DNA from: Candidatus Nomurabacteria bacterium | GTDB lineage: Bacteria; Patescibacteriota; Saccharimonadia; Saccharimonadales; VXPC01 | DNA: 64,000 nt | Direction of reading: 5' to 3' | NCBI GenBank assembly: GCA_020631905.1 | Contig: JACKGQ010000002.1 | Span: 789-64,788 of the forward strand | In this document: positions 1 to 64,000 of the stretch, piece by piece | Layout of the letters: every line of letters begins with the position of its first letter | How positions within the stretch are numbered: the first letter of the stretch is position 1 | Translations under genes and position numbers: made by a program | Notes under the pieces: generated by a model | What the model was told of the DNA's origin: nothing | Seen by the model: only the letters and a program-made list of their open reading frames with translations | The model's database searches: none

Positions 1-1
1 A

Positions 2-172
2 GCCGAAAATTTATCGATGCCTAAAGCCATACACGCTGCTTTAAACAAGTTTCATAACAGCACGATTTTTCATTCTGCCGAAGATTTTATCGAGAAAATT
101 CAGCAGGTAGACTTACTTGAACAAGCCGAACTAGAAGCCCCCGACGAAGAAGTTCGCAGTCTACAGTGGTAG
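2..172 (+). CDS. 3' end of an unidentified gene (5' part outside window)
   Basis: Frame 2 is open from the window edge to TAG 170-172 (AENLSMPKAIHAALNKFHNSTIFHSAEDFIEKIQQVDLLEQAELEAPDEEVRSLQW*). No domain recognised. Not in the ORF track because it has no in-window start. Confidence 0.35.
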   Translation, partial: AENLSMPKAIHAALNKFHNSTIFHSAEDFIEKIQQVDLLEQAELEAPDEEVRSLQW

Positions 173-454
173 CAACTTAGTTTGCTCGGGCAACTGATCT
201 AAACCAGCCAAGTGCTGGTCTAGTTGTGCTTGGCTGACATCTAGTTGTAGTAATTTGTTTGAGCTAGTATGACCTTTGGCTATAACCACCTGGCGCTTGG
301 CTAGTCCAAACTCCTTAGCTAATACTTCGACAAGTTGTCGATTGGCTTTGCCATCTTGCGGTGATGCAGTCAACCGAACGGCCAGCTTTTCGCCGTTCCA
401 TGCCAAAGTTACCTGTTTGCTATTTGGTTTAACTTTAACGGCTAATTGCTGCAT
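161..454 (-). CDS. DUF167 (YggU-like) family protein
   Basis: 97-aa ORF. VKVKPNSK...LTASPQDGKANRQLVEVLAKEFG...VIAKGHTSSNK fits the DUF167 pattern (P-x-DGKAN ... G-x-x-S-x-x-K). Confidence 0.7.
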   Translation of the reverse strand: MQQLAVKVKPNSKQVTLAWNGEKLAVRLTASPQDGKANRQLVEVLAKEFGLAKRQVVIAKGHTSSNKLLQLDVSQAQLDQHLAGLDQLPEQTKLLPL

Positions 455-456
455 AT

Positions 457-2595
457 CTACACGATGCTTATTTTCTTACCCGAGTAACCGATCTTATATT
501 TCTTGCCTTCGATAACTTTACCGTCAACAATCTGCCGAGCCAACTCGTTGAGTAATTTAGATTGAATTAGTCGTTTGAGTGGGCGAGCCCCAAAAGCTGG
601 GTCGTAGCCTTCTTCGGCCAACATCTGCTTAAGCGAATCTTCGAACTCTAAACTAATATCTTTAGTTTGCTTAACATGCTCGGCCACCCGGGCTAGCTCT
701 TTGTCGACAATCGCTTGCATGGCGCCGGGTTCGATCCGCTCAAAGACTACAATATCGTCGATTCGGTTTAAGAACTCTGGCCTAAAGTGCTGGCGCAATA
801 GCCCTCGCACAGACTCGTCTAGTTGCTCGGCGCTGGCTTCGTCCCACTGAAGAATCTGCTCGCTACCTATATTGCTAGTCATAATCACGATGGTGTTAGT
901 AAAGTTAACCACCCTGCCCTTGCCATCTGTTAGCCGGCCATCGTCGAGTACTTGCAGCAACACATTAAACACTTCGGGGTGAGCCTTTTCAATCTCGTCG
1001 AACAGGATAATTGAATACGGGCGGCGGCGCACGGCCTCGGTAAGCTGGCCACCCTGCTCGTAGCCTACATAACCTGGTGGCGAGCCAATCAACCGCGAAA
1101 CCGCATGTTGTTCCATGTACTCGCTCATGTCGATCCGCACAATCGCTTGCTCGTCGTCGAACAGTTGCTCGGCCAGAGCTTTGGCAAGTTCGGTCTTACC
1201 GACGCCAGTTGGGCCAAGGAACAAGAAACTACCAATTGGCCGGTTAGCATCGGCAATGCCAGCCCGTGAGCGGCGAATCGCATTGGCAACTGAGTCGACG
1301 GCTTGGTTCTGGCCAACTACTCGGCGATGTAGATATTCTTCGAGGTGGGTAAGTTTGCTGGTTTCGCTCTCTAGCAACTTTTCGGTTGGCACACCTGTCC
1401 AGCGCGAAACTACCGCGGCGATATCTTGAGCAGTAACTTCTTCTTGTAGTAAACGTTCGGTTTCGGGAATTTTTGCCAGTTCGGCCGAAGCCTCAGCTAG
1501 TTGCTTTTCGGTTTCGGGTATCTCGCCATACTTAACTCGAGCAGCCTCGTTTAGCTCGCCGTCGCGCTCATAGCGATCGAGCTGGCCCCGCAAACCCTCG
1601 AGCTTCTCGCTCGACTTGTTAAGTCTGTCGATAATATCTTTCTCGGTTTGCCAGCGCTTTTCTAGCTGGCTAGATTCGGCTTTGATCTTCTCGACTTCGG
1701 CTTCGATCTCGGCTTTGCGAGCCTTGGCTTGGTCGGATTTATCTTTTTTGAGCGCGGAAAGTTCGATTTCGAGCTGCATTTTGCGCCGAGTTAGCCGATC
1801 GAGCTCGATTGGCATGCTATCGAGCTGCATCTTTAAGCCGCTGGTGGCTTCGTCGAGCAAGTCGACGGCTTTATCTGGCAAAAACCGATCGGAAATATAA
1901 CGATCGCTTAGTCGCGCCGCGGCGACAATCGCCTGGTCGGTAATCTTAACCCCATGATGAACTTCGTATTTCTCTTGAATGCCACGTAAAATAGCGATTG
2001 TATCTTCTAGGCTAGGTTCGCCAACATAAACTGGTTGGAAGCGACGTTCTAGAGCGGCATCTTTCTCGATATTCTGGCGATACTCGTTGATTGTGGTGGC
2101 GCCAATCATATGTAGCTTGCCACGAGCTAACAGTGGTTTGAGCATATTGCCGGCATCGACCGAACCCTCGGCTTTGCCGGCACCAACGATGGTATGAAGT
2201 TCGTCGACAAATAAGATTATCTCGCCACCCGAATCTTCGACCTCTTTTAGAATGTCTTTTAGGCGCTGTTCGAACTGGCCCCGAAAACTAGCGCCAGCTA
2301 GCAAGTTGCCAATCTCGATACTTACTACCCGTTTATTTTTAAGACTACTTGGCACATCACCGCGCACAATCCGCTGGGCTAAGCCCTCGACAATGGCGGT
2401 TTTACCAACACCTGGCTCGCCGATTAACACCGGGTTGTTCTTGGTTCGGCGGCTAAGCACCTGCATACAGCGGCGAATTTCTTCGTCGCGACCAATTACT
2501 GGGTCGAGCTTGCCGGCTTCGGCCAGCTCGGTATAGTCCTGCCCAAACTGATCGAGTGGGTTCTGGGGTTCTTGGTTCTGTGCTTGCGGATCCAT
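457..2595 (-). CDS. clpB: ClpB-type AAA+ disaggregase lacking the N-terminal domain
   Basis: Two AAA+ modules (Walker A GEPGVGKT and GPTGVGKT; Walker B ILFVDELH and [11 protein letters not shown]) and a long coiled-coil middle domain. Colinear with E. coli ClpB from about its residue 150. The ATG at 2595 is preceded by AGGAG. The ORF-track start at 2640 falls inside the CIRCE site. Confidence 0.95.
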
Positions 2596-2633
2596 AGCTA
2601 TTAGACTCCTTTTACTACAACCATTATCGCAAA

Positions 2634-2660
2634 TTAGCACTCGAGCGTCAAGAGTGCCAG
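2634..2660. promoter_or_regulatory. CIRCE-like (HrcA operator) inverted repeat upstream of clpB
   Basis: TTAGCACTC-N9-GAGTGCCAG matches 16/18 of the consensus TTAGCACTC-N9-GAGTGCTAA. It lies about 35 nt upstream of the clpB ATG. Confidence 0.65.
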
Positions 2661-2872
2661 TTTATTTGTTTTTGGATATGTATTTTCACTAGTAGATACA
2701 AGTTCTGGGGCAAATTTGTGTAATTTCCTTACATAAATCTGCATCCAGGTTTTGTAGGCACAGTGTAAATGTATAGCCAGAAGCAAAAAACTGGGATTCT
2801 TGACGCTAAAGTCAAGAGTGCTAATTTTGAAATTCCGTGTCTTGGTTACTATTTTAGTGGTAGAATTAAGTA

Positions 2873-3679
2873 ATGGTTAGTCTCTGGACAGTAATATTTT
2901 TCTCGTTGGTTGGTGGCGTATTGTCGCTATCTGGTGGGTTTTTACTTATTTCAAATAAAAAAACGGCTGGAAAGTTTTCGAATTATGCTACACCTTTTGC
3001 TGCTGGAGCACTGCTGTCAGCTGCTTTCGTCGATCTCCTACCTGAAGCATCTCATGTCGGAGATGCCGAAAAAGCCCTAACCTATACCCTAATCGGGATT
3101 ATCGGATTTTTTATCCTCGAGCGCTTTCTACACTGGTTCCACCACCATCATGTTCACGACGAAAACGGCCCAAAAGATCCGACCGTATCACTTTTGGTAA
3201 TTGGCGATACTCTGCATAATTTTATAGATGGAATTGCGATTGGTTCGGCATTTTTACTGAACTCTCAGACGGGTATAGTGGTTACTCTGGCTGTAGCTGC
3301 TCACGAGATCCCACAGGAAATTGGCGATTTTGGCCTAATGCTCGATAAAGGCATGTCCAGACTAAAAGTAATTTACGTAAATATCTTTAGCGCCCTCGCG
3401 ACCACAGTGGCCGCGATAATCTTCTTTAAGTTAGGCGATTCCCATGGACTCTCACTCGATGGTATTTTAGGCCTAATCGCGGGCATGTTTATCTACATAG
3501 CTGTTAGTGACATAATCCCGACTATTCACGAAAACGAAGCCAAGAAAATTGCCGGACCTCAAACAATTATGTTGCTAGTTGGAGTTATTGGTGTCAGCCT
3601 ACTCACGAACTTTATGCATCAATATATCGATACAGATTCTCATGAGCCAAATAGCAGCTCAACTGTAATAAATCAGTAA
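2873..3679 (+). CDS. ZIP family divalent metal transporter
   Basis: Multi-pass membrane protein with a His-rich loop (HWFHHHHVHDE) and the ZIP signature region AAHEIPQEIGDFGLML. Confidence 0.88.
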   Translation: MVSLWTVIFFSLVGGVLSLSGGFLLISNKKTAGKFSNYATPFAAGALLSAAFVDLLPEASHVGDAEKALTYTLIGIIGFFILERFLHWFHHHHVHDENGPKDPTVSLLVIGDTLHNFIDGIAIGSAFLLNSQTGIVVTLAVAAHEIPQEIGDFGLMLDKGMSRLKVIYVNIFSALATTVAAIIFFKLGDSHGLSLDGILGLIAGMFIYIAVSDIIPTIHENEAKKIAGPQTIMLLVGVIGVSLLTNFMHQYIDTDSHEPNSSSTVINQ

Positions 3680-3727
3680 TTTTAAACTGCCAACAGCCGT
3701 ATACGTTAAATCGTCAAGCAACGCATA

Positions 3728-3997
3728 TTAGACTTTTGTAAGACCTCTAGGCCAAACAACTTTAGCAATAACCTGAGATTCGTAAACATCTTCGTCTTGG
3801 CTATGGTTGCGATTATCACCTTTCAGGCAAACTTTAGAAACCGAAAAGCTCGATACACGTTTAATAACCTCTATTTGACGAACTCGGGCAATAACCACAT
3901 CGCCAATATCCCACTTTTTATGGATCGCTACTACCACTCGTCCTGGAGTTAAGCTGGGTAGCATGCTTTTACCCTGGACCCTGCGGATGTAAATCAT
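3728..3997 (-). CDS. sodX: S26-family peptidase, NiSOD maturation protease (SodX-like)
   Basis: Ser/Lys peptidase core (GKSMLPSL, VIKRV, GDNRNHSQD). The ATG at 3997 lies one nt after the sodN stop (TAAgATG). A small S26 peptidase directly downstream of sodN is the known maturation arrangement. Confidence 0.72.
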   Translation of the reverse strand: MIYIRRVQGKSMLPSLTPGRVVVAIHKKWDIGDVVIARVRQIEVIKRVSSFSVSKVCLKGDNRNHSQDEDVYESQVIAKVVWPRGLTKV

Positions 3998-3998
3998 C

Positions 3999-4391
3999 TT
4001 AATGTTGAGTTTTTGTCTGAGCGAATACCGAAGCGACTTCTGCAACTAGTTTAATTAACTCGTCGCACACTTCTAGGCTAACTGTCTGCTTAACCTTGCC
4101 ACATTGCTTCGTAGCCCGCCAAAATAGGTCGTGAAGATTTGGGAAGTCGGCAAGATGCTCTGGTTTAAAATAATCACTCCAGAGCAAATACAGCTGGTCT
4201 TTGCACTTCTGGGCATGTTCTTCTTTGACCACTACAGCCCTGACAAACTGGTTACGATGTTCTAGGTCGGTATCTTCGCCAAGCTCCTCGATCTTTTCAA
4301 CCATCCGGCGGCAAGTGTCGGCCGCATGACGCATTGTATCTGTTTCGTAGATTCCACATGGCACATCACAGTGCGCGTATACTTTTTTCAT
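3999..4391 (-). CDS. sodN: Nickel-containing superoxide dismutase precursor
   Basis: A 6-aa propeptide (MKKVYA) is followed by HCDVPCGIY, the Ni-hook motif H-C-x-x-P-C-G-x-Y. The LWSDYFKP block is shared with Streptomyces SodN. Confidence 0.92.
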   Translation of the reverse strand: MKKVYAHCDVPCGIYETDTMRHAADTCRRMVEKIEELGEDTDLEHRNQFVRAVVVKEEHAQKCKDQLYLLWSDYFKPEHLADFPNLHDLFWRATKQCGKVKQTVSLEVCDELIKLVAEVASVFAQTKTQH

Positions 4392-4421
4392 ATTGTCCCT
4401 CCAGTCTTCAACTACAGGATA

Positions 4422-4886
4422 TTATACATCTAAACATTGATCGAGCATATCGCGGAGTACTGGCATTTCTATTTCGGCAGCCTGTAATGCCCTGCGAGCA
4501 CGCAATAAATCCTCTTGAGTAAAAATCTTTAAGCCTAGAGTCTGGTTATCAATAAGCCTCATTGCAGTATCGGAGAACTCGTGACTCAGAGCTATTGCAG
4601 TAGTCATGCCAGCGATTACACCCAGATAATCTACAACAGTTCTTTGAGATGGCAAGCCTTGCTCGACAAATTTATCATTAAGAAAATTAAATATATCGCG
4701 AAAAACATAAACCTTATGGCCAAGTTGCCCAGGAAAACCATAGTTAAATGGCATACCACCGAAAACCGGATTGCTATCTGGCACTACCTCGATGTAATCA
4801 TAGTAGCGAGGGCACAGTCCGCTTCTAGCTAACACCTCTTGGTCGACAGGGTATCCAGGAAATATTTCGATTTCACTCATCGGCAT
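4422..4886 (-). CDS. hypothetical protein (occupies the slot after trmD)
   Basis: 154-aa ORF overlapping the trmD stop by 14 nt (co-transcription likely). No motif recognised. Confidence 0.55.
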   Translation of the reverse strand: MPMSEIEIFPGYPVDQEVLARSGLCPRYYDYIEVVPDSNPVFGGMPFNYGFPGQLGHKVYVFRDIFNFLNDKFVEQGLPSQRTVVDYLGVIAGMTTAIALSHEFSDTAMRLIDNQTLGLKIFTQEDLLRARRALQAAEIEMPVLRDMLDQCLDV

Positions 4887-5526
4887 TTATTTGGTTGTCT
4901 CTTCGCCATTGGTCAATTAGGGCATGGTTACCACTGAGCAAAACATCTGGTACCTTAACACCTCTAAATTCTTCTGGGCGAGTGTATTGAGGGTGTTCCC
5001 TGGTTTTGTCGTCGCTATAACTCTCGACTTCGATACTTTGATCACCACCTAATACACCAGGGATTAGGCGTACTAGAGCGTCGATTACCACAAGAGTTGG
5101 TAGCTCACCACCAGTCAACACATAATTGCCTATGCTGAGTTGCTCGTCTACCCATGCAGTAATTCGTTCGTCGTATCCTTCGTAGCGAGCACACACAAAA
5201 ATCAGGTCTTTGCCTTCGTCGGCTAGCCCAGTGGCATCGGACTGCCTAAAGGTTTCGCCACGGGGGGTCATTAAGATGACTTTACTATTTGGTAAATCTA
5301 GCTTGGCTGTTTCAATCGCCGCAACGATTGGCTCTGGCTTAAGTAGCATACCATCTCCACCACCGTAAGGTGTGTCGTCGACAGTCTGGCGTGGCCCAAG
5401 GCCATAATCTCTTAGGTTTGTTAAGATAAATTCAACTTTGCCGGCTTCAACCGCCTTTCGCATCATGCCAACTTGCAGATACTCTTTAAAAACTTCTGGA
5501 AACAGACTGATTATTTGAATTTTCAC
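4873..5526 (-). CDS. trmD: tRNA (guanine37-N1)-methyltransferase
   Basis: Full-length match to the TrmD pattern (ISLFPEVF..., DDTPYGGGDGMLLKPEP, RYEGYDERI, SIGNYVLTGGELP). GTG start with an AAGGCGGAG Shine-Dalgarno. Confidence 0.95.
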   Translation of the reverse strand: MKIQIISLFPEVFKEYLQVGMMRKAVEAGKVEFILTNLRDYGLGPRQTVDDTPYGGGDGMLLKPEPIVAAIETAKLDLPNSKVILMTPRGETFRQSDATGLADEGKDLIFVCARYEGYDERITAWVDEQLSIGNYVLTGGELPTLVVIDALVRLIPGVLGGDQSIEVESYSDDKTREHPQYTRPEEFRGVKVPDVLLSGNHALIDQWRRDNQINADE

Positions 5527-5665
5527 TTCGGCTCCGCCTTATGGGAAAAACCCAGGTTTTTCCCATCGCGCAGGAGCGTCGAATAAATCGCCGCTGCTGG
5601 CTGCTCTTTTCCTTTTATTTGAATTTTCATTAAGTTTATTATATCACAATTTTTAGGTCTAAAAC

Positions 5666-5697
5666 ACAAACAACCGCCAACAAAAGGCGGTTGTTTG
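5666..5697 (-). terminator. rho-independent terminator after the KH-protein gene
   Basis: Minus strand reads CAAACAACCGCC-TTTTGTT-GGCGGTTGTTTG followed by TGTTTT. Confidence 0.65.
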
Positions 5698-5811
5698 ATC
5701 ACATAAAGCTCCCGAATACCTAGTGGTATATCGGCTCGCATGAGCTCTTAAATATCATGATCGAGTTGTTTTATTCTACAGTCTCGATCACAAAAACACA
5801 AGCAAGAATCT

Positions 5812-6249
5812 TTAAATATCGAGATCGTCGAGATCGGCTAGTTCTTTGCGAGCCTTATCGGCAACGCTTTCGGTGGCCTCTTCTGGTTCAACCACATCGT
5901 CCGAAGTAGACGCATCAGCTGCATCATCCGCTGGCTTCGCGCTAGACGAGCTATCGTCTGAACCCCATGCGCCTTGGCTGCGACCAGAACTCATTTTTGG
6001 CTCACCGTTATCGGCGATTTTAAGATTATAACGGGCATCGTTCTTTGTGCCTAAAGCGCGAAGAAGTGTGCGGATACTCTGAGCGGTTGCTCCACGTTTA
6101 CCAATAACACGTCCGAGATCTTCTTGATCGACTTCGAGCGTTAAGAGGACTCCTTTTTCATCTATTTTGCGGTCTACCTTTACCTTGTCTGGCTGGCTGA
6201 CGATCGACTTTACTACATATTCAACAAAATCTTGGTCAATATTCGACAT
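5812..6249 (-). CDS. KH-domain RNA-binding protein (YlqC/UPF0109-like) with acidic C-terminal tail
   Basis: KH core LGRVIGKRGATAQSIRTLL. Conserved position between rpsP and trmD. The C-terminal ~60 aa are S/D/E-rich. Confidence 0.85.
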   Translation of the reverse strand: MSNIDQDFVEYVVKSIVSQPDKVKVDRKIDEKGVLLTLEVDQEDLGRVIGKRGATAQSIRTLLRALGTKNDARYNLKIADNGEPKMSSGRSQGAWGSDDSSSSAKPADDAADASTSDDVVEPEEATESVADKARKELADLDDLDI

Positions 6250-6408
6250 ACTGCACCTCTCCTACTATTAATGTAACTACATTATACCACTCGCTCAATA
6301 CATTTCGAACTGCCTGATCTTAAGGGGTGAGAGGAAAGATGTTAAGGTTTGAGTAATAACCATTTTTTCTGTTTTCGTTAGCACAAAATTATTAATCGCA
6401 TATTTTTG

Positions 6409-6441
6409 AAATTTAATTTAAATTTAATTTAAATTAAATTT
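6409..6441. repeat. 33-bp all-A/T repeat, 3 x 11-bp units (copy 1 of 3)
   Basis: AAATTTAATTT AAATTTAATTT AAATTAAATTT followed by CCAC. Unit B is the reverse complement of unit A. Near-identical copies at 29937-29969 and 40984-41016. Confidence 0.9.
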
Positions 6442-6480
6442 CCACTTCGTACTTAAACTGTTATTTAAGTAAAATTTACA

Positions 6481-6508
6481 AAAAAAGAGCCAAATTGACT
6501 CTTTTTTT
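6481..6508 (-). terminator. rho-independent terminator after rpsP
   Basis: Minus strand reads AAAAAAAGAGTCA-ATT-TGGCTCTTTTTT (7-bp stem with one G-U pair, then a T-run). Confidence 0.6.
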
Positions 6509-6528
6509 GTAAACTATTCGGTATATTC

Positions 6529-6978
6529 CTAAGCTTCGGCTGGTTTTTCGGCTTCGGCAGTTGTGTCGACAACAGGTTCTTCGGCCGCTGGAGTTTCTTC
6601 GGTTTCGGCAGGTGTATCGACAGCTTCGCTTGCCTCGGCAGCTGGCTCTTCGGCAACTTCTTCGACTGGACGGTTTTTGCGAAGTTTTTCGGCATTTTTG
6701 ATATTCGCGGCTTTGCTATTGTCTAGATTTACCCAGTCTGGCAACTTAACACCATTATCGCTCAAAAACTTGGCGACTCGGTTAGATGGTTGAGCGCCAT
6801 GCTCAAGATAAAATTTAGCCTTTTCGATGTCGACACCGTTTTCTTTAGTGTGCGGATCGTAGTGGCCTAAACTAGCGACATTTTTGCCACTTGTAGGTGT
6901 CTGACGCGAGTCCTGGACAACCATTCTGTACTGAGCGAGTCCGCGGCGACCGGTGCGTTGCATGCGAATTACTAGCAT
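6529..6978 (-). CDS. rpsP: 30S ribosomal protein S16 with A/E/P-rich C-terminal extension
   Basis: MLVIRMQRTGRRGLAQYRMVV...LGHYDP...GAQPSNRV is the S16 core. The C-terminal ~55 aa are low complexity. Confidence 0.95.
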   Translation of the reverse strand: MLVIRMQRTGRRGLAQYRMVVQDSRQTPTSGKNVASLGHYDPHTKENGVDIEKAKFYLEHGAQPSNRVAKFLSDNGVKLPDWVNLDNSKAANIKNAEKLRKNRPVEEVAEEPAAEASEAVDTPAETEETPAAEEPVVDTTAEAEKPAEA

Positions 6979-7019
6979 TAAATTCCTTTATTATTACTTT
7001 TCCACAAATTAACCCGTAG

Positions 7020-7048
7020 ATTTTAACTGAGTCGAACCCTTTTGTCAA
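7020..7048 (-). promoter_or_regulatory. sigma70-type promoter for rpsP
   Basis: Minus strand reads TTGACA-17 nt-TAAAAT, about 40 nt upstream of the rpsP start. Confidence 0.5.
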
Positions 7049-7063
7049 CAGAGGTAGAGTTTT

Positions 7064-7750
7064 TTAGTTTTTTAGAGCTTTTTCGGCGGCTTCCTGCTGG
7101 GCTATCTGCTTAGATGGGCCTTTGCCCTCACCACGTAGCTTATCGCCCACATATACACCAACCGTAAAGACTTTTTCGTGATCGGGGCCTTCTTCTTCTA
7201 ATACCTTGTAAACTGGAGTCATACCTTCGTCGCTCTGAACTTTCTCTTGCAAGCGGGTCTTGGCATCTAGCCACGAACCAGTTTCGAGAATTTCCTGGAG
7301 TGTGCTTAATATGTTGGTTTCGATAAACAATGCAGCTGTCTGATAGCCTTTGTCTAAATAAATCGAGCCAATCACTGCTTCGAAGGTGTTGGCCATAATC
7401 TGGTCTCGGGCTCGATCTGAACCCCGTTTTTCACCGCGTGATAGTCGTAGGTATGGGTCGAATCCAAGTCGGTGAGCGGCTGCACTGATACTCTCGGTGC
7501 GCACTAAAGCTGCTCGCCAGTTGGTTAGGATACCTTCTGGCTCGTCATAATGCGCATACAGGTACTCGGTGACTACCAGTTCGAGCACAGCATCACCTAA
7601 AAACTCGAGTCTTTCATTGTGTTCTTTAGCACTTTTTTTATGCTCGTTCAGATAGGATCGATGCGTAAAAGCAGTGATAAAGATTTCTGGGTCGGTAAAT
7701 TTACTGCCAGTTATTTTAATGGCTAGTTCATCATAGTCGACTGGTTGCAT
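7064..7750 (-). CDS. rnc: ribonuclease III
   Basis: RNase III signature ERLEFLGDAVLELVVTEYL plus a C-terminal dsRBD (GPDHEKVFTVGVYV...SKQIAQQEAAEKAL). Confidence 0.95.
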   Translation of the reverse strand: MQPVDYDELAIKITGSKFTDPEIFITAFTHRSYLNEHKKSAKEHNERLEFLGDAVLELVVTEYLYAHYDEPEGILTNWRAALVRTESISAAAHRLGFDPYLRLSRGEKRGSDRARDQIMANTFEAVIGSIYLDKGYQTAALFIETNILSTLQEILETGSWLDAKTRLQEKVQSDEGMTPVYKVLEEEGPDHEKVFTVGVYVGDKLRGEGKGPSKQIAQQEAAEKALKN

Positions 7751-8277
7751 TAATTTTTCTCCTTAACATGATGGTTTTCTTTTATCTTCTTAATCGCAAT
7801 TAGCATCAACTTTTGGATATCATCGTATTCGATGTTATCGAGGGCATCTTTGGCCTTAAACCAACGGACACCCATCATCCAGTCTTCGCCTTTTATCTTG
7901 TCGGTGTTGCCACTGGCCTTAACCAAATATACTTTCATTCTGATTAAAACCAAGCTGTTTTCTCGCCGATACCTAAAGTTATTTATACCCAAGTAATCTT
8001 GAGTTTCTAGATCGTTAATATCTAGGCCTGTCTCTTCGTGAACTTCGCGACGGGCAGTTTCTTTGGGGCGCTCGCCTTCTTCCAGGCTGCCCTTGGGTAT
8101 CGACCACCTGCCACGAGCATCCTGAAACAACAGAAACTCGATATCACCAGATTTACTGATTCGGTAAACTATTCCGCCAGAGCGCGATTCTTTTAAGACA
8201 TCCTGGATTGCCGGACGATGACGTTTTACAAATTTCTTAAACTCTTTAAATGGTTTCGGTCTTTTGACCATCAGCAA
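7750..8277 (-). CDS. Nudix hydrolase
   Basis: Nudix box [23 protein letters not shown] (G-x5-E-x7-REUxEExGU). Confidence 0.85.
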
Positions 8278-8746
8278 CTTCTTTCTTCTTAGATTTGGTA
8301 GAAGTTTTTGCTTTTTTAGATTGCTCTAAATTTTTATAGGCAGTTCCGAGTACACCATTGATGAATTTGCTCGAGTTGTCGCCACCAAAACCTTTGGCTA
8401 GCTCGACAGCTTCGTTAATAACCACTTTTGGTGGAACACTAGGGCTATACTTTAGCTCGTATAGGCCAATCTCTAAGACTAGTCTATCGATTCTAGCTAT
8501 CTGATCAATCGGCCAATCTGGAGCAATCGGTTGCAGCTCGGTGTCTAGTTCTTTGGCCTTTTCTAGAACTGCTTTAACTAGGTCTTCTATGAATTGCTTA
8601 TCCTCGATAGTTTCGCTATAGCGCTGAATATTGCGCTGCAAAATCTCGGCGATATCGACATCTGGGTCGGCACATCCCACCCGAAAATCAAACTCATAAA
8701 GAGTTTGGAGTGTGACTATCCGGCCTAAGTGTCGGTTCGATGCCAT
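8246..8746 (-). CDS. nusB: transcription antitermination factor NusB
   Basis: NusB-like helical protein ([13 protein letters not shown]..., [35 protein letters not shown]) with a K-rich tail. Confidence 0.85.
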
Positions 8747-8803
8747 AGAATTACCTTGTTAATACTCTCCTACTGCAGCTCATTTTACCATGAGCTGAAA
8801 TGT

Positions 8804-8953
8804 TTATTTGGCTTTTTTTGAGCCAGTTTCGTTTTTAGTTGTGCGTGCCTTTACTGGTGACTTTGCGTTCACAGCTCGAGCCAACTTTAGTACCAAGTGG
8901 CTACGACGATTACCTGTGCGTCGCTTGGTAGTCTGTTTCTTTGGCTTACCCAA
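8804..8953 (-). CDS. rpmF: 50S ribosomal protein L32 (49 aa, TTG start; absent from ORF track)
   Basis: AAGGAGG-5 nt-TTG. Translation: (M)GKPKKQTTKRRTGNRRSHLVLKLARAVNAKSPVKARTTKNETGSKKAK*. TKRRTGNRRSH matches the L32 N-terminal motif (compare E. coli TRSKRGMRRSH). Confidence 0.7.
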   Translation of the reverse strand: MGKPKKQTTKRRTGNRRSHLVLKLARAVNAKSPVKARTTKNETGSKKAK

Positions 8954-8988
8954 AGTAAACCTCCTTATGTTTAGATTAAATCCGCAGA

Positions 8989-9017
8989 ATTATACATTAA
9001 ACAGAGGTAGATCGCAA
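8989..9017 (-). promoter_or_regulatory. sigma70-type promoter for rpmF
   Basis: Minus strand reads TTGCGA-17 nt-TATAAT, about 30 nt upstream of the rpmF Shine-Dalgarno. Confidence 0.5.
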
Positions 9018-9053
9018 GTTGATTGTGTTAATATCTGCGCTTTGAACAAAATT

Positions 9054-10577
9054 CTAAAGTTCCGGTTGATACACCGCCCTATCGCTAGGTTGTCGGAATA
9101 ATGCCTTACCGCGGAGCTCATCGATTTTAATCGGACCATAAATGCGTGAGTCGATTGAATCTACTCGATTATCACCAGCCACAAAAAGTTCGTCGTCTTT
9201 AAGCGTAATGTCAATCTTGGTGCCATAACTTGGCGATAAAACCGTCGACCAAGGCTGCTGAAGATCGGCCTCAATTGGGTTGGTTGAATCTTTTGGATAG
9301 ACAAGTATGTAGCCACCATCTATAACCACTCGCTCCCCAGGTAGGCCAATAACTCTTTTGACCACATGCGTAGTTTCGCTAAGATCGATACCTTGAATGT
9401 TCGAGGTGTCTGTTTTTTCGAAAATAACCACGTCATACCTGCTTGGTATGTACTGCGAGCGAGTAATTCGAGCATAGGTGTCTGGCAGTTTGAATATTAG
9501 ATGATGGCTGTTGTTGTGAAGAGTTGTCTCCATACTAACCCCGTCGACCCGAAAAACGGCAATCACCCAAGTTGTCAGCACATAAAAAACACCAAGACCC
9601 ACCAAAGACACCATTACAGCTGGCAACAAATATTTCTTGGCTTGCTCGAGCTCGAGGCGATTCTCGGCTAGCTTATATTTCGTTTTTAAATCGATTGGTA
9701 TTATCGGCGACTCTGGGTTGTTAAAATGAGCTTGCTTCCATCGTCTTTTTCGACTAATCGACCGGAGAAGAAGTAAGACAGCATAGTAGCCGAGCAGTAA
9801 GGCTACAAATAGCCCAACTGGTTTTAAGATTGGTAGAAGCTTTAGATAGTATGGAGCAATTATCTGAATCGGGTTGATATCGATTTTGAGCGATTGATTC
9901 AAGATCAAAGCCTGACCGTTCGTAAATTTAACTCGACTAACTACCGTATGTTGTCCGGGCAATAACCGCCATTTATCTAATGATGTGTTATCGCTTTTAT
10001 ACAGTAGCTTGCCATCGACAAAATAATTAACATTTTCGACATCTACCCCGCTAAATTGTTCGATCAAAGACACTTTTAGGTTATCGTAAAGATAAGAGAC
10101 TGTTTGTGGGACAATCGTATATTGTTGGTCGTTGTAGTCTGTCCGACATTTTTCAGGAGAACAGCCTAAATCACTATTTATAAAAACAATCTGTGGCGGT
10201 AATGTGCCAAGCTGATTTTCGTTTGGGACTTTTGCATATAAAAACGTTGCATCCTCGTCCAAAAACTTCAAATCACTACCGATTTTTTGCCAAGAAGTTG
10301 AGCTAGCCTTAACCCGGCCAAGTTGGCGACAATCGGAGCTATCGTTGCCACTAAATAGATCGAAATTTACCGACTTTTTTTCGTGATTACTTAATCGAAC
10401 ATATATGTCGTAGCTTGCTTCTGGGACATGAAATAAAGAGCTAAACTGAGGATAATCGGTAGCTGGATCGCAACTCATATCTGTAGCCGCAGCTGCTGTC
10501 GGTACACCCAGAAATGCAAAAATCAGCAGAATAGCTACTTGCAAAGTAATCAGTTTCTGAAGCATATATCGGATCAC
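9054..10577 (-). CDS. lepB: signal peptidase I (S26) with ~330-aa N-terminal secreted/membrane extension
   Basis: The C-terminal ~170 aa carry the SPase I boxes (VDGVSMETTL, VVKRVIGLPGERV, GDNRVDSIDSR). The N-terminus has a signal peptide (ILLIFAFLGVPTAAAA), a ~220-aa unassigned domain and two further TM segments. Confidence 0.85.
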   Translation of the reverse strand: MIRYMLQKLITLQVAILLIFAFLGVPTAAAATDMSCDPATDYPQFSSLFHVPEASYDIYVRLSNHEKKSVNFDLFSGNDSSDCRQLGRVKASSTSWQKIGSDLKFLDEDATFLYAKVPNENQLGTLPPQIVFINSDLGCSPEKCRTDYNDQQYTIVPQTVSYLYDNLKVSLIEQFSGVDVENVNYFVDGKLLYKSDNTSLDKWRLLPGQHTVVSRVKFTNGQALILNQSLKIDINPIQIIAPYYLKLLPILKPVGLFVALLLGYYAVLLLLRSISRKRRWKQAHFNNPESPIIPIDLKTKYKLAENRLELEQAKKYLLPAVMVSLVGLGVFYVLTTWVIAVFRVDGVSMETTLHNNSHHLIFKLPDTYARITRSQYIPSRYDVVIFEKTDTSNIQGIDLSETTHVVKRVIGLPGERVVIDGGYILVYPKDSTNPIEADLQQPWSTVLSPSYGTKIDITLKDDELFVAGDNRVDSIDSRIYGPIKIDELRGKALFRQPSDRAVYQPEL

Positions 10578-10640
10578 TTAATATATTTTAACAGCAGATA
10601 GCATAAGCTCGTAAAAAAGATTTGCGATACGTAGGGTGGC

Positions 10641-10670
10641 TTGACTAAACATAGGTGTTTATGCTATAAT
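10641..10670 (+). promoter_or_regulatory. sigma70-type promoter with extended -10
   Basis: TTGACT-18 nt-(TGC)TATAAT, followed by a 7-bp hairpin GTGGCTT-attgc-AAGCCAC at about +8. Confidence 0.55.
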
Positions 10671-10708
10671 ATAATATGTGGCTTATTGCAAGCCACGTTC
10701 TTTAACTA

Positions 10709-10739
10709 TATGTATATTTTAGGGGAACATTGGCTTAAG
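10709..10739. repeat. left arm of inverted repeat bracketing GC-rich cassette 1
   Basis: TATGTATATTTTAGGGGAACATTGGCTTAAG. The reverse complement of 11293-11334 is TATGTACATTTTAGGAAATAGGGAACATTGAATGGGTTAAGG. Matching blocks are 14/15, 10/10 and 6 bp. Confidence 0.8.
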
Positions 10740-10814
10740 TAGCATGTTTTCTCCTCGCGCGGGCAAATCGACTCAGCGTGCCACGCCTTAACCGGCACAA
10801 ACAAGGAGAAACAA

Positions 10815-10952
10815 GTGAAAGCCAAAAAGCAACCGGCTTACGATGGCGAGCTAGTCATCATTGTGGTGATCAACTTGATCGCCACGGCAATAGTTTTTGC
10901 CGCGATGGCGATCGCCAACCAGTTCGCTCAAATTTTCAGGAGGACCCGATGA
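10815..10952 (+). CDS. small membrane protein (45 aa, GTG start)
   Basis: AAGGAG-6 nt-GTG. VKAKKQPAYDGELVIIVVINLIATAIVFAAMAIANQFAQIFRRTR* has one TM helix. The stop overlaps the next start (ATGA). Confidence 0.45.
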   Translation: MKAKKQPAYDGELVIIVVINLIATAIVFAAMAIANQFAQIFRRTR

Positions 10953-11239
10953 AAAAGCTAATCGTGCTCGGAAGCGCACTCCTGATGGCTTTAGCCACAG
11001 GCGCGCTGATGTACGTAACTTGGCGCTGTTGGTGTCATATCGATGGCGCGTATGCGCCGCATGGGTTCGCTGCGTTGATCGCAGCGCTCAGTTGCCTCGG
11101 TGCTTTTTTCTGGCTTTTGGGTCAGTTAAAGACACATAGGCCATACGTCAAACCCGTTGGGTACCGGACGAGGCAGCGCCTCGCCAACCCCGACTGGGGT
11201 GGCTTCCTGGACCCGAACGCTCCTTGGCGTCAGCCGTAG
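10949..11239 (+). CDS. small two-TM membrane protein (96 aa), GC-rich
   Basis: AGGAGG-5 nt-ATG. MKKLIVLGSALLMALATGALMYVTW...FAALIAALSCLGAFFWLLG. The longer ORF-track start at 10778 has no RBS. Confidence 0.6.
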   Translation: MKKLIVLGSALLMALATGALMYVTWRCWCHIDGAYAPHGFAALIAALSCLGAFFWLLGQLKTHRPYVKPVGYRTRQRLANPDWGGFLDPNAPWRQP

Positions 11240-11255
11240 GAGTGGCCCACGAGGT

Positions 11256-11285
11256 GCCCGACGGGTCGATTCTGACCCGTCGGGC
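11256..11285 (+). terminator. GC-rich hairpin without U-tract closing cassette 1
   Basis: GCCCGACGGGTC-gattct-GACCCGTCGGGC, a perfect 12-bp stem 17 nt after the stop codon. Confidence 0.5.
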
Positions 11286-11292
11286 GAGAGAG

Positions 11293-11334
11293 CCTTAACC
11301 CATTCAATGTTCCCTATTTCCTAAAATGTACATA
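11293..11334. repeat. right arm of inverted repeat bracketing GC-rich cassette 1
   Basis: CCTTAACCCATTCAATGTTCCCTATTTCCTAAAATGTACATA. See the left arm at 10709-10739. Confidence 0.8.
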
Positions 11335-11367
11335 TTTGCCTCGGCTTGTTGCCAGGTGTGACATAGA

Positions 11368-11643
11368 TTGCTGACTATTCTATATATTCTGTTTATGCTT
11401 GTGTTCATGGCCTACGAGTCAGACGACAATATAATCGCCATTCCTACCGATAAAGCTAGAGCATACCAGCGACATCCTGCTTATCGGGGATACCAGCGGT
11501 TAGCCAAAATTATAACCGCCAAATTATCTGTTGAGTCCGAACCAGACAAACAACCATACGATTGGCAAACCGAGTATTACGATCAAGGCCTAGAACAAAC
11601 CGAACGCGATCTAGGCGACCCAGAAGGCATTTATGATCCTTAG
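11368..11643 (+). CDS. hypothetical protein
   Basis: 91-aa ORF. The start is uncertain (internal Met codons at MLVFMAYESDD). No motif recognised. Confidence 0.4.
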   Translation: MLTILYILFMLVFMAYESDDNIIAIPTDKARAYQRHPAYRGYQRLAKIITAKLSVESEPDKQPYDWQTEYYDQGLEQTERDLGDPEGIYDP

Positions 11644-11687
11644 CTCTTATGCTTGCAGAATGTTTTTCTTGACGATATGCTTGCAGA

Positions 11688-12365
11688 ATGGGTAGAAGAA
11701 ATCGACATAAAGAACGAGCCAAACACGGTGGGCAGCTAGCCGACCACCGTCCTCCCGAACTACATACTGAAGATTACGGCCTGGTCACCCCAGAAGATCG
11801 GCGTGCAAGCGAAGCCTACTTGCGTTGGCTATGCCAATATGTAAATGCAGTTTACGATCACGGTGATCGAGACACACTCCGAAATCAAAGGTATCAAACT
11901 TCCGAAGTAGTCCACTGGCATAACCCGGAAGCCCAAAGAGAAGGAGCTCCTGATATAGACGCAACCGCCCAGTGGAACCGCAGATTCGGCGGACCGCAAA
12001 TAGTGCGCCTGCCAAATGTTTTGAGTGTTGGAGTTGGTGTAAGTTCTGAGGGGACTGGGGACGAAAGATTAACTGCAATATTCGACTCGGAAGGTGAGTT
12101 AGATGCGTTTAGATACAGTTTTAGTAGCCACGGCGATAACAACGTTGCTCGCCCTGCACCAGAAGCATCTGGAAAATCTATGGAGGAACTCCATGAACAA
12201 GCAATTTCTCGCCGAGCTGCTCGAATTATTCACATGTTTAGGTCTAACGTTCTTGGTGTAGATCCAGATAATCAGGCGCTCGTAATCCCGAAATCAGTAC
12301 CAAATTGGCTAGGTAGGCGTGTTGAACTATCGCCAGAACACTTGCCAGCACTTGTACTAGACTAA
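11688..12365 (+). CDS. hypothetical protein
   Basis: 225-aa ORF with moderately elevated GC (shadow ORFs on the opposite strand). No motif recognised. Confidence 0.55.
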   Translation: MGRRNRHKERAKHGGQLADHRPPELHTEDYGLVTPEDRRASEAYLRWLCQYVNAVYDHGDRDTLRNQRYQTSEVVHWHNPEAQREGAPDIDATAQWNRRFGGPQIVRLPNVLSVGVGVSSEGTGDERLTAIFDSEGELDAFRYSFSSHGDNNVARPAPEASGKSMEELHEQAISRRAARIIHMFRSNVLGVDPDNQALVIPKSVPNWLGRRVELSPEHLPALVLD

Positions 12366-15292
12366 ACTACAAAATTAACTAGGCGGCCGGGCACATAGAT
12401 TTCTTTTTTGGTGCCGCCACTCAAGTATTTTTTGACGTTTTCTAGCTCTTTGGCTGCTGCTAGCACATCGACTTCGGCAGAATCCGCTGCTATCTGCAGT
12501 TCTCCCCTGACCTTTCCATTAACCGATACGCCAATCGTGACTGTATCTTTTGTCAAATATGCATCGTCGTGCTCTGGCCAGTGATCTTTGTTTACGCTGT
12601 CCTCATGGCCTAGATCGTGCCATAGCTCTTCGGCGGTATGCGGGGCAAACGGGGCAATTAGCTGCACAAGACTTTCGAGCACAAACTGCCAATGGCTAGA
12701 GCTGTAACCATCTTTTTCTTTGAGTCTATATAGCTCGTTGGTGCAAGCCATCATCGAGGCGATCGCCGTGTTGTACTTGGTATCTTCTAGGTCTTTACTG
12801 GTTTTATGGATTGTGCTGTGAACTGTCTGTAGCAAGAGCTTATCGACATTATCAGTTATGTTTTTCTGGTTCTCAGAGCTTTTGGCATCGTTAAATTCTT
12901 GCACCAAGTTCCAGACCCGGTTTAAGAAACGGAAAGTGCCAGGCACACCTTGTGGATCCCAACGCATCCACAGCTCTAGCGGGGCAGCAAACATTAGATA
13001 GGTACGCAGCGCGTCGGCACCATAGCCATCGTTAATTATTTCTAGCGGGTCGACCCCGTTGCCTTTGCTCTTACTAAACATCGTACCGTCACTTGCAGTA
13101 ACTTTGCCGTTAAACAAGAAACGCTTGAATGGCTCGGGATTCTCCACCAAACCCTGTTTGTGTAAGAAACGTGTAATAAATCGGGCATAAATCATGTGAG
13201 CCGTAGCGTGGTCTCCACCGTTATAAAAGTCGATCGGCATCCATTTATTGACAACTTTGCTATCGAAAATGGCTTTTTCATTGCTTGGGTCAAAGTAACG
13301 TAGCATGTACCAGCTGCTGCAAATGTAGGTGTCGAGTGTGTCGGTTTCGCGCTCGGCTTGCCCGCCACATTCCGGGCAGGTAGTTTGCACCCAGTCGGTT
13401 GCGCGTGCTAGAGCGCTGCGGCCATCACCACTTGGGGCAAAATCTTCTAATTCTGGCAAAACCACTGGTAATTGGTCGTCTGGTACAAGTACCGGACCAC
13501 ACTCAACACAGTGCACCATCGGAATCGGCGCCCCCCAGTAACGTTGACGACTAACACTCCAGTCACGAATCTTATAAATTGTCTTTTCTTCGGCTACACC
13601 CTGCTTGGCAAGATCAGCCACAATCTGCTCCCGTGCTTCTGAACTTGATAGCCCGTTATATTTATCCGAATTAAATAACACACCTTCTTCAGTGAAAACT
13701 TCTGATTGGTATTCTCTACCCTCTTTATGAGCTTTTGCGGCTTCTCTTGCCCTCTCCATTCCAATTAACCAGTGCCCACGTCCCTCGGGCTCGTTGTTAA
13801 AGTCCGCTATTATCTCATCAAGCGTTGACCAATCTACTCTGTATGCCTCGTGCTCTTCAAGCATCTGCTTGTTCTGTTCTGTCTCGTCGATCACTGCCAT
13901 ATACAGGTAGCTAAACGATCGACGGTTGCTGTTTTTGTTTGGATTAAAGTAGTAAGAGTAAGTTGGTCCGCCTAGCTGTATAAGTTTTGAAACATTCTCA
14001 AAACCTGCCTCTTCTTTTAACTCTCTTAAGGCTGCGGTTTCATAACTTTCGCCATCTTCTAGACCACCCGATGCTAGCCAGCGCATGTCGTTCTTGGTGT
14101 TTATTAAACTCATGAATCTATCCGTCTCGGGATCATAGCCAAGAACCACCGGACCGGTCACATCAACCGCATCTACTAGAGGATTGCCAAACTCTGGTGC
14201 AACAACTTCAGTTATCTCTAAATTAAACTTTGTAGCGAATTCGAAGTCGCGCTCGTCGTGAGCCGGGACGGCCATGATTGCGCCTGTACCGTAGCCTACT
14301 AAAACGTAGTCGGCAATCCAGATTGGAATTTGCTTGTTATTGATAGGGTTAATGGCATAAGCGCCAGTAAACACACCTGTCTTGTCTTTGTTGGCTTGGC
14401 GCTCGACCTCGTCTTTCTTGGCTGCTGCTTTTTGGTAGGCTTCGACTTCCTCTCTTTGTTCCGGAGTTGTAACACTCGCCACCAACTCGTGCTCGGGAGC
14501 CAAAACTATAAATGTAGCCCCAAATAAAGTATCGGGACGCGTTGTAAAGACAGTTATTGACTGGTCTGTGTTGTCGATATTGAATATTATTTCGGCGCCT
14601 TTACTCTTGCCAATCCAGTTCTTTTGGGCAGTTTTGACAGCCTCTGTCCAATCTAGGGCATCGGTGGCTTCGAGCAGCTCGTCGGCGTAGTCGGTGATTT
14701 TAAAGAACCACTGCTTGACTTCACGCTTTTCAACAATCGGGTCGTCGGCACCGTCGTGCCTCCAACATTTGTCGTCGATTACTTGTTCGTTTGCCAGTAC
14801 GGTTTGGCATTTGGTACACCACCACTGCATCCGCGCGTCTTGGTAGGCCAGGCCGGCCCGATACATTTCGCTAAACAACCATTGTGTCCATTTGTAATAA
14901 ATTGGCTCGTGAGTAGCGATCTCTTTACTCCAGTCGTTGCTCCAACCCATAGCTTTGTACTGTTTGTGATAGCTCGGAATAATCGTGGCCATGCTAGCTT
15001 GGGGGCTAACCCCAGCTTTAATAGCGTAGTTTTCGGCTGGCAATCCAAAAGCATCCCAGCCAACAGGGTGGTAGCTTTCGTAGCCTTGCTGGCGCTTAAC
15101 CCGGGCTAGCACATCGCTGATTGTGTAATTCATAGCATGGCCGATATGAATACCAGCCCCACTGGGGTAGTTAAACATGCTCATGGCGATGTATTTTGGT
15201 TTGTCACTAGCCAGGTTGGCCTGATATGTCTTTTGCTCGTCCCACCAGGCTTGCCACTTGGGCTCAATATCTTTCGGGTTGTATCGTTTCAT
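12362..15292 (-). CDS. leuS: leucyl-tRNA synthetase carrying an inserted Nudix domain
   Basis: HIGH (PSGAGIHIGHAMNY) and KMSKS (TMFSKSKGNG) motifs, CP1 editing region (TTRPDT...GTGAIMAVPAHDERDFEFA) and zinc-type cysteines. It is 976 aa long because of a ~150-aa insertion with a perfect Nudix box. Confidence 0.97.
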   Translation of the reverse strand: MKRYNPKDIEPKWQAWWDEQKTYQANLASDKPKYIAMSMFNYPSGAGIHIGHAMNYTISDVLARVKRQQGYESYHPVGWDAFGLPAENYAIKAGVSPQASMATIIPSYHKQYKAMGWSNDWSKEIATHEPIYYKWTQWLFSEMYRAGLAYQDARMQWWCTKCQTVLANEQVIDDKCWRHDGADDPIVEKREVKQWFFKITDYADELLEATDALDWTEAVKTAQKNWIGKSKGAEIIFNIDNTDQSITVFTTRPDTLFGATFIVLAPEHELVASVTTPEQREEVEAYQKAAAKKDEVERQANKDKTGVFTGAYAINPINNKQIPIWIADYVLVGYGTGAIMAVPAHDERDFEFATKFNLEITEVVAPEFGNPLVDAVDVTGPVVLGYDPETDRFMSLINTKNDMRWLASGGLEDGESYETAALRELKEEAGFENVSKLIQLGGPTYSYYFNPNKNSNRRSFSYLYMAVIDETEQNKQMLEEHEAYRVDWSTLDEIIADFNNEPEGRGHWLIGMERAREAAKAHKEGREYQSEVFTEEGVLFNSDKYNGLSSSEAREQIVADLAKQGVAEEKTIYKIRDWSVSRQRYWGAPIPMVHCVECGPVLVPDDQLPVVLPELEDFAPSGDGRSALARATDWVQTTCPECGGQAERETDTLDTYICSSWYMLRYFDPSNEKAIFDSKVVNKWMPIDFYNGGDHATAHMIYARFITRFLHKQGLVENPEPFKRFLFNGKVTASDGTMFSKSKGNGVDPLEIINDGYGADALRTYLMFAAPLELWMRWDPQGVPGTFRFLNRVWNLVQEFNDAKSSENQKNITDNVDKLLLQTVHSTIHKTSKDLEDTKYNTAIASMMACTNELYRLKEKDGYSSSHWQFVLESLVQLIAPFAPHTAEELWHDLGHEDSVNKDHWPEHDDAYLTKDTVTIGVSVNGKVRGELQIAADSAEVDVLAAAKELENVKKYLSGGTKKEIYVPGRLVNFVV

Positions 15293-15417
15293 GGTTTTTA
15301 TCCGTTTAGTTTAGCTATATATAGAAGAATGAAGTTACTCTCGCTTAGGCGAGGACAAACAACCCAAAATAGTAGCTCTTCTGCATAACGACAATTCTAA
15401 CAGATGTAAGTTGATTA

Positions 15418-15960
15418 TCAAGCACTGCTCGGCAAACCGTTACATGCAAGCTGAGCGTTCGAGTACCCTTTAATATCGGTAACGTCTAAGCCACACCAAA
15501 CTGGTGGTTGTTCACGAAGCATTTGCAAATCTTCTAGGTTTGCAACCTCGATCTCGGCCATGACTAATCCAAGTAGATCTCCTTGGAAGATATCGACAAT
15601 CACTTCTTTTGCGCGGATTTTGCCCGCTGCCTCTAGGTCTAGATAATACCGAGACTTACTAACCCTACTGCCTTCAGTCTGTGGCCAAAGCTCCTCAAAC
15701 TCTATCCGGGTAATATCGGTTTCCACTTCTGTAGCTTGACCATTAACTCGCTCACCTTTAGCGGTCTGAAGCCACTGGCAGCTACGCATCGATTCATCGC
15801 CAGCTGTGTGGCTGTAGCGTATACGTCTTGCCATGCCGCTAGAATCTGGTTTGAGATAGCCTTGAAAGATATTTACGACCCGCAAAACTCTTTGCTGTCG
15901 CCACAAATCGTTTTCTATAAGCCACTTGCCTTCTATCTCGACTGGTAGTTCTGCTGCCAT
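15418..15960 (-). CDS. CYTH-domain (triphosphate tunnel metalloenzyme) protein
   Basis: N-terminal E-x-E-x-K signature (VEIEGKWLI). The size and beta-rich pattern are typical of CYTH/CyaB-ThTPase proteins. Confidence 0.75.
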   Translation of the reverse strand: MAAELPVEIEGKWLIENDLWRQQRVLRVVNIFQGYLKPDSSGMARRIRYSHTAGDESMRSCQWLQTAKGERVNGQATEVETDITRIEFEELWPQTEGSRVSKSRYYLDLEAAGKIRAKEVIVDIFQGDLLGLVMAEIEVANLEDLQMLREQPPVWCGLDVTDIKGYSNAQLACNGLPSSA

Positions 15961-16093
15961 TAAAGTCTCCTTAATCTAAAACATCCTAACACAATCGCTC
16001 GATATTTTACTCAATATGTTTTGAGTAAAATCTATTGGCTGTTTTTTGTAACTAGGTGGCCATAAGCTCTTGTTGTAAACAGGAGCAAGCCTT

Positions 16094-16684
16094 ATGGCAC
16101 AAACAAAGTTAGTTCTCACCGGCGGACCACACTCGGGCAAAACTACTCTTTTTAATCAACTAAAGGAAGCATTCCCAGAGGCCCATTTTGTGCCCGAACC
16201 AGCCGAGTCGGTAATTCTACGTGAGCTTGACAAACAAGCGATCGACCCCGACTATACGCCAATCCTGCCAACCACCGACTACCCGTCGTTCCTGCCAATA
16301 GTAGTCGACGAATCTTTGCGCTTAGAGGCTCTGGCAGCCGGCAGTGAGTTGGTAATTTGCGACCGTTCGCTTGTCGACAACCTAGCCTTTATCGCTATCA
16401 ACGCCGCTGGCGATTTAGCTACCCGGCATGTTAGCCGTCTAGCGGCAGCGGCTCGTTACAGCTTTGCATTGTTCCTCGAACAACTGCCAACTTACGCCAA
16501 TACTCCTGTCCGTCGTGAGTCCAGGGAATTTGCCGCTCGAATTGCCCTGGCAACCCACTCCGTATACGCCAACTGCTTTGCCGGCAATATGGCCGATCTA
16601 CCAGCTGTCGGCCTCGAGGCTCGAGCCGAACTTGCCAGGCAAAAAATCGAAGGTTTTTTGGCAGCAACCCAGAAAGCAAGTTAA
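16094..16684 (+). CDS. P-loop ATPase/kinase, AAA_28 (NadR C-terminal-like) type
   Basis: Walker A LTGGPHSGKTTL at the extreme N-terminus and Walker B-like LVICDRS. The ~190-aa size resembles NadR-type small-molecule kinases. Confidence 0.6.
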   Translation: MAQTKLVLTGGPHSGKTTLFNQLKEAFPEAHFVPEPAESVILRELDKQAIDPDYTPILPTTDYPSFLPIVVDESLRLEALAAGSELVICDRSLVDNLAFIAINAAGDLATRHVSRLAAAARYSFALFLEQLPTYANTPVRRESREFAARIALATHSVYANCFAGNMADLPAVGLEARAELARQKIEGFLAATQKAS

Positions 16685-17358
16685 TCAAACTTGAGATCGA
16701 GTACGAACTGATTGCTTTGTTTGCTAGCCTCGATTAATTCCTTAAACCCAGGTATAAACTGGCTGTAATCTTCTGCTTGCCAATCTGCCCAGTACGTCTC
16801 ACCAGCATGGTTGGTGTGTGTCTTCTTGTCGATAACCATACCCTCCCATAAATGACCGATCACGTGGTTCTCGATAAATTTATCTCGCCTGCTAACCAAG
16901 CTGAATTCACCCTTTAGAGTTAGTTTGACTTCTTTGGGTTGGTAACCACATTTCTCTTCGAGCTCGCGGTAGGCGGCTTCTTCTAGAGTTTCGCCTAAAT
17001 GGATTTTGCCACTCGGAAAACCCAGTGCATCGATATACGGCTGGCGTTTACGACGATACAATAAAGTTTGCTCGTCTTGGCTGTGTAGATAAATTACGCT
17101 CAAGGTTGTCGGCATAAGCCGAATGCCTGACTCGCGGATACTAAAGCGGGTCGCTAAAGCCTTGCCGGTCTCGGTTAGCTGGTACTGCTTGTCTTGCTTT
17201 TCGACTAAACCGGCTTTAATTAGCTCGTTGAGATGATACATAAAGGCGTTGGCCTCGAGCTCTTTCGGCTTGAGCTCGCTGTAGCGCATGCTCTCGGCAC
17301 CAACTAGACGGTTAAAGATTCGCCGCTGTATATGATGGCTAATATCTATCTGTTTCAC
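16681..17358 (-). CDS. winged-helix DNA-binding domain fused to a Nudix domain
   Basis: N-terminal wHTH (MRYSELKPKELEANAFMYHLNELIKAGLVEK). C-terminal Nudix box GKIHLGETLEEAAYRELEEKCGY. The domain order is the reverse of NrtR. Confidence 0.78.
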   Translation of the reverse strand: MKQIDISHHIQRRIFNRLVGAESMRYSELKPKELEANAFMYHLNELIKAGLVEKQDKQYQLTETGKALATRFSIRESGIRLMPTTLSVIYLHSQDEQTLLYRRKRQPYIDALGFPSGKIHLGETLEEAAYRELEEKCGYQPKEVKLTLKGEFSLVSRRDKFIENHVIGHLWEGMVIDKKTHTNHAGETYWADWQAEDYSQFIPGFKELIEASKQSNQFVLDLKFD

Positions 17359-17609
17359 ATACTCAAGTTTAACATGAGTTCCGCACTTTGATTCCCGCTC
17401 AGAACTTTAGTTGCAGACAATCTAGCAGTTTTTCTGCTATCACCGATACCAATGTATCGCTTCTACCAGAGAAAACCACTATCTTATCCGCACCTGAAGA
17501 CCTGACGCCAAGAAGCAAAATACGAAGCTCAAGTTAATTTGAGTCCAAAAGTCCTGTCTAGCACAAGCATTGAAGTTTAGTTAAATTGCTGATCATAAGG
17601 AGGTTAGCA

Positions 17610-18236
17610 ATGGCTACAAGCACAGAACTACTGCCAGAACAAATACAAGACTTAGGTAAAAATATCGAAACAATCTACCATCGAACAGATATTGAGGCAA
17701 AGTGGGGAGTTCGGCCATTCTCGAAAGCTGGCCAAACAGCCCTAATGTGCAGCTTTTTACCGCACGAAGGATTCTATGGAGATTATCCAGAGATGATGGT
17801 AATTGCCGGCAATAGTCCAGATAACTTTTGGCTGGAGCAATATTTTATAAAGTCCCAATATTTTTGGCGCTGGCAAATCTCAAAACTTAGTGGTTTGTTA
17901 ATATTCGTCGAGATGAAAGACGGCCAAGATCAAACCGAGCCGGGCTATACGCCCACCTACTGGCATGTCCGCTCTGCCATCGTTGGTGCCGCAAGCATTG
18001 CTCGCGGTCAGCTTGGTCAGCTATATCCATTTGGTTGGCGCCGACAAGGCCTAACTGGCTTCGAGCCGATCTTTCAGAATCTCGGCAGCACTTTCGACAG
18101 TTTCCCAATGACAGGCTGCCATATGTTATCGCGATTCGCGCTCGAGCAAGCTCAAACTAACACAGTCACCACTACCCAGGAGATAATCGAACATCAAGGT
18201 GCTCTGGATAGATTAATGGGAGACGCCAATGATTAA
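17610..18236 (+). CDS. hypothetical protein (first gene of a 3-gene coupled operon)
   Basis: TAAGGAGG-7 nt-ATG at 17610. 208 aa, no motif recognised. Its stop overlaps the next start by 8 nt. Confidence 0.65.
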   Translation: MATSTELLPEQIQDLGKNIETIYHRTDIEAKWGVRPFSKAGQTALMCSFLPHEGFYGDYPEMMVIAGNSPDNFWLEQYFIKSQYFWRWQISKLSGLLIFVEMKDGQDQTEPGYTPTYWHVRSAIVGAASIARGQLGQLYPFGWRRQGLTGFEPIFQNLGSTFDSFPMTGCHMLSRFALEQAQTNTVTTTQEIIEHQGALDRLMGDAND

Positions 18237-18849
18237 CGAACAATATCCAGGTGAACGCGTCCGAACCCGACTAATCGATCAGTTCTTCGAGGCGGCCTTA
18301 TTCCGTGAAATACCAGGAGATAATGGTTACGATCTTCGATTACTCTACCAAACACACTGGCAACAAATTTGCCTGGCACCGGGTTCTCGAGCAATTCATC
18401 AAGCTTGGCCTGGTGGATACATCGAACATGTAATTCAGGTCAATCGAACAATCGCCCTGCTTTACGCATTCTGCGAGCAGTCTGGTTGGCTTGCTACGAT
18501 TGCCGAAGATGAGCGTTTTGAGCTCGGCGATGCCCTACTAATTGGTGCACTACACGACATCGAAAAACCGTTCGGCTATCATTACAATTTTGTGGATGGC
18601 ACGTTTAAGGCTGAGTGCTGGCTTTCCACCAAGCCCGGCCGCAAACGCTTTCGTGAACAGTTATTTGCCAACTGGCAGTTCCAGCTCGACCCAAATCAAC
18701 AAAATGCCTTGCAATACGCCGAAGGTTTACGCGATGCCGACTACACCCCGCACCAGCGCACTATGAAGCCGATGGCGGTGTTAGTGCACGCCGCCGACCT
18801 GCTCAGCGCCCGGGTTGGCTACGGTTTCGACGGAGTTCAAAATGGGTAG
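18229..18849 (+). CDS. HD-domain phosphohydrolase
   Basis: H...HD...D pattern: GGYIEHVIQV, LIGALHDIEKPFG, LVHAADLLSAR. Confidence 0.72.
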   Translation: MINEQYPGERVRTRLIDQFFEAALFREIPGDNGYDLRLLYQTHWQQICLAPGSRAIHQAWPGGYIEHVIQVNRTIALLYAFCEQSGWLATIAEDERFELGDALLIGALHDIEKPFGYHYNFVDGTFKAECWLSTKPGRKRFREQLFANWQFQLDPNQQNALQYAEGLRDADYTPHQRTMKPMAVLVHAADLLSARVGYGFDGVQNG

Positions 18850-19720
18850 TCATCTAGGTCCCGAACAATATGTATCGGTCTGTGGCATGGCTAGTGGCAA
18901 TGAAATTGAGAAAACTGCAGGTCTTCATAATCTGGGTCCTCGATCGGTACTATACGGTGTCCAGGTGTCGGCTTCTAGCTTCATTGGTGCCGAAACTAAA
19001 CGCGGTAGCTTTTGGTATCCGAGCGGTCCAGATGCTATCGCAGATGTAGCCGAGGCCACTCGCAATGCTGGGCGTGGTCAACTGGCTTTACATATCAACC
19101 AAAGAGATCCTACTCCACGTAACACACTTGGTTTTGTTCGAGCCATTATGCGGGCTTGTAGCGAACATACCATCGGTGAGAGGAGTCATGGTTACGCTGG
19201 GATGTACTCGAAAACTGTTGTAAGGCAAATTCCACCAACTAGCATCATCCAGCTAAATAACCTCGACTGGCTTAGCGCCGACTTCACCGACACCCTTAAA
19301 ATGATTCGCCAAATGGGCTTAGCTAGAAATATCATTCTGCAGGCCAACCAGCAAGCCTGCCAAGCCCCGCCAGATGTTTTTACCGAGAAGCTTAAATTGC
19401 TCCCAGTCAATTATGTTTTACTTGACACATCTGGTGGCACCGGCACTTCCTTCGACCGCACAAAATACGCCAAGCTGATAGAGGCTATCCAAACCAAAAC
19501 AGATATTCGAATTAGTATAGCTGGCGGCTTGGGTCCAAACCCAAGAGACTTAACTGGTCTGAGGTGGCTTGCTCAACGCTTTGATAACCTGTCGGCAGAT
19601 GCCGAAACTAAACTGCGTGTTTTTAAGCGTCGTGACCAGCCCCAAACTTCGCGATTTAGCCCCGAGCGGGCCGCCAAGTTTATCGCCGCCGCTACCGAGA
19701 TTATAGGCAAACAATCTTGA
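18842..19720 (+). CDS. TIM-barrel protein resembling phosphoribosylanthranilate isomerase (TrpF-like)
   Basis: VSVCGM (compare VKICGI), LLDTSGGTGTSFD (compare LLDSxxGGTGxxFDW), ISIAGGLGPNP (compare LAGGLxPxNV). The ATG at 18842 overlaps the previous stop by 8 nt. Confidence 0.55.
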   Translation: MGSHLGPEQYVSVCGMASGNEIEKTAGLHNLGPRSVLYGVQVSASSFIGAETKRGSFWYPSGPDAIADVAEATRNAGRGQLALHINQRDPTPRNTLGFVRAIMRACSEHTIGERSHGYAGMYSKTVVRQIPPTSIIQLNNLDWLSADFTDTLKMIRQMGLARNIILQANQQACQAPPDVFTEKLKLLPVNYVLLDTSGGTGTSFDRTKYAKLIEAIQTKTDIRISIAGGLGPNPRDLTGLRWLAQRFDNLSADAETKLRVFKRRDQPQTSRFSPERAAKFIAAATEIIGKQS

Positions 19721-19738
19721 GTTTTGCTTAGCTCGTGA

Positions 19739-21802
19739 CTAGCTCAAGAATTCTTTGAGCCGACTTGCTCCAAGTGAAGGATGCCTTAATCTACCCAAGG
19801 CTCGTTCTTGAATTTGACGAATGCGCTCTCGAGTCACTCCGTAGTCCTCGGCGATTTCTTCGAGGGCTTGTGGCTTATCTGTGCCAATCCCAAACCTTTT
19901 TCGAAGGATATCCTGCTCTCTTTTATCTAATCGAGACAAAATATTCTCTAGTTCATCTGCTACTACAGCTACTTCGGCGATTACCTCTGGATCAACAGCA
20001 TTTCGATCCGCCACCATATCGCCAATAACCGTATCTTCGCCTTCTTTTAACGGCGCATCTAGCGAGATTGGAGTAGTTCCAAATCGTATTGCTTCGATAA
20101 CTTTATCTAGTGGCATACCAGTTTTCGCAGCAATTTCTGCATGTGTAGGTTTTCTGGCGAGCTCGGCTTCGAGTCCGAGGCTAGCTTTGCGAACCCTATT
20201 TAGGTTATCGCCAGCATGCACCGGTAGTCTCACCAAATTGCCGGTGTTAGCAATACCTCTGGTTATTGCCTGTCTTATCCACCAGGTCGCGTACGTACTA
20301 AACTTAAAGCCTTTTTGTTCGTCGAATTTATCTACCGCGTGCATTAAACCGAGGTTACCTTCTTGAATGAGGTCCAACAGAGGCAGGCCTGATGATTGGT
20401 ACCGCTTGGCAATCGAAACTACCAGTCTTAAATTGGCCTTTACAAAAGCTACTTTAGCGGCTTCGCCGTCTTTGATAGCTCTTTCTAGCTGCCTAGTTCT
20501 GGATGGGCTTAGTGTATTCGATGTGCTAAGTTCATTAGAAGCCTGTATGCCCACCCTTACCGTGTTGCCAAGCATAACTTCTTGATCGTGTGTTAATAAT
20601 GCGTGTCTTCCAATCTCTTTCAGATAACGCCCTACAAGATCATCATCTTGGCCATTTTTACTATCTCTTCCATTACCCCTACCGGTGCTTTGCTTCTTGT
20701 TATTAGTTGACGAGCCACCCTTGGGTTTCAGTGATTTAGGAGTAGGATTTTTAGGACTGGCCGTGTATGTAGGTGGTCTTTTTGGTTCGGCCAGTGCAAA
20801 TATCTGCATAATATGGTCGGCTCTACCTGTGGCCTGTTCGCTCAACCGGGCTAGTAGTGTTGTTTTAAGCAGCTCAAACTCGGCAGCAAGCTCGGGATTT
20901 ATTACCCTTGGGCACACTTGTGTGGACGAAATTATTAGCTGCTTGCCAGTACGCGCCTGATATAACTTATTGATAGCCCTAGCACGGCTCGAAACAACAT
21001 AGCGTGGATCTCTGACTCCAATCATATCAAGTTTCTCTAACTCTTCTGTAATTTCCACAAAAGTTCGCTTGCCATCTAACAGCCCCATAACCAGAGCGGA
21101 TTCTTCCAACGACTGCCAAAAACGAACTAAGAATTCTTCTTGAGTGTCTCTATCTAAAGCTAGTTCTTCGTTATGGTTAGTTGTGGCTGGCGACATATCT
21201 GCTACACCAAGGTCACTGCTTTGTTCAGACATAAATATTTTTCTGGCTTGATCAAGCTTTCTCCGGTTAGGTCTTGTTCGCTTTACGCGTACTTCGACAG
21301 GAATATGTGTGTAGTCGGCCTGATATCCTGGGTCGTAAGTCTCGGCAACTGCCTCTGTCATGAATTCGGTTGGGTCTGCACCCTGGACTGTTGGCAGCAT
21401 GACATCCCTCAGATCGACGAACTGCTGGCCAAGTTTTGGATTGGCCGAGTACGGACCATGGAAATCTGGTTTGATGATTATTGGTTGGCCGTACCTAAGT
21501 TCAAAAAACTCATTTAGTCGATCCATAGTCCTTGCAACAGACACCTGTGCCGAGTTAGCATTTTCAAATCTCGGACCTTCAACTTCTCCGATATCGCTAA
21601 GGGCCACACAGCCTATTAATACTTCTCGGACTACTTGTGTTTTGTTTCTTTCTCCATTAATCAGACCCACAACATAGCGAGCTAGCTCGAGTTGTTTTCT
21701 TGGGATACTCCTAACTAGATCTCCAGCCCATTCCGGAGTGCTGTTAGCCTCACATTCTATATCTGTAGTCATGCTCGCTAAAGTATGCTGAAATTCTGGC
21801 AA
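19739..21802 (-). CDS. rpoD: primary-type sigma-70 factor with ~390-aa N-terminal extension
   Basis: The C-terminal ~290 aa carry regions 1.2-4 (YLKEIGRHALLTHDQE, LRLVVSIAKRY, DLIQEGNLGLMHAVDKFD, YATWWIRQAITR, EEIAEDYGVTRERIRQIQERAL). The start is uncertain (TTG at 21802 or ATG at 21772). Confidence 0.92.
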   Translation of the reverse strand: MPEFQHTLASMTTDIECEANSTPEWAGDLVRSIPRKQLELARYVVGLINGERNKTQVVREVLIGCVALSDIGEVEGPRFENANSAQVSVARTMDRLNEFFELRYGQPIIIKPDFHGPYSANPKLGQQFVDLRDVMLPTVQGADPTEFMTEAVAETYDPGYQADYTHIPVEVRVKRTRPNRRKLDQARKIFMSEQSSDLGVADMSPATTNHNEELALDRDTQEEFLVRFWQSLEESALVMGLLDGKRTFVEITEELEKLDMIGVRDPRYVVSSRARAINKLYQARTGKQLIISSTQVCPRVINPELAAEFELLKTTLLARLSEQATGRADHIMQIFALAEPKRPPTYTASPKNPTPKSLKPKGGSSTNNKKQSTGRGNGRDSKNGQDDDLVGRYLKEIGRHALLTHDQEVMLGNTVRVGIQASNELSTSNTLSPSRTRQLERAIKDGEAAKVAFVKANLRLVVSIAKRYQSSGLPLLDLIQEGNLGLMHAVDKFDEQKGFKFSTYATWWIRQAITRGIANTGNLVRLPVHAGDNLNRVRKASLGLEAELARKPTHAEIAAKTGMPLDKVIEAIRFGTTPISLDAPLKEGEDTVIGDMVADRNAVDPEVIAEVAVVADELENILSRLDKREQDILRKRFGIGTDKPQALEEIAEDYGVTRERIRQIQERALGRLRHPSLGASRLKEFLS

Positions 21803-21821
21803 GAAGCAAGCTTAAGCCTTA

Positions 21822-22835
21822 TTAAAGCTTACGGATCTTACGACGAGCAGTTTCGATAAGCCAATTCTTTGCATAGGCCGCTCGGCGGACTACTAAATCG
21901 TGGGCTGGGATATATTTCAATTCTTCTACGCCAAAACTGCGCTTAAACTGACTAACCCCGTAATATCTGTGGCTGGTTTGGTCTTCGTCGACAATACCCC
22001 AAAAGTTGTAGCGTTTGCAGCCACGTCGACGAGCCTCGGCCATGGCTTCGAGGTGCAGTAGTGGCGCACTCGACAATTTCATGCCCTCAAAAGTACTGAC
22101 GCCATAATGGTAGGAGGCCTCGGGGCCGTAAAAAATTACATAGTTTTGAGCTAAGATTTGATCATCATGGCGAGCCGTGTAGATTAGAATATTGCCAGTG
22201 TTTTTAAAGGCTTCGAACTGCTTGGTGATAAATTCCGGACTAAAAGCTACGTAGCCTTGACGCTTAGCGTGTTGATTATGAATCTGAATAAAGTCCTGGA
22301 GTATCTCGAGATTATCGCTTACCTCTATCTTGATATCTGATCGTTGAGCTTTACGAATCTTGCGGCGTAAACTTTGACTCATATCGGCTAATATTTGATC
22401 ATCTGATTTAGCTAGGTCGATTATTCCAGCATGCTCAACACTTAGCGGCATCGGGGCAGGTCTAAGGCCGTTATCACTAAATATTTTTAGATTTTCTGGA
22501 CTCAAGCGCAACTGTGGCCGAACTCTAGCAAACACACAACCCAGCTGATCGGCCTGCTGATAAATGTCTTTAAAGACTCGTTTGGCATCAGCCCAGTTTT
22601 TTAACAACGGTCCACCAGCAATAGCTAAGTACCTACCGCGTCGGGCGTCTTCTACCTGGCCAGTGTATACGCCAACTAACACTTCGTCGTCGTATATGCC
22701 GCGCCGAATTACTTTTTTGTAGCGAGCTTTATGAAACTCACCCCATTGCCAGGAATGTAAGAAATTTACCTCTTCGAATCCCTGGACAAATTCTTGCCAT
22801 ATTGACTCATCGGTAATATCTTTTAAGTCAATCAT
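21822..22835 (-). CDS. FemAB-family peptidoglycan aminoacyl transferase
   Basis: FLHSWQWGEF near the N-terminus and RYNFWGI near the C-terminus. The ~335-aa size is typical of the FemX/MurM family. Confidence 0.82.
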   Translation of the reverse strand: MIDLKDITDESIWQEFVQGFEEVNFLHSWQWGEFHKARYKKVIRRGIYDDEVLVGVYTGQVEDARRGRYLAIAGGPLLKNWADAKRVFKDIYQQADQLGCVFARVRPQLRLSPENLKIFSDNGLRPAPMPLSVEHAGIIDLAKSDDQILADMSQSLRRKIRKAQRSDIKIEVSDNLEILQDFIQIHNQHAKRQGYVAFSPEFITKQFEAFKNTGNILIYTARHDDQILAQNYVIFYGPEASYHYGVSTFEGMKLSSAPLLHLEAMAEARRRGCKRYNFWGIVDEDQTSHRYYGVSQFKRSFGVEELKYIPAHDLVVRRAAYAKNWLIETARRKIRKL

Positions 22836-23848
22836 AGATGCCGCCTTTTACGTCTGATAGTTTCAACGACTTTATTTAATTGATACTTTGGTTTGTTAAC
22901 CACCAAATCTTGAGCCGGCAAGAAATGGTAATAGTCACCACCGAACCCTTTTTTAAACGTCGTAACTCCTGCAAATCGGTGATTGGCTGGCGCTCCTTCG
23001 GGCGCTACACCCCACATATTGTAACGAGTGCTGCCAGCCCGTCTGGCTATGCGCATTGCCTCCCACTGTAAACCATAGGCTCCGGGTAGCTTTCTACCCA
23101 CCAAACTACTTGCCCCATACAAGTAATCGGCCTCTTGGTTATATCGAACAATCACTGCCATATTGAGAAGCTGATTACTTGAATCGACGGCTTCCAGCAA
23201 ATCGATCATACCCTCGACACCCATCTCGGCTATCTCTAATTTTATTTGTTCAATTGAGCCAACAACGTAATGTTGTCTATCGGCAGTCTCGACAAGTAAG
23301 TTAGCGAATTTTTCGATGTTTTGTTGACTTATATCTAATTGATTAATCTTAATCCCTAGTTTTTGAGATTGCCGAACTTCGTAACGTGTGCCTTTGCGCA
23401 TACCAGCCATTAATTCTTCTTCCGTTTGCCGAAGATCAATGAGAATCGTATCTTCTGCAAGCAAGTGCATTGGTGCAGGCACAAATCCCAAATTCTTAAA
23501 AACCTCTAGGTTGTTCTGATTTGCTTCTAGCTGTGGCCGAACTCTGGCAAACACACATTTGTTCTGGCGGCAAATTTCAGCTAGCTTATTTACTGTCCTC
23601 TGGGCAAGCTCCGGATTTTGCCAATTGGTTAAAGGATTGCCAGCAACCTCTAAATACCTTCCCCGACGAGCTTCGCGGATGACTCCAGTTATAATTAAAT
23701 CGTGATCGATATATTCAATGACTCGATTTAGACCCGCCTGTGACCGCAGGTAGGCAGGCGAAACCAAGAAATTGGCTTCTGGGTATAGGCTTAAATCGAA
23801 TTTATTTGAGCTCATTACTAATTTCCATGAGCTTCTGCTCGGTAACAT
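22832..23848 (-). CDS. FemAB-family peptidoglycan aminoacyl transferase (paralog)
   Basis: Colinear with the neighbouring paralog (VFARVRPQL, RYNMWGV). Alternative start ATG at 23815. 4-nt overlap with the downstream paralog. Confidence 0.8.
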   Translation of the reverse strand: MLPSRSSWKLVMSSNKFDLSLYPEANFLVSPAYLRSQAGLNRVIEYIDHDLIITGVIREARRGRYLEVAGNPLTNWQNPELAQRTVNKLAEICRQNKCVFARVRPQLEANQNNLEVFKNLGFVPAPMHLLAEDTILIDLRQTEEELMAGMRKGTRYEVRQSQKLGIKINQLDISQQNIEKFANLLVETADRQHYVVGSIEQIKLEIAEMGVEGMIDLLEAVDSSNQLLNMAVIVRYNQEADYLYGASSLVGRKLPGAYGLQWEAMRIARRAGSTRYNMWGVAPEGAPANHRFAGVTTFKKGFGGDYYHFLPAQDLVVNKPKYQLNKVVETIRRKRRHL

Positions 23849-24935
23849 TAATATGCAAAGGCAAGTTGATTATACTTGCGGCAACTGCTTCGGCTCGTGG
23901 GCAACTGCCAGGCTGGTAACTAGAGCTCGACATATACCGCTGTGGATAAACTGGCGTACTATACCAAATATCAAATAGGTACATGCCTTTGCGCTTGAGC
24001 TTTGAAAGCAGTTGATCGCGCTTTTTAGGCTCGACAGTTATCGGCAATCTTATTGGATTGTCGCCGGATTCAACTTGTCTGCCTACCGATACGCATAGTT
24101 GAAGTCGGCGCTGCCTGTCTGTTTCTAGCACACGGAATTTGGCTAAAACTATTTTGGCTCGGTAGTCTGGCAGTGAGCGGTCATCACAAACTGCCCCATC
24201 ACTCGCTCTTACTACTAAACCCAGTCCTTGAAAAAGTTTCTGAAAAACCCCACCTAAACCTACTGGGAACAGTATTCGTCTTAGTTTCCAGCTGATTATC
24301 GGATACAGACGGTCTCGTTTTCGAGTCAAAAGTGGAGCTTTAGCTAATTTTCGTGGCTGACTCTGAGCGTGTTTTCTGTCGACTAAAGCCCCACCATTAA
24401 CAACGTCGATGTGTTTGTCGCGCCCAAAAGATAACATCGTAAAATCGCCAACTGTGCCAACTTCCCGACCATCTGGGTAATACCCGCCCACACTGTGTGC
24501 TAGGTCTTCGATTAATGCCAGTTTACGTTCTTGGCAGAATTTTTCGACCTGTGCAATATCTATCGATTGTCCATAGGTATTCTGAACTATCACCGCCTCG
24601 AATGCCTGTTTTTTGAAAGCAGCCTGCAACTCGCTTATCGAAAAATGATATTTGTTCTCGGCAATATCAACGTAAACCACCGCTACACCGGCAGCTCGGG
24701 CTGCCTGCTCGACCGCATAACAAGTGTAGCCATTAACCGCCACCGATCTGGCACCACTGCGCCTTAGGGCTTCGGTTAAAGCTCCTCGACCGCGGTAATA
24801 GAGCTCCGATTGTCCCCGATATTTTTGGTTGAGGTAGTCTTTTAGCTGCCGAGAATCTTGTTTGTTCCCGGTCGCCAACAAAAACCTGATTGCCGATTTA
24901 AAAGTATAGTTTGATCCCAACGAGTCGAAGATCAT
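23802..24935 (-). CDS. DegT/DnrJ/EryC1-like PLP-dependent enzyme
   Basis: Fold-type I aminotransferase pattern with the PLP-lysine context MLSFGRDKHIDVVNGGAL, plus ALIEDLAHSVGG. Confidence 0.7.
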   Translation of the reverse strand: MIFDSLGSNYTFKSAIRFLLATGNKQDSRQLKDYLNQKYRGQSELYYRGRGALTEALRRSGARSVAVNGYTCYAVEQAARAAGVAVVYVDIAENKYHFSISELQAAFKKQAFEAVIVQNTYGQSIDIAQVEKFCQERKLALIEDLAHSVGGYYPDGREVGTVGDFTMLSFGRDKHIDVVNGGALVDRKHAQSQPRKLAKAPLLTRKRDRLYPIISWKLRRILFPVGLGGVFQKLFQGLGLVVRASDGAVCDDRSLPDYRAKIVLAKFRVLETDRQRRLQLCVSVGRQVESGDNPIRLPITVEPKKRDQLLSKLKRKGMYLFDIWYSTPVYPQRYMSSSSYQPGSCPRAEAVAASIINLPLHINVTEQKLMEISNELK

Positions 24936-25633
24936 CTTAGTTTCTCCGTATCGATAATTTTTATAAGACGTTCAACCAACTCTTGTGGATGTGTATCGTA
25001 AGGTGCGTGCCTAGCATCATCGATCACCTCGACGGATTTAGCACCTGGTAGCAATCGGCTAAGTTTATAGGCATCGTTGAGTGGAGTCTGACCATCTTGA
25101 TGCCCCCAAATCAAAGATACTGGAGTAGTGATTTTCGAAAGTTCTAAGTTTTTATCGGACTCGATCATGTTTCGGAGTGTCTGTTTCATATTGGCAGGTG
25201 CCTGTTGGTAGTCACTAGCTCCAATTAAGCGATGGATGAGCTTATTGAAACCAGGTATGAATTTTGTTGGCTTGAGTAGTTTAGCTAAGGTTTTGAGAAT
25301 ATTCAGTTTGAAGCTTACTAGTTTAGACGTATTGGCTATGCCAGCGCTGTCGAGCAGTAATAGATGTTTTATCTTTGTAGGATATTTTAGACAGTAGTTT
25401 AGTGCAATTCGCCCGCCGTTTGAGTGCCCGAGCACGACTGGATTTTTTGTGTGTTTTAGTTGCTCATTCAGCCACTCTACGTAGCTATCGATATTCCAAA
25501 CCTGATCGCTTGGCGAAGTTAAGCCTGGTACATTTAACATCACAGGCTCGACACCCGATTTTGCAAGCAAGTCTAGAGCTGTCTGCCATTTTGCAGTTGA
25601 GTAAGCCCAGCCATGGATAATAAATAGTTTCAT
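24932..25633 (-). CDS. alpha/beta hydrolase
   Basis: Nucleophile elbow VLGHSNGGRIAL, with late Asp/His residues (WGHQDGQT, DDARHAPY). Confidence 0.8.
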   Translation of the reverse strand: MKLFIIHGWAYSTAKWQTALDLLAKSGVEPVMLNVPGLTSPSDQVWNIDSYVEWLNEQLKHTKNPVVLGHSNGGRIALNYCLKYPTKIKHLLLLDSAGIANTSKLVSFKLNILKTLAKLLKPTKFIPGFNKLIHRLIGASDYQQAPANMKQTLRNMIESDKNLELSKITTPVSLIWGHQDGQTPLNDAYKLSRLLPGAKSVEVIDDARHAPYDTHPQELVERLIKIIDTEKLR

Positions 25634-26896
25634 CTAGCCAACCCCATAGTGTTGTCGTTGTTTCTGCGCGGCCGGTTCACGCCGACACAGATATTGTTCG
25701 TCGGCAGGATTTGCCAGTAAGTGCTTAATGATTCCTTCTAGAAACTGACTGCCTTTAAACAAAACTACTTCTTTTCCGGTCAAATTTTTCTTTAAATACT
25801 CTAAGGCTTCTTTTGGCCATCTAAAAGATTCACTAGCGATGCCTGATTTTTTTAAAACTGGCAGTACATAGTTGTGGGTTCGTCGGCCGATCAAGATTAT
25901 TTTGTCTAGTTTCTGGTGGCTTAGGTATTCGGCTAGTTGCATGTGTTCTTCAGCTTCAAAAACACCCTGATCGATTACATCTCCGAGCACCAGCCACTTT
26001 GGTTTGTGATTAATTTTGCTAAGCATATCTACCATTGTTTGAACGCTAGCATTATGCGCGTTATAGCTGCTGTCGATAATTTGTAGCCCATTTACCCCGT
26101 CGAAATAATTCGATCTTCCGGGGGGCATCGTGAGGTTTTTTAAATCTTGGACTGGTTGAATGTTTAGATAACTTAGTAGTTTAAGCGCCATCAACAGTTG
26201 CAAAGCTGTAGACTCTGGCATTGGCTGGGCAAACTCGTAGATCTGGCCGGCAATCTTAAACGAGCTATTCCTCGATGTAACCTTATAGTTTTGAACATCT
26301 GTCTTTTTTACGCCACTTAAGGTTACGTTCGAATCACTTAGCAACCCCTGCATAAAACTGTTGTCTTGGTCGTAGATTATAAGTTTGCTAGCTAAATGTG
26401 CCAGCTTTGCATATTCTTCGGCAATTTGCTGCCTTACATCTACACCTGGCCTAATAGGGTAGTTGATGGCATGCGAGTGCTCGCTACTTACCCACAATAC
26501 TACTTCTGGCTTTAGCCATTTTCCGATCTTCTCGGCTTCGTGCGGACGATCGGCATCTACCTCGGCAACGTAAAATTCTTGATGATGACGAAAATACAAG
26601 GATTTGAGAGGCACAGCCAATGTCAAATATAGCCACTTTAAGCGACTACCAGTGATACCCCTTAGTCCGACAACATCAAAAGCCAAGCCGTAGGCACTAT
26701 TGGCGTGATGCGAAAGTCGGGCTCTGCTTCCGAATTGCGCTTCTAAGATATGGAGTAGGGTGGTCTTGCCCACCGAACCAGTAACCACTATCACGCGCGG
26801 ATTCCAACGCCTGAGTGAAAGCTTCGACCAGAACATAAAGTAGCTAGCCCCAAACAGATACAAGCGTTTCTTGAGCGCTATCAGCATACTTTTCAT
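25634..26896 (-). CDS. Mur ligase family protein (MurF-like, short N-terminus)
   Basis: ATP-binding loop VIVVTGSVGKTTLLHIL. Central and C-terminal Mur ligase layout (IIDSSYNAHNAS, VLGDVIDQG). Confidence 0.78.
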   Translation of the reverse strand: MKSMLIALKKRLYLFGASYFMFWSKLSLRRWNPRVIVVTGSVGKTTLLHILEAQFGSRARLSHHANSAYGLAFDVVGLRGITGSRLKWLYLTLAVPLKSLYFRHHQEFYVAEVDADRPHEAEKIGKWLKPEVVLWVSSEHSHAINYPIRPGVDVRQQIAEEYAKLAHLASKLIIYDQDNSFMQGLLSDSNVTLSGVKKTDVQNYKVTSRNSSFKIAGQIYEFAQPMPESTALQLLMALKLLSYLNIQPVQDLKNLTMPPGRSNYFDGVNGLQIIDSSYNAHNASVQTMVDMLSKINHKPKWLVLGDVIDQGVFEAEEHMQLAEYLSHQKLDKIILIGRRTHNYVLPVLKKSGIASESFRWPKEALEYLKKNLTGKEVVLFKGSQFLEGIIKHLLANPADEQYLCRREPAAQKQRQHYGVG

Positions 26897-26928
26897 GATT
26901 GTATTTTAACAGATGTAAAAAGCTTAAA

Positions 26929-27810
26929 CTAGTTATCTAGTCGTGCTCGTAACTCACTGAAATCAATAGCATCAGTTGGCCGGCTAAAGTTGGAGAATGC
27001 ACCCTGTGCTGTGTAGATATCTCCGTTATTGCCAGATTGAAGGTCGACAATCGAGATAATGTTGCGCGAACGAGCGTCTATCGACAGATCTACATTTTTA
27101 GTGACTCCAGACAAACTGTCGGATTGCGCCTCGACCACACCGGCCAGAGTCGCGTTGCCAAGCGACCTCATATATTCTGCGAACAATTTGCTGAACTTTT
27201 GCATATCTACAGATACCCGATAAACATAAACTGGTCGCCCAGACTCGCTCTTGGTTCGGATAGCCGTCGCAAAATCTACGTTGTATACACCATCGCGCAG
27301 AATTTGCTTAAGGTTATCTTTGGTTTGACCACCAAAATTACCATAAATAACATAAGATGAAACTAGTGATTCAACTAATAGTTGAGGGTTCGAGCCGGCT
27401 GCGCTGTCACTGACACCCCATACATTAAGCGCATCGACAGCTTTGTCGGATTGTGCCTGATCGGCTAGCTTGAGTTCTAGATATCTAAAATAATCGGCAT
27501 CGGCATAGCCCTGAGTTTCGACCCTAATCTTTTCAGTTTCATCTGGACTTGCTACGGTTATCAAATTCTGAACCCCCACATCACCCCGGAAGCTCAAAGT
27601 TTGTGCCTGACTTATATTCTGATTGGCATTGTTTGTGCTGCCGCTTTTAGTGACAGTTCCAACGCTCAAAGCATTATCAATTCCACCCCAGAAAGTACGT
27701 TGTTCGTCTAAATAAATGGCTTTGTACCAGACCATTACCGCAAAGATTGCTACACCCAGCCCAGCCACCACCATGGCAGTCGCCATTAATCCGTATCGAT
27801 TTTTTATCAT
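26929..27810 (-). CDS. membrane-anchored hypothetical protein
   Basis: One N-terminal TM helix (LMATAMVVAGLGVAIFAVMVWY). The remainder is unassigned. Confidence 0.6.
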   Translation of the reverse strand: MIKNRYGLMATAMVVAGLGVAIFAVMVWYKAIYLDEQRTFWGGIDNALSVGTVTKSGSTNNANQNISQAQTLSFRGDVGVQNLITVASPDETEKIRVETQGYADADYFRYLELKLADQAQSDKAVDALNVWGVSDSAAGSNPQLLVESLVSSYVIYGNFGGQTKDNLKQILRDGVYNVDFATAIRTKSESGRPVYVYRVSVDMQKFSKLFAEYMRSLGNATLAGVVEAQSDSLSGVTKNVDLSIDARSRNIISIVDLQSGNNGDIYTAQGAFSNFSRPTDAIDFSELRARLDN

Positions 27811-27857
27811 TGAGTATATTTTAGCATAACGTGCAATAAATAAAGACTCCAGATTTA

Positions 27858-28733
27858 TTACTGATTTAGGCTAAGCTCGGCCATATGTTGAGCTGCTTCT
27901 AAGTTATACGCCCCTGCCAGCCAACGTCCGTTATGGCAAAATTTTGCCCCAACCACCCCACATGCCTTTTCGAGCTCGGTATCGTTCAAGCCTGCCCAAC
28001 TGGCTGGGAAAGGCTGCCTCGGGTTAAAACCACGTTCGTCATCGGTGATTGCCCGTATATTGTATGAATCTCCTATCGAATTTGGCGCGATTACATAAAG
28101 AAGTTCGGGTTGATCTCTGGCAAAATCACCAAAAGGCAGCGGGTTGCTTAGTACAAGCAAACGCTTATCAGAAGTTTGACTGTAGGCGTCTTTTAGTTGA
28201 GTTAATGCTCGCATCTCGGCAGAGTACTTAGCAACCACCCGCTCTAAAACCCCTGTGGCAAAATCTAGCACGCGGCTAAAGGCTAGGTTGTAATCTTGAG
28301 GCTGGTCGAACGCTGGGTAAAACATTTTAATGTATAGGTCGATATCATTAGGTCGAACACCAAAATCTGTCAACGCAAACAGTTCCTGGCCATTATCATT
28401 GGCATCGATTGCCATCACAAATTTTTGGTTAATTAGTTCGGCAAGCTCTTGGTCGCCACTACAGTAATCTGCACCATAAACTTGCCAGATTAACCCCAAG
28501 CTCGATAGTTTGATACCATTTTCGTGATACACGTTAAACTCCGCCATGTGGTGGTCAAACCGACCTTTGCTCGGATCGTATACCCCGCCGACGTCGTAGA
28601 CAATCTGGCAGTCGGCAAGCACCACTAAATTACGACTACGCACTAAGTCTGCGCCTGGAAAAAGCTTGCGCAAAACTACCGTTGCAAAGACTTCATCGGC
28701 GTGGAAGGGCCCGTCGTGAGTCGCAATTCTCAT
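27858..28733 (-). CDS. MYG1/UPF0160 family metal-dependent hydrolase
   Basis: N-terminal MRIATHDGPFHADEVFA is the MYG1 signature. Typical ~290-aa length. Confidence 0.85.
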   Translation of the reverse strand: MRIATHDGPFHADEVFATVVLRKLFPGADLVRSRNLVVLADCQIVYDVGGVYDPSKGRFDHHMAEFNVYHENGIKLSSLGLIWQVYGADYCSGDQELAELINQKFVMAIDANDNGQELFALTDFGVRPNDIDLYIKMFYPAFDQPQDYNLAFSRVLDFATGVLERVVAKYSAEMRALTQLKDAYSQTSDKRLLVLSNPLPFGDFARDQPELLYVIAPNSIGDSYNIRAITDDERGFNPRQPFPASWAGLNDTELEKACGVVGAKFCHNGRWLAGAYNLEAAQHMAELSLNQ

Positions 28734-28770
28734 GTCTGTAGTATAACAGTCTGTTCAACTTGGCTTTACA

Positions 28771-28799
28771 TTGTATATTATAGTATTTTATGCTATAGT
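28771..28799 (+). promoter_or_regulatory. sigma70-type promoter with extended -10 in front of cassette 2
   Basis: TTGTAT-17 nt-(TGC)TATAGT. The segment TTTATGCTATAGTATAAG closely resembles the cassette-1 promoter TTTATGCTATAATATAAT. It is followed by the hairpin GGTAC-n7-GTACC. Confidence 0.45.
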
Positions 28800-28833
28800 A
28801 TAAGTTGGTACCTCTTGTGTACCTACATTAACA

Positions 28834-28846
28834 AGTCATAGATAGA
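28834..28846. repeat. left arm of 13-bp perfect inverted repeat bracketing cassette 2
   Basis: AGTCATAGATAGA. The right arm TCTATCTATGACT lies at 29533-29545. Confidence 0.75.
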
Positions 28847-28869
28847 GTTGTGCCTGCATGGGTCGATTT

Positions 28870-28915
28870 CTGGTGAGCTAGCTGTTCTGCTTACCCAGAC
28901 CAGCTAGCTCACCAG
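28870..28915 (+). promoter_or_regulatory. 15-bp perfect hairpin in the 5' leader of the cassette-2 gene
   Basis: CTGGTGAGCTAGCTG-16 nt-CAGCTAGCTCACCAG, ending 24 nt before the ATG. Confidence 0.6.
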
Positions 28916-28939
28916 AAAACTCCAACGAAAGGACACGAC

Positions 28940-29458
28940 ATGAGCACCGACACCGAAGTAATTGGCGAGCTCGTCAGGCTGCAGATCCGGCTCGACGAGC
29001 TCAACGCCGAGGAGTGTGAGATCTTGGCCAGCGAGGCCGCCATGGCGGTCACCGCCGAGATCTTCAGACTGAGGGGAGAACAGTACCGGCTCAGCGCCGA
29101 TGAGAAGCTTGCCGGTATGCACTATGCCGGCTACACGACCGACCAGCTCGACGTCGTCAACACCCAGTTCGAGGAGCGGCGGCGCAGTCTGAAGATAGCG
29201 CTGGTCGAGAACAACGAGCGCGGCAACCAGCTGGTCGCCAGCGTCAAGGCCGAGATCGAGGCTGTCAATGCCCAGATCGAGGCCAAGATGGACGAGCTGA
29301 TCACTAGCGGCACTATCAGGCCGATCTCGCCGCTCTTCGTCGTCTTCGCCGGCCAGGGCGACATCGATCTTTCCGACGAAATCGCCGACGACCTCTTCGC
29401 TTTCTCCGACGAGGAAGATGACGATGAAGGAGACGACATCGAGGTCGTCTGGGACTGA
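28940..29458 (+). CDS. GC-rich hypothetical coiled-coil protein with poly-acidic tail
   Basis: 172 aa. G/C dominates third codon positions on the plus strand only, so the overlapping minus-strand ORFs are shadows. C-terminus FSDEEDDDEGDDIEVVWD. Confidence 0.6.
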   Translation: MSTDTEVIGELVRLQIRLDELNAEECEILASEAAMAVTAEIFRLRGEQYRLSADEKLAGMHYAGYTTDQLDVVNTQFEERRRSLKIALVENNERGNQLVASVKAEIEAVNAQIEAKMDELITSGTIRPISPLFVVFAGQGDIDLSDEIADDLFAFSDEEDDDEGDDIEVVWD

Positions 29459-29465
29459 CCCACTT

Positions 29466-29499
29466 GGCCGAACCGGAGGCACTCGCTTCCGGTTCGGCC
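29466..29499 (+). terminator. GC-rich hairpin without U-tract closing cassette 2
   Basis: GGCCGAACCGGA-10 nt-TCCGGTTCGGCC, a perfect 12-bp stem starting 8 nt after the stop. Confidence 0.5.
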
Positions 29500-29532
29500 A
29501 CCTGGTCACCTTGCCCTACAAATGCTCGACTT

Positions 29533-29545
29533 TCTATCTATGACT
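29533..29545. repeat. right arm of 13-bp perfect inverted repeat bracketing cassette 2
   Basis: TCTATCTATGACT is the reverse complement of 28834-28846. Confidence 0.75.
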
Positions 29546-29787
29546 CTTTTCCTTAGACTTCATGCAAACCATGAATTCTGGGTAAAAGCCCCACTTCACT
29601 AAAAAAGATTAGCGTAGCGTAAACAGTTGTTATTTGTTAAAATCAGCTCCGCAAATCGTAAGCTTGCTTGCGTCCAAATCAAAACCTGCTTTGGTTTGAG
29701 AGGTGTAGCAATAGACTATCAAGACTTGAAGTTTTGCCACTTGTTTGCAAAACTTAAGCTCTTGGTAGTCATGATTGACTACTACGC

Positions 29788-29864
29788 GGGGCTATAGCTC
29801 AGTTGATTAGAGCGCTTGTATGGCATACAAGAGGTCGTGGGTTTGAGTCCCACTAGCTCCACCA
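29788..29864 (+). tRNA. tRNA-Ala (anticodon GGC), CCA encoded
   Basis: Cloverleaf drawn by hand: acceptor GGGGCTA/TAGCTCC with the G3:U70 Ala identity pair, anticodon loop ATGGCAT, D-loop AGTTGATTA, T-loop TTTGAGT. Confidence 0.88.
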
Positions 29865-29868
29865 AATT

Positions 29869-29895
29869 AAAAACCCGCTTATCTAGCGGGTTTTT
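29869..29895 (+). terminator. rho-independent terminator after tRNA-Ala
   Basis: AAAAACCCGC-ttatcta-GCGGGTTTTT. Confidence 0.8.
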
Positions 29896-29936
29896 AATAA
29901 TATTAAGCCCAATTTATTTGATGAATTGTAGGCCTT

Positions 29937-29969
29937 AAATTTAATTTAAATTAAATTTAAATTGAATTT
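29937..29969. repeat. 33-bp all-A/T repeat, 3 x 11-bp units (copy 2 of 3)
   Basis: AAATTTAATTT AAATTAAATTT AAATTGAATTT followed by CCAC. Confidence 0.9.
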
Positions 29970-30002
29970 CCACTAGCCTGCTTCATCTTTTTCGTATCGC
30001 TT

Positions 30003-30764
30003 ATGCTTGAGCAAAATATCTATTATTTGTATATTTGGCATATCATGTCAAGCACCGATCACTTAAGTTATCTCGACCGACTATTATTCATCGAGGCTGC
30101 CGAGGCAGAACATACCATAAAAAGAGCGATCGGAGTTGTGGGCAATCATATGTTCGCTAGGCTTTCTGGAGTTTCTGTTGCTATGCCGGATGGAGTACTT
30201 TTTGAGCAGTTGCGCTCATACCTAAAAGAGACTTCTATGAACTCAATCGAGCAACTGTACCCAGGAGTATATACATATGCTGACTTTGATGGTGATATAC
30301 CAGTTGGTTCTATCGAGCTAAGACGTCCAAATCCAGAATCAACCTTACTAATTCTATTATTTGCGTTTGACGATATAGATGGAGCGGCTTTAGCAATGGT
30401 TGACTCTGGTTTAACTGAAATAAGACGTAGTACCGGCAATTTAAACTGGCTATACGTCAAACTTCCTGACGAACAAACTGATATTGGTATCTATCTATCT
30501 CCATGGTCGTTCGTAGATATTCGAATGTCAGAAACGAGCCAAACTAGATCGTTTACCAAATTCCTCGAACCTACGCAACTCGACTATATACCTAATGATA
30601 TAACTTCGATATTTAATACGATGGTTCGTTCTAACCAATACAGGCTATGGTGGCGAGATTTTTGCATCGAACTCAAGCAGACACCAAAGGAATATTACGA
30701 GGCCAATGGCTGTGATGAATGGTTAATAACTGCTGCACGAAATTTCATGCAGTCTATTAGCTAG
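30003..30764 (+). CDS. hypothetical protein
   Basis: 253-aa ORF (alternative start ATG at 30045). No motif recognised. Confidence 0.55.
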   Translation: MLEQNIYYLYIWHIMSSTDHLSYLDRLLFIEAAEAEHTIKRAIGVVGNHMFARLSGVSVAMPDGVLFEQLRSYLKETSMNSIEQLYPGVYTYADFDGDIPVGSIELRRPNPESTLLILLFAFDDIDGAALAMVDSGLTEIRRSTGNLNWLYVKLPDEQTDIGIYLSPWSFVDIRMSETSQTRSFTKFLEPTQLDYIPNDITSIFNTMVRSNQYRLWWRDFCIELKQTPKEYYEANGCDEWLITAARNFMQSIS

Positions 30765-30767
30765 TAG

Positions 30768-31916
30768 CTAGAGTGAGGCTTCGAACTTTTTGGCAAATTG
30801 CCTAAATTCGTCGAGTTTTAGAGCTCCAACTGGCTCGACAATCTTGGCATGTTCTTGGTTATAGCCAGCAACTATTTTGATATCGGCACTATCTGTACGA
30901 TAACGTATCTCTGATATCTGATCATTCGCCGGGTTAATATAGACAGTCATCGACTTAGGCCATAGGCTGGCAAAATATTCTATTTCAGAAATCTTTGCAC
31001 CCGTTAGTTCGCTGTAAAAAGCACTGAGGGCATCGCGGTCGAGACTAACACTACATTTAATGTACTTATCTGTCCGATAACAATCGCGCTGGTATGGGTT
31101 ATGCTCGGCCAGCAGCTGCTTGGCCTTGTCTAAGTCTGATTGATTGAGCATCCCAGCTGGAATCGGGCGAAAAACTGTGTTTAGCTCACTCCAGCTACCC
31201 AAAAATATCAGCGTAAAGCTATCTTCGTCGCTGGTGCCCACACTAGGTAGCTCGACCCATTTGTTGGCCACTAGGCTTGTTTTGGCATTATCTAGCGGCT
31301 TACCATCTGCAAAAATCTCGTATTTTGTGAGGTTAGCAGCCACAGTCTCTTGGCTTGTGGCCACATATTCTATATTGGCATCGATATTAAACTTATCGAG
31401 CAACAGGTCGAGCTGTAGCTTGCCAGAAGATTTTGGGTTGTAAAAATCCGAACCATCCCGATCTTGCTGGGCACTCAAAATACCCAGACTACCCGAACTT
31501 TCTAAACTATAAAATTCACTCTCTACACTTAGCGAGTTCTCTAGGCTACGATCGAAAGCAAGATTCGGATCGTTAAAAAAATGATTATATATTTTTGGCA
31601 AATAGATATAGCCAACCAATGCCAAGCCAAGCAAGACAAAAGTAACAAGCGTATAGAACAGTTGATTGCCCAATCGGGTCCGCTGACGAACCAGCTCGGA
31701 ATTCGAGTAGGGATTTACCCGTCCTGCGTAAGGGTTGGTTAGCCCAGTGTTAGGTGGTTGAGGATGTGCCACCATGCCAACACTTTGGCTCAAAGGGTCG
31801 CTGGGTGGAGACTGCACCTTGACAGCCACCTCGTTTTCAGGTAGTTTTCGCTTTGATGGCTTGGATTGTCCGTTATTGGTAGGCATGTCTAATAACCGCG
31901 GTAGGACTTTTGCCAA
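30768..31916 (-). CDS. membrane-anchored hypothetical protein
   Basis: P/N-rich N-terminus, one TM helix (LFYTLVTFVLLGLALVGYIYL) and a ~270-aa unassigned outer domain. Confidence 0.6.
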   Translation of the reverse strand: MAKVLPRLLDMPTNNGQSKPSKRKLPENEVAVKVQSPPSDPLSQSVGMVAHPQPPNTGLTNPYAGRVNPYSNSELVRQRTRLGNQLFYTLVTFVLLGLALVGYIYLPKIYNHFFNDPNLAFDRSLENSLSVESEFYSLESSGSLGILSAQQDRDGSDFYNPKSSGKLQLDLLLDKFNIDANIEYVATSQETVAANLTKYEIFADGKPLDNAKTSLVANKWVELPSVGTSDEDSFTLIFLGSWSELNTVFRPIPAGMLNQSDLDKAKQLLAEHNPYQRDCYRTDKYIKCSVSLDRDALSAFYSELTGAKISEIEYFASLWPKSMTVYINPANDQISEIRYRTDSADIKIVAGYNQEHAKIVEPVGALKLDEFRQFAKKFEASL

Positions 31917-32053
31917 TTAAAGATCAGGCGCGCCCACCCGGCCCGGATGATATTGGTTTTAGGCTGTTTGTTTTCAACTGGGCCTTAAGCGCCTGAGCTT
32001 ATGCTTATATTGTCGCAGATTATCTGGCTGAGTCAACCGGATCATTTGGGCGA

Positions 32054-32914
32054 TCAGTCTCTCGGGCTTATATAGTTTGCTGCCTCACCAGAAAGCACAG
32101 CTCCGAAAGCTGCTTGCTTTTTGGCGGCAACTTGTAAATGCTCAATTTCGACTAATTCCGCACCCTCACGGCAGAGTGCTATTAAATCCCTCAAGCTTGT
32201 GTCGAAGTTGTTGACACCGATTTGAACCTTTAATTTAAAGTCTTTGTCTTTAACTCTATGTACAATTTGTTCAAGTTGGCCGATAGTTGCTTGAAGCTTG
32301 CTGTAGCCATCATCGTAATCTCGATCAATGATGTGGTCTATCAGACCGTCAAATCGTCGTCGACTCGCTTGGCCTTCAACAGTTCCTTCGTTAGCCGAAT
32401 TAAGTAGTCCGATTACTTTATCAATAGCTAGTTGGATATTCTGAGCAGGTACCAGTTGATGTTCTCGAACAAAGTCTGCACTAGGCGGATGCATACACAA
32501 AGCCTTGGCAACTTGTTCACGCATTTCGGCTTGTTGGTCTAGCGTCTCGGCATCGACCCTTTTATAACCCCAGTCAACTTGCACTAGCGGCAATCCACCT
32601 TCACGTAGGATCATTGGCAATGCATGGAAGATTGCGTCCGGTGTTAAAGCTACATCCTTTTTAAACCCGCACTCAAAGGCTTCGGGATAGCCAAGGTAGA
32701 CTTCAAAAAGCCTTTGGGCAAGTTCGGTACGCTCAGCCAAACTTAGGTTCTCGGCTTTTAGAGCCGTGCGCTCGACTCCATCTCCAGAAACTGAATTGAG
32801 TAATTGATCTACAAGGCGAGCAGCTATGGCTTGGCAGCGTAAATCTTTGGATGCAAGAGCAACCTCGACTAAGTAATCCGGCTCGCCATTCTCTGTGTTA
32901 TATGTGGTTGTCAT
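32054..32914 (-). CDS. hypothetical protein (orphan operon, gene 3)
   Basis: 286-aa ORF. No motif recognised. Confidence 0.6.
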   Translation of the reverse strand: MTTTYNTENGEPDYLVEVALASKDLRCQAIAARLVDQLLNSVSGDGVERTALKAENLSLAERTELAQRLFEVYLGYPEAFECGFKKDVALTPDAIFHALPMILREGGLPLVQVDWGYKRVDAETLDQQAEMREQVAKALCMHPPSADFVREHQLVPAQNIQLAIDKVIGLLNSANEGTVEGQASRRRFDGLIDHIIDRDYDDGYSKLQATIGQLEQIVHRVKDKDFKLKVQIGVNNFDTSLRDLIALCREGAELVEIEHLQVAAKKQAAFGAVLSGEAANYISPRD

Positions 32915-32972
32915 ACATCTCCTTTATTGAAAGTAATTTTAGCTATTAATTAAACAACATCAAGTATAAGGG

Positions 32973-33719
32973 CTAAGCTTGGACGATTGGCTTGGCCACA
33001 AAATCGGGCACATTTAAGCCCAAGGCTACCAGGACGTCTCCGATACGCACGTCCTCCTCGAGCTCGCCACCAATTAACCCTTCTAGCACTTCAGGTGGCA
33101 GTAGCTCGAGGGCCGCATAGCCAAGATGCATCACCGATAAGTGATTCATAGCATCTACCGGCTCGAAAAGATATTCTGATCGATTCGGACCATGCATTAC
33201 GGCTTCGGTAATTTGTCTACCATAGCTAGTAAATAATTTATTTATGCCTTTGATATCATCAAACTCTCCACGCAAAAGTTTCTCGACCATTTCGATTTCA
33301 ATACCGACGACTCTATCTAGATTTTCGTGCGACAAGATAGCTCGAAGCCCGTATGGAAATAACTCCTCAGATACCGGTGTGCTTGATACTACTTCCAATA
33401 TTCTAATAATATTAATAAACACTTTGCCGCCCGAGCTGCCAGTAGCTAACTTAATTTCGTTGGCCGCATGATTGTACTCACGCTTGAACAACATGCGTTG
33501 TTTGTCTGCAGGTGGAATCTGCTCGTATGGGCACTCAAATACATAAACTCCATCACAATATTTGATAGGCCTGAGTATGTGGTGAGTTTCGAGACTCCCA
33601 TTATGGACTGTAAATGTTGGGTGATGCCCAATAAAGCCCTTTGGCGCCCCAATAAACGTTGTTCCCTCAACCCGAGGGACTACCGTAGTCTCGTCGGTGT
33701 TTGTTACTGATCTTGGCAT
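32973..33719 (-). CDS. hypothetical protein (orphan operon, gene 2)
   Basis: 248-aa ORF. Its start overlaps the upstream small ORF by 16 nt. No motif recognised. Confidence 0.6.
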   Translation of the reverse strand: MPRSVTNTDETTVVPRVEGTTFIGAPKGFIGHHPTFTVHNGSLETHHILRPIKYCDGVYVFECPYEQIPPADKQRMLFKREYNHAANEIKLATGSSGGKVFINIIRILEVVSSTPVSEELFPYGLRAILSHENLDRVVGIEIEMVEKLLRGEFDDIKGINKLFTSYGRQITEAVMHGPNRSEYLFEPVDAMNHLSVMHLGYAALELLPPEVLEGLIGGELEEDVRIGDVLVALGLNVPDFVAKPIVQA

Positions 33720-34027
33720 TTGTCTGGATTGTACTTACAGCCGATGCAACCGGCAAACGACACTACTCTAGCCTGCCGTGGCCCCCGCAAAAAACATTCT
33801 TTGGACAAGTCTGGATCGGCAAGTGTCTCGGTGTCCAGAGTTACATCGTTAGCCTCTATACTTGGCACAACTACATCTACTACGTCACCCGTTATATATT
33901 CGACGGCGTTTCGAATTACGACTGCTAACGGAGCCACCCCCGACTCGACCAAACTACACCTCCGCATGGCTTTATTATTCATAACTATATTAAACCGTTC
34001 GTTCGCTACAAACGCAAGCTTAAGCAA
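33704..34027 (-). CDS. small hypothetical protein with C-terminal Cys cluster (orphan operon, gene 1; start uncertain)
   Basis: ORF ending ...SFAGCIGCKYNPDKCQDQ*. Candidate starts are TTG 34027, ATG 33982, or an internal TTG preceded by GGAGGTG. Confidence 0.4.
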   Translation of the reverse strand: MLKLAFVANERFNIVMNNKAMRRCSLVESGVAPLAVVIRNAVEYITGDVVDVVVPSIEANDVTLDTETLADPDLSKECFLRGPRQARVVSFAGCIGCKYNPDKCQDQ

Positions 34028-34037
34028 TAAAATGTTA

Positions 34038-34061
34038 ATCCCCCGGGTTTCCCCGGGGGAT
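34038..34061 (-). terminator. terminator hairpin after the GC-rich membrane-protein gene
   Basis: ATCCCCCGGG-n4-CCCGGGGGAT (10-bp stem). On the minus strand it is followed by TAACATTTTATT. Confidence 0.6.
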
Positions 34062-34089
34062 GTGGTAGATCGGCTTGCGGCTAATCTAC

Positions 34090-34662
34090 CTAATCGTCAC
34101 ACAGCTTGGTCATCTGACCTGCATCGGCCGGCCGGTAGGCATGAACGATGCCTGTGGTCTCCGTGAAGACCAAGGAGATTTCTGCGGGAGTATTCCCACG
34201 TACCTCGACTTTCACGTAGCAGCCAGGGGCTACTTCGACAACCGCGTTCGCAGTCGAGCCGTCGTAAGCCCGGGCACTAGCCACCGGCAAGCCGTAGGCC
34301 TGCTCGAGTGTTGTCTTGAGCCTTGCGCTCCGGTTGACAACATCGAGTTCCTCATCGGCTATCAGCGATATACCCAGTGCCAAGACTACTGACAACGCCA
34401 GGCCAATTTGCGTAAGTAAGACCTCTGCCGAGTTGTCGTGCTTGTAGTAGAGCACTTTGGTCATAACCAGACCAACAGTAGCGACTGCCAACCAAAGTCC
34501 GACGACCGAACCTTTGTACATTGGCCAGCGCCACCACCACATGCTGAGCGTGTCCGACCACAACTGGGCGAACAGGCCAAGCGCCAATACATAGACCACG
34601 GTCGGCACAACGAAAGCAATTGCAATCGCCAAGCTCTTGGGCAGCTTGTTGAACCAGTTCAT
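34090..34662 (-). CDS. GC-rich membrane protein (4 TM + soluble C-terminal domain)
   Basis: AGGAGGAAAG-ATG. TM segments include LAIAIAFVVPTVVYVLALGLFAQLW and VVGLWLAVATVGLVMTKVL. Shadow ORFs on both strands indicate high GC. Confidence 0.65.
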   Translation of the reverse strand: MNWFNKLPKSLAIAIAFVVPTVVYVLALGLFAQLWSDTLSMWWWRWPMYKGSVVGLWLAVATVGLVMTKVLYYKHDNSAEVLLTQIGLALSVVLALGISLIADEELDVVNRSARLKTTLEQAYGLPVASARAYDGSTANAVVEVAPGCYVKVEVRGNTPAEISLVFTETTGIVHAYRPADAGQMTKLCDD

Positions 34663-34713
34663 CTTTCCTCCTAAAGCTCGACGATGAACAATAGTATAAT
34701 AGCATCAAACTGA

Positions 34714-37637
<2,924 letters not shown>

Positions 37638-37640
37638 AAA

Positions 37641-38537
37641 TTAATACCCTTTATTTTCTAATTCACGCAGTTTTGCAATTCGATCTTCGATCGGTGGGTG
37701 CGTGCTAAAAAGTTTTGTAAAAGTTCCAGATTTTAAGGGGTTAGCAAAAAACAAGTGGGCTGTTGATGTGTTTTGAATCCTTAGGCTAGATCCATAACTC
37801 TGAATTTTTTCGAGAGCTCGTGCTAAGCCTTCCGGATAACGCGTTGTTTGAGCACCAGTTGTGTCGGCCTGATATTCGCGCCGACGCGAAATTGCCAGCT
37901 GGATTAGCTTGGCCACGATTGGCGCCAAAATAGCGGCCGCCAAAACTCCAACGATTACCAGCGCATTACCACCTCGATTATCGTCGTTATCACGCCGGCC
38001 AGCGCCACCCCAGCGCATCGATCGCAACATAAAGTCGCTAAGTATTCCAATTACTGCCACCAGTGCAAAAGCAATCATACTCACACGGATGTCTCGATTC
38101 GCGACATGGCCTAGCTCGTGAGCCATCACACCTTCTAGCTCGGTTTTGTCCATCATTTGCACCAAGCCAGTGGTAGCCGCAACTACAGCATGCTCTGGAT
38201 CGCGACCGCTAGCAAATGCATTCGGGGCGGGGTCGTCGATAAGGTACACCTTGGGCATAGGCATGCCGCGTGTAATCGTCAGATTTTCGACCACTCGGTA
38301 AAGTTCGGGGGCAGCCTGTTTATCTACCTCTCGGGCACCACTAAGCATTAAGGCTAGCTTGGCACTGGCATAGTAACTCCAAAGAGCATAGCCAACCGCA
38401 AAGACCATAGCCATAACAGTTACCGAATAGCTACCAAAGTAAACCCCGGCGGCGTAGGCGATCGCACCTACGACCGCGAAGAACACTCCAAATAATACCC
38501 AAGTCTTGCGATTATTCGCGGCAATCTGAGATTCCAA
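37641..38537 (-). CDS. htpX: M48 zinc metalloprotease HtpX
   Basis: HELGHV zinc motif, TM topology and C-terminal FSTHPPIEDRI, all typical of HtpX. Confidence 0.9.
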   Translation of the reverse strand: MESQIAANNRKTWVLFGVFFAVVGAIAYAAGVYFGSYSVTVMAMVFAVGYALWSYYASAKLALMLSGAREVDKQAAPELYRVVENLTITRGMPMPKVYLIDDPAPNAFASGRDPEHAVVAATTGLVQMMDKTELEGVMAHELGHVANRDIRVSMIAFALVAVIGILSDFMLRSMRWGGAGRRDNDDNRGGNALVIVGVLAAAILAPIVAKLIQLAISRRREYQADTTGAQTTRYPEGLARALEKIQSYGSSLRIQNTSTAHLFFANPLKSGTFTKLFSTHPPIEDRIAKLRELENKGY

Positions 38538-38554
38538 GGCTAACTAACTCCTTA

Positions 38555-39115
38555 CTAAAACTTGACTTCTACAGGTGCTTCAACTGCTGCGCGGTCTTCG
38601 ACTTCGAAGTATTCGCGGTTGCCCTTAAAGCCAAACATGCCCGCCAAAATATTGGTTGGGAACGACTGGGTCTTATCGTTGTATCCACGAGCAGAGCCGT
38701 TGTAGAGGCGGCGAGATGCTTGAATTTTGTCTTCTGTGTCGACAAGTTCGTTTTGTAATTGAATAAAGTTCTGGTTGGCTTTTAGGTCTGGGTAGCTTTC
38801 GGACAATGCAAACAAGTTCTTTAGTGTGCCTTCGAGCATATTCTCGGCTTTGGCTTGATCGGCAGTACCATGAGCCCCCATGGCTTGGTTGCGGGCGCTA
38901 ACGACAGCATCGAGAGTTTCTTTTTCGTGCTTTGCATAACCCTTGACTGTTTCGATTAGGTTAGGGATTAGATCGTATCGACGCTTTAGCTGAACGGTGA
39001 TATCGCTCCAAGCTTCGTCGACACGGTTGCGAGCCCGTACAAGCCCGTTATACATCGTACCTAGAGCCAGTCCAAGCACAACAACTACAATCAATACAAC
39101 TACTATTATTGGCAT
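38555..39115 (-). CDS. lemA: LemA family protein
   Basis: N-terminal TM helix followed by YNGLVRARNRVDEAWSDITVQLKRRYDLIPNL, the LemA signature. Confidence 0.9.
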   Translation of the reverse strand: MPIIVVVLIVVVVLGLALGTMYNGLVRARNRVDEAWSDITVQLKRRYDLIPNLIETVKGYAKHEKETLDAVVSARNQAMGAHGTADQAKAENMLEGTLKNLFALSESYPDLKANQNFIQLQNELVDTEDKIQASRRLYNGSARGYNDKTQSFPTNILAGMFGFKGNREYFEVEDRAAVEAPVEVKF

Positions 39116-39186
39116 TTCTTTCCTCCAAAAATTTACATCAAATATTATACCTTATTTCTAAGCATGTGCACTAGCTAAATCAAAGA

Positions 39187-40203
39187 TTATTTGGCTTGCT
39201 TAAAGTGTCGATCGTTAAAGTTGGCCAGAAATATACCCGAAGCTATCACCCCGATACCACCAATTGCCAGAGCGGCTGCTAGGCCGGCGCCATTGTCGCC
39301 AAAATACTGAATCGCAATCAGCATAATGTAGGCAAACAGGTAAAAACCACCTGTGAACAAAAATGTTCTTAAGCGCTTAGCAGCACTGATGGCGAACGCT
39401 CCATAGAGCATGAAGGGATACAGCAACTGCCAGAGTACCTTTAGGTTTCCACCACTGGCTAGGCCAAAAATGGCCGCAAAAACCACAAAGGCCGAAACCG
39501 ACCAGACCGGATACTTTAAATGTGCTCGTAAGTTATCTTTGGCGACAGCCGTAGCCAAACCTGCAAATACTAGGGCACCTGCCACAAACGACAGAGCACC
39601 ATATTCTGGCGTATCGCTAACCACATCTTGTAGAACTGCAAACAGAAAGGCAGTTATGCTTGCTGCTGTTGCCAACATTGCAAACAAAATTGATAGATCT
39701 TTACGCACAATAGCATCGAGCAACCAATGCGCAATCGCAATCACACATAAGCCATAAACAATATGCCAAGGGCCTACCGTATTGCCAACTTTTTGGGCTA
39801 TTTCGTTGATCGTTACAAACACACCCGTACTAACACCCAGGCTACCTGTAAGCATTACTGCATCGGCAACTTCTTTGTAGCGGGGGCCATAGGTCTGGTT
39901 TTTGTTTAATAGCACCGAGAACGCCCAGACCATTAAACCTATCACTAAGGTCATAACGATTCGGCCAAAACTACCTAAGGTATCCCAGGATTGCACCAAC
40001 AAAGCCACCTGCGCTCCAAACATTATCAGACCGCCAATGTAATAAAGTACGCTTGTTGCACTAAAATGAATGTGTTTACCAGGCTGTAGCTCAACTTGAG
40101 TTTGCTTGTCGGTTTTCTTGAGTAACGCTTTAAGTTCGTCGGCGGTTATCTCGCCGGCTTTCAGACTTGTTTGTATTTGGTCTAGTAATTGCTTGTTACT
40201 CAT
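39187..40203 (-). CDS. multi-pass membrane protein, unassigned
   Basis: 338-aa ORF, about 9 hydrophobic segments after a ~45-aa soluble N-terminus. Confidence 0.6.
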   Translation of the reverse strand: MSNKQLLDQIQTSLKAGEITADELKALLKKTDKQTQVELQPGKHIHFSATSVLYYIGGLIMFGAQVALLVQSWDTLGSFGRIVMTLVIGLMVWAFSVLLNKNQTYGPRYKEVADAVMLTGSLGVSTGVFVTINEIAQKVGNTVGPWHIVYGLCVIAIAHWLLDAIVRKDLSILFAMLATAASITAFLFAVLQDVVSDTPEYGALSFVAGALVFAGLATAVAKDNLRAHLKYPVWSVSAFVVFAAIFGLASGGNLKVLWQLLYPFMLYGAFAISAAKRLRTFLFTGGFYLFAYIMLIAIQYFGDNGAGLAAALAIGGIGVIASGIFLANFNDRHFKQAK

Positions 40204-40744
40204 TGATGACCCATCCTAAAAATTGTTCTTTGTAAAAATTATCTACATCGATTTTTTTACTTAATAAACCCTTCTTGTAGATCCCATGACCTTCGTTATA
40301 GGAGTATACAAATGGCCCACTGGTGTTGCTAGAATTTTCTAGCTTATAGCCGTCTGGAGAAGTAACAGATGTATCTAAGCTGTAGGTTTGCGCCTCTTCC
40401 AAGCTGATTTGTTTAGAGCTACTGTCTAGTGGATCGTAAAGATAAAGTTGTGAATTGTCACTCAGATAATCGTAATTCGGTTTGTATGTGTCAAGTGGGT
40501 CAACTACCTGAACAGTTCCACTTGAATCAACTATATAACTGTTGTTCGAATAGCACCTACCATATAAACAGCTTTGATATATGAACCCGTATTGCGGATT
40601 AGAGAACATGCTAGGCACATATAGCACCGCAAACATAGTAATAGCTATAAGCGCCGGGATGCTAAAAAAGAATACTAATTGTTTATTTTTTACTAAAAAT
40701 CTCTTACACCTAAGTACATATTTACCCATACGAATATTATACAC
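40196..40744 (-). CDS. membrane-anchored hypothetical protein
   Basis: 182-aa ORF (alternative start at 40726) with one TM helix (LVFFFSIPALIAITMFAVLYV). Confidence 0.55.
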   Translation of the reverse strand: MYNIRMGKYVLRCKRFLVKNKQLVFFFSIPALIAITMFAVLYVPSMFSNPQYGFIYQSCLYGRCYSNNSYIVDSSGTVQVVDPLDTYKPNYDYLSDNSQLYLYDPLDSSSKQISLEEAQTYSLDTSVTSPDGYKLENSSNTSGPFVYSYNEGHGIYKKGLLSKKIDVDNFYKEQFLGWVINE

Positions 40745-40786
40745 CTGCGGCGCAAGCCTAAACTACTGATTTGTCTCTATTATCGG

Positions 40787-40966
40787 CTAGTTTTCTTGCC
40801 AGTCTTCGACAACTAGTTTTTGGCCAACTCTTTTAATGACTAGTTTCTGGCCTTGTTGCCAATGAAGCTCACGGACAAGTGATAGTGGTAGGGTTACCAA
40901 ATAAGTGCCGTTGCTGTTTTTGATTAGTTTGCGCTCGGCTTCTTTGCCAGATTGGACTGTTCCCAT
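40787..40966 (-). CDS. AbrB/MazE/SpoVT-type DNA-binding protein (59 aa; absent from ORF track)
   Basis: AAGGGGA-8 nt-ATG. MGTVQSGKEAERKLIKNSNGTYLVTLPLSLVRELHWQQGQKLVIKRVGQKLVVEDWQEN*. The YLVTLPLSLVRELHWQQGQKLVI block fits the SpoVT-AbrB consensus (s-x-x-vtiPkeireelglkeGdkl). Confidence 0.62.
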   Translation of the reverse strand: MGTVQSGKEAERKLIKNSNGTYLVTLPLSLVRELHWQQGQKLVIKRVGQKLVVEDWQEN

Positions 40967-40983
40967 TGTCTTCTTCCCCTTAG

Positions 40984-41016
40984 AAATTTAATTTAAATTA
41001 AATTTAAATTAAATTT
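40984..41016. repeat. 33-bp all-A/T repeat, 3 x 11-bp units (copy 3 of 3)
   Basis: AAATTTAATTT AAATTAAATTT AAATTAAATTT. It lies 17 nt upstream of the AbrB-like start codon. Read on the minus strand, it is identical to copy 1 read on the plus strand. Confidence 0.9.
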
Positions 41017-41057
41017 TAACGCGCATCTTCTGGCCGTGCAGTGATATATCCGACATT

Positions 41058-41252
41058 CTAGATATCAGAACCGCTCGATAATTTCCTGGCAACTAGTACG
41101 CCAACTATGCCGCCAATGGTTGAGCCCAAAATTCCCCAGCCGGACATCCAGGAAGTATCGCCGAGCAAAGTTGGTATATAGCCGCCAATCCCGGCAAAAA
41201 TCGACATACAAATATAAAGTACCGTTTTATTCATAATCATATTGTACATCAA
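41058..41252 (-). CDS. small membrane protein (start uncertain)
   Basis: Two Gly-rich hydrophobic segments (ICMSIFAGIGGYIPTLLG, GILGSTIGGIVGVLVA). Confidence 0.4.
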   Translation of the reverse strand: MMYNMIMNKTVLYICMSIFAGIGGYIPTLLGDTSWMSGWGILGSTIGGIVGVLVARKLSSGSDI

Positions 41253-41254
41253 GC

Positions 41255-41291
41255 AAAAAGACAGTCGCCTGATAGAGACTGTCTTTTTTTT
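41255..41291. terminator. bidirectional rho-independent terminator
   Basis: AAAAAGACAGTC-n10-GACTGTCTTTTTTTT. A/T runs on both sides. Confidence 0.7.
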
Positions 41292-41303
41292 GGAGATATG
41301 GCT

Positions 41304-41480
41304 TTATATATTGCCAATTATCCAGATAGCACCGGCTATTGCTAAAAAGAATAGCCCTAGGCCTACTGGTGAACCCCAACTAAACCAGCTACCCCAGGCT
41401 CGCCAATGCTTTAAGCTGTTTTCATGACTCCAGTTATATTCCTTCTCGTAGTCATGGTTGCTCTTAGTTTTGTTCTGCAT
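41304..41480 (-). CDS. small Trp-rich membrane protein (58 aa; absent from ORF track)
   Basis: MQNKTKSNHDYEKEYNWSHENSLKHWRAWGSWFSWGSPVGLGLFFLAIAGAIWIIGNI*. A terminator follows directly downstream. It competes with the plus-strand ORF 41242..41427, which has no such support. Confidence 0.4.
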   Translation of the reverse strand: MQNKTKSNHDYEKEYNWSHENSLKHWRAWGSWFSWGSPVGLGLFFLAIAGAIWIIGNI

Positions 41481-41787
41481 GTATTTAACCCTTCGTTTAG
41501 TTACTAGATCGTTTATCGACCAAAAACGCTAGCCTTCTGGGTGATATATTCGGCTTCACTAGTTTGTTCGGTGGCCCATTAGGTAATTCCGCCGACTAGC
41601 TTGATGTTTCGCCTATCGCTTTCAATAATATTCTAACCCGTCTACTAAGGCAATCCGCCTCAATTTAACAGTTGAAAAGAAACCTCTAAACGTCTATAAT
41701 CCCCGACGCTAAGTACTTGTTACATACCCCAATTTTTCATACCAAGAACTTGTTCTGTTCGGAAAATTGACAGAAGTAGCAATGACG

Positions 41788-41961
41788 CGCGGGTGTAGCT
41801 CAGTTGTTTAGAGTGAAGCCTGCCAGTGGCAGGATGCAAGGTAATCTTCTTCATCAAACTTGTTTGATAGAACGAAGTTGCGGGGTCGCGCTGGCGTGAC
41901 CTTACTTGCCAGGCCAAGGAAGATGGCAAAATAAGCTTCCATGTATATTTCAATTATTTAC
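41788..41961 (+). other. tRNA-Gly 5' fragment (26-nt perfect repeat) plus ~150-nt structured spacer
   Basis: CGCGGGTGTAGCTCAGTTGTTTAGAG at 41788-41813 is identical to 41961-41986. A degenerate anticodon-arm-like piece CTTACTTGCCAGGCCAAGGAAG follows later. There is no T-arm and no 3' acceptor strand. Confidence 0.7.
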
Positions 41962-42038
41962 GCGGGTGTAGCTCAGTTGTTTAGAGCGCTTCCTTGCCAA
42001 GGAAGAGGTCGAGAGTTAGAGTCTCTTCACCCGCACCA
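41962..42038 (+). tRNA. tRNA-Gly (anticodon GCC), CCA encoded
   Basis: Acceptor GCGGGTG/CACCCGC, anticodon loop TTGCCAA, D-loop AGTTGTTTA, T-arm GAGAG-TTAGAGT-CTCTT. Confidence 0.88.
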
Positions 42039-42067
42039 TTGACAAATAAACATAATAGCTATATAAT
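42039..42067 (+). promoter_or_regulatory. consensus sigma70 promoter immediately after tRNA-Gly
   Basis: TTGACA-17 nt-TATAAT, both hexamers perfect. An ATG lies 8 nt after the -10 hexamer. Confidence 0.6.
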
Positions 42068-42074
42068 AATAAAC

Positions 42075-42149
42075 ATGCTACATTTAGCAATTACAATTCA
42101 AGTTCGCCGCAACTCACGTATGTACGGGAGTTGTCCTTGTAATTGCTAA
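42075..42149 (+). CDS. candidate leaderless 24-codon mini-ORF / leader peptide
   Basis: ATG at the predicted transcription start. MLHLAITIQVRRNSRMYGSCPCNC*. The ORF is embedded in a 15-bp-arm hairpin (42082-42096 with 42137-42151). Confidence 0.25.
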   Translation: MLHLAITIQVRRNSRMYGSCPCNC

Positions 42150-42169
42150 ATATTATTAGGCTCCAAGAT

Positions 42170-42197
42170 AGCTCCCGAAAAGGGAGCTTTTTAATTT
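42170..42197 (+). terminator. rho-independent terminator/attenuator upstream of 42213 operon
   Basis: AGCTCCC-gaaaa-GGGAGCT followed by TTTTAATTTT, ending 16 nt before the GTG start of the next gene. Confidence 0.7.
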
Positions 42198-42212
42198 TAC
42201 TGGAGTTTACAG

Positions 42213-42791
42213 GTGAAAACGATAATTGAGGCTGGTCACTATTACAGTGTGAACGGCCCATCACAGGCAAGCCTTAAAGGCTGGCAAATTGGTAAAGAGC
42301 TTGCGGCTACTCTTCCTAATTCAGGTTTGGTTCTGTTCGTTGATGATTACCACAATGAACAAGACTTTCATGAGCCAGGTGACACATTTTTAAGCACTGA
42401 GGAAGCAGAGTTAGCGGCAGAAGCTATGAAACAGGAAGCTGCCCACGTTTTTAGTGAGGCAGAGATTGCTAAGAGTGCACCGACAAAAGTAAGCGAGCTA
42501 CTTGATGACGGTGCTGTGAAATTGAAAAAGGGTGTGGTTTCAGTTTCGGGCGTAAGGTTAGGTACAATGTTTGACCATAAAACAGAGACTTTTAAGCCAA
42601 CCTGCGTCTTCCTTGACTATATACTGCTTGGTCAAAAAGCTGAACTTGCTCCTGACCAAGTGACGATACTGCCTGATACCTATCAAAAGCAGCAAGGTAA
42701 CCTTGCAGTTGTTCTAGGTAAGCTGGTAATTCCGACCCTTGCAAGTTACGAAGCTCAATACTACAGCCTTAACGGCGAGGTGCAGATATGA
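42213..42791 (+). CDS. hypothetical protein
   Basis: 192-aa ORF, GTG start after GGAG, 4-nt overlap with the racemase gene. No motif recognised. Confidence 0.6.
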   Translation: MKTIIEAGHYYSVNGPSQASLKGWQIGKELAATLPNSGLVLFVDDYHNEQDFHEPGDTFLSTEEAELAAEAMKQEAAHVFSEAEIAKSAPTKVSELLDDGAVKLKKGVVSVSGVRLGTMFDHKTETFKPTCVFLDYILLGQKAELAPDQVTILPDTYQKQQGNLAVVLGKLVIPTLASYEAQYYSLNGEVQI

Positions 42792-43495
42792 AAAAGCACA
42801 ATCCAAAGATAGGGATAGTATCTGGCATTGGACCATTAGCTGGTTCAGATGTGTTTGCAAAGCTGCTTAAATATGCAGCTGATACCTATGATGCTGTTGA
42901 GGATAGTGAGTATCCAGATGTGGTACTGGTTAATCACGGCATAGAAGGAGTTGATAATATCGGCACTCTCAATCCTCAGTTTGAAGCTGACATTGTTGCA
43001 ATGGTCAAACAGCTAGAACAAAACGGGGCTAACGTAATAGGAATGGCTTGTAATACGGCTCATATTTACTTGAGCAAGATAAAAACCAATTCAAGCACAA
43101 CTTTGGTTAATTTAATTGACGAAGTAGCTAAAGAAGCATCAAAGGCTAACACAACCTACCTACTGCTAACATCAAGCACATCCAAGAAACAAAGCCTCTA
43201 CCAAAGCTATTTGAAAAAATATAAGGTTGCGTTTCAAGTAACAAACTCTGAGCAGCAAAAATTGCTGGATGAAGCTATTGGCCTTGTGATGGCCTATAAA
43301 TTAAAAGAAGCGGGTAGATTGCTAGCTAAAGTGTTGAAGTCGGCAAAAAATACAGGTTTTGACGCCGTCATTGCAGGCTGCACAGAACTACCGATTGCCA
43401 TAGACAACACAAAAAACACTGATGGTCTTACAATAGTAAGTTCTAACGAGGTATTGGCAAAAACCCTAGCAGCTCATTACTATCATCAACACTAA
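42788..43495 (+). CDS. aspartate/glutamate racemase family protein
   Basis: Two catalytic-Cys motifs, GMACNTAH and IAGCTELP, plus the N-terminal IGIVSGIGPLAG. Confidence 0.85.
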   Translation: MKKHNPKIGIVSGIGPLAGSDVFAKLLKYAADTYDAVEDSEYPDVVLVNHGIEGVDNIGTLNPQFEADIVAMVKQLEQNGANVIGMACNTAHIYLSKIKTNSSTTLVNLIDEVAKEASKANTTYLLLTSSTSKKQSLYQSYLKKYKVAFQVTNSEQQKLLDEAIGLVMAYKLKEAGRLLAKVLKSAKNTGFDAVIAGCTELPIAIDNTKNTDGLTIVSSNEVLAKTLAAHYYHQH

Positions 43496-43663
43496 CGGAT
43501 TTGTTATAACTCAGGCGGCCTGCCCAAAGCTCACTTTGAAGCACTCAACAGGTCGCCTGATAATCCAAATATCTCAACCAAGTGCTTTAGTCTATAATCA
43601 TTGTGTGCATTGATAGCAGATGTTTGAAATGCGTCAACTATCTTGCACCAAATGGGAATTATC

Positions 43664-43687
43664 GGACGCGTTGGCGTCCTTTTTTTC
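43664..43687 (+). terminator. rho-independent terminator
   Basis: GGACGC-gttg-GCGTCC followed by TTTTTTTC. Confidence 0.65.
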
Positions 43688-43933
43688 TTGGGCTTAGCAC
43701 AATGGGTATTATTTTCTATTGGTAAATCGAGACAAAACACTCGCAATGAGTTGCTGGCAGATGTAGTGTCGCTCATTTTCATAGTTGTCGGCTTCCAGAT
43801 AATGAAATAATTCCACTTTTTGTATCTAGAATTAGTGGTTTTGGTAAAGCCGATATTAAGACTTAAGCCGGAAGCATAACTTCTAAATACTTGGTGGTTA
43901 ATAATAAATAGCCCTACTCTAAAAGTAAGGCAT

Positions 43934-43969
43934 GCTGGGGGAACGCGTCCGAAGACGCGAACCCCCAGC
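43934..43969 (-). terminator. GC-rich hairpin with UUCG-type loop after the 530-aa GC-rich gene
   Basis: Minus strand reads GCTGGGGGTTCGCGTC-TTCG-GACGCGTTCCCCCAGC (8 + 6 bp with a 2x2 internal loop). Confidence 0.55.
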
Positions 43970-43995
43970 TAGGAGCCTAAAGTTTCGCCAACTGG

Positions 43996-45588
43996 TTACT
44001 TCTTCTTCACATCCCCCGGACGCACCTTGGCAATCGGCTTGCAGACCAAGTCTTTGGCCTTGCTGGCAACGAAGCGGACACGCCTGGTTTGAGGCAACGA
44101 ACGCCGGTTGATACCAAGGGGTTCGTCTGGACCGCCAACACGGCAGGAGATCTCGGCAAGGCGCCTCTCCATCCTGGCATTGGAGTCAAAGAGCCGTTCG
44201 AGTAGCTGGTTGAGCGGCCTGCCAAGCAATACGGAAAGCAGCTTGAAGACGATGTACAGCAAGAGGTAGATCAGTCCTGCCGCAATCACCAACGCAACTG
44301 GGCTCAACAACAACAGCCAGACGAGGGACGAACCGACGAACCGACTGGTGATGAAAGTGCCTAGCAGAACAATCGAAAAGACCAGCGGATTGAACACCCA
44401 CAAGATTGGATTGGTAGCACCCTGCAACCAGCCACTCTCATCGACCTTCGTAAACCACCGGCTGGTACGGCGTCGCTTCTTTCTGCCCTCTTTGATGAAG
44501 TCTTCGCGCCAGGCGGGCTTCAGCGAAGCGAGCACGCCGTAGTCGATATCCCTGATGCCAACGATTGCCAACACGACCACCGTATGCAGATTCCAGAGCC
44601 ACGCAAGTAGCCCCAGCAAGAACAAGCCCGGCTTCTTGAGGACGTTCTTGGTCAAGACCTCCAACGCCCGGTCGCGACGATCGCACTGGTTCATGGCCGG
44701 CCGGCCGGCGCGTTCGTGCTTGCTTGCAAGCCACTCGACAAGTCGACTGGCTTTGGCCGGGGCGAACAGCTTGCTGTCGATCTCGACCACTTCCCGCCCA
44801 GTGTTCCGTGAGCGATAGAAACCAGCAATCCGCGACACAAACTGAATCGTGTAGTCGCGGTCTGGCGAACGCCGCTCTTGCTCGAGCTCCGATTTCAGCA
44901 GATTTAGTTGCTCTCGCAACCCAGCCAGCTGGCTTTCGAGTTCGGAAATCTTTGCTAGATCGGCTTGCGGCCGATGAGCTTCACGAAACTCCGGATCAGT
45001 ATTGTGCTGCTCGAGACGGAACTCAGCTTCTTCGAGGGCATCTTCCAAGCGAAGTCTTTCGACTTCGTCTGGATCCATACCATCGGTGACCTTCTGGAGC
45101 GGACGCATTGCGTCCAACTCATGCCTCAGATCCCACTTATGCGAGTCAATTGCACGCTCCAACTTGTCGATCTGAGCCATCAAGCCAGCCGGATCGGCGT
45201 AAACCCTCTCGAGAACCGAGAGCAAGAATCTGCCATCGATCTCAGACCGCTTAGTCAAATGGTGAATGTGCTTGCGCCATCCCAACTTTGAGTTTTCCGG
45301 CCAGACAACAACCATCATGACGGTGGTCTCGCCGGGGTATTCGAACGAATGGTGGGCCAGGCCGGCCTCTAGAGGCACAACCACACGCTGGACTTCGACG
45401 TCGTCGACCAAGAAGCACATCAGTAGGTGCGGCCTCTTTCTCCGTATTTCTTCGCTATCGAGCTCTGCCTCCAGCGGTGCACGAGTACACCACCGTAGCA
45501 CAGCATTCGGATCATCGATCACTTGCTCCCCCGAAGGGAAGATGATCGCCCGATCCGTAATCACGGGCTTAGTATCTGTGACTGTCAT
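43996..45588 (-). CDS. GC-rich hypothetical protein: soluble N-terminal half, coiled coil, C-terminal multi-TM region
   Basis: AAGGAG-5 nt-ATG at 45588 (the ORF-track start at 45615 has no RBS). Coiled-coil stretch ELESQLAGLREQLNLLKSELEQERR. TM segments include GLFLLGLLAWLWNLHTVVVLAIVGI and LLLLSPVALVIAAGLIYLLLYIVF. Confidence 0.65.
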   Translation of the reverse strand: MTVTDTKPVITDRAIIFPSGEQVIDDPNAVLRWCTRAPLEAELDSEEIRRKRPHLLMCFLVDDVEVQRVVVPLEAGLAHHSFEYPGETTVMMVVVWPENSKLGWRKHIHHLTKRSEIDGRFLLSVLERVYADPAGLMAQIDKLERAIDSHKWDLRHELDAMRPLQKVTDGMDPDEVERLRLEDALEEAEFRLEQHNTDPEFREAHRPQADLAKISELESQLAGLREQLNLLKSELEQERRSPDRDYTIQFVSRIAGFYRSRNTGREVVEIDSKLFAPAKASRLVEWLASKHERAGRPAMNQCDRRDRALEVLTKNVLKKPGLFLLGLLAWLWNLHTVVVLAIVGIRDIDYGVLASLKPAWREDFIKEGRKKRRRTSRWFTKVDESGWLQGATNPILWVFNPLVFSIVLLGTFITSRFVGSSLVWLLLLSPVALVIAAGLIYLLLYIVFKLLSVLLGRPLNQLLERLFDSNARMERRLAEISCRVGGPDEPLGINRRSLPQTRRVRFVASKAKDLVCKPIAKVRPGDVKKK

Positions 45589-45942
45589 GCCACTCCTTTG
45601 GATGTGATGAACCATCGCCCATTACTAGGGACGGTTATTTGGTAAGGTTCCGAAACTACTCTACAATATTGTTTGCGATATTACAATAATTCAGTCAAGA
45701 TTTGAGTACTATATATACTAGATGTCGCTTTGTATGATGAGCTCATTTACTTGTAGTGTTTAATGTGGTGTAGTAAGCTTCTTCCTTTTGTTGGGGCGAT
45801 TTGGGCATAACCGTGCACAGTTCGCCTTAACAAACCAAACGGAAACGGAAGGTACTTTGACATGACAGGAATGCAGACAACAAGTCCGCACTGCTATCGA
45901 GAAAATATATCGTCATTATTTTTTGCAATTAGTGAATGCTAT

Positions 45943-47094
45943 CTAAAAACGTATAGGTTGGCCGTTATAGGTGCCACATTTATTGTTAGTCCAGGTGTTT
46001 GTGTCGGAGTACCACTGCTTGAGCTTAAGATCGTCGGCACATGGATAATACGAGCCAAAAATATCGTTGTCTTTAAATGTGTTTAGGCGAGGAGCATACC
46101 ATTTAACGAGCTCATCGGCACCAATAACCAGAATTCCGTAGTTACTAGAAAGCTTATTACCAATAACAGTGTTGTAGTTGGTAAGTAAACCATCTTTTCC
46201 GGTATCTTGGCACAAGATTAGGGCAGCACTCTTTTTGCCATATGGTCCGCCGGCACAATATTTGTGATATATCTGATAAGATTTTGTGGCCGGATGGCTT
46301 ATCTGGTTGTAAGAGATATTCCAATAGCTACCACCGTATATACTGACTCCTGCCCAATCTGAGTTGTAGCGTACAATGTTGTTTTTGAATGTTCCGCCCC
46401 AGACACCATTGATATCAACGCCTGGGCCAAAGTTTCTTTCGATTAGATTATTTTCTATTACCGGGTTTAGGAAGCGATCGTAAGTTCCGTTGGCACTTTT
46501 ATTAACTTCGCCATAAATACCAGCTCCAACCGGTACACCGCCAGTTATGCCACATTTGTAGCCAGACTTTTCGATAATACTATTCTTGACTGTGACGTTC
46601 TTACCGGTAATACCCAATGCCGAGCATGTGCCATTTCGGAGCCGTACATTATCAACATTCATATTCATCGAAACTAAACTGTAGGTGGCGATGTTGTTTG
46701 CATCTAAAGTGATGCTATCTATATTTAGAAATCCATCGGCTGTAAAAACGTTTAAGATACCGTCGCCAATTGTAGTTTGCCACGGTGCAACTGCCTTGAG
46801 AACTGTTTGATCACGTTTGCCCGAAACACCTTTGACTATCTTTTTGCCAAAAACGGGAATTGGTTTAGAGATTTCGTAGGTACCTGGCTGAATTTCTACA
46901 CAAGAGTACTTATTGATTGTGTCGGCGAGCGAAGTTGTGCCACTCCATGATTGGCAGGCGCTTTCGGCGTTGGCAGATTGCTCGTTAGATAGAAATATTC
47001 TCCAACCCGTAAAGCCGACAGCTGCGATGACACTTGCGGCCACGATAATTAATAATAAATGGTGGATAATGCCAGAGTTGTTTAATTTTTTCAT
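45943..47094 (-). CDS. secreted/anchored right-handed parallel beta-helix repeat protein
   Basis: N-terminal anchor SGIIHHLLLIIVAASVIAAVGFTGW. Repeated G-x-x-(V/I)-x-N-N-type turns (VKNSIIE, IENNLIERN, FKNNIVRYN, VIGNKL) typical of PbH1/pectate-lyase-like folds. Confidence 0.72.
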   Translation of the reverse strand: MKKLNNSGIIHHLLLIIVAASVIAAVGFTGWRIFLSNEQSANAESACQSWSGTTSLADTINKYSCVEIQPGTYEISKPIPVFGKKIVKGVSGKRDQTVLKAVAPWQTTIGDGILNVFTADGFLNIDSITLDANNIATYSLVSMNMNVDNVRLRNGTCSALGITGKNVTVKNSIIEKSGYKCGITGGVPVGAGIYGEVNKSANGTYDRFLNPVIENNLIERNFGPGVDINGVWGGTFKNNIVRYNSDWAGVSIYGGSYWNISYNQISHPATKSYQIYHKYCAGGPYGKKSAALILCQDTGKDGLLTNYNTVIGNKLSSNYGILVIGADELVKWYAPRLNTFKDNDIFGSYYPCADDLKLKQWYSDTNTWTNNKCGTYNGQPIRF

Positions 47095-47189
47095 TTTTGT
47101 TATTAAATACCTTTTTATGCTACAAAGATTTTAGCTCTTAATAATCAGCTTGTCTATATGGTTATGTTTTTTTGGAAAAAAGTAAAGTC

Positions 47190-49919
47190 CTACGCAGCAT
47201 CGACCAAATAGATTGAGCTTTCCAAGCCATACCCATTAAAGCGGACTTGCTCGACAGGCACAGATACTGGTGTTAATCGACCATTGGTCATAAGTGTCGA
47301 CATGGCGTCGTGAATAGCAGGTCGGTTTGTTGAAGCGCTACCTTTTTTGTCATATACCATCGCCAGCCTACGTCCGGCTCGCGCGGCAGTCGACTTGGCG
47401 TAAGTTAAATATTTTTCCAAAAAGTCACTAGCGTCGAGCTGGTTAACTGTGTTCTGAATAGGGTTTAAGCCCCGGATAATCAGAATCTCTTCTCCATCGT
47501 CTGTAGTTGCCTCTATGAATAAACCACTACCGACAAATCTAACCTGCTCACCCATATCTTCAGCAATTAGTACGGCAGTCAGGTTAGGCATGCTGGCCGC
47601 AATACTGTGATAGGATGTTGCCCAACAAGCATCACCAATTTGTCCAGACAGTTCCAAGCCAATGTCTCGGTTAGGAATAAACTGTAGCGTCTTGGTTTTG
47701 ACGTGAGTTGACTGCATTTTTGGTCGTAACAATCTGTCGAGTGCTGCACGTACTTCTGAAGTGTTAAACAGCTCTCTTCTGACAAATGCCTCAAAATTGA
47801 TATCGTTCGGCCGCAGCTTCAATAGAAACTCCTGAACAATCAAGTGGTCTACTACTTCTAAGACTGCATTCAGGTCGTCTAGGACACTCGTGTTATCTAG
47901 TAGGCGTCTAAAGGCAACCTTTAGTTCGTGACCTAAGTTCTCCTTTGCAAGTCGCAAGGCTTTCTCTCTTAGGGCATCTCGCATCGGCTTGATGTGTCCA
48001 AGTTTTGCGCACGCCTCTAGAAATCCCGTTACACCACTAGCCTCGGACAAATCTTCTAGGTAACTCCCATCGATAATTTTGTCGTAGTCGGATAGTTGTT
48101 GATTGATTCTAAATGCCTGCCTCGCAGATTTTGCTTCTGCTAATTTTTGTATGAGCCCAGCGTGTATCTGAAGAACTCGAGTGTGTAAATCACTTAGACG
48201 ATCACTATATACATCCAGATTTTCATCTTCGGACCAAGCAAGTTTAGCAATCTCGCAGAAGCTATCGATATAGCGCTCTGCTTCTTGATTCATTGAGTCT
48301 TGTTCCGACTTCCTCTCGACAATCTCGACCTTACCGCTATTCTGATATGTGTCGGTGTTAAGTGGCGCTGTCGCTTCTTCTGGATATTCCATCTGGGTCT
48401 CGAGAGTATATAGTTTATTTACTATTTCGCCTGACGAAGTATTTCCCCATATGGTGTCGTCAAAACGAACCGCCACGCGCCAAAGTCTTTCATAAACTTT
48501 AGAACCCTTGATTTTAGCCTGCTCGCTTGCGTAGTCCTCTGCAGTTTTATCGTTTCTAGCAATGAATCCTTGGATACTTAAAATTAGCTTCTTGAGCTGC
48601 TCTATACCTATCGCACCAATCTCTGTAATCCCGAGAAGTCTATGTTCATCTGTAAGTTCGCCATTTAAAATCCCTTCGGTAAATAAATAACTGTGGTAAT
48701 CTATGTTGCCGCGAAAGATTTCTAGAGCAATAATCGGTTGAGTTTTATAGCGATGGTAATACTCCCATAGAATATCGTTATGGCCTGTTTTAAGGATTTC
48801 AAATATATACTCCCTTGCAGATACTACGGTGTTCAGCCCAAAAACCTCTGCAAGTTCCTCGAAACTCGGACCATAAAGATGACGTGTATCTTCGAGCAGC
48901 TTACCCCGACTGTTCGGTTCAATGGAGCGGAGTATTTCTAGGAATAGTTCAGGATCGAGTGGATCAAAATATGATTCTTTGTCGACTAAAACCTTTAAGG
49001 CAATTTCACCCGTAGCCATAAACAATGCATCTTGTCTGGTAAAATGCGGCATTTCGGTATCGGACCCATCTGTATCATTATTAAACATATGGTAGTCATG
49101 TCCCCAGAACACTCTTGAAACTTCTAGTATATAGTGGGCTGCTCGCCGACTGGAGCGCATCAAGCCATAGCCTGCCTCTGCCCGAGTGTAGCCATAGCCC
49201 GCAGGCTGCCCTGAAACTAGATATCTGCTCGTTTCATAACTTGCCCTCACGAAGTCACGGTATGCACCTGCTACCATTTCAGTATTACCACCGATTATTG
49301 AAGCAGACTCAAAAAGCTCTGCCTGGCTTAAGCCACCAATATGTTTAGAAAAGATGATGCCAGCTATAAGTATTTTTTGAACTGGTGCACCAACCCTATA
49401 CGACACAAAAAACGGTAAACGAGTTTCGCCCTGGTACGCAACATTAAATGCATCATTCATTTGGCGAGAAATCATATGCTTGGCGACATCTTTTAGATCA
49501 AGGCAGCTAGTATCTAGAATGAGCTTGCTGTCATCTACCTTAATTCGCTCTTCAGACCACCAACCTCGTTTTTCACGTTCTTCCCAACTCATGCCTTCGT
49601 ACTCAGCATGTAATCGTTCTTTTTCTGCTGCTTGAGCTTTGGTTTTCGCCATTTCATCGATTGTTAATGCGAAATATCTAATTCCAAAGTCGATGATACT
49701 GGCAATCGAATGATGAGCATATTGAGAATTGCTAGTTCGCTTACCATCCTCATCCAGAATATCCGGATTAACAGTTATCGATGCTAGAGTAGACAAGACT
49801 TTTGCTTTATCTGGATGATTTATCGCTTCGTATAGGCTTCTTGTTTCCCAATCGGAGTCCAAAAATTTCTCCAGCTCCGCGGAGGTAACTACTTTGTCAA
49901 CCTGGGTCTGCTCACTCAA
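47190..49919 (-). CDS. large hypothetical protein (909 aa), no recognisable domain
   Basis: Uninterrupted 909-codon ORF. No P-loop, nuclease, protease or TM motif seen by eye. Confidence 0.7.
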   Translation of the reverse strand: MSEQTQVDKVVTSAELEKFLDSDWETRSLYEAINHPDKAKVLSTLASITVNPDILDEDGKRTSNSQYAHHSIASIIDFGIRYFALTIDEMAKTKAQAAEKERLHAEYEGMSWEEREKRGWWSEERIKVDDSKLILDTSCLDLKDVAKHMISRQMNDAFNVAYQGETRLPFFVSYRVGAPVQKILIAGIIFSKHIGGLSQAELFESASIIGGNTEMVAGAYRDFVRASYETSRYLVSGQPAGYGYTRAEAGYGLMRSSRRAAHYILEVSRVFWGHDYHMFNNDTDGSDTEMPHFTRQDALFMATGEIALKVLVDKESYFDPLDPELFLEILRSIEPNSRGKLLEDTRHLYGPSFEELAEVFGLNTVVSAREYIFEILKTGHNDILWEYYHRYKTQPIIALEIFRGNIDYHSYLFTEGILNGELTDEHRLLGITEIGAIGIEQLKKLILSIQGFIARNDKTAEDYASEQAKIKGSKVYERLWRVAVRFDDTIWGNTSSGEIVNKLYTLETQMEYPEEATAPLNTDTYQNSGKVEIVERKSEQDSMNQEAERYIDSFCEIAKLAWSEDENLDVYSDRLSDLHTRVLQIHAGLIQKLAEAKSARQAFRINQQLSDYDKIIDGSYLEDLSEASGVTGFLEACAKLGHIKPMRDALREKALRLAKENLGHELKVAFRRLLDNTSVLDDLNAVLEVVDHLIVQEFLLKLRPNDINFEAFVRRELFNTSEVRAALDRLLRPKMQSTHVKTKTLQFIPNRDIGLELSGQIGDACWATSYHSIAASMPNLTAVLIAEDMGEQVRFVGSGLFIEATTDDGEEILIIRGLNPIQNTVNQLDASDFLEKYLTYAKSTAARAGRRLAMVYDKKGSASTNRPAIHDAMSTLMTNGRLTPVSVPVEQVRFNGYGLESSIYLVDAA

Positions 49920-50007
49920 TACAATCCGCTCGCAAATTTATCACTTAATAGATAGCTTATTTTATCATAAATTATGTAGATAGTCTATTTAGTTATATGT
50001 AGTGTGG

Positions 50008-50997
50008 TTAGTTTTTTGGTGGGTCGGTCGGCTTGAGGTCGCTCGACTTATAAACCATCAAGTAACTGCCGTTAGACAGTTTAACTACACCGGGATCGGC
50101 TGCCATAGCGCCGGGGTTATAATTTGAGTTTGTTTTGGTAAATGTCTGGCCATCATTTGAGGTGGCTATATCTATGCCACCAGTAAACAGATAGTAGGTT
50201 GAGCGGTCTAAAATAACGTTGGGAATAGCCCCTCCGCTATAAGCAACACCCTCATAAGTGAAGTTAAGCCCATCGGTTGAGGTGGCGCTTATTACCTTTA
50301 GATCACCTGTGCCAGTGTACATCCGCCATAAATCACCGAATTGTACGACGTCTGGGTCGTAGATATTGCTATATTCAAACCGTGCACCGTCTTCTTGAGT
50401 AAAATTTAAGCCATCTTCGGAAATTGCAGAATAGATGCCATGGGTGCCGCTGCCCGAGCGAGCCGTGCTGAAGTCTAGATAAAACAGCCTAATGCGACCA
50501 TCCGCGAGCAAGAACGGTGCCGGGTCGACAGGCACTCGATCGCCTACACCTTCGATGGCAATAAACTGCCGATCACTCCAGGTTTCGCCATCATCTGTAG
50601 ATGTCCGCAAACCAATTTGTTCGGGCAAACCGTCGGTCGAGACATCGACAAAGTATAAGTACAAGACCCCATCTTTCTCGATAACATCTGGCACACTAGC
50701 ATGTTCTTGGAGTAATGTACCGGGAGTTTTTGGCCACTGATCAATCCGATTCGACACGACGAAGTAAACACTGTCGTGATAAGGACCTTGAGGCATTTCC
50801 GACCAATTATAGTTTTGGCTGTTAGAATTCGGTGTTTTGGCAGAAGATGTTTTCTGTGTCTGGCTACTACTTGGCTGGTCTGGTTCAGCCTTTTTAAACA
50901 CTTTAATGTAAGAGAAGTAGCCCACGACTCCAATCACCACTAGCATCAAGACCAGCAACAAATAATGCGCAAAACCATCTTGCTTATGCTTAAACAT
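50008..50997 (-). CDS. anchored BNR/Asp-box-like beta-propeller protein
   Basis: N-terminal anchor DGFAHYLLLVLMLVVIGVVGYFSY. One canonical Asp-box STDDGETWS plus periodic S-x-DG-x-x-F-T repeats (SEDGLNFT, STDGLNFT, SNDGQTFT). Confidence 0.7.
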   Translation of the reverse strand: MFKHKQDGFAHYLLLVLMLVVIGVVGYFSYIKVFKKAEPDQPSSSQTQKTSSAKTPNSNSQNYNWSEMPQGPYHDSVYFVVSNRIDQWPKTPGTLLQEHASVPDVIEKDGVLYLYFVDVSTDGLPEQIGLRTSTDDGETWSDRQFIAIEGVGDRVPVDPAPFLLADGRIRLFYLDFSTARSGSGTHGIYSAISEDGLNFTQEDGARFEYSNIYDPDVVQFGDLWRMYTGTGDLKVISATSTDGLNFTYEGVAYSGGAIPNVILDRSTYYLFTGGIDIATSNDGQTFTKTNSNYNPGAMAADPGVVKLSNGSYLMVYKSSDLKPTDPPKN

Positions 50998-51089
50998 AGA
51001 TTGATTCTAGCATTTGTTTGGAATTTTCTTAAACATAACCCCCTGCCTAACTACGATATATTGTCAAACAAACATAAGCACTTTAAGAT

Positions 51090-52061
51090 ATGCTTATGAA
51101 AAGACTTTCTAATGGTTTCTCGATAGTTGAGTTATTTTTGGTAGTTGCGGTCTTGGCGATTGCTGGGGTTGGCGGCTACTACGTATATAAACGCAATCAG
51201 TCAAAGCCCGATAATCAACTCCAAACAGAGCTAAAAACAGACAATCAAGCCAGTGATTCTGACTCAACGCTCGAGTTCGAAGATGGTATACGCCTCCAAC
51301 CGAGTACTTTTGGGGTTACGGCTGGTTTGCCAGTTGCCGATGTGTCGGCAATTCAGCTAGACAATGGTAGCTGGCGCATCTACGCTTTTGCCCAAGAGCA
51401 AGGTATTGTCAGCGCAATTAGTGATGATGGCCTAAACTTTACTGCCGAAACTGGAGCACGTCTGGGCGACGGTGCTGGCATGCCAAGAATAATTAGACTC
51501 GCAGACAATACATATCGGATGTACTTTATCGACCAAGGTAACGTTTCGAGCGCAACCTCAGTCGACGGCCTAACTTTTGTAAAAGAAAATGGCTTTCGAA
51601 TCACTGCCCCAGACGGGGTTGATGCAACTACGGGTATTTCTACGCCTATCAAACTGAGCGACGGCAAATGGCATACTTACTTTTCGGAGCTACCTAGACC
51701 AGGCGAAGGCTTAAAAGCCTTTAATGTTTACAGTGCTATATCAGATGATCTAATCAGTTGGACTGTCCAGGATGGGGTCCGAATTGGTGGTACACTCGTT
51801 CCGACTGCCGAGCATCCTGATGCAGTAGTTAACGACAAAGGCGAGGTGGTGCTGTATTTCTTTGTTAATGAAACAAGAAAACTAATGACAGCCACATCTG
51901 TCGATGGTCTAAAATTCGAGAACTTAAAAGACACTGGACTCGACTGTAATGACCCGAATATTGCTACAAGCTCAAGTGGTGAATATCGACTTTATTGTGG
52001 CGACTTCGATGAGCAAGCTGGCGGGATAGTCAAAAGCGCTCAAATTTCGACCCTTCCATAG
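51090..52061 (+). CDS. type IV pilin-like N-terminus fused to BNR/Asp-box-like beta-propeller
   Basis: Class III (prepilin) signal KRLSNG/FSIVELFLVVAVLAIAG with Glu at +5. Periodic SDDGLNFT, SVDGLTFV, SDDLISWT, SVDGLKFE. Divergent paralog of 50008..50997. Confidence 0.72.
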   Translation: MLMKRLSNGFSIVELFLVVAVLAIAGVGGYYVYKRNQSKPDNQLQTELKTDNQASDSDSTLEFEDGIRLQPSTFGVTAGLPVADVSAIQLDNGSWRIYAFAQEQGIVSAISDDGLNFTAETGARLGDGAGMPRIIRLADNTYRMYFIDQGNVSSATSVDGLTFVKENGFRITAPDGVDATTGISTPIKLSDGKWHTYFSELPRPGEGLKAFNVYSAISDDLISWTVQDGVRIGGTLVPTAEHPDAVVNDKGEVVLYFFVNETRKLMTATSVDGLKFENLKDTGLDCNDPNIATSSSGEYRLYCGDFDEQAGGIVKSAQISTLP

Positions 52062-52148
52062 GTGCAACAACGTTTATTGCAGGTGTATCTGTTTTATTGC
52101 GACGAAAGCTTAAGCGTGTTAAATTATGAGTAGTAATAGGAGAGTCTT

Positions 52149-52838
52149 TTGATGGACGAAAACAACCAACCTCAACAGCCAGCGATGCCTCAGATGGATC
52201 AAGCCACACCACAAAACCCAGCACCAGTAAACACAATGCCAGCCACGCCTGAGCAGCCGATGGCTCAGTCAACAACGCCACCTGCTATGCAGGAACCCAC
52301 TCAGCAACCTGTAGCTGCGGACTCAACCCCTGCTGCGGTAGCGGCAGAAGCATCAATGCCGGCCGCCAACCCTACACCGGCATACAATCCAATGCCAAAC
52401 TACGCGCAAACCACACCGATGTCGGCGAGTGTAGGTAACGGAGATAAGTGGCGTAAAATTGCAGTTATTAGTTTTGGCGTAGCCATACTAATGCTGCTCG
52501 TTGGAACTCTAATGCACTGGCTAAAGCTTAAATTTGATATCGGAAACTTAGGCGCCAACGAACTTAAATCTAAGGAACGGGTAGCCTATACCGTGCTGTC
52601 ATTTTCGGCCCTACTGACCACTTTAGCTTATTTGCGACGTTGGCGCTGGATATTGATTGCTTCACTGTTACCGATGTTGTTTGTAGTAGTGATGGTCTTC
52701 AACCAAATGCCTCGAGATGAGGTCGACAAATTAGTCGTGAGTATCCAGCCTGGTTTCTGGTTAGCACTGATTGGCTCGGTAACCGCCAGTATCACGACTG
52801 TCTGGCTGATGGTTATTACGCGTAAGAATAAGCTCTAG
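52149..52838 (+). CDS. membrane protein with P/Q/A-rich N-terminal region
   Basis: 229-aa ORF. About 100 aa of low complexity are followed by four hydrophobic segments. Confidence 0.6.
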   Translation: MMDENNQPQQPAMPQMDQATPQNPAPVNTMPATPEQPMAQSTTPPAMQEPTQQPVAADSTPAAVAAEASMPAANPTPAYNPMPNYAQTTPMSASVGNGDKWRKIAVISFGVAILMLLVGTLMHWLKLKFDIGNLGANELKSKERVAYTVLSFSALLTTLAYLRRWRWILIASLLPMLFVVVMVFNQMPRDEVDKLVVSIQPGFWLALIGSVTASITTVWLMVITRKNKL

Positions 52839-52862
52839 ACATCATTTAGTACATGCTCAGAG

Positions 52863-53645
52863 TTAAGCAGACGCTAGTCTATATTGCTGTTCAAGCATTT
52901 CGATATTCACAACATTTCCAGCATTTAAAAGCTCTAGGTAACCCGCCCAGGTTTTTTCTCCGGTAATTTGATTGGCTGGCACGAGGGTATCGGCCTGCTG
53001 ATCTATTGGCAATAACTCGTCTAATTTACATAGCATAATATGCAGTCGACGACTTGCATCATCTTTCTGCACATCAGGTCCGACACAAGTCGATCGCTTA
53101 TGAAGTTCTTTGACCATCCAGTAAAGATAGCCTGCTTGTGATCTATGGTATTTTGTGATGCGCATAACCCCAAGTAACCATACGGTTACTATTCGCTGAT
53201 CGTATATTGCATTAATCATCGCCTCGTCTTGGACTTTTTTAACCGACCTTTTTAAATGCTCATCATTCGATTTTAGCTGTTCGATAACACCGTTAGTGTC
53301 TACTTCTTCTGAAATTCTAGGTAGCAGATTTGCCAGTAGCTCGTATTTTGGCATACGATCGATTTCGCTTTGTACTTCTTGGGTAGCTTGTTTGCGCGAC
53401 AGCCAGTTAATGCCAGCAGCGATTATTGCAAGCCCTCCGACTGCATCTATTTTTGCAGACCAAGACAATAATTCCGCAACCGCTATTGTGGCGGTGCCAC
53501 CGATAGCCGCAGCTAGTTCGAATCTCGCATTCCGACCACTAGATTCAACAAGTTCGGCTAATCTGTTACCGAGATCTTCCGATACTGTTTGCGTTCGACC
53601 AGTGTTTTTTGGTGCTTGAACGCCAGGTCTAAGTGGCATTTCCAT
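52863..53645 (-). CDS. hypothetical protein
   Basis: 260-aa ORF with two hydrophobic segments near residues 45-90. No motif recognised. Confidence 0.55.
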   Translation of the reverse strand: MEMPLRPGVQAPKNTGRTQTVSEDLGNRLAELVESSGRNARFELAAAIGGTATIAVAELLSWSAKIDAVGGLAIIAAGINWLSRKQATQEVQSEIDRMPKYELLANLLPRISEEVDTNGVIEQLKSNDEHLKRSVKKVQDEAMINAIYDQRIVTVWLLGVMRITKYHRSQAGYLYWMVKELHKRSTCVGPDVQKDDASRRLHIMLCKLDELLPIDQQADTLVPANQITGEKTWAGYLELLNAGNVVNIEMLEQQYRLASA

Positions 53646-53834
53646 ATTATCTCCTTGTGATTGACTTATATAATTTCACTTTTTTATAATAATTTCAATA
53701 TTATGGTTAATTAGATTTAGTTGAACTACTTCATAATGGCGCACTCGAGAAAATTAGCATTCAGCAATTAAGAATAAGCGTTTACTTCTTGCAATAGAAG
53801 CTCTAGAATGACTTCATAATTTTAGGAGTCTAAT

Positions 53835-54353
53835 ATGAACTACAATATCCACCCGATTATCGTCCATTTTCCCGTAGCCCTACTAACCTTGGCCAGTGTC
53901 CTGGCAGTCATCATGCAGTTTAATCGTTTTGCTAAATACAGAAAACAGCTGAGTTTTGCCTACCGAATGCTGTTGTTAATCGGACTAGCTGGCGCCTTAG
54001 TCGCCCGTATGACCGGTGAGGCAGCCGCCGAACTGACTGTCCGAGACCACGACCTCCTAGAGCGTCATGAACTGTTTTCGAGTCTGGCTACGATATTCTA
54101 TGGACTACTTGTGTTTATTGAATTTCTGCCAAGTGTTGTAGCGTTTGCAGCTAAGAGAAATTGGCTTAAACCAAAAACCAAAAGAAGCATTCTGCAATTC
54201 GCCCAAAAACTGGCTAACCCAAAGTTGGTTTCGATCATGGCAATTTTAGCGGTGATTAGTCTGGTGGTAACTGGCATGCTTGGCGGGGCAATGGTATATG
54301 GGGAAACAGCCGACCCACTGACCAAATATGTACTCCAGCTGCTTGGTCTTTAA
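53835..54353 (+). CDS. DUF2231-like membrane protein
   Basis: N-terminal IHPIIVHFPVALL is characteristic of DUF2231. Four TM segments. Confidence 0.7.
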   Translation: MNYNIHPIIVHFPVALLTLASVLAVIMQFNRFAKYRKQLSFAYRMLLLIGLAGALVARMTGEAAAELTVRDHDLLERHELFSSLATIFYGLLVFIEFLPSVVAFAAKRNWLKPKTKRSILQFAQKLANPKLVSIMAILAVISLVVTGMLGGAMVYGETADPLTKYVLQLLGL

Positions 54354-54390
54354 AATCCTTTAGATATAGCTAATGGTATACTGGTTATAG

Positions 54391-55581
54391 ATGCTTGAAT
54401 TCAATCTACCATTGTTTTTGGCTTGTTTCTTCTTGGCCACTTTAATTGTCGGCGCGGTTTTACGTAAAGTGCGCATACCTTGGATATTTGCAGCTTTGAT
54501 GATTGGCACCTCATTATCTTTCCACAATCCGTTTTCTGCCCAGACTAATAGCGATGCATTCGCCTTTCTTGCCCAACTGGGCATGTTTTTCATGTTGTTT
54601 ATAATCGGTTTCGAGATTAATTTACGAGACTTGCTTAAACAAGGAAAGTATATTGTTGCATCTTCAATGTTTATCGTCTTAAGCGAAGCAGCCATTGGTT
54701 CTGTACTTTTATATAGTTTCTTTGACGTGAAATGGCCAATCGCTATCTTGGCTGCAACCTCTTTTGCGACAGTTGGTGAATCTGTTTTATTGCCAATATT
54801 GGAAGAGTTTAAGGTTATTAAAACAAACTTAGGTCAGACTATGCTGGGGATTGGTGTTATAGACGATATAATCGAGCTAATCACAATTGTTCTTGCGAGT
54901 ATTGCAGTCGGTTTGCAGTCTGGGCACTCACACTTCAAAATTGCTACATTCGCAAGTGTACTCGGTATAATGTTTGGCTTGGCTATTCTGCTTACTGGTA
55001 TCCGAAAGCCAGCCCAAAGAATTAGATATTATCGGTTTGATTACTTCTTTCTGTTTGTAATGTTTCTGTTCTTTATCTTTGTCGGCATAGGCCAATTAAT
55101 TGATGCAGCCAGCTTAGGCGCACTATTGTCTGGTATGGCATTGCGCAACTTCTTGCCCGAAACCAAACTTAAGCACCTAGAATCTGAAATAAGAACGCTC
55201 GCCTATGGTTTGTTCGGACCGATCTTCTTCTTATGGGTAGGTCTAGACACAGATGCACACGTCTTAGTGCAGTTTCCGCTACTAATCTTATTTATCACTG
55301 CAATGGCCAATCTAACAAAAATTATCGCGAGCATCATTGTAGGCAAAAAGCGCTTTGGAGTGAATGGCTCGGTAATTATGGGCATAGGTTTATCGGTACG
55401 TTTTAGCACCAGCATCGTGATTATTAAACTACTTCACGATAACGGTATGATCGATAGTAAGTTATATTCAGTTCTGCTAGGCTCGACGATAATCTTTAAG
55501 TTTATTATTCCGCCAGTCTTAGCCTACTTAATCCCTCGTTGGCAAAAAGCTAACCCTGAGCAAGCAGTAATAAACAGCTGA
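54391..55581 (+). CDS. cation:proton antiporter (CPA/Kef-type)
   Basis: About 11 TM segments with CPA-type motifs (ATSFATVGESVLLPILEE, GVIDDIIELI). Confidence 0.85.
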   Translation: MLEFNLPLFLACFFLATLIVGAVLRKVRIPWIFAALMIGTSLSFHNPFSAQTNSDAFAFLAQLGMFFMLFIIGFEINLRDLLKQGKYIVASSMFIVLSEAAIGSVLLYSFFDVKWPIAILAATSFATVGESVLLPILEEFKVIKTNLGQTMLGIGVIDDIIELITIVLASIAVGLQSGHSHFKIATFASVLGIMFGLAILLTGIRKPAQRIRYYRFDYFFLFVMFLFFIFVGIGQLIDAASLGALLSGMALRNFLPETKLKHLESEIRTLAYGLFGPIFFLWVGLDTDAHVLVQFPLLILFITAMANLTKIIASIIVGKKRFGVNGSVIMGIGLSVRFSTSIVIIKLLHDNGMIDSKLYSVLLGSTIIFKFIIPPVLAYLIPRWQKANPEQAVINS

Positions 55582-56015
55582 TGGATATACACGACGAGTT
55601 CAAGCCAGAATTGAGTCCAAAAGATATGCTCGAGCTAGGTGTTTTTGGTGGAGCATATTTCGAAGACATACCTGGCGAGTTCCCAATAGACTGGTTTAAG
55701 TCCGCAAGATTATCGAAGAATGGTAAGCCCGACCCGATGCTTAATTACTACGAAATAGAGGCCTCGCAACCGTTACAGGTATGGCAACAAAAGGGCTGGA
55801 TCCACCCCCAAGACCCGATGGGTTGGTTTCAGTGGTACTGTCGCTACTATCTTGGCAGGCGGACAGACGATGATACCCGCCAGATAAAGCGCTGGAAAGC
55901 TATTCGCAGACACATAAGCCAAATCAAAAATGCCTGTAGTCCAGGAGATTTAAGTTGTCGCCGAAAACAACGCCAGGCTTTATTGCATTGGGCTTACGAT
56001 AGTCGAAAAATATAA
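55581..56015 (+). CDS. conserved-looking hypothetical protein
   Basis: 144-aa ORF whose start overlaps the antiporter stop. GWFQWYCRYYLGRR...RQIKRW looks like a conserved family that I cannot name. Confidence 0.55.
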   Translation: MDIHDEFKPELSPKDMLELGVFGGAYFEDIPGEFPIDWFKSARLSKNGKPDPMLNYYEIEASQPLQVWQQKGWIHPQDPMGWFQWYCRYYLGRRTDDDTRQIKRWKAIRRHISQIKNACSPGDLSCRRKQRQALLHWAYDSRKI

Positions 56016-56128
56016 TAATTTTTTCATACTTAGTGTTGACATTACATTATGTATGGAGTACTCTTTGTATAGTGTGGTATGTACACTTACTGCACATGCT
56101 CATTAACAATCTAGTCAGGGAGTGCTCC

Positions 56129-56944
56129 ATGCAACCTTACGAATTCGCAACTGCCTCCCAGATTGGGAGACGGCATCGAGAAGCCAGTCGCAATAATCAA
56201 GACGCTTTGCTCGTTCGCCTACCCCGCTCTGCCGTCGAACCGACGGTCGCGGTTGTTAGTGATGGCTGCGGTAGCACACCACATAGCGAACTTGGCGCGT
56301 TTCTGCTCGTCAGACTGTTTGCGGACTTGATAGCCCGAGATAATGGGTCGATTCACCGCTTAGAGCAGCGTTTGGCAGAGATTGCCACACAACTCAAGCT
56401 CCTGGCCAGGCAACTGTCCGGACAAGACGAGCTGGTGCTTGCAAGCATGCTTGCAACACTTGTTGCGGCTGTGATTGGACCGGATAATGCACACTTCATC
56501 GTCGTCGGCGATGGTGTGGTGACTATCAACGGCGAGACTCGTATGTTCACTGACGGTGACGGTACCCCACCTTATCTTGGGTATGCCGCACTTGAAGATC
56601 AGAACCTCTACCGCCCAATCGAAGCATTACCGATCAACACAATCACACTGCCGCGTGCCGACCTCACAGACTTCGTGATTGCCAGCGATGGACTTGGCGA
56701 TCTGATCGATCATCAAGATTCATTGCTCCCCGGCAGTTCGCAAGAAACCGTTGGCAAGCTGGATAAGCTGTGGACCAGCGACTCATTCTTTACCAACCCC
56801 GACGCATTACGCCGTTACTTGGCGAGAGTTAACCGAGACGTTAGTAAGTTCGACCGCGCAAGCGGCGAGCTAACACATTACCGGGGACTCCTCGACGACG
56901 ACACGACTGTAATCGTTGGCCGACGCCTCAAAATGGAGGGCTAA
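56129..56944 (+). CDS. PP2C-family Ser/Thr phosphatase
   Basis: PP2C motifs AVVSDGCGS, VVGDGVV, IASDGLGD, DDDTTVIVG. The ATG at 56129 is where GC content rises; the ORF-track start at 56033 lies in the AT-rich spacer. Confidence 0.8.
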   Translation: MQPYEFATASQIGRRHREASRNNQDALLVRLPRSAVEPTVAVVSDGCGSTPHSELGAFLLVRLFADLIARDNGSIHRLEQRLAEIATQLKLLARQLSGQDELVLASMLATLVAAVIGPDNAHFIVVGDGVVTINGETRMFTDGDGTPPYLGYAALEDQNLYRPIEALPINTITLPRADLTDFVIASDGLGDLIDHQDSLLPGSSQETVGKLDKLWTSDSFFTNPDALRRYLARVNRDVSKFDRASGELTHYRGLLDDDTTVIVGRRLKMEG

Positions 56945-58782
56945 TGACAACCGTATATATCAATGGTGCGGCCATTCGCCTGACCTCCTCGATGGCACTC
57001 GGGAAAGGTGGTGAAGCGGACGTTTACAAGTACAAAGGCCAAGCCCTGAAGTTGTACAAAGCACCGAATCACCCAGATTTTGTGCACACGCCATTTGAGC
57101 GTGACGCAGCTACTCGGCGGCTACAGCTTGCCCAGACTAAGCTTCCGGCTTTCCCGACAGGTCTGCCTTCGCAGATCATCGGGCCAGACGAACTGGTCAT
57201 GGACAAGAATGGCAAGATCGTCGGGTTCACAATGCCGTTGATCGATGGTACCGTACCGCTCAAACGCTACGGTGAGCGTAGCTGGCGTGATAGCCAAGCT
57301 TTCGACCACCAAGCGGTCTTGCAGATCTTCACCGATCTGCATAGTACATTGAGTGCGGTACATAACCATGGCATGGTAATTGGTGACTTTAACGATCTTA
57401 ACGTCTTGATCAAAGACGACCAAGCGTTCCTAATCGACGCCGATAGCATGCAGTATGGCCAGTACCCGTGTACGGTTTTCACGACACGCTTCGCCGACCC
57501 CCTGATTCTCACCGAGGATCAAGGACAGTTAACGATGGCGCGCTCGTTTTCGACCACAACGGATTGGTATGCCTACGCTGTCATGTTGATGCAATCACTG
57601 GTCTACGTCGACCCGTATGGGGGCGTTTTCCGGCCAGCGGACAAAAAACATCAGCTGGCTGCCAGCCTGCGACCGTTGCACAGGATAACCGTTTTCCACC
57701 CGGAAGTCCGCTATCCAAAGCCAGCCCTACCGCTAAACGTTTTGCCACTTGCCTTGAGTGAATATTTCCACGAAGTGTTCGTTAATGATCTCCGCGAGGA
57801 GTTCCCCACCGATCTTCTGGACTCCTCGCTCTGGACACAGCGAACGTTGGCTCTAAGTGCCATACGTACCCCGCAGACCGTAAGTGGTGATGTTGTCGTT
57901 ACCGTGTTGTTCGATGCATCCGACCACCGGATTTTGGCTGTCGGTTACTTCAAGCAAGGCATGGTCTGGCTGACGCATGATGGTTCGTGTTACCAGCGCG
58001 AATCGGATCGCTTTAGGCTCGACGGCCCACTTGATGGGAGTGTTCGCTTCCAGCTGGCTGGCAACACCACCTTGATGGCCAAGCATGGCCGGCTGATTAT
58101 CTTCAACCCAGATGGGACGAAGGAGATCAAGTCGGTTGACAGTGTTGGCCAGTTGCCGGTAATCGCCAGCAACAGCCAGCACGTCTTCTGGGTTAAGGAC
58201 GGCCTGCTAATGCGTCGTGGTCGCTTCGGCGACTCGGCAGTTGGCCAGGTCTTGCGCGATCAAACCGTAATTTGGGCAGGTGAGACATTCGGCTTCGGCT
58301 ACTACCGCGCCGGCGAACTCGAGCAGGCTTTCCTGTTCGACACCAACGGTCGTGGTATTAACGACAATTTCTCGCTCTCGCCTATTCCGGGAAATTTGAT
58401 TGACATGACGGCCACGTTTAGTGACTCGCTCGTGTGGTTCTTTGCTGCCTTCATGCACGGCGGCCAGGAATATCGCAAGATTAGCGTAATCGACCACCAC
58501 GGCAACGTGTTGGTTGATGAAACGCAAGACTACGCCGCCGACGGCTGGCACGCCAACATTCGCGGCTTTGCAGCTGCTGGCAGTCTGTTGTTTGCGGCAA
58601 CCGATGAAGGCCTGGTGCGTATCGAGATCGTGGCCGGAAAGCTCAAGGTAACTCAGCGTTACCCAGACACCGAACCCTACCTCGACCACACTAGTCGGCT
58701 CTTCACCCATGCGAAGGGGATCTTCGCCGTCACCCATGGTCAGATCATCGATCTGGCCCTCAAACCGAAAGGAACACCATGA
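56944..58782 (+). CDS. protein kinase-like domain with ~330-aa C-terminal non-kinase domain
   Basis: Gly-loop LGKGGEADVY, Lys ALKLYK, catalytic loop GDFNDLNVLI, DFG-equivalent LIDADS. The start overlaps the phosphatase stop (TAATG). Confidence 0.8.
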   Translation: MTTVYINGAAIRLTSSMALGKGGEADVYKYKGQALKLYKAPNHPDFVHTPFERDAATRRLQLAQTKLPAFPTGLPSQIIGPDELVMDKNGKIVGFTMPLIDGTVPLKRYGERSWRDSQAFDHQAVLQIFTDLHSTLSAVHNHGMVIGDFNDLNVLIKDDQAFLIDADSMQYGQYPCTVFTTRFADPLILTEDQGQLTMARSFSTTTDWYAYAVMLMQSLVYVDPYGGVFRPADKKHQLAASLRPLHRITVFHPEVRYPKPALPLNVLPLALSEYFHEVFVNDLREEFPTDLLDSSLWTQRTLALSAIRTPQTVSGDVVVTVLFDASDHRILAVGYFKQGMVWLTHDGSCYQRESDRFRLDGPLDGSVRFQLAGNTTLMAKHGRLIIFNPDGTKEIKSVDSVGQLPVIASNSQHVFWVKDGLLMRRGRFGDSAVGQVLRDQTVIWAGETFGFGYYRAGELEQAFLFDTNGRGINDNFSLSPIPGNLIDMTATFSDSLVWFFAAFMHGGQEYRKISVIDHHGNVLVDETQDYAADGWHANIRGFAAAGSLLFAATDEGLVRIEIVAGKLKVTQRYPDTEPYLDHTSRLFTHAKGIFAVTHGQIIDLALKPKGTP

Positions 58783-59825
58783 GTCTCGTACTCCCAAACT
58801 TCTACCAACCGACCAATGCTGAGGTCTGGGGCTATAACCCGGACATTCAGGCACTGGCAGGCGTTGCCGAGCAGTACCGACAGGACAACAAGATCCTGCC
58901 GGCCGCCGGTGATCGCCGTCGGATCGAGCTGCTGCTGATCGATTTGCAGGGTGACTTTACCTATCCGGAAGGCACTCTGTATGTCGGCGGTCGCTCTGGT
59001 CGTGGGGCGATCGAGGATATTCAGCGAGTTGCGGAGTTCATCTACCGTAACCTGGATGTCATCACCAACATCACTACCACCCTGGACACGCACTTCGCCT
59101 TCCAGATCTTCTTCCCCTGGTTCTGGCAGAACGCCGCCGGCAATTCACCGGCAGCGCACACCATCATCACCACGGAAGACATTCGGAAGGGTGTCTACAC
59201 GCCCAACCCGGCTGTCGCCGGCCTGTTGGTCGGCGGCAACTACCAGTGGCTGCTCAAGCAGGTCGCATTCTATGTGGCCGAGCTCGAGCGAGCGGGCAAG
59301 TACCAGCTTTACCTCTGGCCGCCGCACACTCTGCTGGGCAGCGTCGGTCACGTCCTGAACGGCGTGATCCACGAAGCGCGGATGTTCCATGCGCTGACTC
59401 GCTTCAGCCAGTCGGGTTCGGAGATCAAGGGCGGCAATGCGCTGACCGAGAACTACTCCGTGCTCCGACCGGAGGTGCTGATGCGCTGGGACGGCGAACC
59501 GCTGGACCAGAAGAACACCCGCTTCATCGAGTCGCTCCTCGAGAACGACTACGTCGTGATCGGCGGCGAGGCCGCCAGCCACTGCGTCAGCAGCTCGATC
59601 GACGATCTGCTCGGCGAGATCCTGGCCAAGGACCCGGCACTGGCCGCCAAGGTTTACATCTTGGCGGACTGCATGTCGGCAGTCGTCGTGCCCGATGGCA
59701 ACGGCGGCTTCCTGGCCGATTTCACGCCGCAGGCAGAGGCCGCTCTCGAGCGCTTCCGTCAGGCCGGCATGCACGTGGTCAAGTCGACCGATCCGATCAC
59801 TTCCTGGCCGGACTTCCGGCTCTGA
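58779..59825 (+). CDS. nicotinamidase/isochorismatase-superfamily cysteine hydrolase (enlarged, PncA-like)
   Basis: Catalytic Asp LLLIDLQGDF, Lys block IKGGNALTENYS (compare E. coli PncA HKGENPLVDSYS), Cys GGEAASHCV, metal-site-like LDTH and LWPPH. ATGA overlap with the kinase stop. The most GC-rich gene by eye. Confidence 0.72.
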   Translation: MSLVLPNFYQPTNAEVWGYNPDIQALAGVAEQYRQDNKILPAAGDRRRIELLLIDLQGDFTYPEGTLYVGGRSGRGAIEDIQRVAEFIYRNLDVITNITTTLDTHFAFQIFFPWFWQNAAGNSPAAHTIITTEDIRKGVYTPNPAVAGLLVGGNYQWLLKQVAFYVAELERAGKYQLYLWPPHTLLGSVGHVLNGVIHEARMFHALTRFSQSGSEIKGGNALTENYSVLRPEVLMRWDGEPLDQKNTRFIESLLENDYVVIGGEAASHCVSSSIDDLLGEILAKDPALAAKVYILADCMSAVVVPDGNGGFLADFTPQAEAALERFRQAGMHVVKSTDPITSWPDFRL

Positions 59826-59835
59826 CATACACCCC

Positions 59836-59869
59836 GGCTGGACAGGTTCATTCTTGTGCCTGTCCAGCC
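59836..59869 (+). promoter_or_regulatory. intercistronic 11-bp perfect hairpin
   Basis: GGCTGGACAGG-12 nt-CCTGTCCAGCC, between the hydrolase stop and the vWA start. No U-tract. Confidence 0.6.
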
Positions 59870-59891
59870 ACCGCTTTCGAAAGAAGGAACA

Positions 59892-60665
59892 ATGAGCGAT
59901 TCAATCACCGACCTCTTCGCCGACGCCGTCGATGAAGGGGCTCTCACCAAGGCATCCCTGCGGGTACTCGCCACCCCGGACATCAACACCAAGCTCCAAG
60001 CTGCCATGGGCGTTGATGTCGACAATGTCATGGCCAGCGAAGTCGTCTTGGTCAACATCCTGATGGACAACTCTGTCTCGATGGGGCCGATGAAGGCTAC
60101 GGCCATGGATGGTCAGAACGAGGTCGTCGACGCCCTCCTGGCGACCAAGGAGGTCGACGGTGTGCTGATGCTGAGCACATTGCTCAACGGTGGGGCAGTT
60201 GGTGGCTACCAGCCGCTGGACACATCGTCCAAGCTGGACGCCAAGACCTACCGCATCACCGGCAACACACCACTGTACGAACGAACAGTCGATGTCTTGG
60301 CTGCCATGGTCGCCAAGACGCAGGCTTTCGTCAACGGTGGTGTGCCCGTCCGAACGATCACCCTGATCGTGACTGATGGTGGCGACAACGCTTCCAGGCA
60401 TACCTCGGCCGATGTCAAGCAGGTGGTTACCGACCTCACCAGGCAGGAACACCACATCATTGCCGGCATGGGTATCGACGACGGATACACCGACTTCGTG
60501 GACGTGTTCACGGGCATGGGGATTCCCGATCAGTGGATCCTGACACCCGGCAATTCCAAGAGCGAGATTCGGGCAGCGTTCCGAGTCTTCTCGCAGTCGG
60601 CTGTGCGTGTCAGTCAGTCGGCCGCCAGCATGAGCCAGGTCGCCCTCGGCGGCTTCGGCACCTGA
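59892..60665 (+). CDS. von Willebrand factor A (vWA, TerY-like) domain protein
   Basis: MIDAS residues LMDNSVSM (D-x-S-x-S), GNTPLY (Thr), LIVTDGGDN (Asp). GAAGGAAC-a-ATG at 59892. Confidence 0.8.
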   Translation: MSDSITDLFADAVDEGALTKASLRVLATPDINTKLQAAMGVDVDNVMASEVVLVNILMDNSVSMGPMKATAMDGQNEVVDALLATKEVDGVLMLSTLLNGGAVGGYQPLDTSSKLDAKTYRITGNTPLYERTVDVLAAMVAKTQAFVNGGVPVRTITLIVTDGGDNASRHTSADVKQVVTDLTRQEHHIIAGMGIDDGYTDFVDVFTGMGIPDQWILTPGNSKSEIRAAFRVFSQSAVRVSQSAASMSQVALGGFGT

Positions 60666-60758
60666 AGGAGGTAGCGAGACCTTCGGGAAAACAGCAGGCT
60701 TGATCGCCTCAATGATCGAGCATTAACTGCAACAAACCTGCGGACTCGCCCGCAATCA

Positions 60759-60808
60759 GTGAGTTGGGGTCGGTTGAGTAGCCTCGTGCTACTCCCGACC
60801 CCGCTCAC
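60759..60808 (+). terminator. long GC-rich compound hairpin without U-tract closing the operon
   Basis: GTGAG-tt-GGGGTCGG-tt-GAGTAGC-ctcgt-GCTACTC-CCGACCCC-g-CTCAC. Confidence 0.5.
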
Positions 60809-60862
60809 AAGCAACTTATCACTATTCATCTAAAACTAGTCAAACTTAATAAAACAAGTATT

Positions 60863-62473
60863 ATGAAGTACATGTATACATATCTATTGGTTCCGGGCAG
60901 GCATCATTTATTAAGTAATTTTATGCACGATTACTTTTTACAGGCTAGTAATAATCGCAGTATCGAATTAATCGACGGTAGCCAAGCCGAGTTTGATGAA
61001 AGTATCTGCATGGTTTGGGCAATCACTTCAGCTAATCATCAAAACACTCGGCGCAATCCGTTGGCCGGATACCGTCGCGAAGCTGCTGTTGATGAATTTA
61101 TGGCAGATTTGCCATGTCAATATCTGACTTACCATATCAACGATATCGGCCAATCTAACCGGTTTGCCGACTATATAATCAAATCTATCGAGGTTGAGAG
61201 CCGAGGCTCAACATTACTAACTCCCGATAACACAATTGTGGCAACCTCAACCCCAAGTGTAATTGAGCTATTCGAAACCTTGGGCTACAAAATTGCACCG
61301 ATTGAGCTTTCTAGCCGACAGCCAGAGCAATACCGTGCTGCTCGCGCCTGGGACATATTGCTGGAGCTGGTGGCGGCCGGCAACAATTGGCGTGATTCCG
61401 AAAGTTATATCCAACAGATGCATCCAAGTAGTCAGAGATTGCTTGACAGATACAAGCTAGCCGAGCAAATTATCGAACTCCATAACGATCCATTGGTTGG
61501 CGATGAGGGCGACATAACAGAGACTCGTGATTACGAAAAGTACCGTCAATCTTTCGATACTGGCGCCGAACGTAAATACGCTATTCTTGGCCCCCATATT
61601 CGGCCAGGCAGAATTATCGATATCGGCTGCGCAACTGGATCTTTACTAAAGCAAATCGACAACGACGATCGTTTTCGTGAATCTGATTTATACGGTATCG
61701 AAGTTGCCAAACCGCTTTACGATCGGTGCTTGCAACGCCTTGCCAATGGCGAGTTTCGGAATGAAAACACTTTCTTTTACCAACGTAATATTATGCGAGG
61801 CAAACTATTCCCAGACAACAGCGTCAATACATCAATTAGTATCTCATTAACGCACGAGATTGATTCCTACCTTGGACGAGATAGTCTACACAAGTTTATT
61901 AGTCAGATTTTCCAACAAACGGCACCAGGTGGCGTATACATCAATCTAGATGTCACTTGCCCGGAAAACCCAGACGAAAAGGTGGTAATCTGGCTAAACC
62001 ACCTCGATGGCCAGGATGCTGACGATCAAGAATACGCGATCGATCGCCAGACAGATTATAGTGAGTACCTTGGCAAGCTATCGACACTTGGCTTGTTTAA
62101 GCGTTTCATCAAAGATTTTCGAAAAACTGAAGGCGATCAGATCAAAGATTACGAATTATTCGAAAAAGATGAGCAGTATTTTGCTAGACTGCGCCGCGCC
62201 GATGCTGTTGAATTTATGGTAACTAAAGACTACCAAGATAGCTGGTATAGCGAAATGCACGAGCGGTTCTGTTATTGGCCGCCGAGCGAATGGCAGAGGC
62301 AACTCGAAGCCGTTGGCTTTAGTGTTGACCCAGCTTCGGGAGCTTTCCAGAATGATTGGATCAATCAGAACAGATTCGAAGGTAAGCTTAAGTTGTTTAT
62401 TGAAATCGATGGCCAGCTCGTACCTCAGGACTGGCCAGATACCAGTGTATTGATGGTTGCACGCAAGCCGTAA
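60863..62473 (+). CDS. class I SAM-dependent methyltransferase with ~230-aa unassigned N-terminal domain
   Basis: Motif I RIIDIGCATGSLL at about residue 250, then post-I and motif II/III spacing (DLYGIEVA, GGVYINLDV). The N-terminal LVPGRHHLLSNFMH is only vaguely nucleotidyltransferase-like. Confidence 0.68.
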   Translation: MKYMYTYLLVPGRHHLLSNFMHDYFLQASNNRSIELIDGSQAEFDESICMVWAITSANHQNTRRNPLAGYRREAAVDEFMADLPCQYLTYHINDIGQSNRFADYIIKSIEVESRGSTLLTPDNTIVATSTPSVIELFETLGYKIAPIELSSRQPEQYRAARAWDILLELVAAGNNWRDSESYIQQMHPSSQRLLDRYKLAEQIIELHNDPLVGDEGDITETRDYEKYRQSFDTGAERKYAILGPHIRPGRIIDIGCATGSLLKQIDNDDRFRESDLYGIEVAKPLYDRCLQRLANGEFRNENTFFYQRNIMRGKLFPDNSVNTSISISLTHEIDSYLGRDSLHKFISQIFQQTAPGGVYINLDVTCPENPDEKVVIWLNHLDGQDADDQEYAIDRQTDYSEYLGKLSTLGLFKRFIKDFRKTEGDQIKDYELFEKDEQYFARLRRADAVEFMVTKDYQDSWYSEMHERFCYWPPSEWQRQLEAVGFSVDPASGAFQNDWINQNRFEGKLKLFIEIDGQLVPQDWPDTSVLMVARKP

Positions 62474-62476
62474 TGA

Positions 62477-63241
62477 CTACTGAACTTTGCGGTATAACCA
62501 GACGGCTAACGGCGCAAAAACAAAGATAATACCTGCTGTCCAAAGTAGCGTATGCCAGATGTATTGGCCACCATCGGCGACTCCGCCCTGCGTAAGGTGT
62601 CTAACAGCGTTTACGACCTGGGTGACTGGCTGATTTTGCGCAAAGTGCTGTAGCCAATTTGGCATGGTTTCGACAGGCACGAACACCGAACTTGCAAATA
62701 CAAGTGGAAATACCCATAAGAAGCCGGCTACTTGAACAGTCTCTGAATCACGCAGCCACATTCCAATTACGGCACTTATCCAGCTAAATGCATATGCAAA
62801 CAAAATGATAATCAAGCCAGCCAGCAAGAACTTTAGCAACCCCTGTTGATAGCGAAACCCAAGCAGAAAGCCAACCGAAGACATAAGGATAATCACGAAC
62901 AAGTTGCGAGCTGAGTCGGCAATTGTCCGGCCCGCCAGCACGGCGTAACGAGCTATGGGTAGGCTACGTAATCTATCTATTACACCTTTGTCCAGATCTT
63001 CAGCTAGTCCTACACCTGTCTGGATAGCACCGAATAAGGCGGTTTGAGCTAGAATCCCAGGTAATAAAAAGTTAATGTATTTTACATCTGAACCACCGCT
63101 AACTGCACCACCAAATACATAGTTGAACAGCAATAGAAAGATAACCGGCTGTATAGAACTAAACACTAGTAATTGCGGAATTCTAAAGTTACGTTTTACA
63201 TTTCGTTTAACAATCTGGAGGGTATCGGCTACACCTTTCAT
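62477..63241 (-). CDS. ABC-2 type exporter permease
   Basis: 254 aa, six TM segments, typical ABC-2 (DrrB/NatB-like) layout. 4-nt overlap with the upstream ATPase gene. Confidence 0.82.
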   Translation of the reverse strand: MKGVADTLQIVKRNVKRNFRIPQLLVFSSIQPVIFLLLFNYVFGGAVSGGSDVKYINFLLPGILAQTALFGAIQTGVGLAEDLDKGVIDRLRSLPIARYAVLAGRTIADSARNLFVIILMSSVGFLLGFRYQQGLLKFLLAGLIIILFAYAFSWISAVIGMWLRDSETVQVAGFLWVFPLVFASSVFVPVETMPNWLQHFAQNQPVTQVVNAVRHLTQGGVADGGQYIWHTLLWTAGIIFVFAPLAVWLYRKVQ

Positions 63242-64000
63242 TTTTCTTCTCCTGTACCTTTGCCTGTCACCGCCAAGAATACATCGTCGAGTGATGGTCG
63301 ATGCAAACTAAGTTCCTCGGCTTTGATTTTGTACTTCTTTAGTAGACCAGCGACCATGACTATATCGTCTGCGCCGTGTTTGCTTTTGAGCCGAAGTTCA
63401 CGAGTTAGAGTATCGGTATCGACATCTCGCTTCATCTCTGTGGTTAGTAATTCAGCAGCCTTCTTGAGATTTCGCTCGGCAACTTTTAGTTCGATTACAT
63501 CCTGGCCTAAGCTATTTTTTAGTTCGGTCGACGAACCCTGAACTATCATCTTGCCATGATCAATTACGTAAATGTAGTCACATAAAGCATCGGCTTCTTC
63601 AAGATATTGAGTTGTAAGTAAAATTGTCACGCCTTGGTCTACCAGGTGGCGAATAATATCCCATAGTTGCAAACGCGTACGCGGATCAAGTCCAGTGGTA
63701 GGCTCATCTAAAAAGAGTACTTTTGGAGTTGCCACCAAGCTTGCGCCCAGGTCTAAGCGACGACGCATGCCTCCAGAATATGTTTTAATCTGTCTGTCGC
63801 CAGCTGCGACCAAGTCTAGTTGCTCTAATAGTTCAGTCGATTTCTGGCGAGAAGTTTGTCGATCCATGCCATAAAGTCTAGCGACCATCTGTAGGGTTTC
63901 GCGCCCAGTTAGAAAGCCATCGACTGCTGCATACTGCCCGGCCAACCCAAGGCGTTTGCGGGCCTCGTTTGGGTTATGTAAAACATCTACACCATCGACC
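63238..64000 (-). CDS. ABC transporter ATP-binding protein (N-terminus beyond window edge)
   Basis: Q-loop LAGQYAAV, ABC signature YSGGMRRRL, Walker B VLFLDEPTTGLD and a TTQYLEEA block (histidine switch not evident). The reading frame stays open to position 64000, so Walker A lies outside the window. Confidence 0.9.
   Translation of the reverse strand, partial: VDGVDVLHNPNEARKRLGLAGQYAAVDGFLTGRETLQMVARLYGMDRQTSRQKSTELLEQLDLVAAGDRQIKTYSGGMRRRLDLGASLVATPKVLFLDEPTTGLDPRTRLQLWDIIRHLVDQGVTILLTTQYLEEADALCDYIYVIDHGKMIVQGSSTELKNSLGQDVIELKVAERNLKKAAELLTTEMKRDVDTDTLTRELRLKSKHGADDIVMVAGLLKKYKIKAEELSLHRPSLDDVFLAVTGKGTGEEK

What the first reader, a model, noticed from the sequence alone, without database searches (positions are those of the whole stretch)
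40787..41016. 33-bp all-A/T palindromic repeat (3 x 11 bp) directly upstream of an unannotated AbrB-like gene
Seen: AAATTTAATTT-AAATTAAATTT-AAATTAAATTT (40984-41016) lies 17 nt upstream of the start codon of a 59-aa ORF missed by the ORF track (40787-40966). The core of that ORF (YLVTLPLSLVRELHWQQGQKLVI) fits the SpoVT-AbrB DNA-binding fold. The two unit types are reverse complements of each other, so a unit A followed by a unit B forms a perfect 22-bp palindrome. The 11-bp period is close to one helical turn. Near-identical copies occur at 6409-6441 and 29937-29969. All three are intergenic, and each has a gene start within about 20-170 nt on one side.

Inference: this may be a phased-A-tract (curved DNA) element, or an operator for a small dimeric or tetrameric regulator. 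The adjacent AbrB-like protein is the obvious candidate, since AbrB-type proteins favour AT-rich targets.
Basis: partly seen in the sequence, partly recalled or inferred. Interest (0 to 1): 0.55.

Follow-up and report, generated by a model that had tools for sequence, protein, structure and literature searches.

The report
Likely operator of a small AbrB-type regulator
A 33-bp all-A/T palindrome made of three 11-bp units is most likely the binding site (operator) of the tiny AbrB-type DNA-binding protein encoded next to it in a Saccharibacteria genome; such a regulator-plus-operator pair is ordinary, and the only unusual point is that identical copies of the site sit at a few unrelated intergenic places.

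Summary
Three copies of a 33-bp all-A/T element lie at 6409-6441, 29937-29969 (one mismatch) and 40984-41016. Each is a perfect 16-1-16 palindrome made of three 11-bp palindromic units, AAATT-W-AATTT. The genome is about 46% GC and belongs to Candidatus Saccharibacteria.

The 59-aa ORF is a real gene. It belongs to a small stand-alone SpoVT-AbrB family that is widespread in CPR/Patescibacteria (2,726 relatives). The AF2 model and Foldseek hits match MazE, AbrB and SpoVT. No toxin partner is present.

The key evidence is comparative. In 8 of 8 independent lineages, including the syntenic orthologue, the family gene has its own 24-38-bp palindrome 9-66 nt upstream of the ATG. The sequence differs between lineages. 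Most resolve into three 11-12-bp units and overlap or abut the -10 hexamer. This resembles the three-dimer mazEF operator.

The copy at 40984-41016 is therefore most likely an autoregulatory operator. Binding itself was not tested.

The curved-DNA reading fails, because A-runs recur every 5.5 bp and the wedge model gives 17 degrees. The other two copies are lineage-specific additions that lie just downstream of terminators, and their role is uncertain. Identical copies occur at non-orthologous sites in one other Saccharibacteria species.

This is a new member of a known kind and of modest interest.

The parts
40984..41016 (.). Copy 3 of the 33-bp all-A/T palindrome (3 x AAATT-W-AATTT). Proposed autoregulatory operator of the adjacent AbrB-type gene, at -50 to -18 relative to its ATG.
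   Evidence: The architecture matches the operators upstream of seven other family members.
40787..40966 (-). 59-aa stand-alone SpoVT-AbrB-fold DNA-binding protein; proposed binder of the palindrome.
   Evidence: Pfam PF04014 E=0.0024, below the gathering threshold. 125 representative relatives. 54 of 60 relatives hit PF04014, best E=3e-11. The family profile's best PDB matches are AbrB-N domains. AF2 model pLDDT 83.6 with beta-beta-alpha-beta-beta order. Foldseek top hits are MazE, AbrB, SpoVT and VapB at TM 0.6-0.72.
40970..40981 (-). Shine-Dalgarno region (AAGGGGAAGAAG on the minus strand) between the operator and the ATG.
   Evidence: Read directly from the sequence.
40985..40995 (-). Two overlapping TAAATT hexamers (-10-like) inside the ATG-proximal unit of the palindrome. 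These are the candidate core promoter that the operator would occlude.
   Evidence: Read from the sequence. No better -10 lies between the palindrome and the SD, and the promoter scan found none elsewhere nearby. This is an inference, not a demonstrated promoter.
6409..6441 (.). Copy 1, a perfect palindrome. It lies between the rpsP terminator (6475-6513) and the khpA promoter (6281-6308), 160 nt upstream of the khpA ATG.
   Evidence: It is absent from the orthologous spacer in the nearest relatives L026 and L027.
29937..29969 (.). Copy 2, with one mismatch (G at position 28). It lies 38 nt after the tRNA-Ala terminator (29866-29898) and 34 or 77 nt before the start of an unknown 253-aa ORF.

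Best explanation
The 33-bp palindrome at 40984-41016 is the operator of the 59-aa SpoVT-AbrB-fold protein encoded 17 nt downstream of it on the minus strand.

Proposed mechanism (inferred, not shown):
- The protein forms swapped-hairpin dimers.
- One dimer sits on each 11-bp palindromic unit AAATT-W-AATTT, giving three dimers in a row on one face of the helix. This mirrors the three MazE dimers on the mazEF operator.
- The complex covers the only -10-like hexamers upstream of the gene and so represses its own transcription.

The two other copies in the window (6409-6441, 29937-29969) and the two in Saccharibacteria MAG ASO77 are additional full-strength sites for the same kind of protein. They were added to intergenic DNA in this lineage, just downstream of the terminators of rpsP, tRNA-Ala and dnaK. 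Their most likely effect is to place the downstream genes under the same control, or to act as a protein roadblock against read-through. This part is much less certain.

What is shown: the repeat structure, the fold of the protein, conservation of the family, and the family-wide link between the gene and an upstream three-unit palindrome.

What is inferred: binding, stoichiometry, repression, and any function of the extra copies.
For: 1. The ORF is a real, conserved gene.
- 125 cluster representatives at E<=1e-3, nearly all 50-65 aa.
- 2,726 proteins at E<=1e-5; those that carry a source name are CPR/Patescibacteria.
- Near-invariant residues R12, P27, W36, Q40, D55 and W56.

2. The fold is SpoVT-AbrB.
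- 54 of 60 relatives hit PF04014.
- The profile's best PDB hits are AbrB-N domains, with the AbrB R8-equivalent arginine aligned.
- AF2 model pLDDT 83.6; Foldseek top 20 hits are all MazE, AbrB, SpoVT or VapB.

3. Comparative footprint. All 8 independent lineages examined have a 24-38-bp palindrome or repeat ending 9-32 nt before the family gene's ATG. The lineages are the window, L030, L031, L032, L035, L038, L040 and L042, the last being the syntenic orthologue. The sequence is different in each lineage. L038 has AAATACGTATTT x3, exactly the window's architecture.

4. Periodicity. 7 of 8 elements resolve into three 11-12-bp units.

5. Control. Perfect palindromes with arms >=11 occur only about once per 5.5 kb in those loci, and the others are mostly GC-rich terminators.

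6. Position. The elements overlap or abut -10 hexamers, which is the position expected for a repressor.

7. Precedent. The E. coli mazEF operator has three consecutive MazE-dimer sites (PMC4333400). MraZ binds four tandem boxes (PMC12957436).

8. The window gene has no other candidate operator upstream.
Against: - There is no binding or expression data.
- Family proteins that are 70-80% identical to one another (P0269, P0277, P0308, P0290) sit next to very different palindromes. Either specificity is set by few residues, or recognition depends on DNA shape, or another factor reads the sites.
- Copies 1 and 2 lie 37-100 nt upstream of the likely promoters of their downstream genes, which is not a classical repressor position.
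- Copy 1 is absent from the orthologous spacer in relatives.
- Four of the five known sites (three here, two in ASO77) are identical over all 32 arm positions and the fifth has one mismatch, and no degenerate sites exist. This looks more like recent copying than like a diverged regulon.
- ASO77 carries the identical 33-mer at non-orthologous sites (hpf-secA and dnaK-helicase). No family gene occurs in the 16 kb I hold from it, and no protein more than 56% identical to the window protein exists in the 50%-identity representative library.
Confidence: 0.55

Rival explanations
1. The 33-mer is a REP/MITE-like selfish palindromic repeat that spreads through intergenic DNA. Its position upstream of the AbrB-type gene is coincidental.
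For: - The copies are near-identical and all-or-none, with unrelated flanks.
- Copy 1 is a lineage-specific addition inside a spacer that has expanded from 100-117 bp to 279 bp.
- The identical sequence occurs at non-orthologous sites in a second species.
- Short-read assemblies break at it.
- All five sites lie between co-directional genes, three of them 37-75 nt downstream of a clear intrinsic terminator, which is where REPs typically sit.
Against: - 8 of 8 family members have a palindrome at this exact position, so chance placement is unlikely, and the window gene would otherwise lack an operator.
- No transposase, RAYT or integrase is encoded in the window.
- There is no GTAG-type flanking motif and no target-site duplication.
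- The density is low (3 per 64 kb).
- The exact T-W-A palindrome occurs in no metagenome contig, no viral contig, and only one other species among 185,579 representatives.
Confidence: 0.15
2. The 33-mer is the binding site of a different, unidentified DNA-binding protein shared by the window strain and ASO77, for example a nucleoid-associated or minor-groove-binding protein. The AbrB-type protein is only one of its targets.
For: - ASO77 has identical sites, but no close homologue of the 59-aa protein is detectable.
- AAATT/AATTT tracts have narrow minor grooves, which AT-hook and H-NS-like binders favour (established knowledge).
- The sites lie at variable distances from promoters.
Against: - The family-wide pairing of the gene with its own upstream three-unit palindrome points to self-recognition.
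- No candidate alternative binder was identified.
- The ASO77 gene set could not be examined, so the absence of the family there is not established.
Confidence: 0.15
3. The element acts without a dedicated protein, as intrinsically curved or easily melted A/T DNA. It would serve as an UP-like promoter module, a bidirectional weak promoter, or a cruciform-forming insulator.
For: - It is 100% A/T in a 46% GC genome.
- It contains several TAAATT and TTTAAT hexamers, and one flank-plus-repeat combination scores as promoter-like.
- A perfect A/T palindrome can extrude a cruciform under negative supercoiling (established knowledge).
Against: - Predicted curvature is low: 17 degrees, below the shuffled mean, because A-runs recur every 5.5 bp.
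- Composition or curvature alone does not explain exact conservation of all 33 positions across copies and across species.
- Operators of other family members are not all A/T-rich (63-83% A/T) yet share the same architecture.
Confidence: 0.08
4. The element works at the RNA level, as a hairpin that terminates, stabilises or processes transcripts.
For: It folds into a 15-16-bp A-U hairpin of about -12 kcal/mol, z = -3.7 to -6.2. It lies downstream of genes.
Against: - The stem is all A-U and no U-tract longer than 3 follows it. The terminator scan finds nothing there.
- Copies 1 and 2 and the L004 copy already lie downstream of canonical GC-rich terminators.
- In several family members the -10 hexamer lies downstream of the palindrome, so the palindrome is not transcribed.
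Confidence: 0.05

Closest known systems
E. coli MazE and the mazEF 'cab' operator (SpoVT-AbrB-fold antitoxin as autorepressor)
   Same: - The same DNA-binding fold: Foldseek top hits 2mrn and 1ub4, TM 0.65-0.72.
- The operator lies just upstream of the regulator's own gene and consists of three consecutive dimer sites (PMC4333400).
   Different: - There is no toxin gene and no C-terminal toxin-binding tail; the protein is the 59-aa domain alone, and neighbourhoods vary.
- The units are 11-12 bp, near-identical and themselves palindromic, whereas only site 'a' of mazEF is a perfect palindrome.
- Extra copies of the operator exist elsewhere in the chromosome.
Bacillus subtilis AbrB/Abh/SpoVT transition-state regulators
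   Same: - The N-terminal swapped-hairpin domain, with the AbrB R8-equivalent arginine aligned.
- AbrB represses its own promoter and prefers A/T-rich targets (established knowledge).
   Different: - AbrB is about 94 aa and has a C-terminal multimerisation domain that this protein lacks.
- AbrB targets have no strict consensus, whereas these sites are identical perfect palindromes.
Archaeal stand-alone SpoVT-AbrB proteins (Sso7c4, 2l66; 'histone-like' 5itj/5itm; C56 of pSSVi, 7xi6)
   Same: - A single-domain protein of about 50-60 aa with the same fold.
- Sso7c4 is a swapped-hairpin homodimer (PMC3159460 abstract).
   Different: - Sequence similarity is only marginal (E 0.07-0.2).
- The archaeal proteins are described as chromatin-like, not as operator-specific regulators.
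- The family studied here is bacterial, from CPR.
MraZ (SpoVT-AbrB superfamily) on tandem boxes upstream of the dcw operon
   Same: A superfamily member that binds a short array of evenly spaced repeats directly upstream of its own gene (PMC12957436).
   Different: - MraZ has two fused domains, forms octamers or larger assemblies, and binds direct repeats rather than palindromic units.
- MraZ has a fixed dcw context, whereas this family has variable neighbours.
REP/REPIN/BIME and MITE-like intergenic palindromic repeats
   Same: A short (about 35 bp) palindrome in multiple near-identical copies, located intergenically and downstream of genes and terminators.
   Different: - Low copy density.
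- No RAYT or transposase in the window and no flanking GTAG motif.
- The palindrome is perfect and internally tripartite.
- One copy occupies the operator position of a DNA-binding protein gene.

Membership tests
SpoVT-AbrB superfamily DNA-binding domain (Pfam PF04014) | Significant sequence match to the family profile | tested here: met
   The window protein alone falls below the gathering threshold (18.2 vs 24.7 bits, E=0.0024). However, 54 of 60 aligned relatives match PF04014 with best E=3e-11, and the family profile's best PDB hits are AbrB-N domains.
SpoVT-AbrB superfamily DNA-binding domain (Pfam PF04014) | beta-beta-alpha-beta-beta half-barrel (swapped-hairpin) topology | tested here: met
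   AF2 model pLDDT 83.6 with elements E14-16, E22-24, H28-33, E42-47 and E50-55. The top 20 Foldseek hits are all MazE, AbrB, SpoVT or AbrB-type VapB, at TM 0.6-0.72.
SpoVT-AbrB superfamily DNA-binding domain (Pfam PF04014) | Homodimerisation that completes the barrel and forms the DNA-binding face | not testable with these tools
   Only monomer prediction was available. Dimerisation is inferred from the fold.
Type II toxin-antitoxin antitoxin (MazE/PemI/AbrB-type VapB) | Cognate toxin gene (MazF, PIN, Doc, etc.) adjacent in the same operon | tested here: not met
   The downstream 182-aa ORF has no Pfam or NCBIfam hit. The neighbours of eight family members are unrelated to one another and include no toxin family.
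Type II toxin-antitoxin antitoxin (MazE/PemI/AbrB-type VapB) | C-terminal toxin-neutralising extension | tested here: not met
   The protein is 59 aa and the family is 50-65 aa. The whole length is the DNA-binding domain.
AbrB-type transition-state regulator (AbrB/Abh) | C-terminal multimerisation domain (about 94 aa in total) | tested here: not met
   The 59-aa protein ends right after beta-4.
Autoregulatory operator of a SpoVT-AbrB-fold repressor | Palindromic or repeated site overlapping the regulator gene's own core promoter | tested here: met
   In the window the site lies at -50 to -18 from the ATG and contains the only -10-like hexamers. In the seven other lineages the site overlaps or abuts a -10 hexamer. 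The promoters are predicted, not mapped.
Autoregulatory operator of a SpoVT-AbrB-fold repressor | Specific binding of the protein to the site | not testable with these tools
   This needs EMSA, footprinting or DAP-seq.
REP/REPIN elements | Associated RAYT (IS200/IS605-like) transposase and a conserved flanking tetranucleotide | tested here: inconclusive
   No such gene occurs among the window ORFs and no conserved flank motif was found. The rest of the genome could not be searched.
REP/REPIN elements | High copy number, tens to hundreds per genome | tested here: inconclusive
   There are 3 copies in 64 kb here and 2 exact copies in the whole ASO77 representative genome. Copies with mismatches could not be counted genome-wide.
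Phased A-tract (intrinsically curved) DNA | A-tracts repeated in phase with the helical repeat (about 10.5 bp), producing net curvature | tested here: not met
   A-runs start every 5-6 bp. The wedge model gives 17 degrees, against 24.7 +/- 12.6 for shuffles and 64.6 for the A4T4 control (parameters were recalled from memory but validated on the Hagerman controls).
Intrinsic (Rho-independent) terminator | G+C-rich stem followed by a U-tract | tested here: not met
   The stem is all A-U (about -12 kcal/mol) with no U-run longer than 3. The terminator scan gives no hit at any copy.

The most novel reading that the evidence does not exclude
The operator of a minimal CPR regulator has become 'portable'. 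Exact 33-bp copies would have been inserted just downstream of the terminators of highly expressed genes (rpsP, tRNA-Ala, dnaK) and near hpf in at least two Saccharibacteria species. There, the bound AbrB-type protein would act as a roadblock or insulator, or would recruit new genes into its regulon. In genomes with very few transcription factors, a regulon would then grow by copying an operator rather than by point-mutational drift.
Probability: 0.2. Interest if true: 0.6.

Novelty: new member of a known kind. Interest (0 to 1): 0.35.

Why it matters
CPR/Patescibacteria have tiny genomes and very few recognisable transcription factors, and almost nothing is known about how they regulate genes.

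This analysis gives a concrete, testable pair of regulator and operator: a roughly 58-aa stand-alone AbrB-fold family with 2,726 detected members and a three-unit, roughly 36-bp operator. The operator sequence differs between lineages, so the family forms a natural specificity series for a minimal DNA-binding domain.

The finding is otherwise conventional, since autorepression by a SpoVT-AbrB-fold protein is textbook. The identical extra copies at unrelated intergenic sites in two species are the only unusual element. They also explain practical assembly breaks in short-read MAGs.

Tried and rejected
- A relaxed two-unit pattern search hit only A/T-rich giant-virus contigs by chance, so it was too unspecific.
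- The metagenome scan with W at the unit centres gave 8 loci. All were in unrelated A/T-rich contexts with other centre combinations, and none was the T-W-A palindrome.
- The exact palindrome has 0 hits in viral contigs.
- The motif does not appear in the literature library, and no paper links AbrB with Saccharibacteria or Patescibacteria.
- Rfam finds only the two tRNAs in the window and nothing in the ASO77 loci.
- Looking for a larger element around the copies (MAFFT and short-word BLAST of masked flanks) found nothing shared, no TIRs and no TSDs.
- An HMM search of six-frame translations for paralogues of the AbrB-type gene near copies 1 and 2, or in ASO77 loci, found none.
- Looking for extra copies of the other lineages' operators within +/-10 kb found none. 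The test has little power, because the window's own extra copies are 11 and 34.5 kb away.
- The search for related loci with the family alignment failed because the alignment is too diverse.
- I tried to tie the closest relatives to ASO77 through cluster membership, without success.
- Divergence between the window strain and ASO77 could not be measured, because the loci I hold share no genes.
- The curved-DNA, terminator and TA-antitoxin readings were each tested and rejected (12-14 and 31; 52-66).

Full report
**Observation.** The sequence is as described. AAATTTAATTTAAATTAAATTTAAATTAAATTT lies at 40984-41016. Its exact reverse complement, differing only at the central base, lies at 6409-6441. 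A one-mismatch copy (G at position 28) lies at 29937-29969. None of 100 dinucleotide-preserving shuffles gave any match. The 33-mer is a perfect 16-1-16 palindrome, and each of its three 11-bp units AAATT-W-AATTT is itself a palindrome. The window averages about 46% GC, so a 33-bp all-A/T block is a sharp outlier. The flanks of the three copies share nothing. Beyond the three full copies, the window holds only chance-level partial matches. The element is therefore all-or-none.

**Source and context.** The window matches Candidatus Saccharibacteria assembly GCA_020428525.1 at 99.985% identity, and Logan contigs at 100%. Two of those short-read contigs begin inside the palindrome, which is typical of assembly breaks at a multi-copy repeat.
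- Copy 1 lies between the terminator of rpsP and the promoter of a KhpA-type KH gene.
- Copy 2 lies 38 nt after the tRNA-Ala terminator and upstream of an unknown ORF.
- Copy 3 lies between a small membrane ORF and the 59-aa ORF, 17 nt from its ATG, with an AAGGGGAAG Shine-Dalgarno sequence in between.
- The window encodes ordinary housekeeping genes (rpoD, FemAB, a Mur ligase, ligA, rnc, nusB, trmD) and no transposase or integrase.

**Distribution of the palindrome.**
- Among 185,579 species-representative genomes, the exact palindrome occurs only in one other Saccharibacteria MAG, ASO77 (about 50% GC). It occurs there twice: between hpf and secA, and between the dnaK terminator and a RecD2/Pif1-like helicase gene.
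- It is absent from viral contigs.
- The relaxed three-unit pattern found only 8 metagenome loci. All have other unit-centre combinations and lie in unrelated A/T-rich DNA.
- At the orthologous rpsP-khpA spacer, the two nearest relatives (KhpA 79% and 74% identical) have a 100-117-bp spacer. It contains a terminator and the conserved TGnTATAAT promoter plus AGGAGAGGTGCAGTATG, but no palindrome. The window's spacer is 279 bp. Copy 1 is therefore a lineage-specific addition and is not needed for the khpA promoter.

**The 59-aa ORF.**
- On its own it scores below the Pfam threshold for PF04014 (E=0.0024), and the word-index search finds only itself.
- The exhaustive HMMER search finds 125 cluster representatives, nearly all 50-65 aa and 40-56% identical.
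- Their alignment has near-invariant R12, P27, W36, Q40, D55 and W56.
- 54 of 60 members hit PF04014, with best E=3e-11.
- The profile's best PDB matches are AbrB N-domains, archaeal stand-alone AbrB proteins and MazE, with the AbrB R8-equivalent arginine aligned.
- An AF2 model (pLDDT 83.6) has the beta-beta-alpha-beta-beta order. Its top 20 Foldseek hits are all MazE, AbrB, SpoVT or AbrB-type VapB, at TM 0.6-0.72.
- A profile search finds 2,726 proteins at E<=1e-5. Those with a source name are CPR/Patescibacteria: Pacebacteria, Woesebacteria, Magasanikbacteria, Vogelbacteria and Saccharimonadales.
- Gene neighbourhoods differ from lineage to lineage and contain no toxin family. The protein is the bare domain, so it is not a type II antitoxin.

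**The decisive comparative result.** I read the DNA upstream of the family gene in seven further independent lineages. Every one has its own long palindrome or repeat close to the ATG:

| Locus | Upstream element |
|---|---|
| L038 | AAATACGTATTT x3, a perfect 36-bp palindrome |
| L031 | AATTCAGTATTTAATTCATGAATTAAATACTGAATT, a perfect 36-bp palindrome |
| L040 | 15-bp arms around TTCTAGAG |
| L032 | TACGTA repeated three times at 12-bp spacing |
| L035 | TTACGTAAT-type unit, three times |
| L030 | TATATAATTAAT-type unit, three times |
| L042-L044 | TAAATCAGCTTT\|AAAGCTGATTTA, abutting TGgTATACT |

L042-L044 carry the positional orthologue. Synteny is AbrB-like, small ORF, lemA, M48 peptidase, an unannotated ORF, then ligA, as on the window's minus strand.

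- Seven of the eight elements resolve into three 11-12-bp units.
- They overlap or abut -10 hexamers.
- As a control, perfect palindromes with arms >=11 occur about once per 5.5 kb in these loci, and the others are mostly GC-rich terminators.
- The architecture is conserved while the sequence changes with lineage. This is the signature expected of a cognate operator.
- It matches the mazEF precedent of three consecutive MazE-dimer sites (PMC4333400) and, more loosely, MraZ on tandem boxes (PMC12957436).
- The window gene has no other candidate operator.

**Mechanism proposed.** Swapped-hairpin dimers of the 59-aa protein bind one per 11-bp unit, three in a row. They cover positions -50 to -18 and the only -10-like TAAATT hexamers, and so repress the gene's own transcription. 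The fold, the family and the gene-operator association are shown. Binding, stoichiometry and repression are inferred.

**The extra copies.** Copies 1 and 2, and the two in ASO77, are not at classical repressor positions. They lie about 25-100 nt upstream of the likely promoters where these could be predicted; the L003 (hpf-secA) copy is 237 nt from the secA start and its promoter was not placed. Copies 1 and 2 start 37-38 nt after a canonical terminator and the L004 (dnaK) copy about 75 nt after one; no clear terminator was seen upstream of the L003 copy. Their near-identity, all-or-none form, non-orthologous placement in two species and absence from relatives point to recent copying rather than an old regulon. 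They may place downstream genes under the same protein's control, act as roadblocks against read-through, or be nearly neutral dispersed copies. I could not decide between these.

**Rivals.**
- Curved DNA is rejected. A-runs recur every 5.5 bp, and a wedge model that reproduces the A4T4 and T4A4 controls gives 17 degrees, below the shuffled mean.
- A terminator or RNA-hairpin role is unlikely. The stem is all A-U at about -12 kcal/mol with no U-tract, canonical terminators already precede several copies, and in several lineages the -10 lies downstream of the palindrome.
- A REP/MITE-like selfish repeat remains possible for the dispersal, but it does not explain the operator-position coincidence.
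- A different binder shared with ASO77 cannot be excluded.

**Verdict.** The system is a new member of a known kind: an autoregulated SpoVT-AbrB-fold repressor with a tripartite operator, here a stand-alone CPR family. The one unusual feature is that exact operator copies are dispersed to other intergenic sites. Interest is modest.

Noticed in passing
L002 1-27; L025 1-27 (equivalent to window 40984-41010 and 6415-6441): Two independent short-read (Logan) contigs of the same strain begin inside the 33-mer. The repeat breaks k-mer assemblies, and this may fragment Saccharibacteria MAGs at such sites.
   Followed up: partly
window 6475-6513 and 29866-29898: Copies 1 and 2 both start 37-38 nt after a canonical intrinsic terminator (rpsP and tRNA-Ala). 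The ASO77 copy in L004 lies about 75 nt after the dnaK terminator. This may indicate terminator-proximal placement or targeting.
   Followed up: partly
window 6249-6308; L026 560-606; L027 1825-1874: The khpA promoter and leader (TGnTATAAT ... AGGAGAGGTGCAGTATG) are almost identical in three Saccharibacteria whose KhpA proteins are only 74-79% identical. The leader and SD are unusually conserved.
   Followed up: no
L030 2986-3003; L031 2636-2650; L035 2980-3003; L040 9987-10003: In several CPR family members, a good -10 hexamer lies only 8-15 nt before the ATG and there is no Shine-Dalgarno sequence. This suggests leaderless or near-leaderless mRNAs for this small gene.
   Followed up: no
L042 8077-8119 and L044 2642-2684: A 43-bp perfect palindrome (20-bp arms, AAGCTCTGCAATCCAAAAGC-AGA-GCTTTTGGATTGCAGAGCTT) lies between the 141-aa ORF and lemA in two assemblies. 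It is absent from the otherwise syntenic L043.
   Followed up: no
window 58001-60000: GC content rises to 0.595 against a window mean of about 0.46. The ORFs there (58779-59825, 59856-60665) have no Pfam hit, and long ORFs overlap on both strands. This may be foreign or compositionally unusual DNA.
   Followed up: no
window 19739-21802 (-): The primary sigma factor (RpoD regions 1.2-4) is 687 aa long and has an N-terminal extension of about 385 aa with no Pfam match.
   Followed up: no
window 41058-41252 (-) and 41304-41480 (-): Two tandem ORFs of about 58-64 aa encode small hydrophobic proteins directly upstream of the AbrB-type gene. Neither has a family match. No terminator separates the nearer one from the palindrome, so co-transcription is possible.
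   Followed up: no
P0269, P0277, P0308, P0290 (L035, L030, L031, L040): Family proteins that are roughly 70-80% identical to one another sit next to quite different palindromes (TTACGTAAT-type, TATATAATTAAT-type, TTCATGAATTAA-type). Specificity must depend on very few residues or on DNA shape.
   Followed up: partly

Follow-up and report, generated by a model that had tools for sequence, protein, structure and literature searches.

A conserved PP2C, kinase, long PncA and vWA gene module linked to NAD salvage

Genes for a PP2C phosphatase, a protein kinase, a long PncA-like hydrolase and a vWA protein form a conserved four-gene module that is widespread but undescribed (our literature search found no paper describing it). 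The copy discussed here lies in a Saccharibacterium, within a window of 64 kb, by which we mean the whole stretch of DNA that was analysed; its composition is foreign and it looks horizontally acquired. We judge it probable (roughly 0.6) that this block is an acquired NAD-linked module, in which NrtR/ADP-ribose-responsive nicotinamide salvage relies on a nicotinamidase coupled to a reversible phospho-switch. The original prediction had read the block as a TerY-P-like defence triad with an inserted enzyme. A defence-type context was not borne out: the genes that recur beside it belong to NAD salvage or concern ADP-ribose, and a pair of NrtR-type operators is conserved upstream, which together point to NAD homeostasis.

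The locus

The features of the unit are as follows.

56030-56050, + strand: NrtR-type operator 1 (TTAGTGTTGACATTACATTAT), a 21-bp palindrome with a GT-N7-AC core
56069-56089, + strand: NrtR-type operator 2 (ATAGTGTGGTATGTACACTTA), 39 bp downstream of operator 1
56129-56944, + strand: PP2C-family Ser/Thr phosphatase, 271 aa (Pfam PP2C_2, E=1e-18)
56944-58782, + strand: YegI-like Ser/Thr protein kinase with a seven-bladed β-propeller, 612 aa (hhalign, alignment, model)
58779-59825, + strand: long-form PncA-like nicotinamidase of the isochorismatase-like cysteine hydrolase family, 348 aa (alignment, hhalign)
59836-59869, + strand: intercistronic hairpin in the hydrolase/vWA gap, with an 11-bp perfect stem and 12 pairs in the fold
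59892-60665, + strand: vWA-domain protein with a complete MIDAS, 257 aa (AlphaFold, Foldseek, alignment)
60759-60808, + strand: long GC-rich hairpin at the 3' end of the unit, terminator-like and without a U tract

The four co-directional ORFs come from the ORF list of the window, and NCBI annotates the contig with identical products (271, 612, 348 and 257 aa). The TAATG and ATGA overlaps follow from the ORF coordinates. Both hairpins of the original prediction were recovered. The intercistronic one (dG -31.3 kcal/mol, z -5.8 against shuffles) could play a part in mRNA processing, mRNA stability or attenuation; the distal one is more stable still (dG -43.3 kcal/mol, z -7.3 against shuffles) and was not called by a consensus terminator scan.

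The block stands out from its surroundings in composition, with a GC content of 0.573 inside versus 0.456 outside. GC3 is 0.56, 0.64, 0.81 and 0.78 for PP2C, kinase, hydrolase and vWA, compared to 0.36-0.50 in flanking genes, and in the ORF list both strands of the block carry shadow ORFs. The contrast in GC and GC3 supports the horizontal acquisition proposed earlier. The unit belongs to a subclade whose kinases lack a zinc ribbon, and the subclade's copy in another mid-GC genome (locus L093) likewise exceeds its neighbours in GC3. A heptamer, CTAGTCA, had been seen at both composition boundaries; it is indeed at both positions, but its six copies in the window match chance (6.05 expected).

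The four proteins

Each of the domain assignments made from motifs held up on alignment. In the PP2C protein, the family invariants (QD, DGxG, GDG, DG and DD) are present and all metal-binding acidic motifs are intact; D25, D45, D128, D187, D257 and D258 are invariant even when the phage copy and E. coli PphC are included. Its start codon is preceded, at 8 nt, by the ribosome-binding site GGGAG.

The kinase domain spans about residues 1-290, and G20xGG, K36, D148, N153 and D165 are invariant among its relatives. It is clearly related to E. coli YegI (hhalign probability 98.8%, E=4e-17; tblastn 27% identity over 281 aa). What had been described only as a non-kinase C-terminal domain was submitted to structure prediction and turned out to be a confident seven-bladed β-propeller of some 320 aa (about residues 310-612; pLDDT 90.8, with β-propeller Foldseek matches). 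A CxxC..CPxC zinc ribbon separates kinase and propeller in 23 of 27 aligned relatives and is missing from the window copy.

The hydrolase retains both parts of the expected active site, as the catalytic triad (D55, K217 and C269) and the metal-site residues (D103, H105 and H183) are invariant in the family alignment. Against E. coli PncA the hhalign probability is 95.7%, with K217 and C269 aligned to the KGEN and DYCV motifs, and the motifs also match the Leishmania nicotinamidase 3r2j. NCBI names the product 'nicotinamidase'. As established from PncA structures, the metal-site motif DxH...WPPH marks nicotinamidases, and other isochorismatase-like enzymes do not have it. The window copy is divergent: it scores below the Pfam Isochorismatase cut-off (19.1 versus 27 bits) and departs from nearly invariant family residues at three positions (K58G, C61T and C184T).

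The vWA protein had no match in the sequence libraries searched. Its AlphaFold model (pLDDT 87.6, pTM 0.88) gave 160 PDB matches in Foldseek at E<=1e-3, to vWA/I-domains only, and the MIDAS residues D59, S61, S63, T126 and D162 are invariant. The domain is flanked by a helical N-terminal extension of about 50 aa and a conserved C-terminal tail.

Conservation and neighbourhood

A scan found relatives of the hydrolase in 546 species genomes, and we surveyed synteny in its best 80 loci, which are nearly all from Myxococcota. Within this survey, 75 of 79 loci have the vWA gene directly downstream of the hydrolase, making these two the tightest pair in the module; the kinase is upstream in 58 of 63, and PP2C is found in 59 loci. 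The hydrolase, originally seen as wedged into a triad, belongs to the core of a module that is conserved in hundreds of genomes and in huge phages. PP2C-kinase and hydrolase-vWA are each tightly linked, and both pairs recur together in Myxococcota, Cyanobacteria, CPR bacteria and huge phages. Intact cassettes occur in Cyanobacteria, CPR MAGs, 11 IMG/VR contigs (putative viral) and the GenBank huge phage LR745208.1 (485 kb).

The usual neighbours of bacterial cassettes are nrtR and genes for Preiss-Handler salvage. NAPRTase, NAD synthase and NADAR are found next to them, as are ADP-ribosylglycohydrolase, PnuC and a NadR-like gene; one locus (L089) brings together NADAR, NrtR, canonical PncA, NAD kinase, NUDIX, NAPRTase and NAD synthase. 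The hydrolase gene itself adjoins pncB, nadE and nrtR in homologous loci, and in four loci it accompanies pncB, nadE or nrtR where the PP2C, kinase and vWA genes are absent. Because a canonical short PncA adjoins the cassette in several genomes, the long form probably does more than plain salvage. No ter genes were found beside the cassette in any locus examined.

NrtR-type operators

The two palindromes upstream of the block are of the type (a 21-bp GT-N7-AC palindrome) defined for NrtR by Rodionov et al. 2008 (PMC2330246), who give ADP-ribose as its effector. Operator 1 includes a -35-like hexamer (TTGACA, 56036-56041) and aligns base-for-base with ATAGTGTTGACAACACACTAT at locus L093 and ATAGTGTTGACAAGACACTAA at locus L094, so the window operators are homologous to sites at these two loci; operator 2 lies 40 bp before the PP2C start codon. 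Allowing at most two mismatches from TAGTGT-N7-ACACTA, these are the only two sites in the window. In the 250 bp before PP2C, 51 of 58 loci contain one or more GT-N7-AC palindromes and 35 contain two (the background rate is 0.12 per 240 bp). Where the cluster is split, the hydrolase gene has its own upstream site in 13 of 18 cases. Such sites are missing from most viral copies of the cassette; the module is therefore not inherently tied to NrtR control. Neither nrtR nor pncB, nadD or nadE was found in the window; therefore its operators may be relics, and the host's salvage pathway may be incomplete.

Relation to known systems

In the summary given by PMC10542128, TerY-P comprises a TerY vWA protein, a PP2C and a Ser/Thr kinase with a C-terminal zinc ribbon (Anantharaman et al. 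2012), and a version with an OB fold has been reported as anti-phage (Gao et al. 2020). The module encodes the same three domain types side by side, confirming that part of the original prediction, and most of its kinases carry the CxxC..CPxC ribbon right after the kinase domain. Membership in TerY-P proper was not supported by sequence comparison. The vWA protein has no detectable sequence relationship to TerY (hhalign probability 0.2%) or to YegL (15%, barely alignable), and the kinase is only marginally similar to the TerY-P kinase of a Klebsiella Ter plasmid (24%, through the zinc ribbon that the window copy has lost). Unlike TerY-P, the module has a fixed fourth enzymatic partner, its kinase ends in a seven-bladed β-propeller rather than an OB fold, and its context is NrtR and NAD salvage instead of ter genes or restriction systems. 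As judged from sequence, we regard the relation as architectural only. A PADLOC search gave no system-level match, although a control revealed that its library cannot detect TerY-P at all; the kinase weakly matched the defence kinases PD-T4-6 and MkoA.

The E. coli cluster of YegI (kinase), PphC (PP2C-like) and YegL (vWA) (bioRxiv 10.1101/819920, 10.1101/303594) is closer with respect to the kinase, and the two phosphatases have the Pfam PP2C_2 catalytic motifs in common (a weak tblastn match, E=3e-4). Both clusters include a vWA gene, but the E. coli cluster has no nicotinamidase and a different context. The hhalign match ends at residue 332, so the propeller is without counterpart in the aligned part of YegI.

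NrtR-regulated pncA-pncB(-nadE) operons (PMC2330246) likewise place a PncA-type enzyme behind 21-bp palindromes, often with nrtR, pncB and nadE adjacent. In the module, however, PncA is a long form of about 350 aa locked to vWA and kinase/PP2C, and these partners are in none of the regulons listed in PMC2330246, whose coverage excludes Myxococcota and CPR bacteria. Jumbo phages carry NAD-synthesis gene clusters (PMC11662467) and megaphage G a PncA-like gene (PMC12484599). Among huge phages there are thus pncA-like, pncB and nadE genes, and some cassette-bearing IMG/VR contigs likewise have NAPRTase and NAD synthase alongside; neither paper mentions an associated kinase, PP2C or vWA. Finally, the predicted anti-ADP-ribosylation systems centred on ARG and regulated by Nudix or WYL proteins (Iyer et al. 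2022, PMC9503650, section 3.8) have a Nudix-HTH regulator, an occasional vWA 'chaperone', NADAR and ADP-ribosylglycohydrolase neighbours, and a logic of induction by ADP-ribose. They differ in having an ADP-ribosylglycohydrolase core and phosphatases of other families; that paper describes no nicotinamidase, Ser/Thr kinase or PP2C, and nowhere uses the words nicotinamidase, PncA or isochorismatase.

Proposed mechanism and alternatives

The preferred reading is a regulated nicotinamide salvage module. NAD cleavage releases nicotinamide together with ADP-ribose. Going by what is established for NrtR, ADP-ribose would free the repressor from the operators and derepress transcription; by the same token for PncA, the 348-aa hydrolase would act as a metal-dependent nicotinamidase converting nicotinamide to nicotinic acid. 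More tentatively, the YegI-like kinase, the PP2C and the MIDAS vWA protein could constitute a reversible phospho-switch that gates or scaffolds the nicotinamidase, tuning the rate at which nicotinamide is removed and recycled. The β-propeller might then be a sensor or docking domain. The vWA protein would be the likeliest direct partner of the hydrolase, and its Ser-rich C-terminal tail, which is conserved, could serve as phospho-acceptor or bind the propeller.

Other isochorismatase-like hydrolases act on other amides or esters. The long form could accordingly attack a different amide or ester, or a protein-linked group, with kinase, PP2C and vWA being a generic signalling triad whose only tie to it is shared regulation. 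Its length (about 130 residues beyond the 213 aa of E. coli PncA), its sub-threshold Pfam score, its only partial alignment to solved nicotinamidases and the canonical PncA in the same operon all suit this idea. We find it distinctly unlikely given the invariant DxH...WPPH motif, and given that in the four loci without the PP2C, kinase and vWA genes the long form, beside pncB, nadE or nrtR, is apparently the sole PncA.

The remaining alternatives place the module in phage-host conflict. It might restore NAD as counter-defence: huge phages, once hit by host NADase immunity, would clear nicotinamide and feed PncB and NadE, and bacteria would recover from NAD depletion, with the phospho-switch timing activity. 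This proposal overlaps with our own, differing in that the selective advantage is placed in conflict and not in housekeeping. It draws on the cassettes in IMG/VR contigs of 41-436 kb, on distant versions in GenBank huge phages, on PHROG families matching the kinase and vWA proteins, and on known Preiss-Handler clusters in jumbo phages (PMC11662467). At locus L099 the cassette adjoins NAD synthase and NAPRTase, with NAPRTase nearby in L100 and L101, and in bacteria NADAR, ADP-ribosylglycohydrolase and NUDIX are neighbours. Viral instances number only about a dozen against hundreds of bacterial ones, the IMG/VR contigs are putative, and bacterial copies sit in ordinary chromosomal contexts; we therefore hold it to be rather unlikely. 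We are more doubtful still of a TerY-P-kind anti-phage defence, in which the triad senses infection and switches on a nicotinamidase effector that might destroy nicotinamide needed for phage NAD reconstitution or otherwise perturb NAD-derived metabolites. The triad architecture (TerY-P as summarised in PMC10542128) and the zinc ribbon of most family kinases fit it, as do the kinase's weak PADLOC matches and a cassette that behaves as mobile and compositionally foreign in the window and L093 at least; ADP-ribose-inducible control would suit a response to NADase-type immunity. Against it, the neighbours are NAD-building genes (pncB, nadE and NAD kinase) rather than defence genes, and in huge phages NAPRTase and NAD synthase accompany the module. 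A patchy defence island would look different: nearly all of the best 80, largely myxococcal, loci contain the module. Its vWA protein is not TerY-like in sequence, and its kinase resembles the Ter-plasmid kinase only remotely.

The pairing of a nicotinamidase with vWA, kinase and PP2C, the NrtR-type operators and the huge-phage copies thus favour the NAD reading over a tellurite-type one. Altogether, the module looks like regulated NAD recycling rather than tellurite-type defence with an inserted enzyme.

A conserved four-gene module

The four co-directional open reading frames of the GC-rich block lie where they were originally predicted, and their TAATG and ATGA overlaps follow from the coordinates, with the PP2C gene translationally coupled to the kinase gene. 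Public gene calls on this very contig, part of a Candidatus Saccharibacteria MAG (GCA_020428525.1), give the same four products (271, 612, 348 and 257 aa). The two hairpins proposed for the block are also real, with stabilities far above those of shuffled sequence.

Genes and hairpins of the block
56129-56944, plus strand: PP2C phosphatase gene
56944-58782, plus strand: kinase gene
58779-59825, plus strand: hydrolase gene
59836-59869: hairpin, dG -31.3 kcal/mol, z -5.8 vs shuffles
59892-60665, plus strand: vWA protein gene
60759-60808: hairpin without a U tract, dG -43.3 kcal/mol, z -7.3 vs shuffles

A scan for consensus promoters and terminators gave nothing above shuffle expectation (both hairpins were missed), and an Rfam scan of the block returned neither a riboswitch nor any other RNA family.

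A scan for the hydrolase, with each species represented by a single genome, detected relatives in 546 genomes, and we surveyed the best 80 loci. Among these, 75 of 79 have the vWA gene immediately 3' of the hydrolase gene and 58 of 63 have the kinase gene on its 5' side, 40 of them with nothing in between and 18 with inserted genes; a PP2C gene is present in 59. Four of the best 80 loci pair the hydrolase with pncB, nadE or nrtR and are without PP2C, kinase and vWA genes. The counts rule out chance adjacency and bear out the expectation that the hydrolase is syntenic with kinase, PP2C and vWA genes elsewhere. They also change its status: originally taken for an insertion in a signalling triad, it is instead part of a conserved four-gene module. 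Because the hydrolase-vWA pairing is so tight, the vWA protein may be a direct partner of the hydrolase. Gene order and alignments show a module of two conserved gene pairs with, as predicted from their motifs, competent active sites.

The full four-gene set is also found clustered in Cyanobacteria, in CPR MAGs (one Patescibacteria, one Sungbacteria and one Uhrbacteria) and in the two closest cassettes, L093 and L094, which were recovered by tblastn. The nearest relative of the window cassette is L093, with identities of 69% (hydrolase), 54% (vWA), 46% (kinase) and 37% (PP2C). At both loci, public annotation wrongly places shadow ORFs on the opposite strand of the GC-rich hydrolase and vWA genes (L093 10828-13088, L094 10900-12837), and the cassette is thereby hidden. 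In the locus from Leptolyngbya sp. 'hensonii' (L092; 2450-3100 and 8279-8884), two Uma2-family endonuclease genes interrupt the cassette, and an ADP-ribosylglycohydrolase gene sits between the PP2C and kinase genes. The module is widespread and apparently undescribed; a literature search, with thin coverage of subscription journals, found no account of a nicotinamidase associated with a kinase, a PP2C or a vWA protein.

The signalling proteins

The window PP2C protein matches Pfam PP2C_2 (E=1e-18), and its acidic metal-binding motifs are all invariant among relatives, including the huge-phage copy and E. coli PphC. The window kinase scores weakly against library models (Pkinase, 1.7e-4; LanL kinase domain, 7e-10). 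In the family alignment, GxGG, K36, D148, N153 and D165 are invariant, leaving the originally described motifs intact. The family profile aligns with E. coli YegI over 279 columns (hhalign probability 98.8%, E=4e-17), and YegI is also found by tblastn (E=9e-14). The cassette kinase is, judged by sequence, a YegI homologue. A CxxC..CPxC zinc ribbon stands immediately C-terminal to the kinase domain in 23 of 27 aligned relatives and is deleted in the window kinase and three near relatives. The non-kinase C-terminus, put at ~330 aa in the original prediction, can now be given a fold: its ~320 residues are confidently predicted as a seven-bladed beta-propeller (pLDDT 90.8), with generic propeller fold matches.

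The identity of the vWA protein was resolved by structure prediction alone. Neither as a single sequence nor as a profile does it match anything in Pfam, NCBIfam or PDB sequences; its AlphaFold model (pLDDT 87.6) matches vWA/I-domains exclusively (160 PDB matches at E<=1e-3). The MIDAS motif recognized earlier holds, with D59, S61, S63, T126 and D162 invariant in the family. The family also shares a strongly conserved, poorly ordered, Ser-rich C-terminal tail (SQSAVRVSQSAA..ALGGFG; window 60590-60662), in which model confidence is low for the final ~20 residues. The tail looks like a candidate short linear docking or phospho-acceptor motif, or a ligand of the propeller.

A long-form nicotinamidase-like hydrolase

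Compared with E. coli PncA (213 aa), the hydrolase has ~130 additional residues. The window protein falls short of the Pfam Isochorismatase gathering cut-off, with 19.1 bits where 27 are required; many of its relatives have a precomputed PF00857 match. More than 3,700 relatives are present in the database, and the nearest (62-67% identical) are all from Myxococcota. The Asp-Lys-Cys triad is conserved as predicted: D55, K217 and C269 are invariant in an alignment of 20 relatives. The metal-site residues D103, H105 and H183 (DxH...WPPH) are likewise invariant across the family. In the profile alignment with E. coli PncA (probability 95.7%), WPPH, KGGN and SHCV align with WPDHC, KGEN and DYCV, with K217 and C269 falling on KGEN and DYCV. 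Two motifs also align with a Leishmania nicotinamidase structure (3r2j), D55 at DMQVDF and WPPH at WPPHC. The metal site of PncA (DxH...WPxH) binds the pyridine nitrogen and, going by established PncA structures, we take D103, H105 and H183 to be the metal ligands.

Some relatives (protein P0043; 7189-8931 at L089, a homologous locus in a CPR MAG) carry a ~240-aa N-terminal extension without a Pfam match. Some cassette operons also contain a canonical PncA, which speaks for the long form being an isoform with special regulation and not a plain replacement.

NAD-salvage context and predicted operators

The module comes with a NAD-salvage context and with NrtR-type operators, the latter predicted from their sequence. 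Recurring neighbours of the cassette are NAPRTase, NAD synthase and NADAR. For example, the run at L089 reads NADAR, NrtR, cassette, canonical PncA, NAD kinase, NUDIX, NAPRTase and NAD synthase, and that at L119 (a further CPR MAG locus) reads nrtR, cassette, NAD kinase and NAPRTase. Neighbours at L092 and L093 include ADP-ribosylglycohydrolase, PnuC and a NadR-like gene. The gene for NrtR, a repressor of NAD metabolism, is present in 40 of 80 homologous loci and lies directly upstream of PP2C in 29.

NrtR operators are 21-bp palindromes with a GT-N7-AC core, and ADP-ribose releases NrtR from DNA (Rodionov et al. 2008, PMC2330246). Two such palindromes precede the window cassette.

Predicted operators 5' of the window PP2C gene
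56030: NrtR-type palindrome TTAGTGTTGACATTACATTAT
56069: NrtR-type palindrome ATAGTGTGGTATGTACACTTA

These are the sole sites in the 64 kb scanned with at most two mismatches from TAGTGT-N7-ACACTA. They align base-for-base with the site pairs of L093 and L094, and the TTGACA hexamer inside the first site is part of this match. At least one predicted site is found within 250 bp 5' of PP2C in 51 of 58 homologous loci (two in 35), against a background of 0.12 per 240 bp. In split clusters, the hydrolase gene has its own site 5' in 13 of 18.

The 64-kb window holds no nrtR, pncB or nadE. All it has of this kind is a gene at 16681-17358 (minus strand) whose 225-aa product joins an N-terminal winged HTH to a C-terminal NUDIX domain, the opposite of the NrtR domain order. 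This gene lies tail-to-tail with that of a 196-aa AAA_28 (NadR-kinase-like) protein (16094-16684), and the window scan found no TAGTGT-N7-ACACTA site near it. This protein could be a NAD/ADP-ribose-sensing regulator native to the host. A further NUDIX domain (aa 406-499, Pfam E=3e-13) is inserted in a 976-aa leucyl-tRNA synthetase (12362-15292, minus strand), just past the editing domain, a fusion unusual for an aminoacyl-tRNA synthetase.

Composition and horizontal origin

As originally proposed, the block is compositionally foreign and looks horizontally acquired. Its GC content is 0.573 vs 0.456 in the remaining window, and GC3 is 0.56 (PP2C), 0.64 (kinase), 0.81 (hydrolase) and 0.78 (vWA) vs 0.36-0.50 in flanking genes. 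The L093 cassette likewise exceeds its neighbouring genes in GC3, and the zinc-ribbon-less version therefore looks imported into at least two mid-GC genomes. The window, L093 and L094 also have homologous operator regions, and the regulatory DNA therefore belongs with the genes in one unit. The GC3 gradient inside the cassette (hydrolase and vWA above PP2C and kinase) is common to the same three loci, and hints either at gene pairs of different histories or at a unit assembled from two sources before its spread.

The heptamer CTAGTCA does occur at both edges of the block, as first noted, but is uninformative on boundaries because the window holds 6 occurrences vs 6.05 expected; we dismissed it as an insertion-site repeat. 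Two further patches of the window are raised in GC (~44001-45500, 0.57; ~28501-29500, 0.55), the rest being at 0.46. Directly downstream of the island, 60863-62473 (plus strand) encodes a 536-aa protein that is native in composition and not evidently linked to the cassette. In its centre is a class-I methyltransferase domain, flanked by N- and C-terminal regions without annotation.

Viral copies

The cassette is found on 11 IMG/VR contigs (41-436 kb, GC 0.28-0.68), whose viral status is the IMG/VR assignment. On one of them, it is interleaved with NAD synthase, NAPRTase, PIF1 helicase and RNase H, and only two of the 11 keep an NrtR-type site. Distant relatives of the hydrolase are also present in three GenBank huge-phage genomes, two of which also have a relative of the kinase. 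For example, the order in LR745208.1 (485 kb) is hydrolase, vWA, three ORFs, PP2C_2, one ORF and kinase. The kinase and vWA proteins match PHROG families without an assigned function.

Relation to TerY-P triads and other systems

The original prediction read the block as a TerY-P-like triad. What stands of this is the triad architecture, with its PP2C and YegI-homologous kinase, together with conserved synteny and foreign composition; what falls is the inserted enzyme, membership of TerY-P proper and a ter or defence context. We take the definition of the TerY-P triad (a TerY vWA protein, a PP2C and a Ser/Thr kinase with a C-terminal zinc ribbon or OB fold) from PMC10542128. The module shares with it the vWA fold, the MIDAS and an adjacent PP2C. 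However, its vWA protein is not TerY-like: the family profile reaches an hhalign probability of 0.2% against the TerY-C protein of a Ter plasmid, and of 15% against YegL. Its kinase is only marginally similar to a Ter-plasmid kinase and ends in a beta-propeller, not an OB fold, and the window copy is without the zinc ribbon. In the Pfam-annotated cassette neighbourhoods examined, no ter genes were found, the recurring neighbours being NAD-salvage and ADP-ribose genes. PADLOC gave no TerY-P match for the window proteins. This negative is uninformative because known triads (E. coli yegI/pphC/yegL and that of a Klebsiella Ter plasmid) also escape its TerY-P models, and PADLOC was dropped as a membership test.

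The module also differs from canonical NrtR-pncA-pncB operons, by its long PncA and three signalling partners. Identity with the ARG-centred Nudix-regulated systems (PMC9503650) was dismissed, as the core genes differ. The module is best described as a YegI/TerY-P-like triad functionally joined to nicotinamide salvage under predicted NrtR control.

Proposed mechanism and implications

Established knowledge of PncA and NrtR suggests how such a joined unit would work. That is, cleavage of NAD would yield ADP-ribose, which would derepress the operon, and the long-form enzyme would deamidate the nicotinamide freed by the same cleavage, supplying PncB with nicotinic acid. More tentatively, the kinase, PP2C and vWA protein might together act as a reversible phospho-switch, either on the nicotinamidase or around it.

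A bolder reading, which we consider unlikely (roughly one chance in five), would make the module a dedicated phosphorylation-gated device for clearing nicotinamide in a bacteria-phage arms race over NAD. ADP-ribose from NADase immunity or from ADP-ribosylation would induce the module via NrtR, and the kinase/PP2C/vWA switch, with the beta-propeller as sensor, would set when the long-form nicotinamidase is active. NAD would then be rebuilt via PncB and NadE, or nicotinamide would be denied to the opponent's NAD-reconstitution or NADase enzymes. If true, this would account for carriage by both bacteria and huge phages, and for horizontal movement.

Bacterial NAD salvage is thought to be controlled mainly by transcription (NadR, NiaR, NrtR). 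With a conserved trio of Ser/Thr kinase, PP2C and vWA protein tied to a nicotinamidase, control would extend to the post-translational level. Moreover, the module would give the poorly understood YegI/TerY-P-type triads a first concrete metabolic partner, and thus make their mechanism testable. The huge-phage copies and ADP-ribose-type operators tie the module to the way NAD is depleted and reconstituted in conflicts of phage and host, a subject of current interest. As for the Saccharibacterium, it clearly exemplifies a reduced-genome epibiont that has taken in a complete regulated unit, together with its predicted operators.
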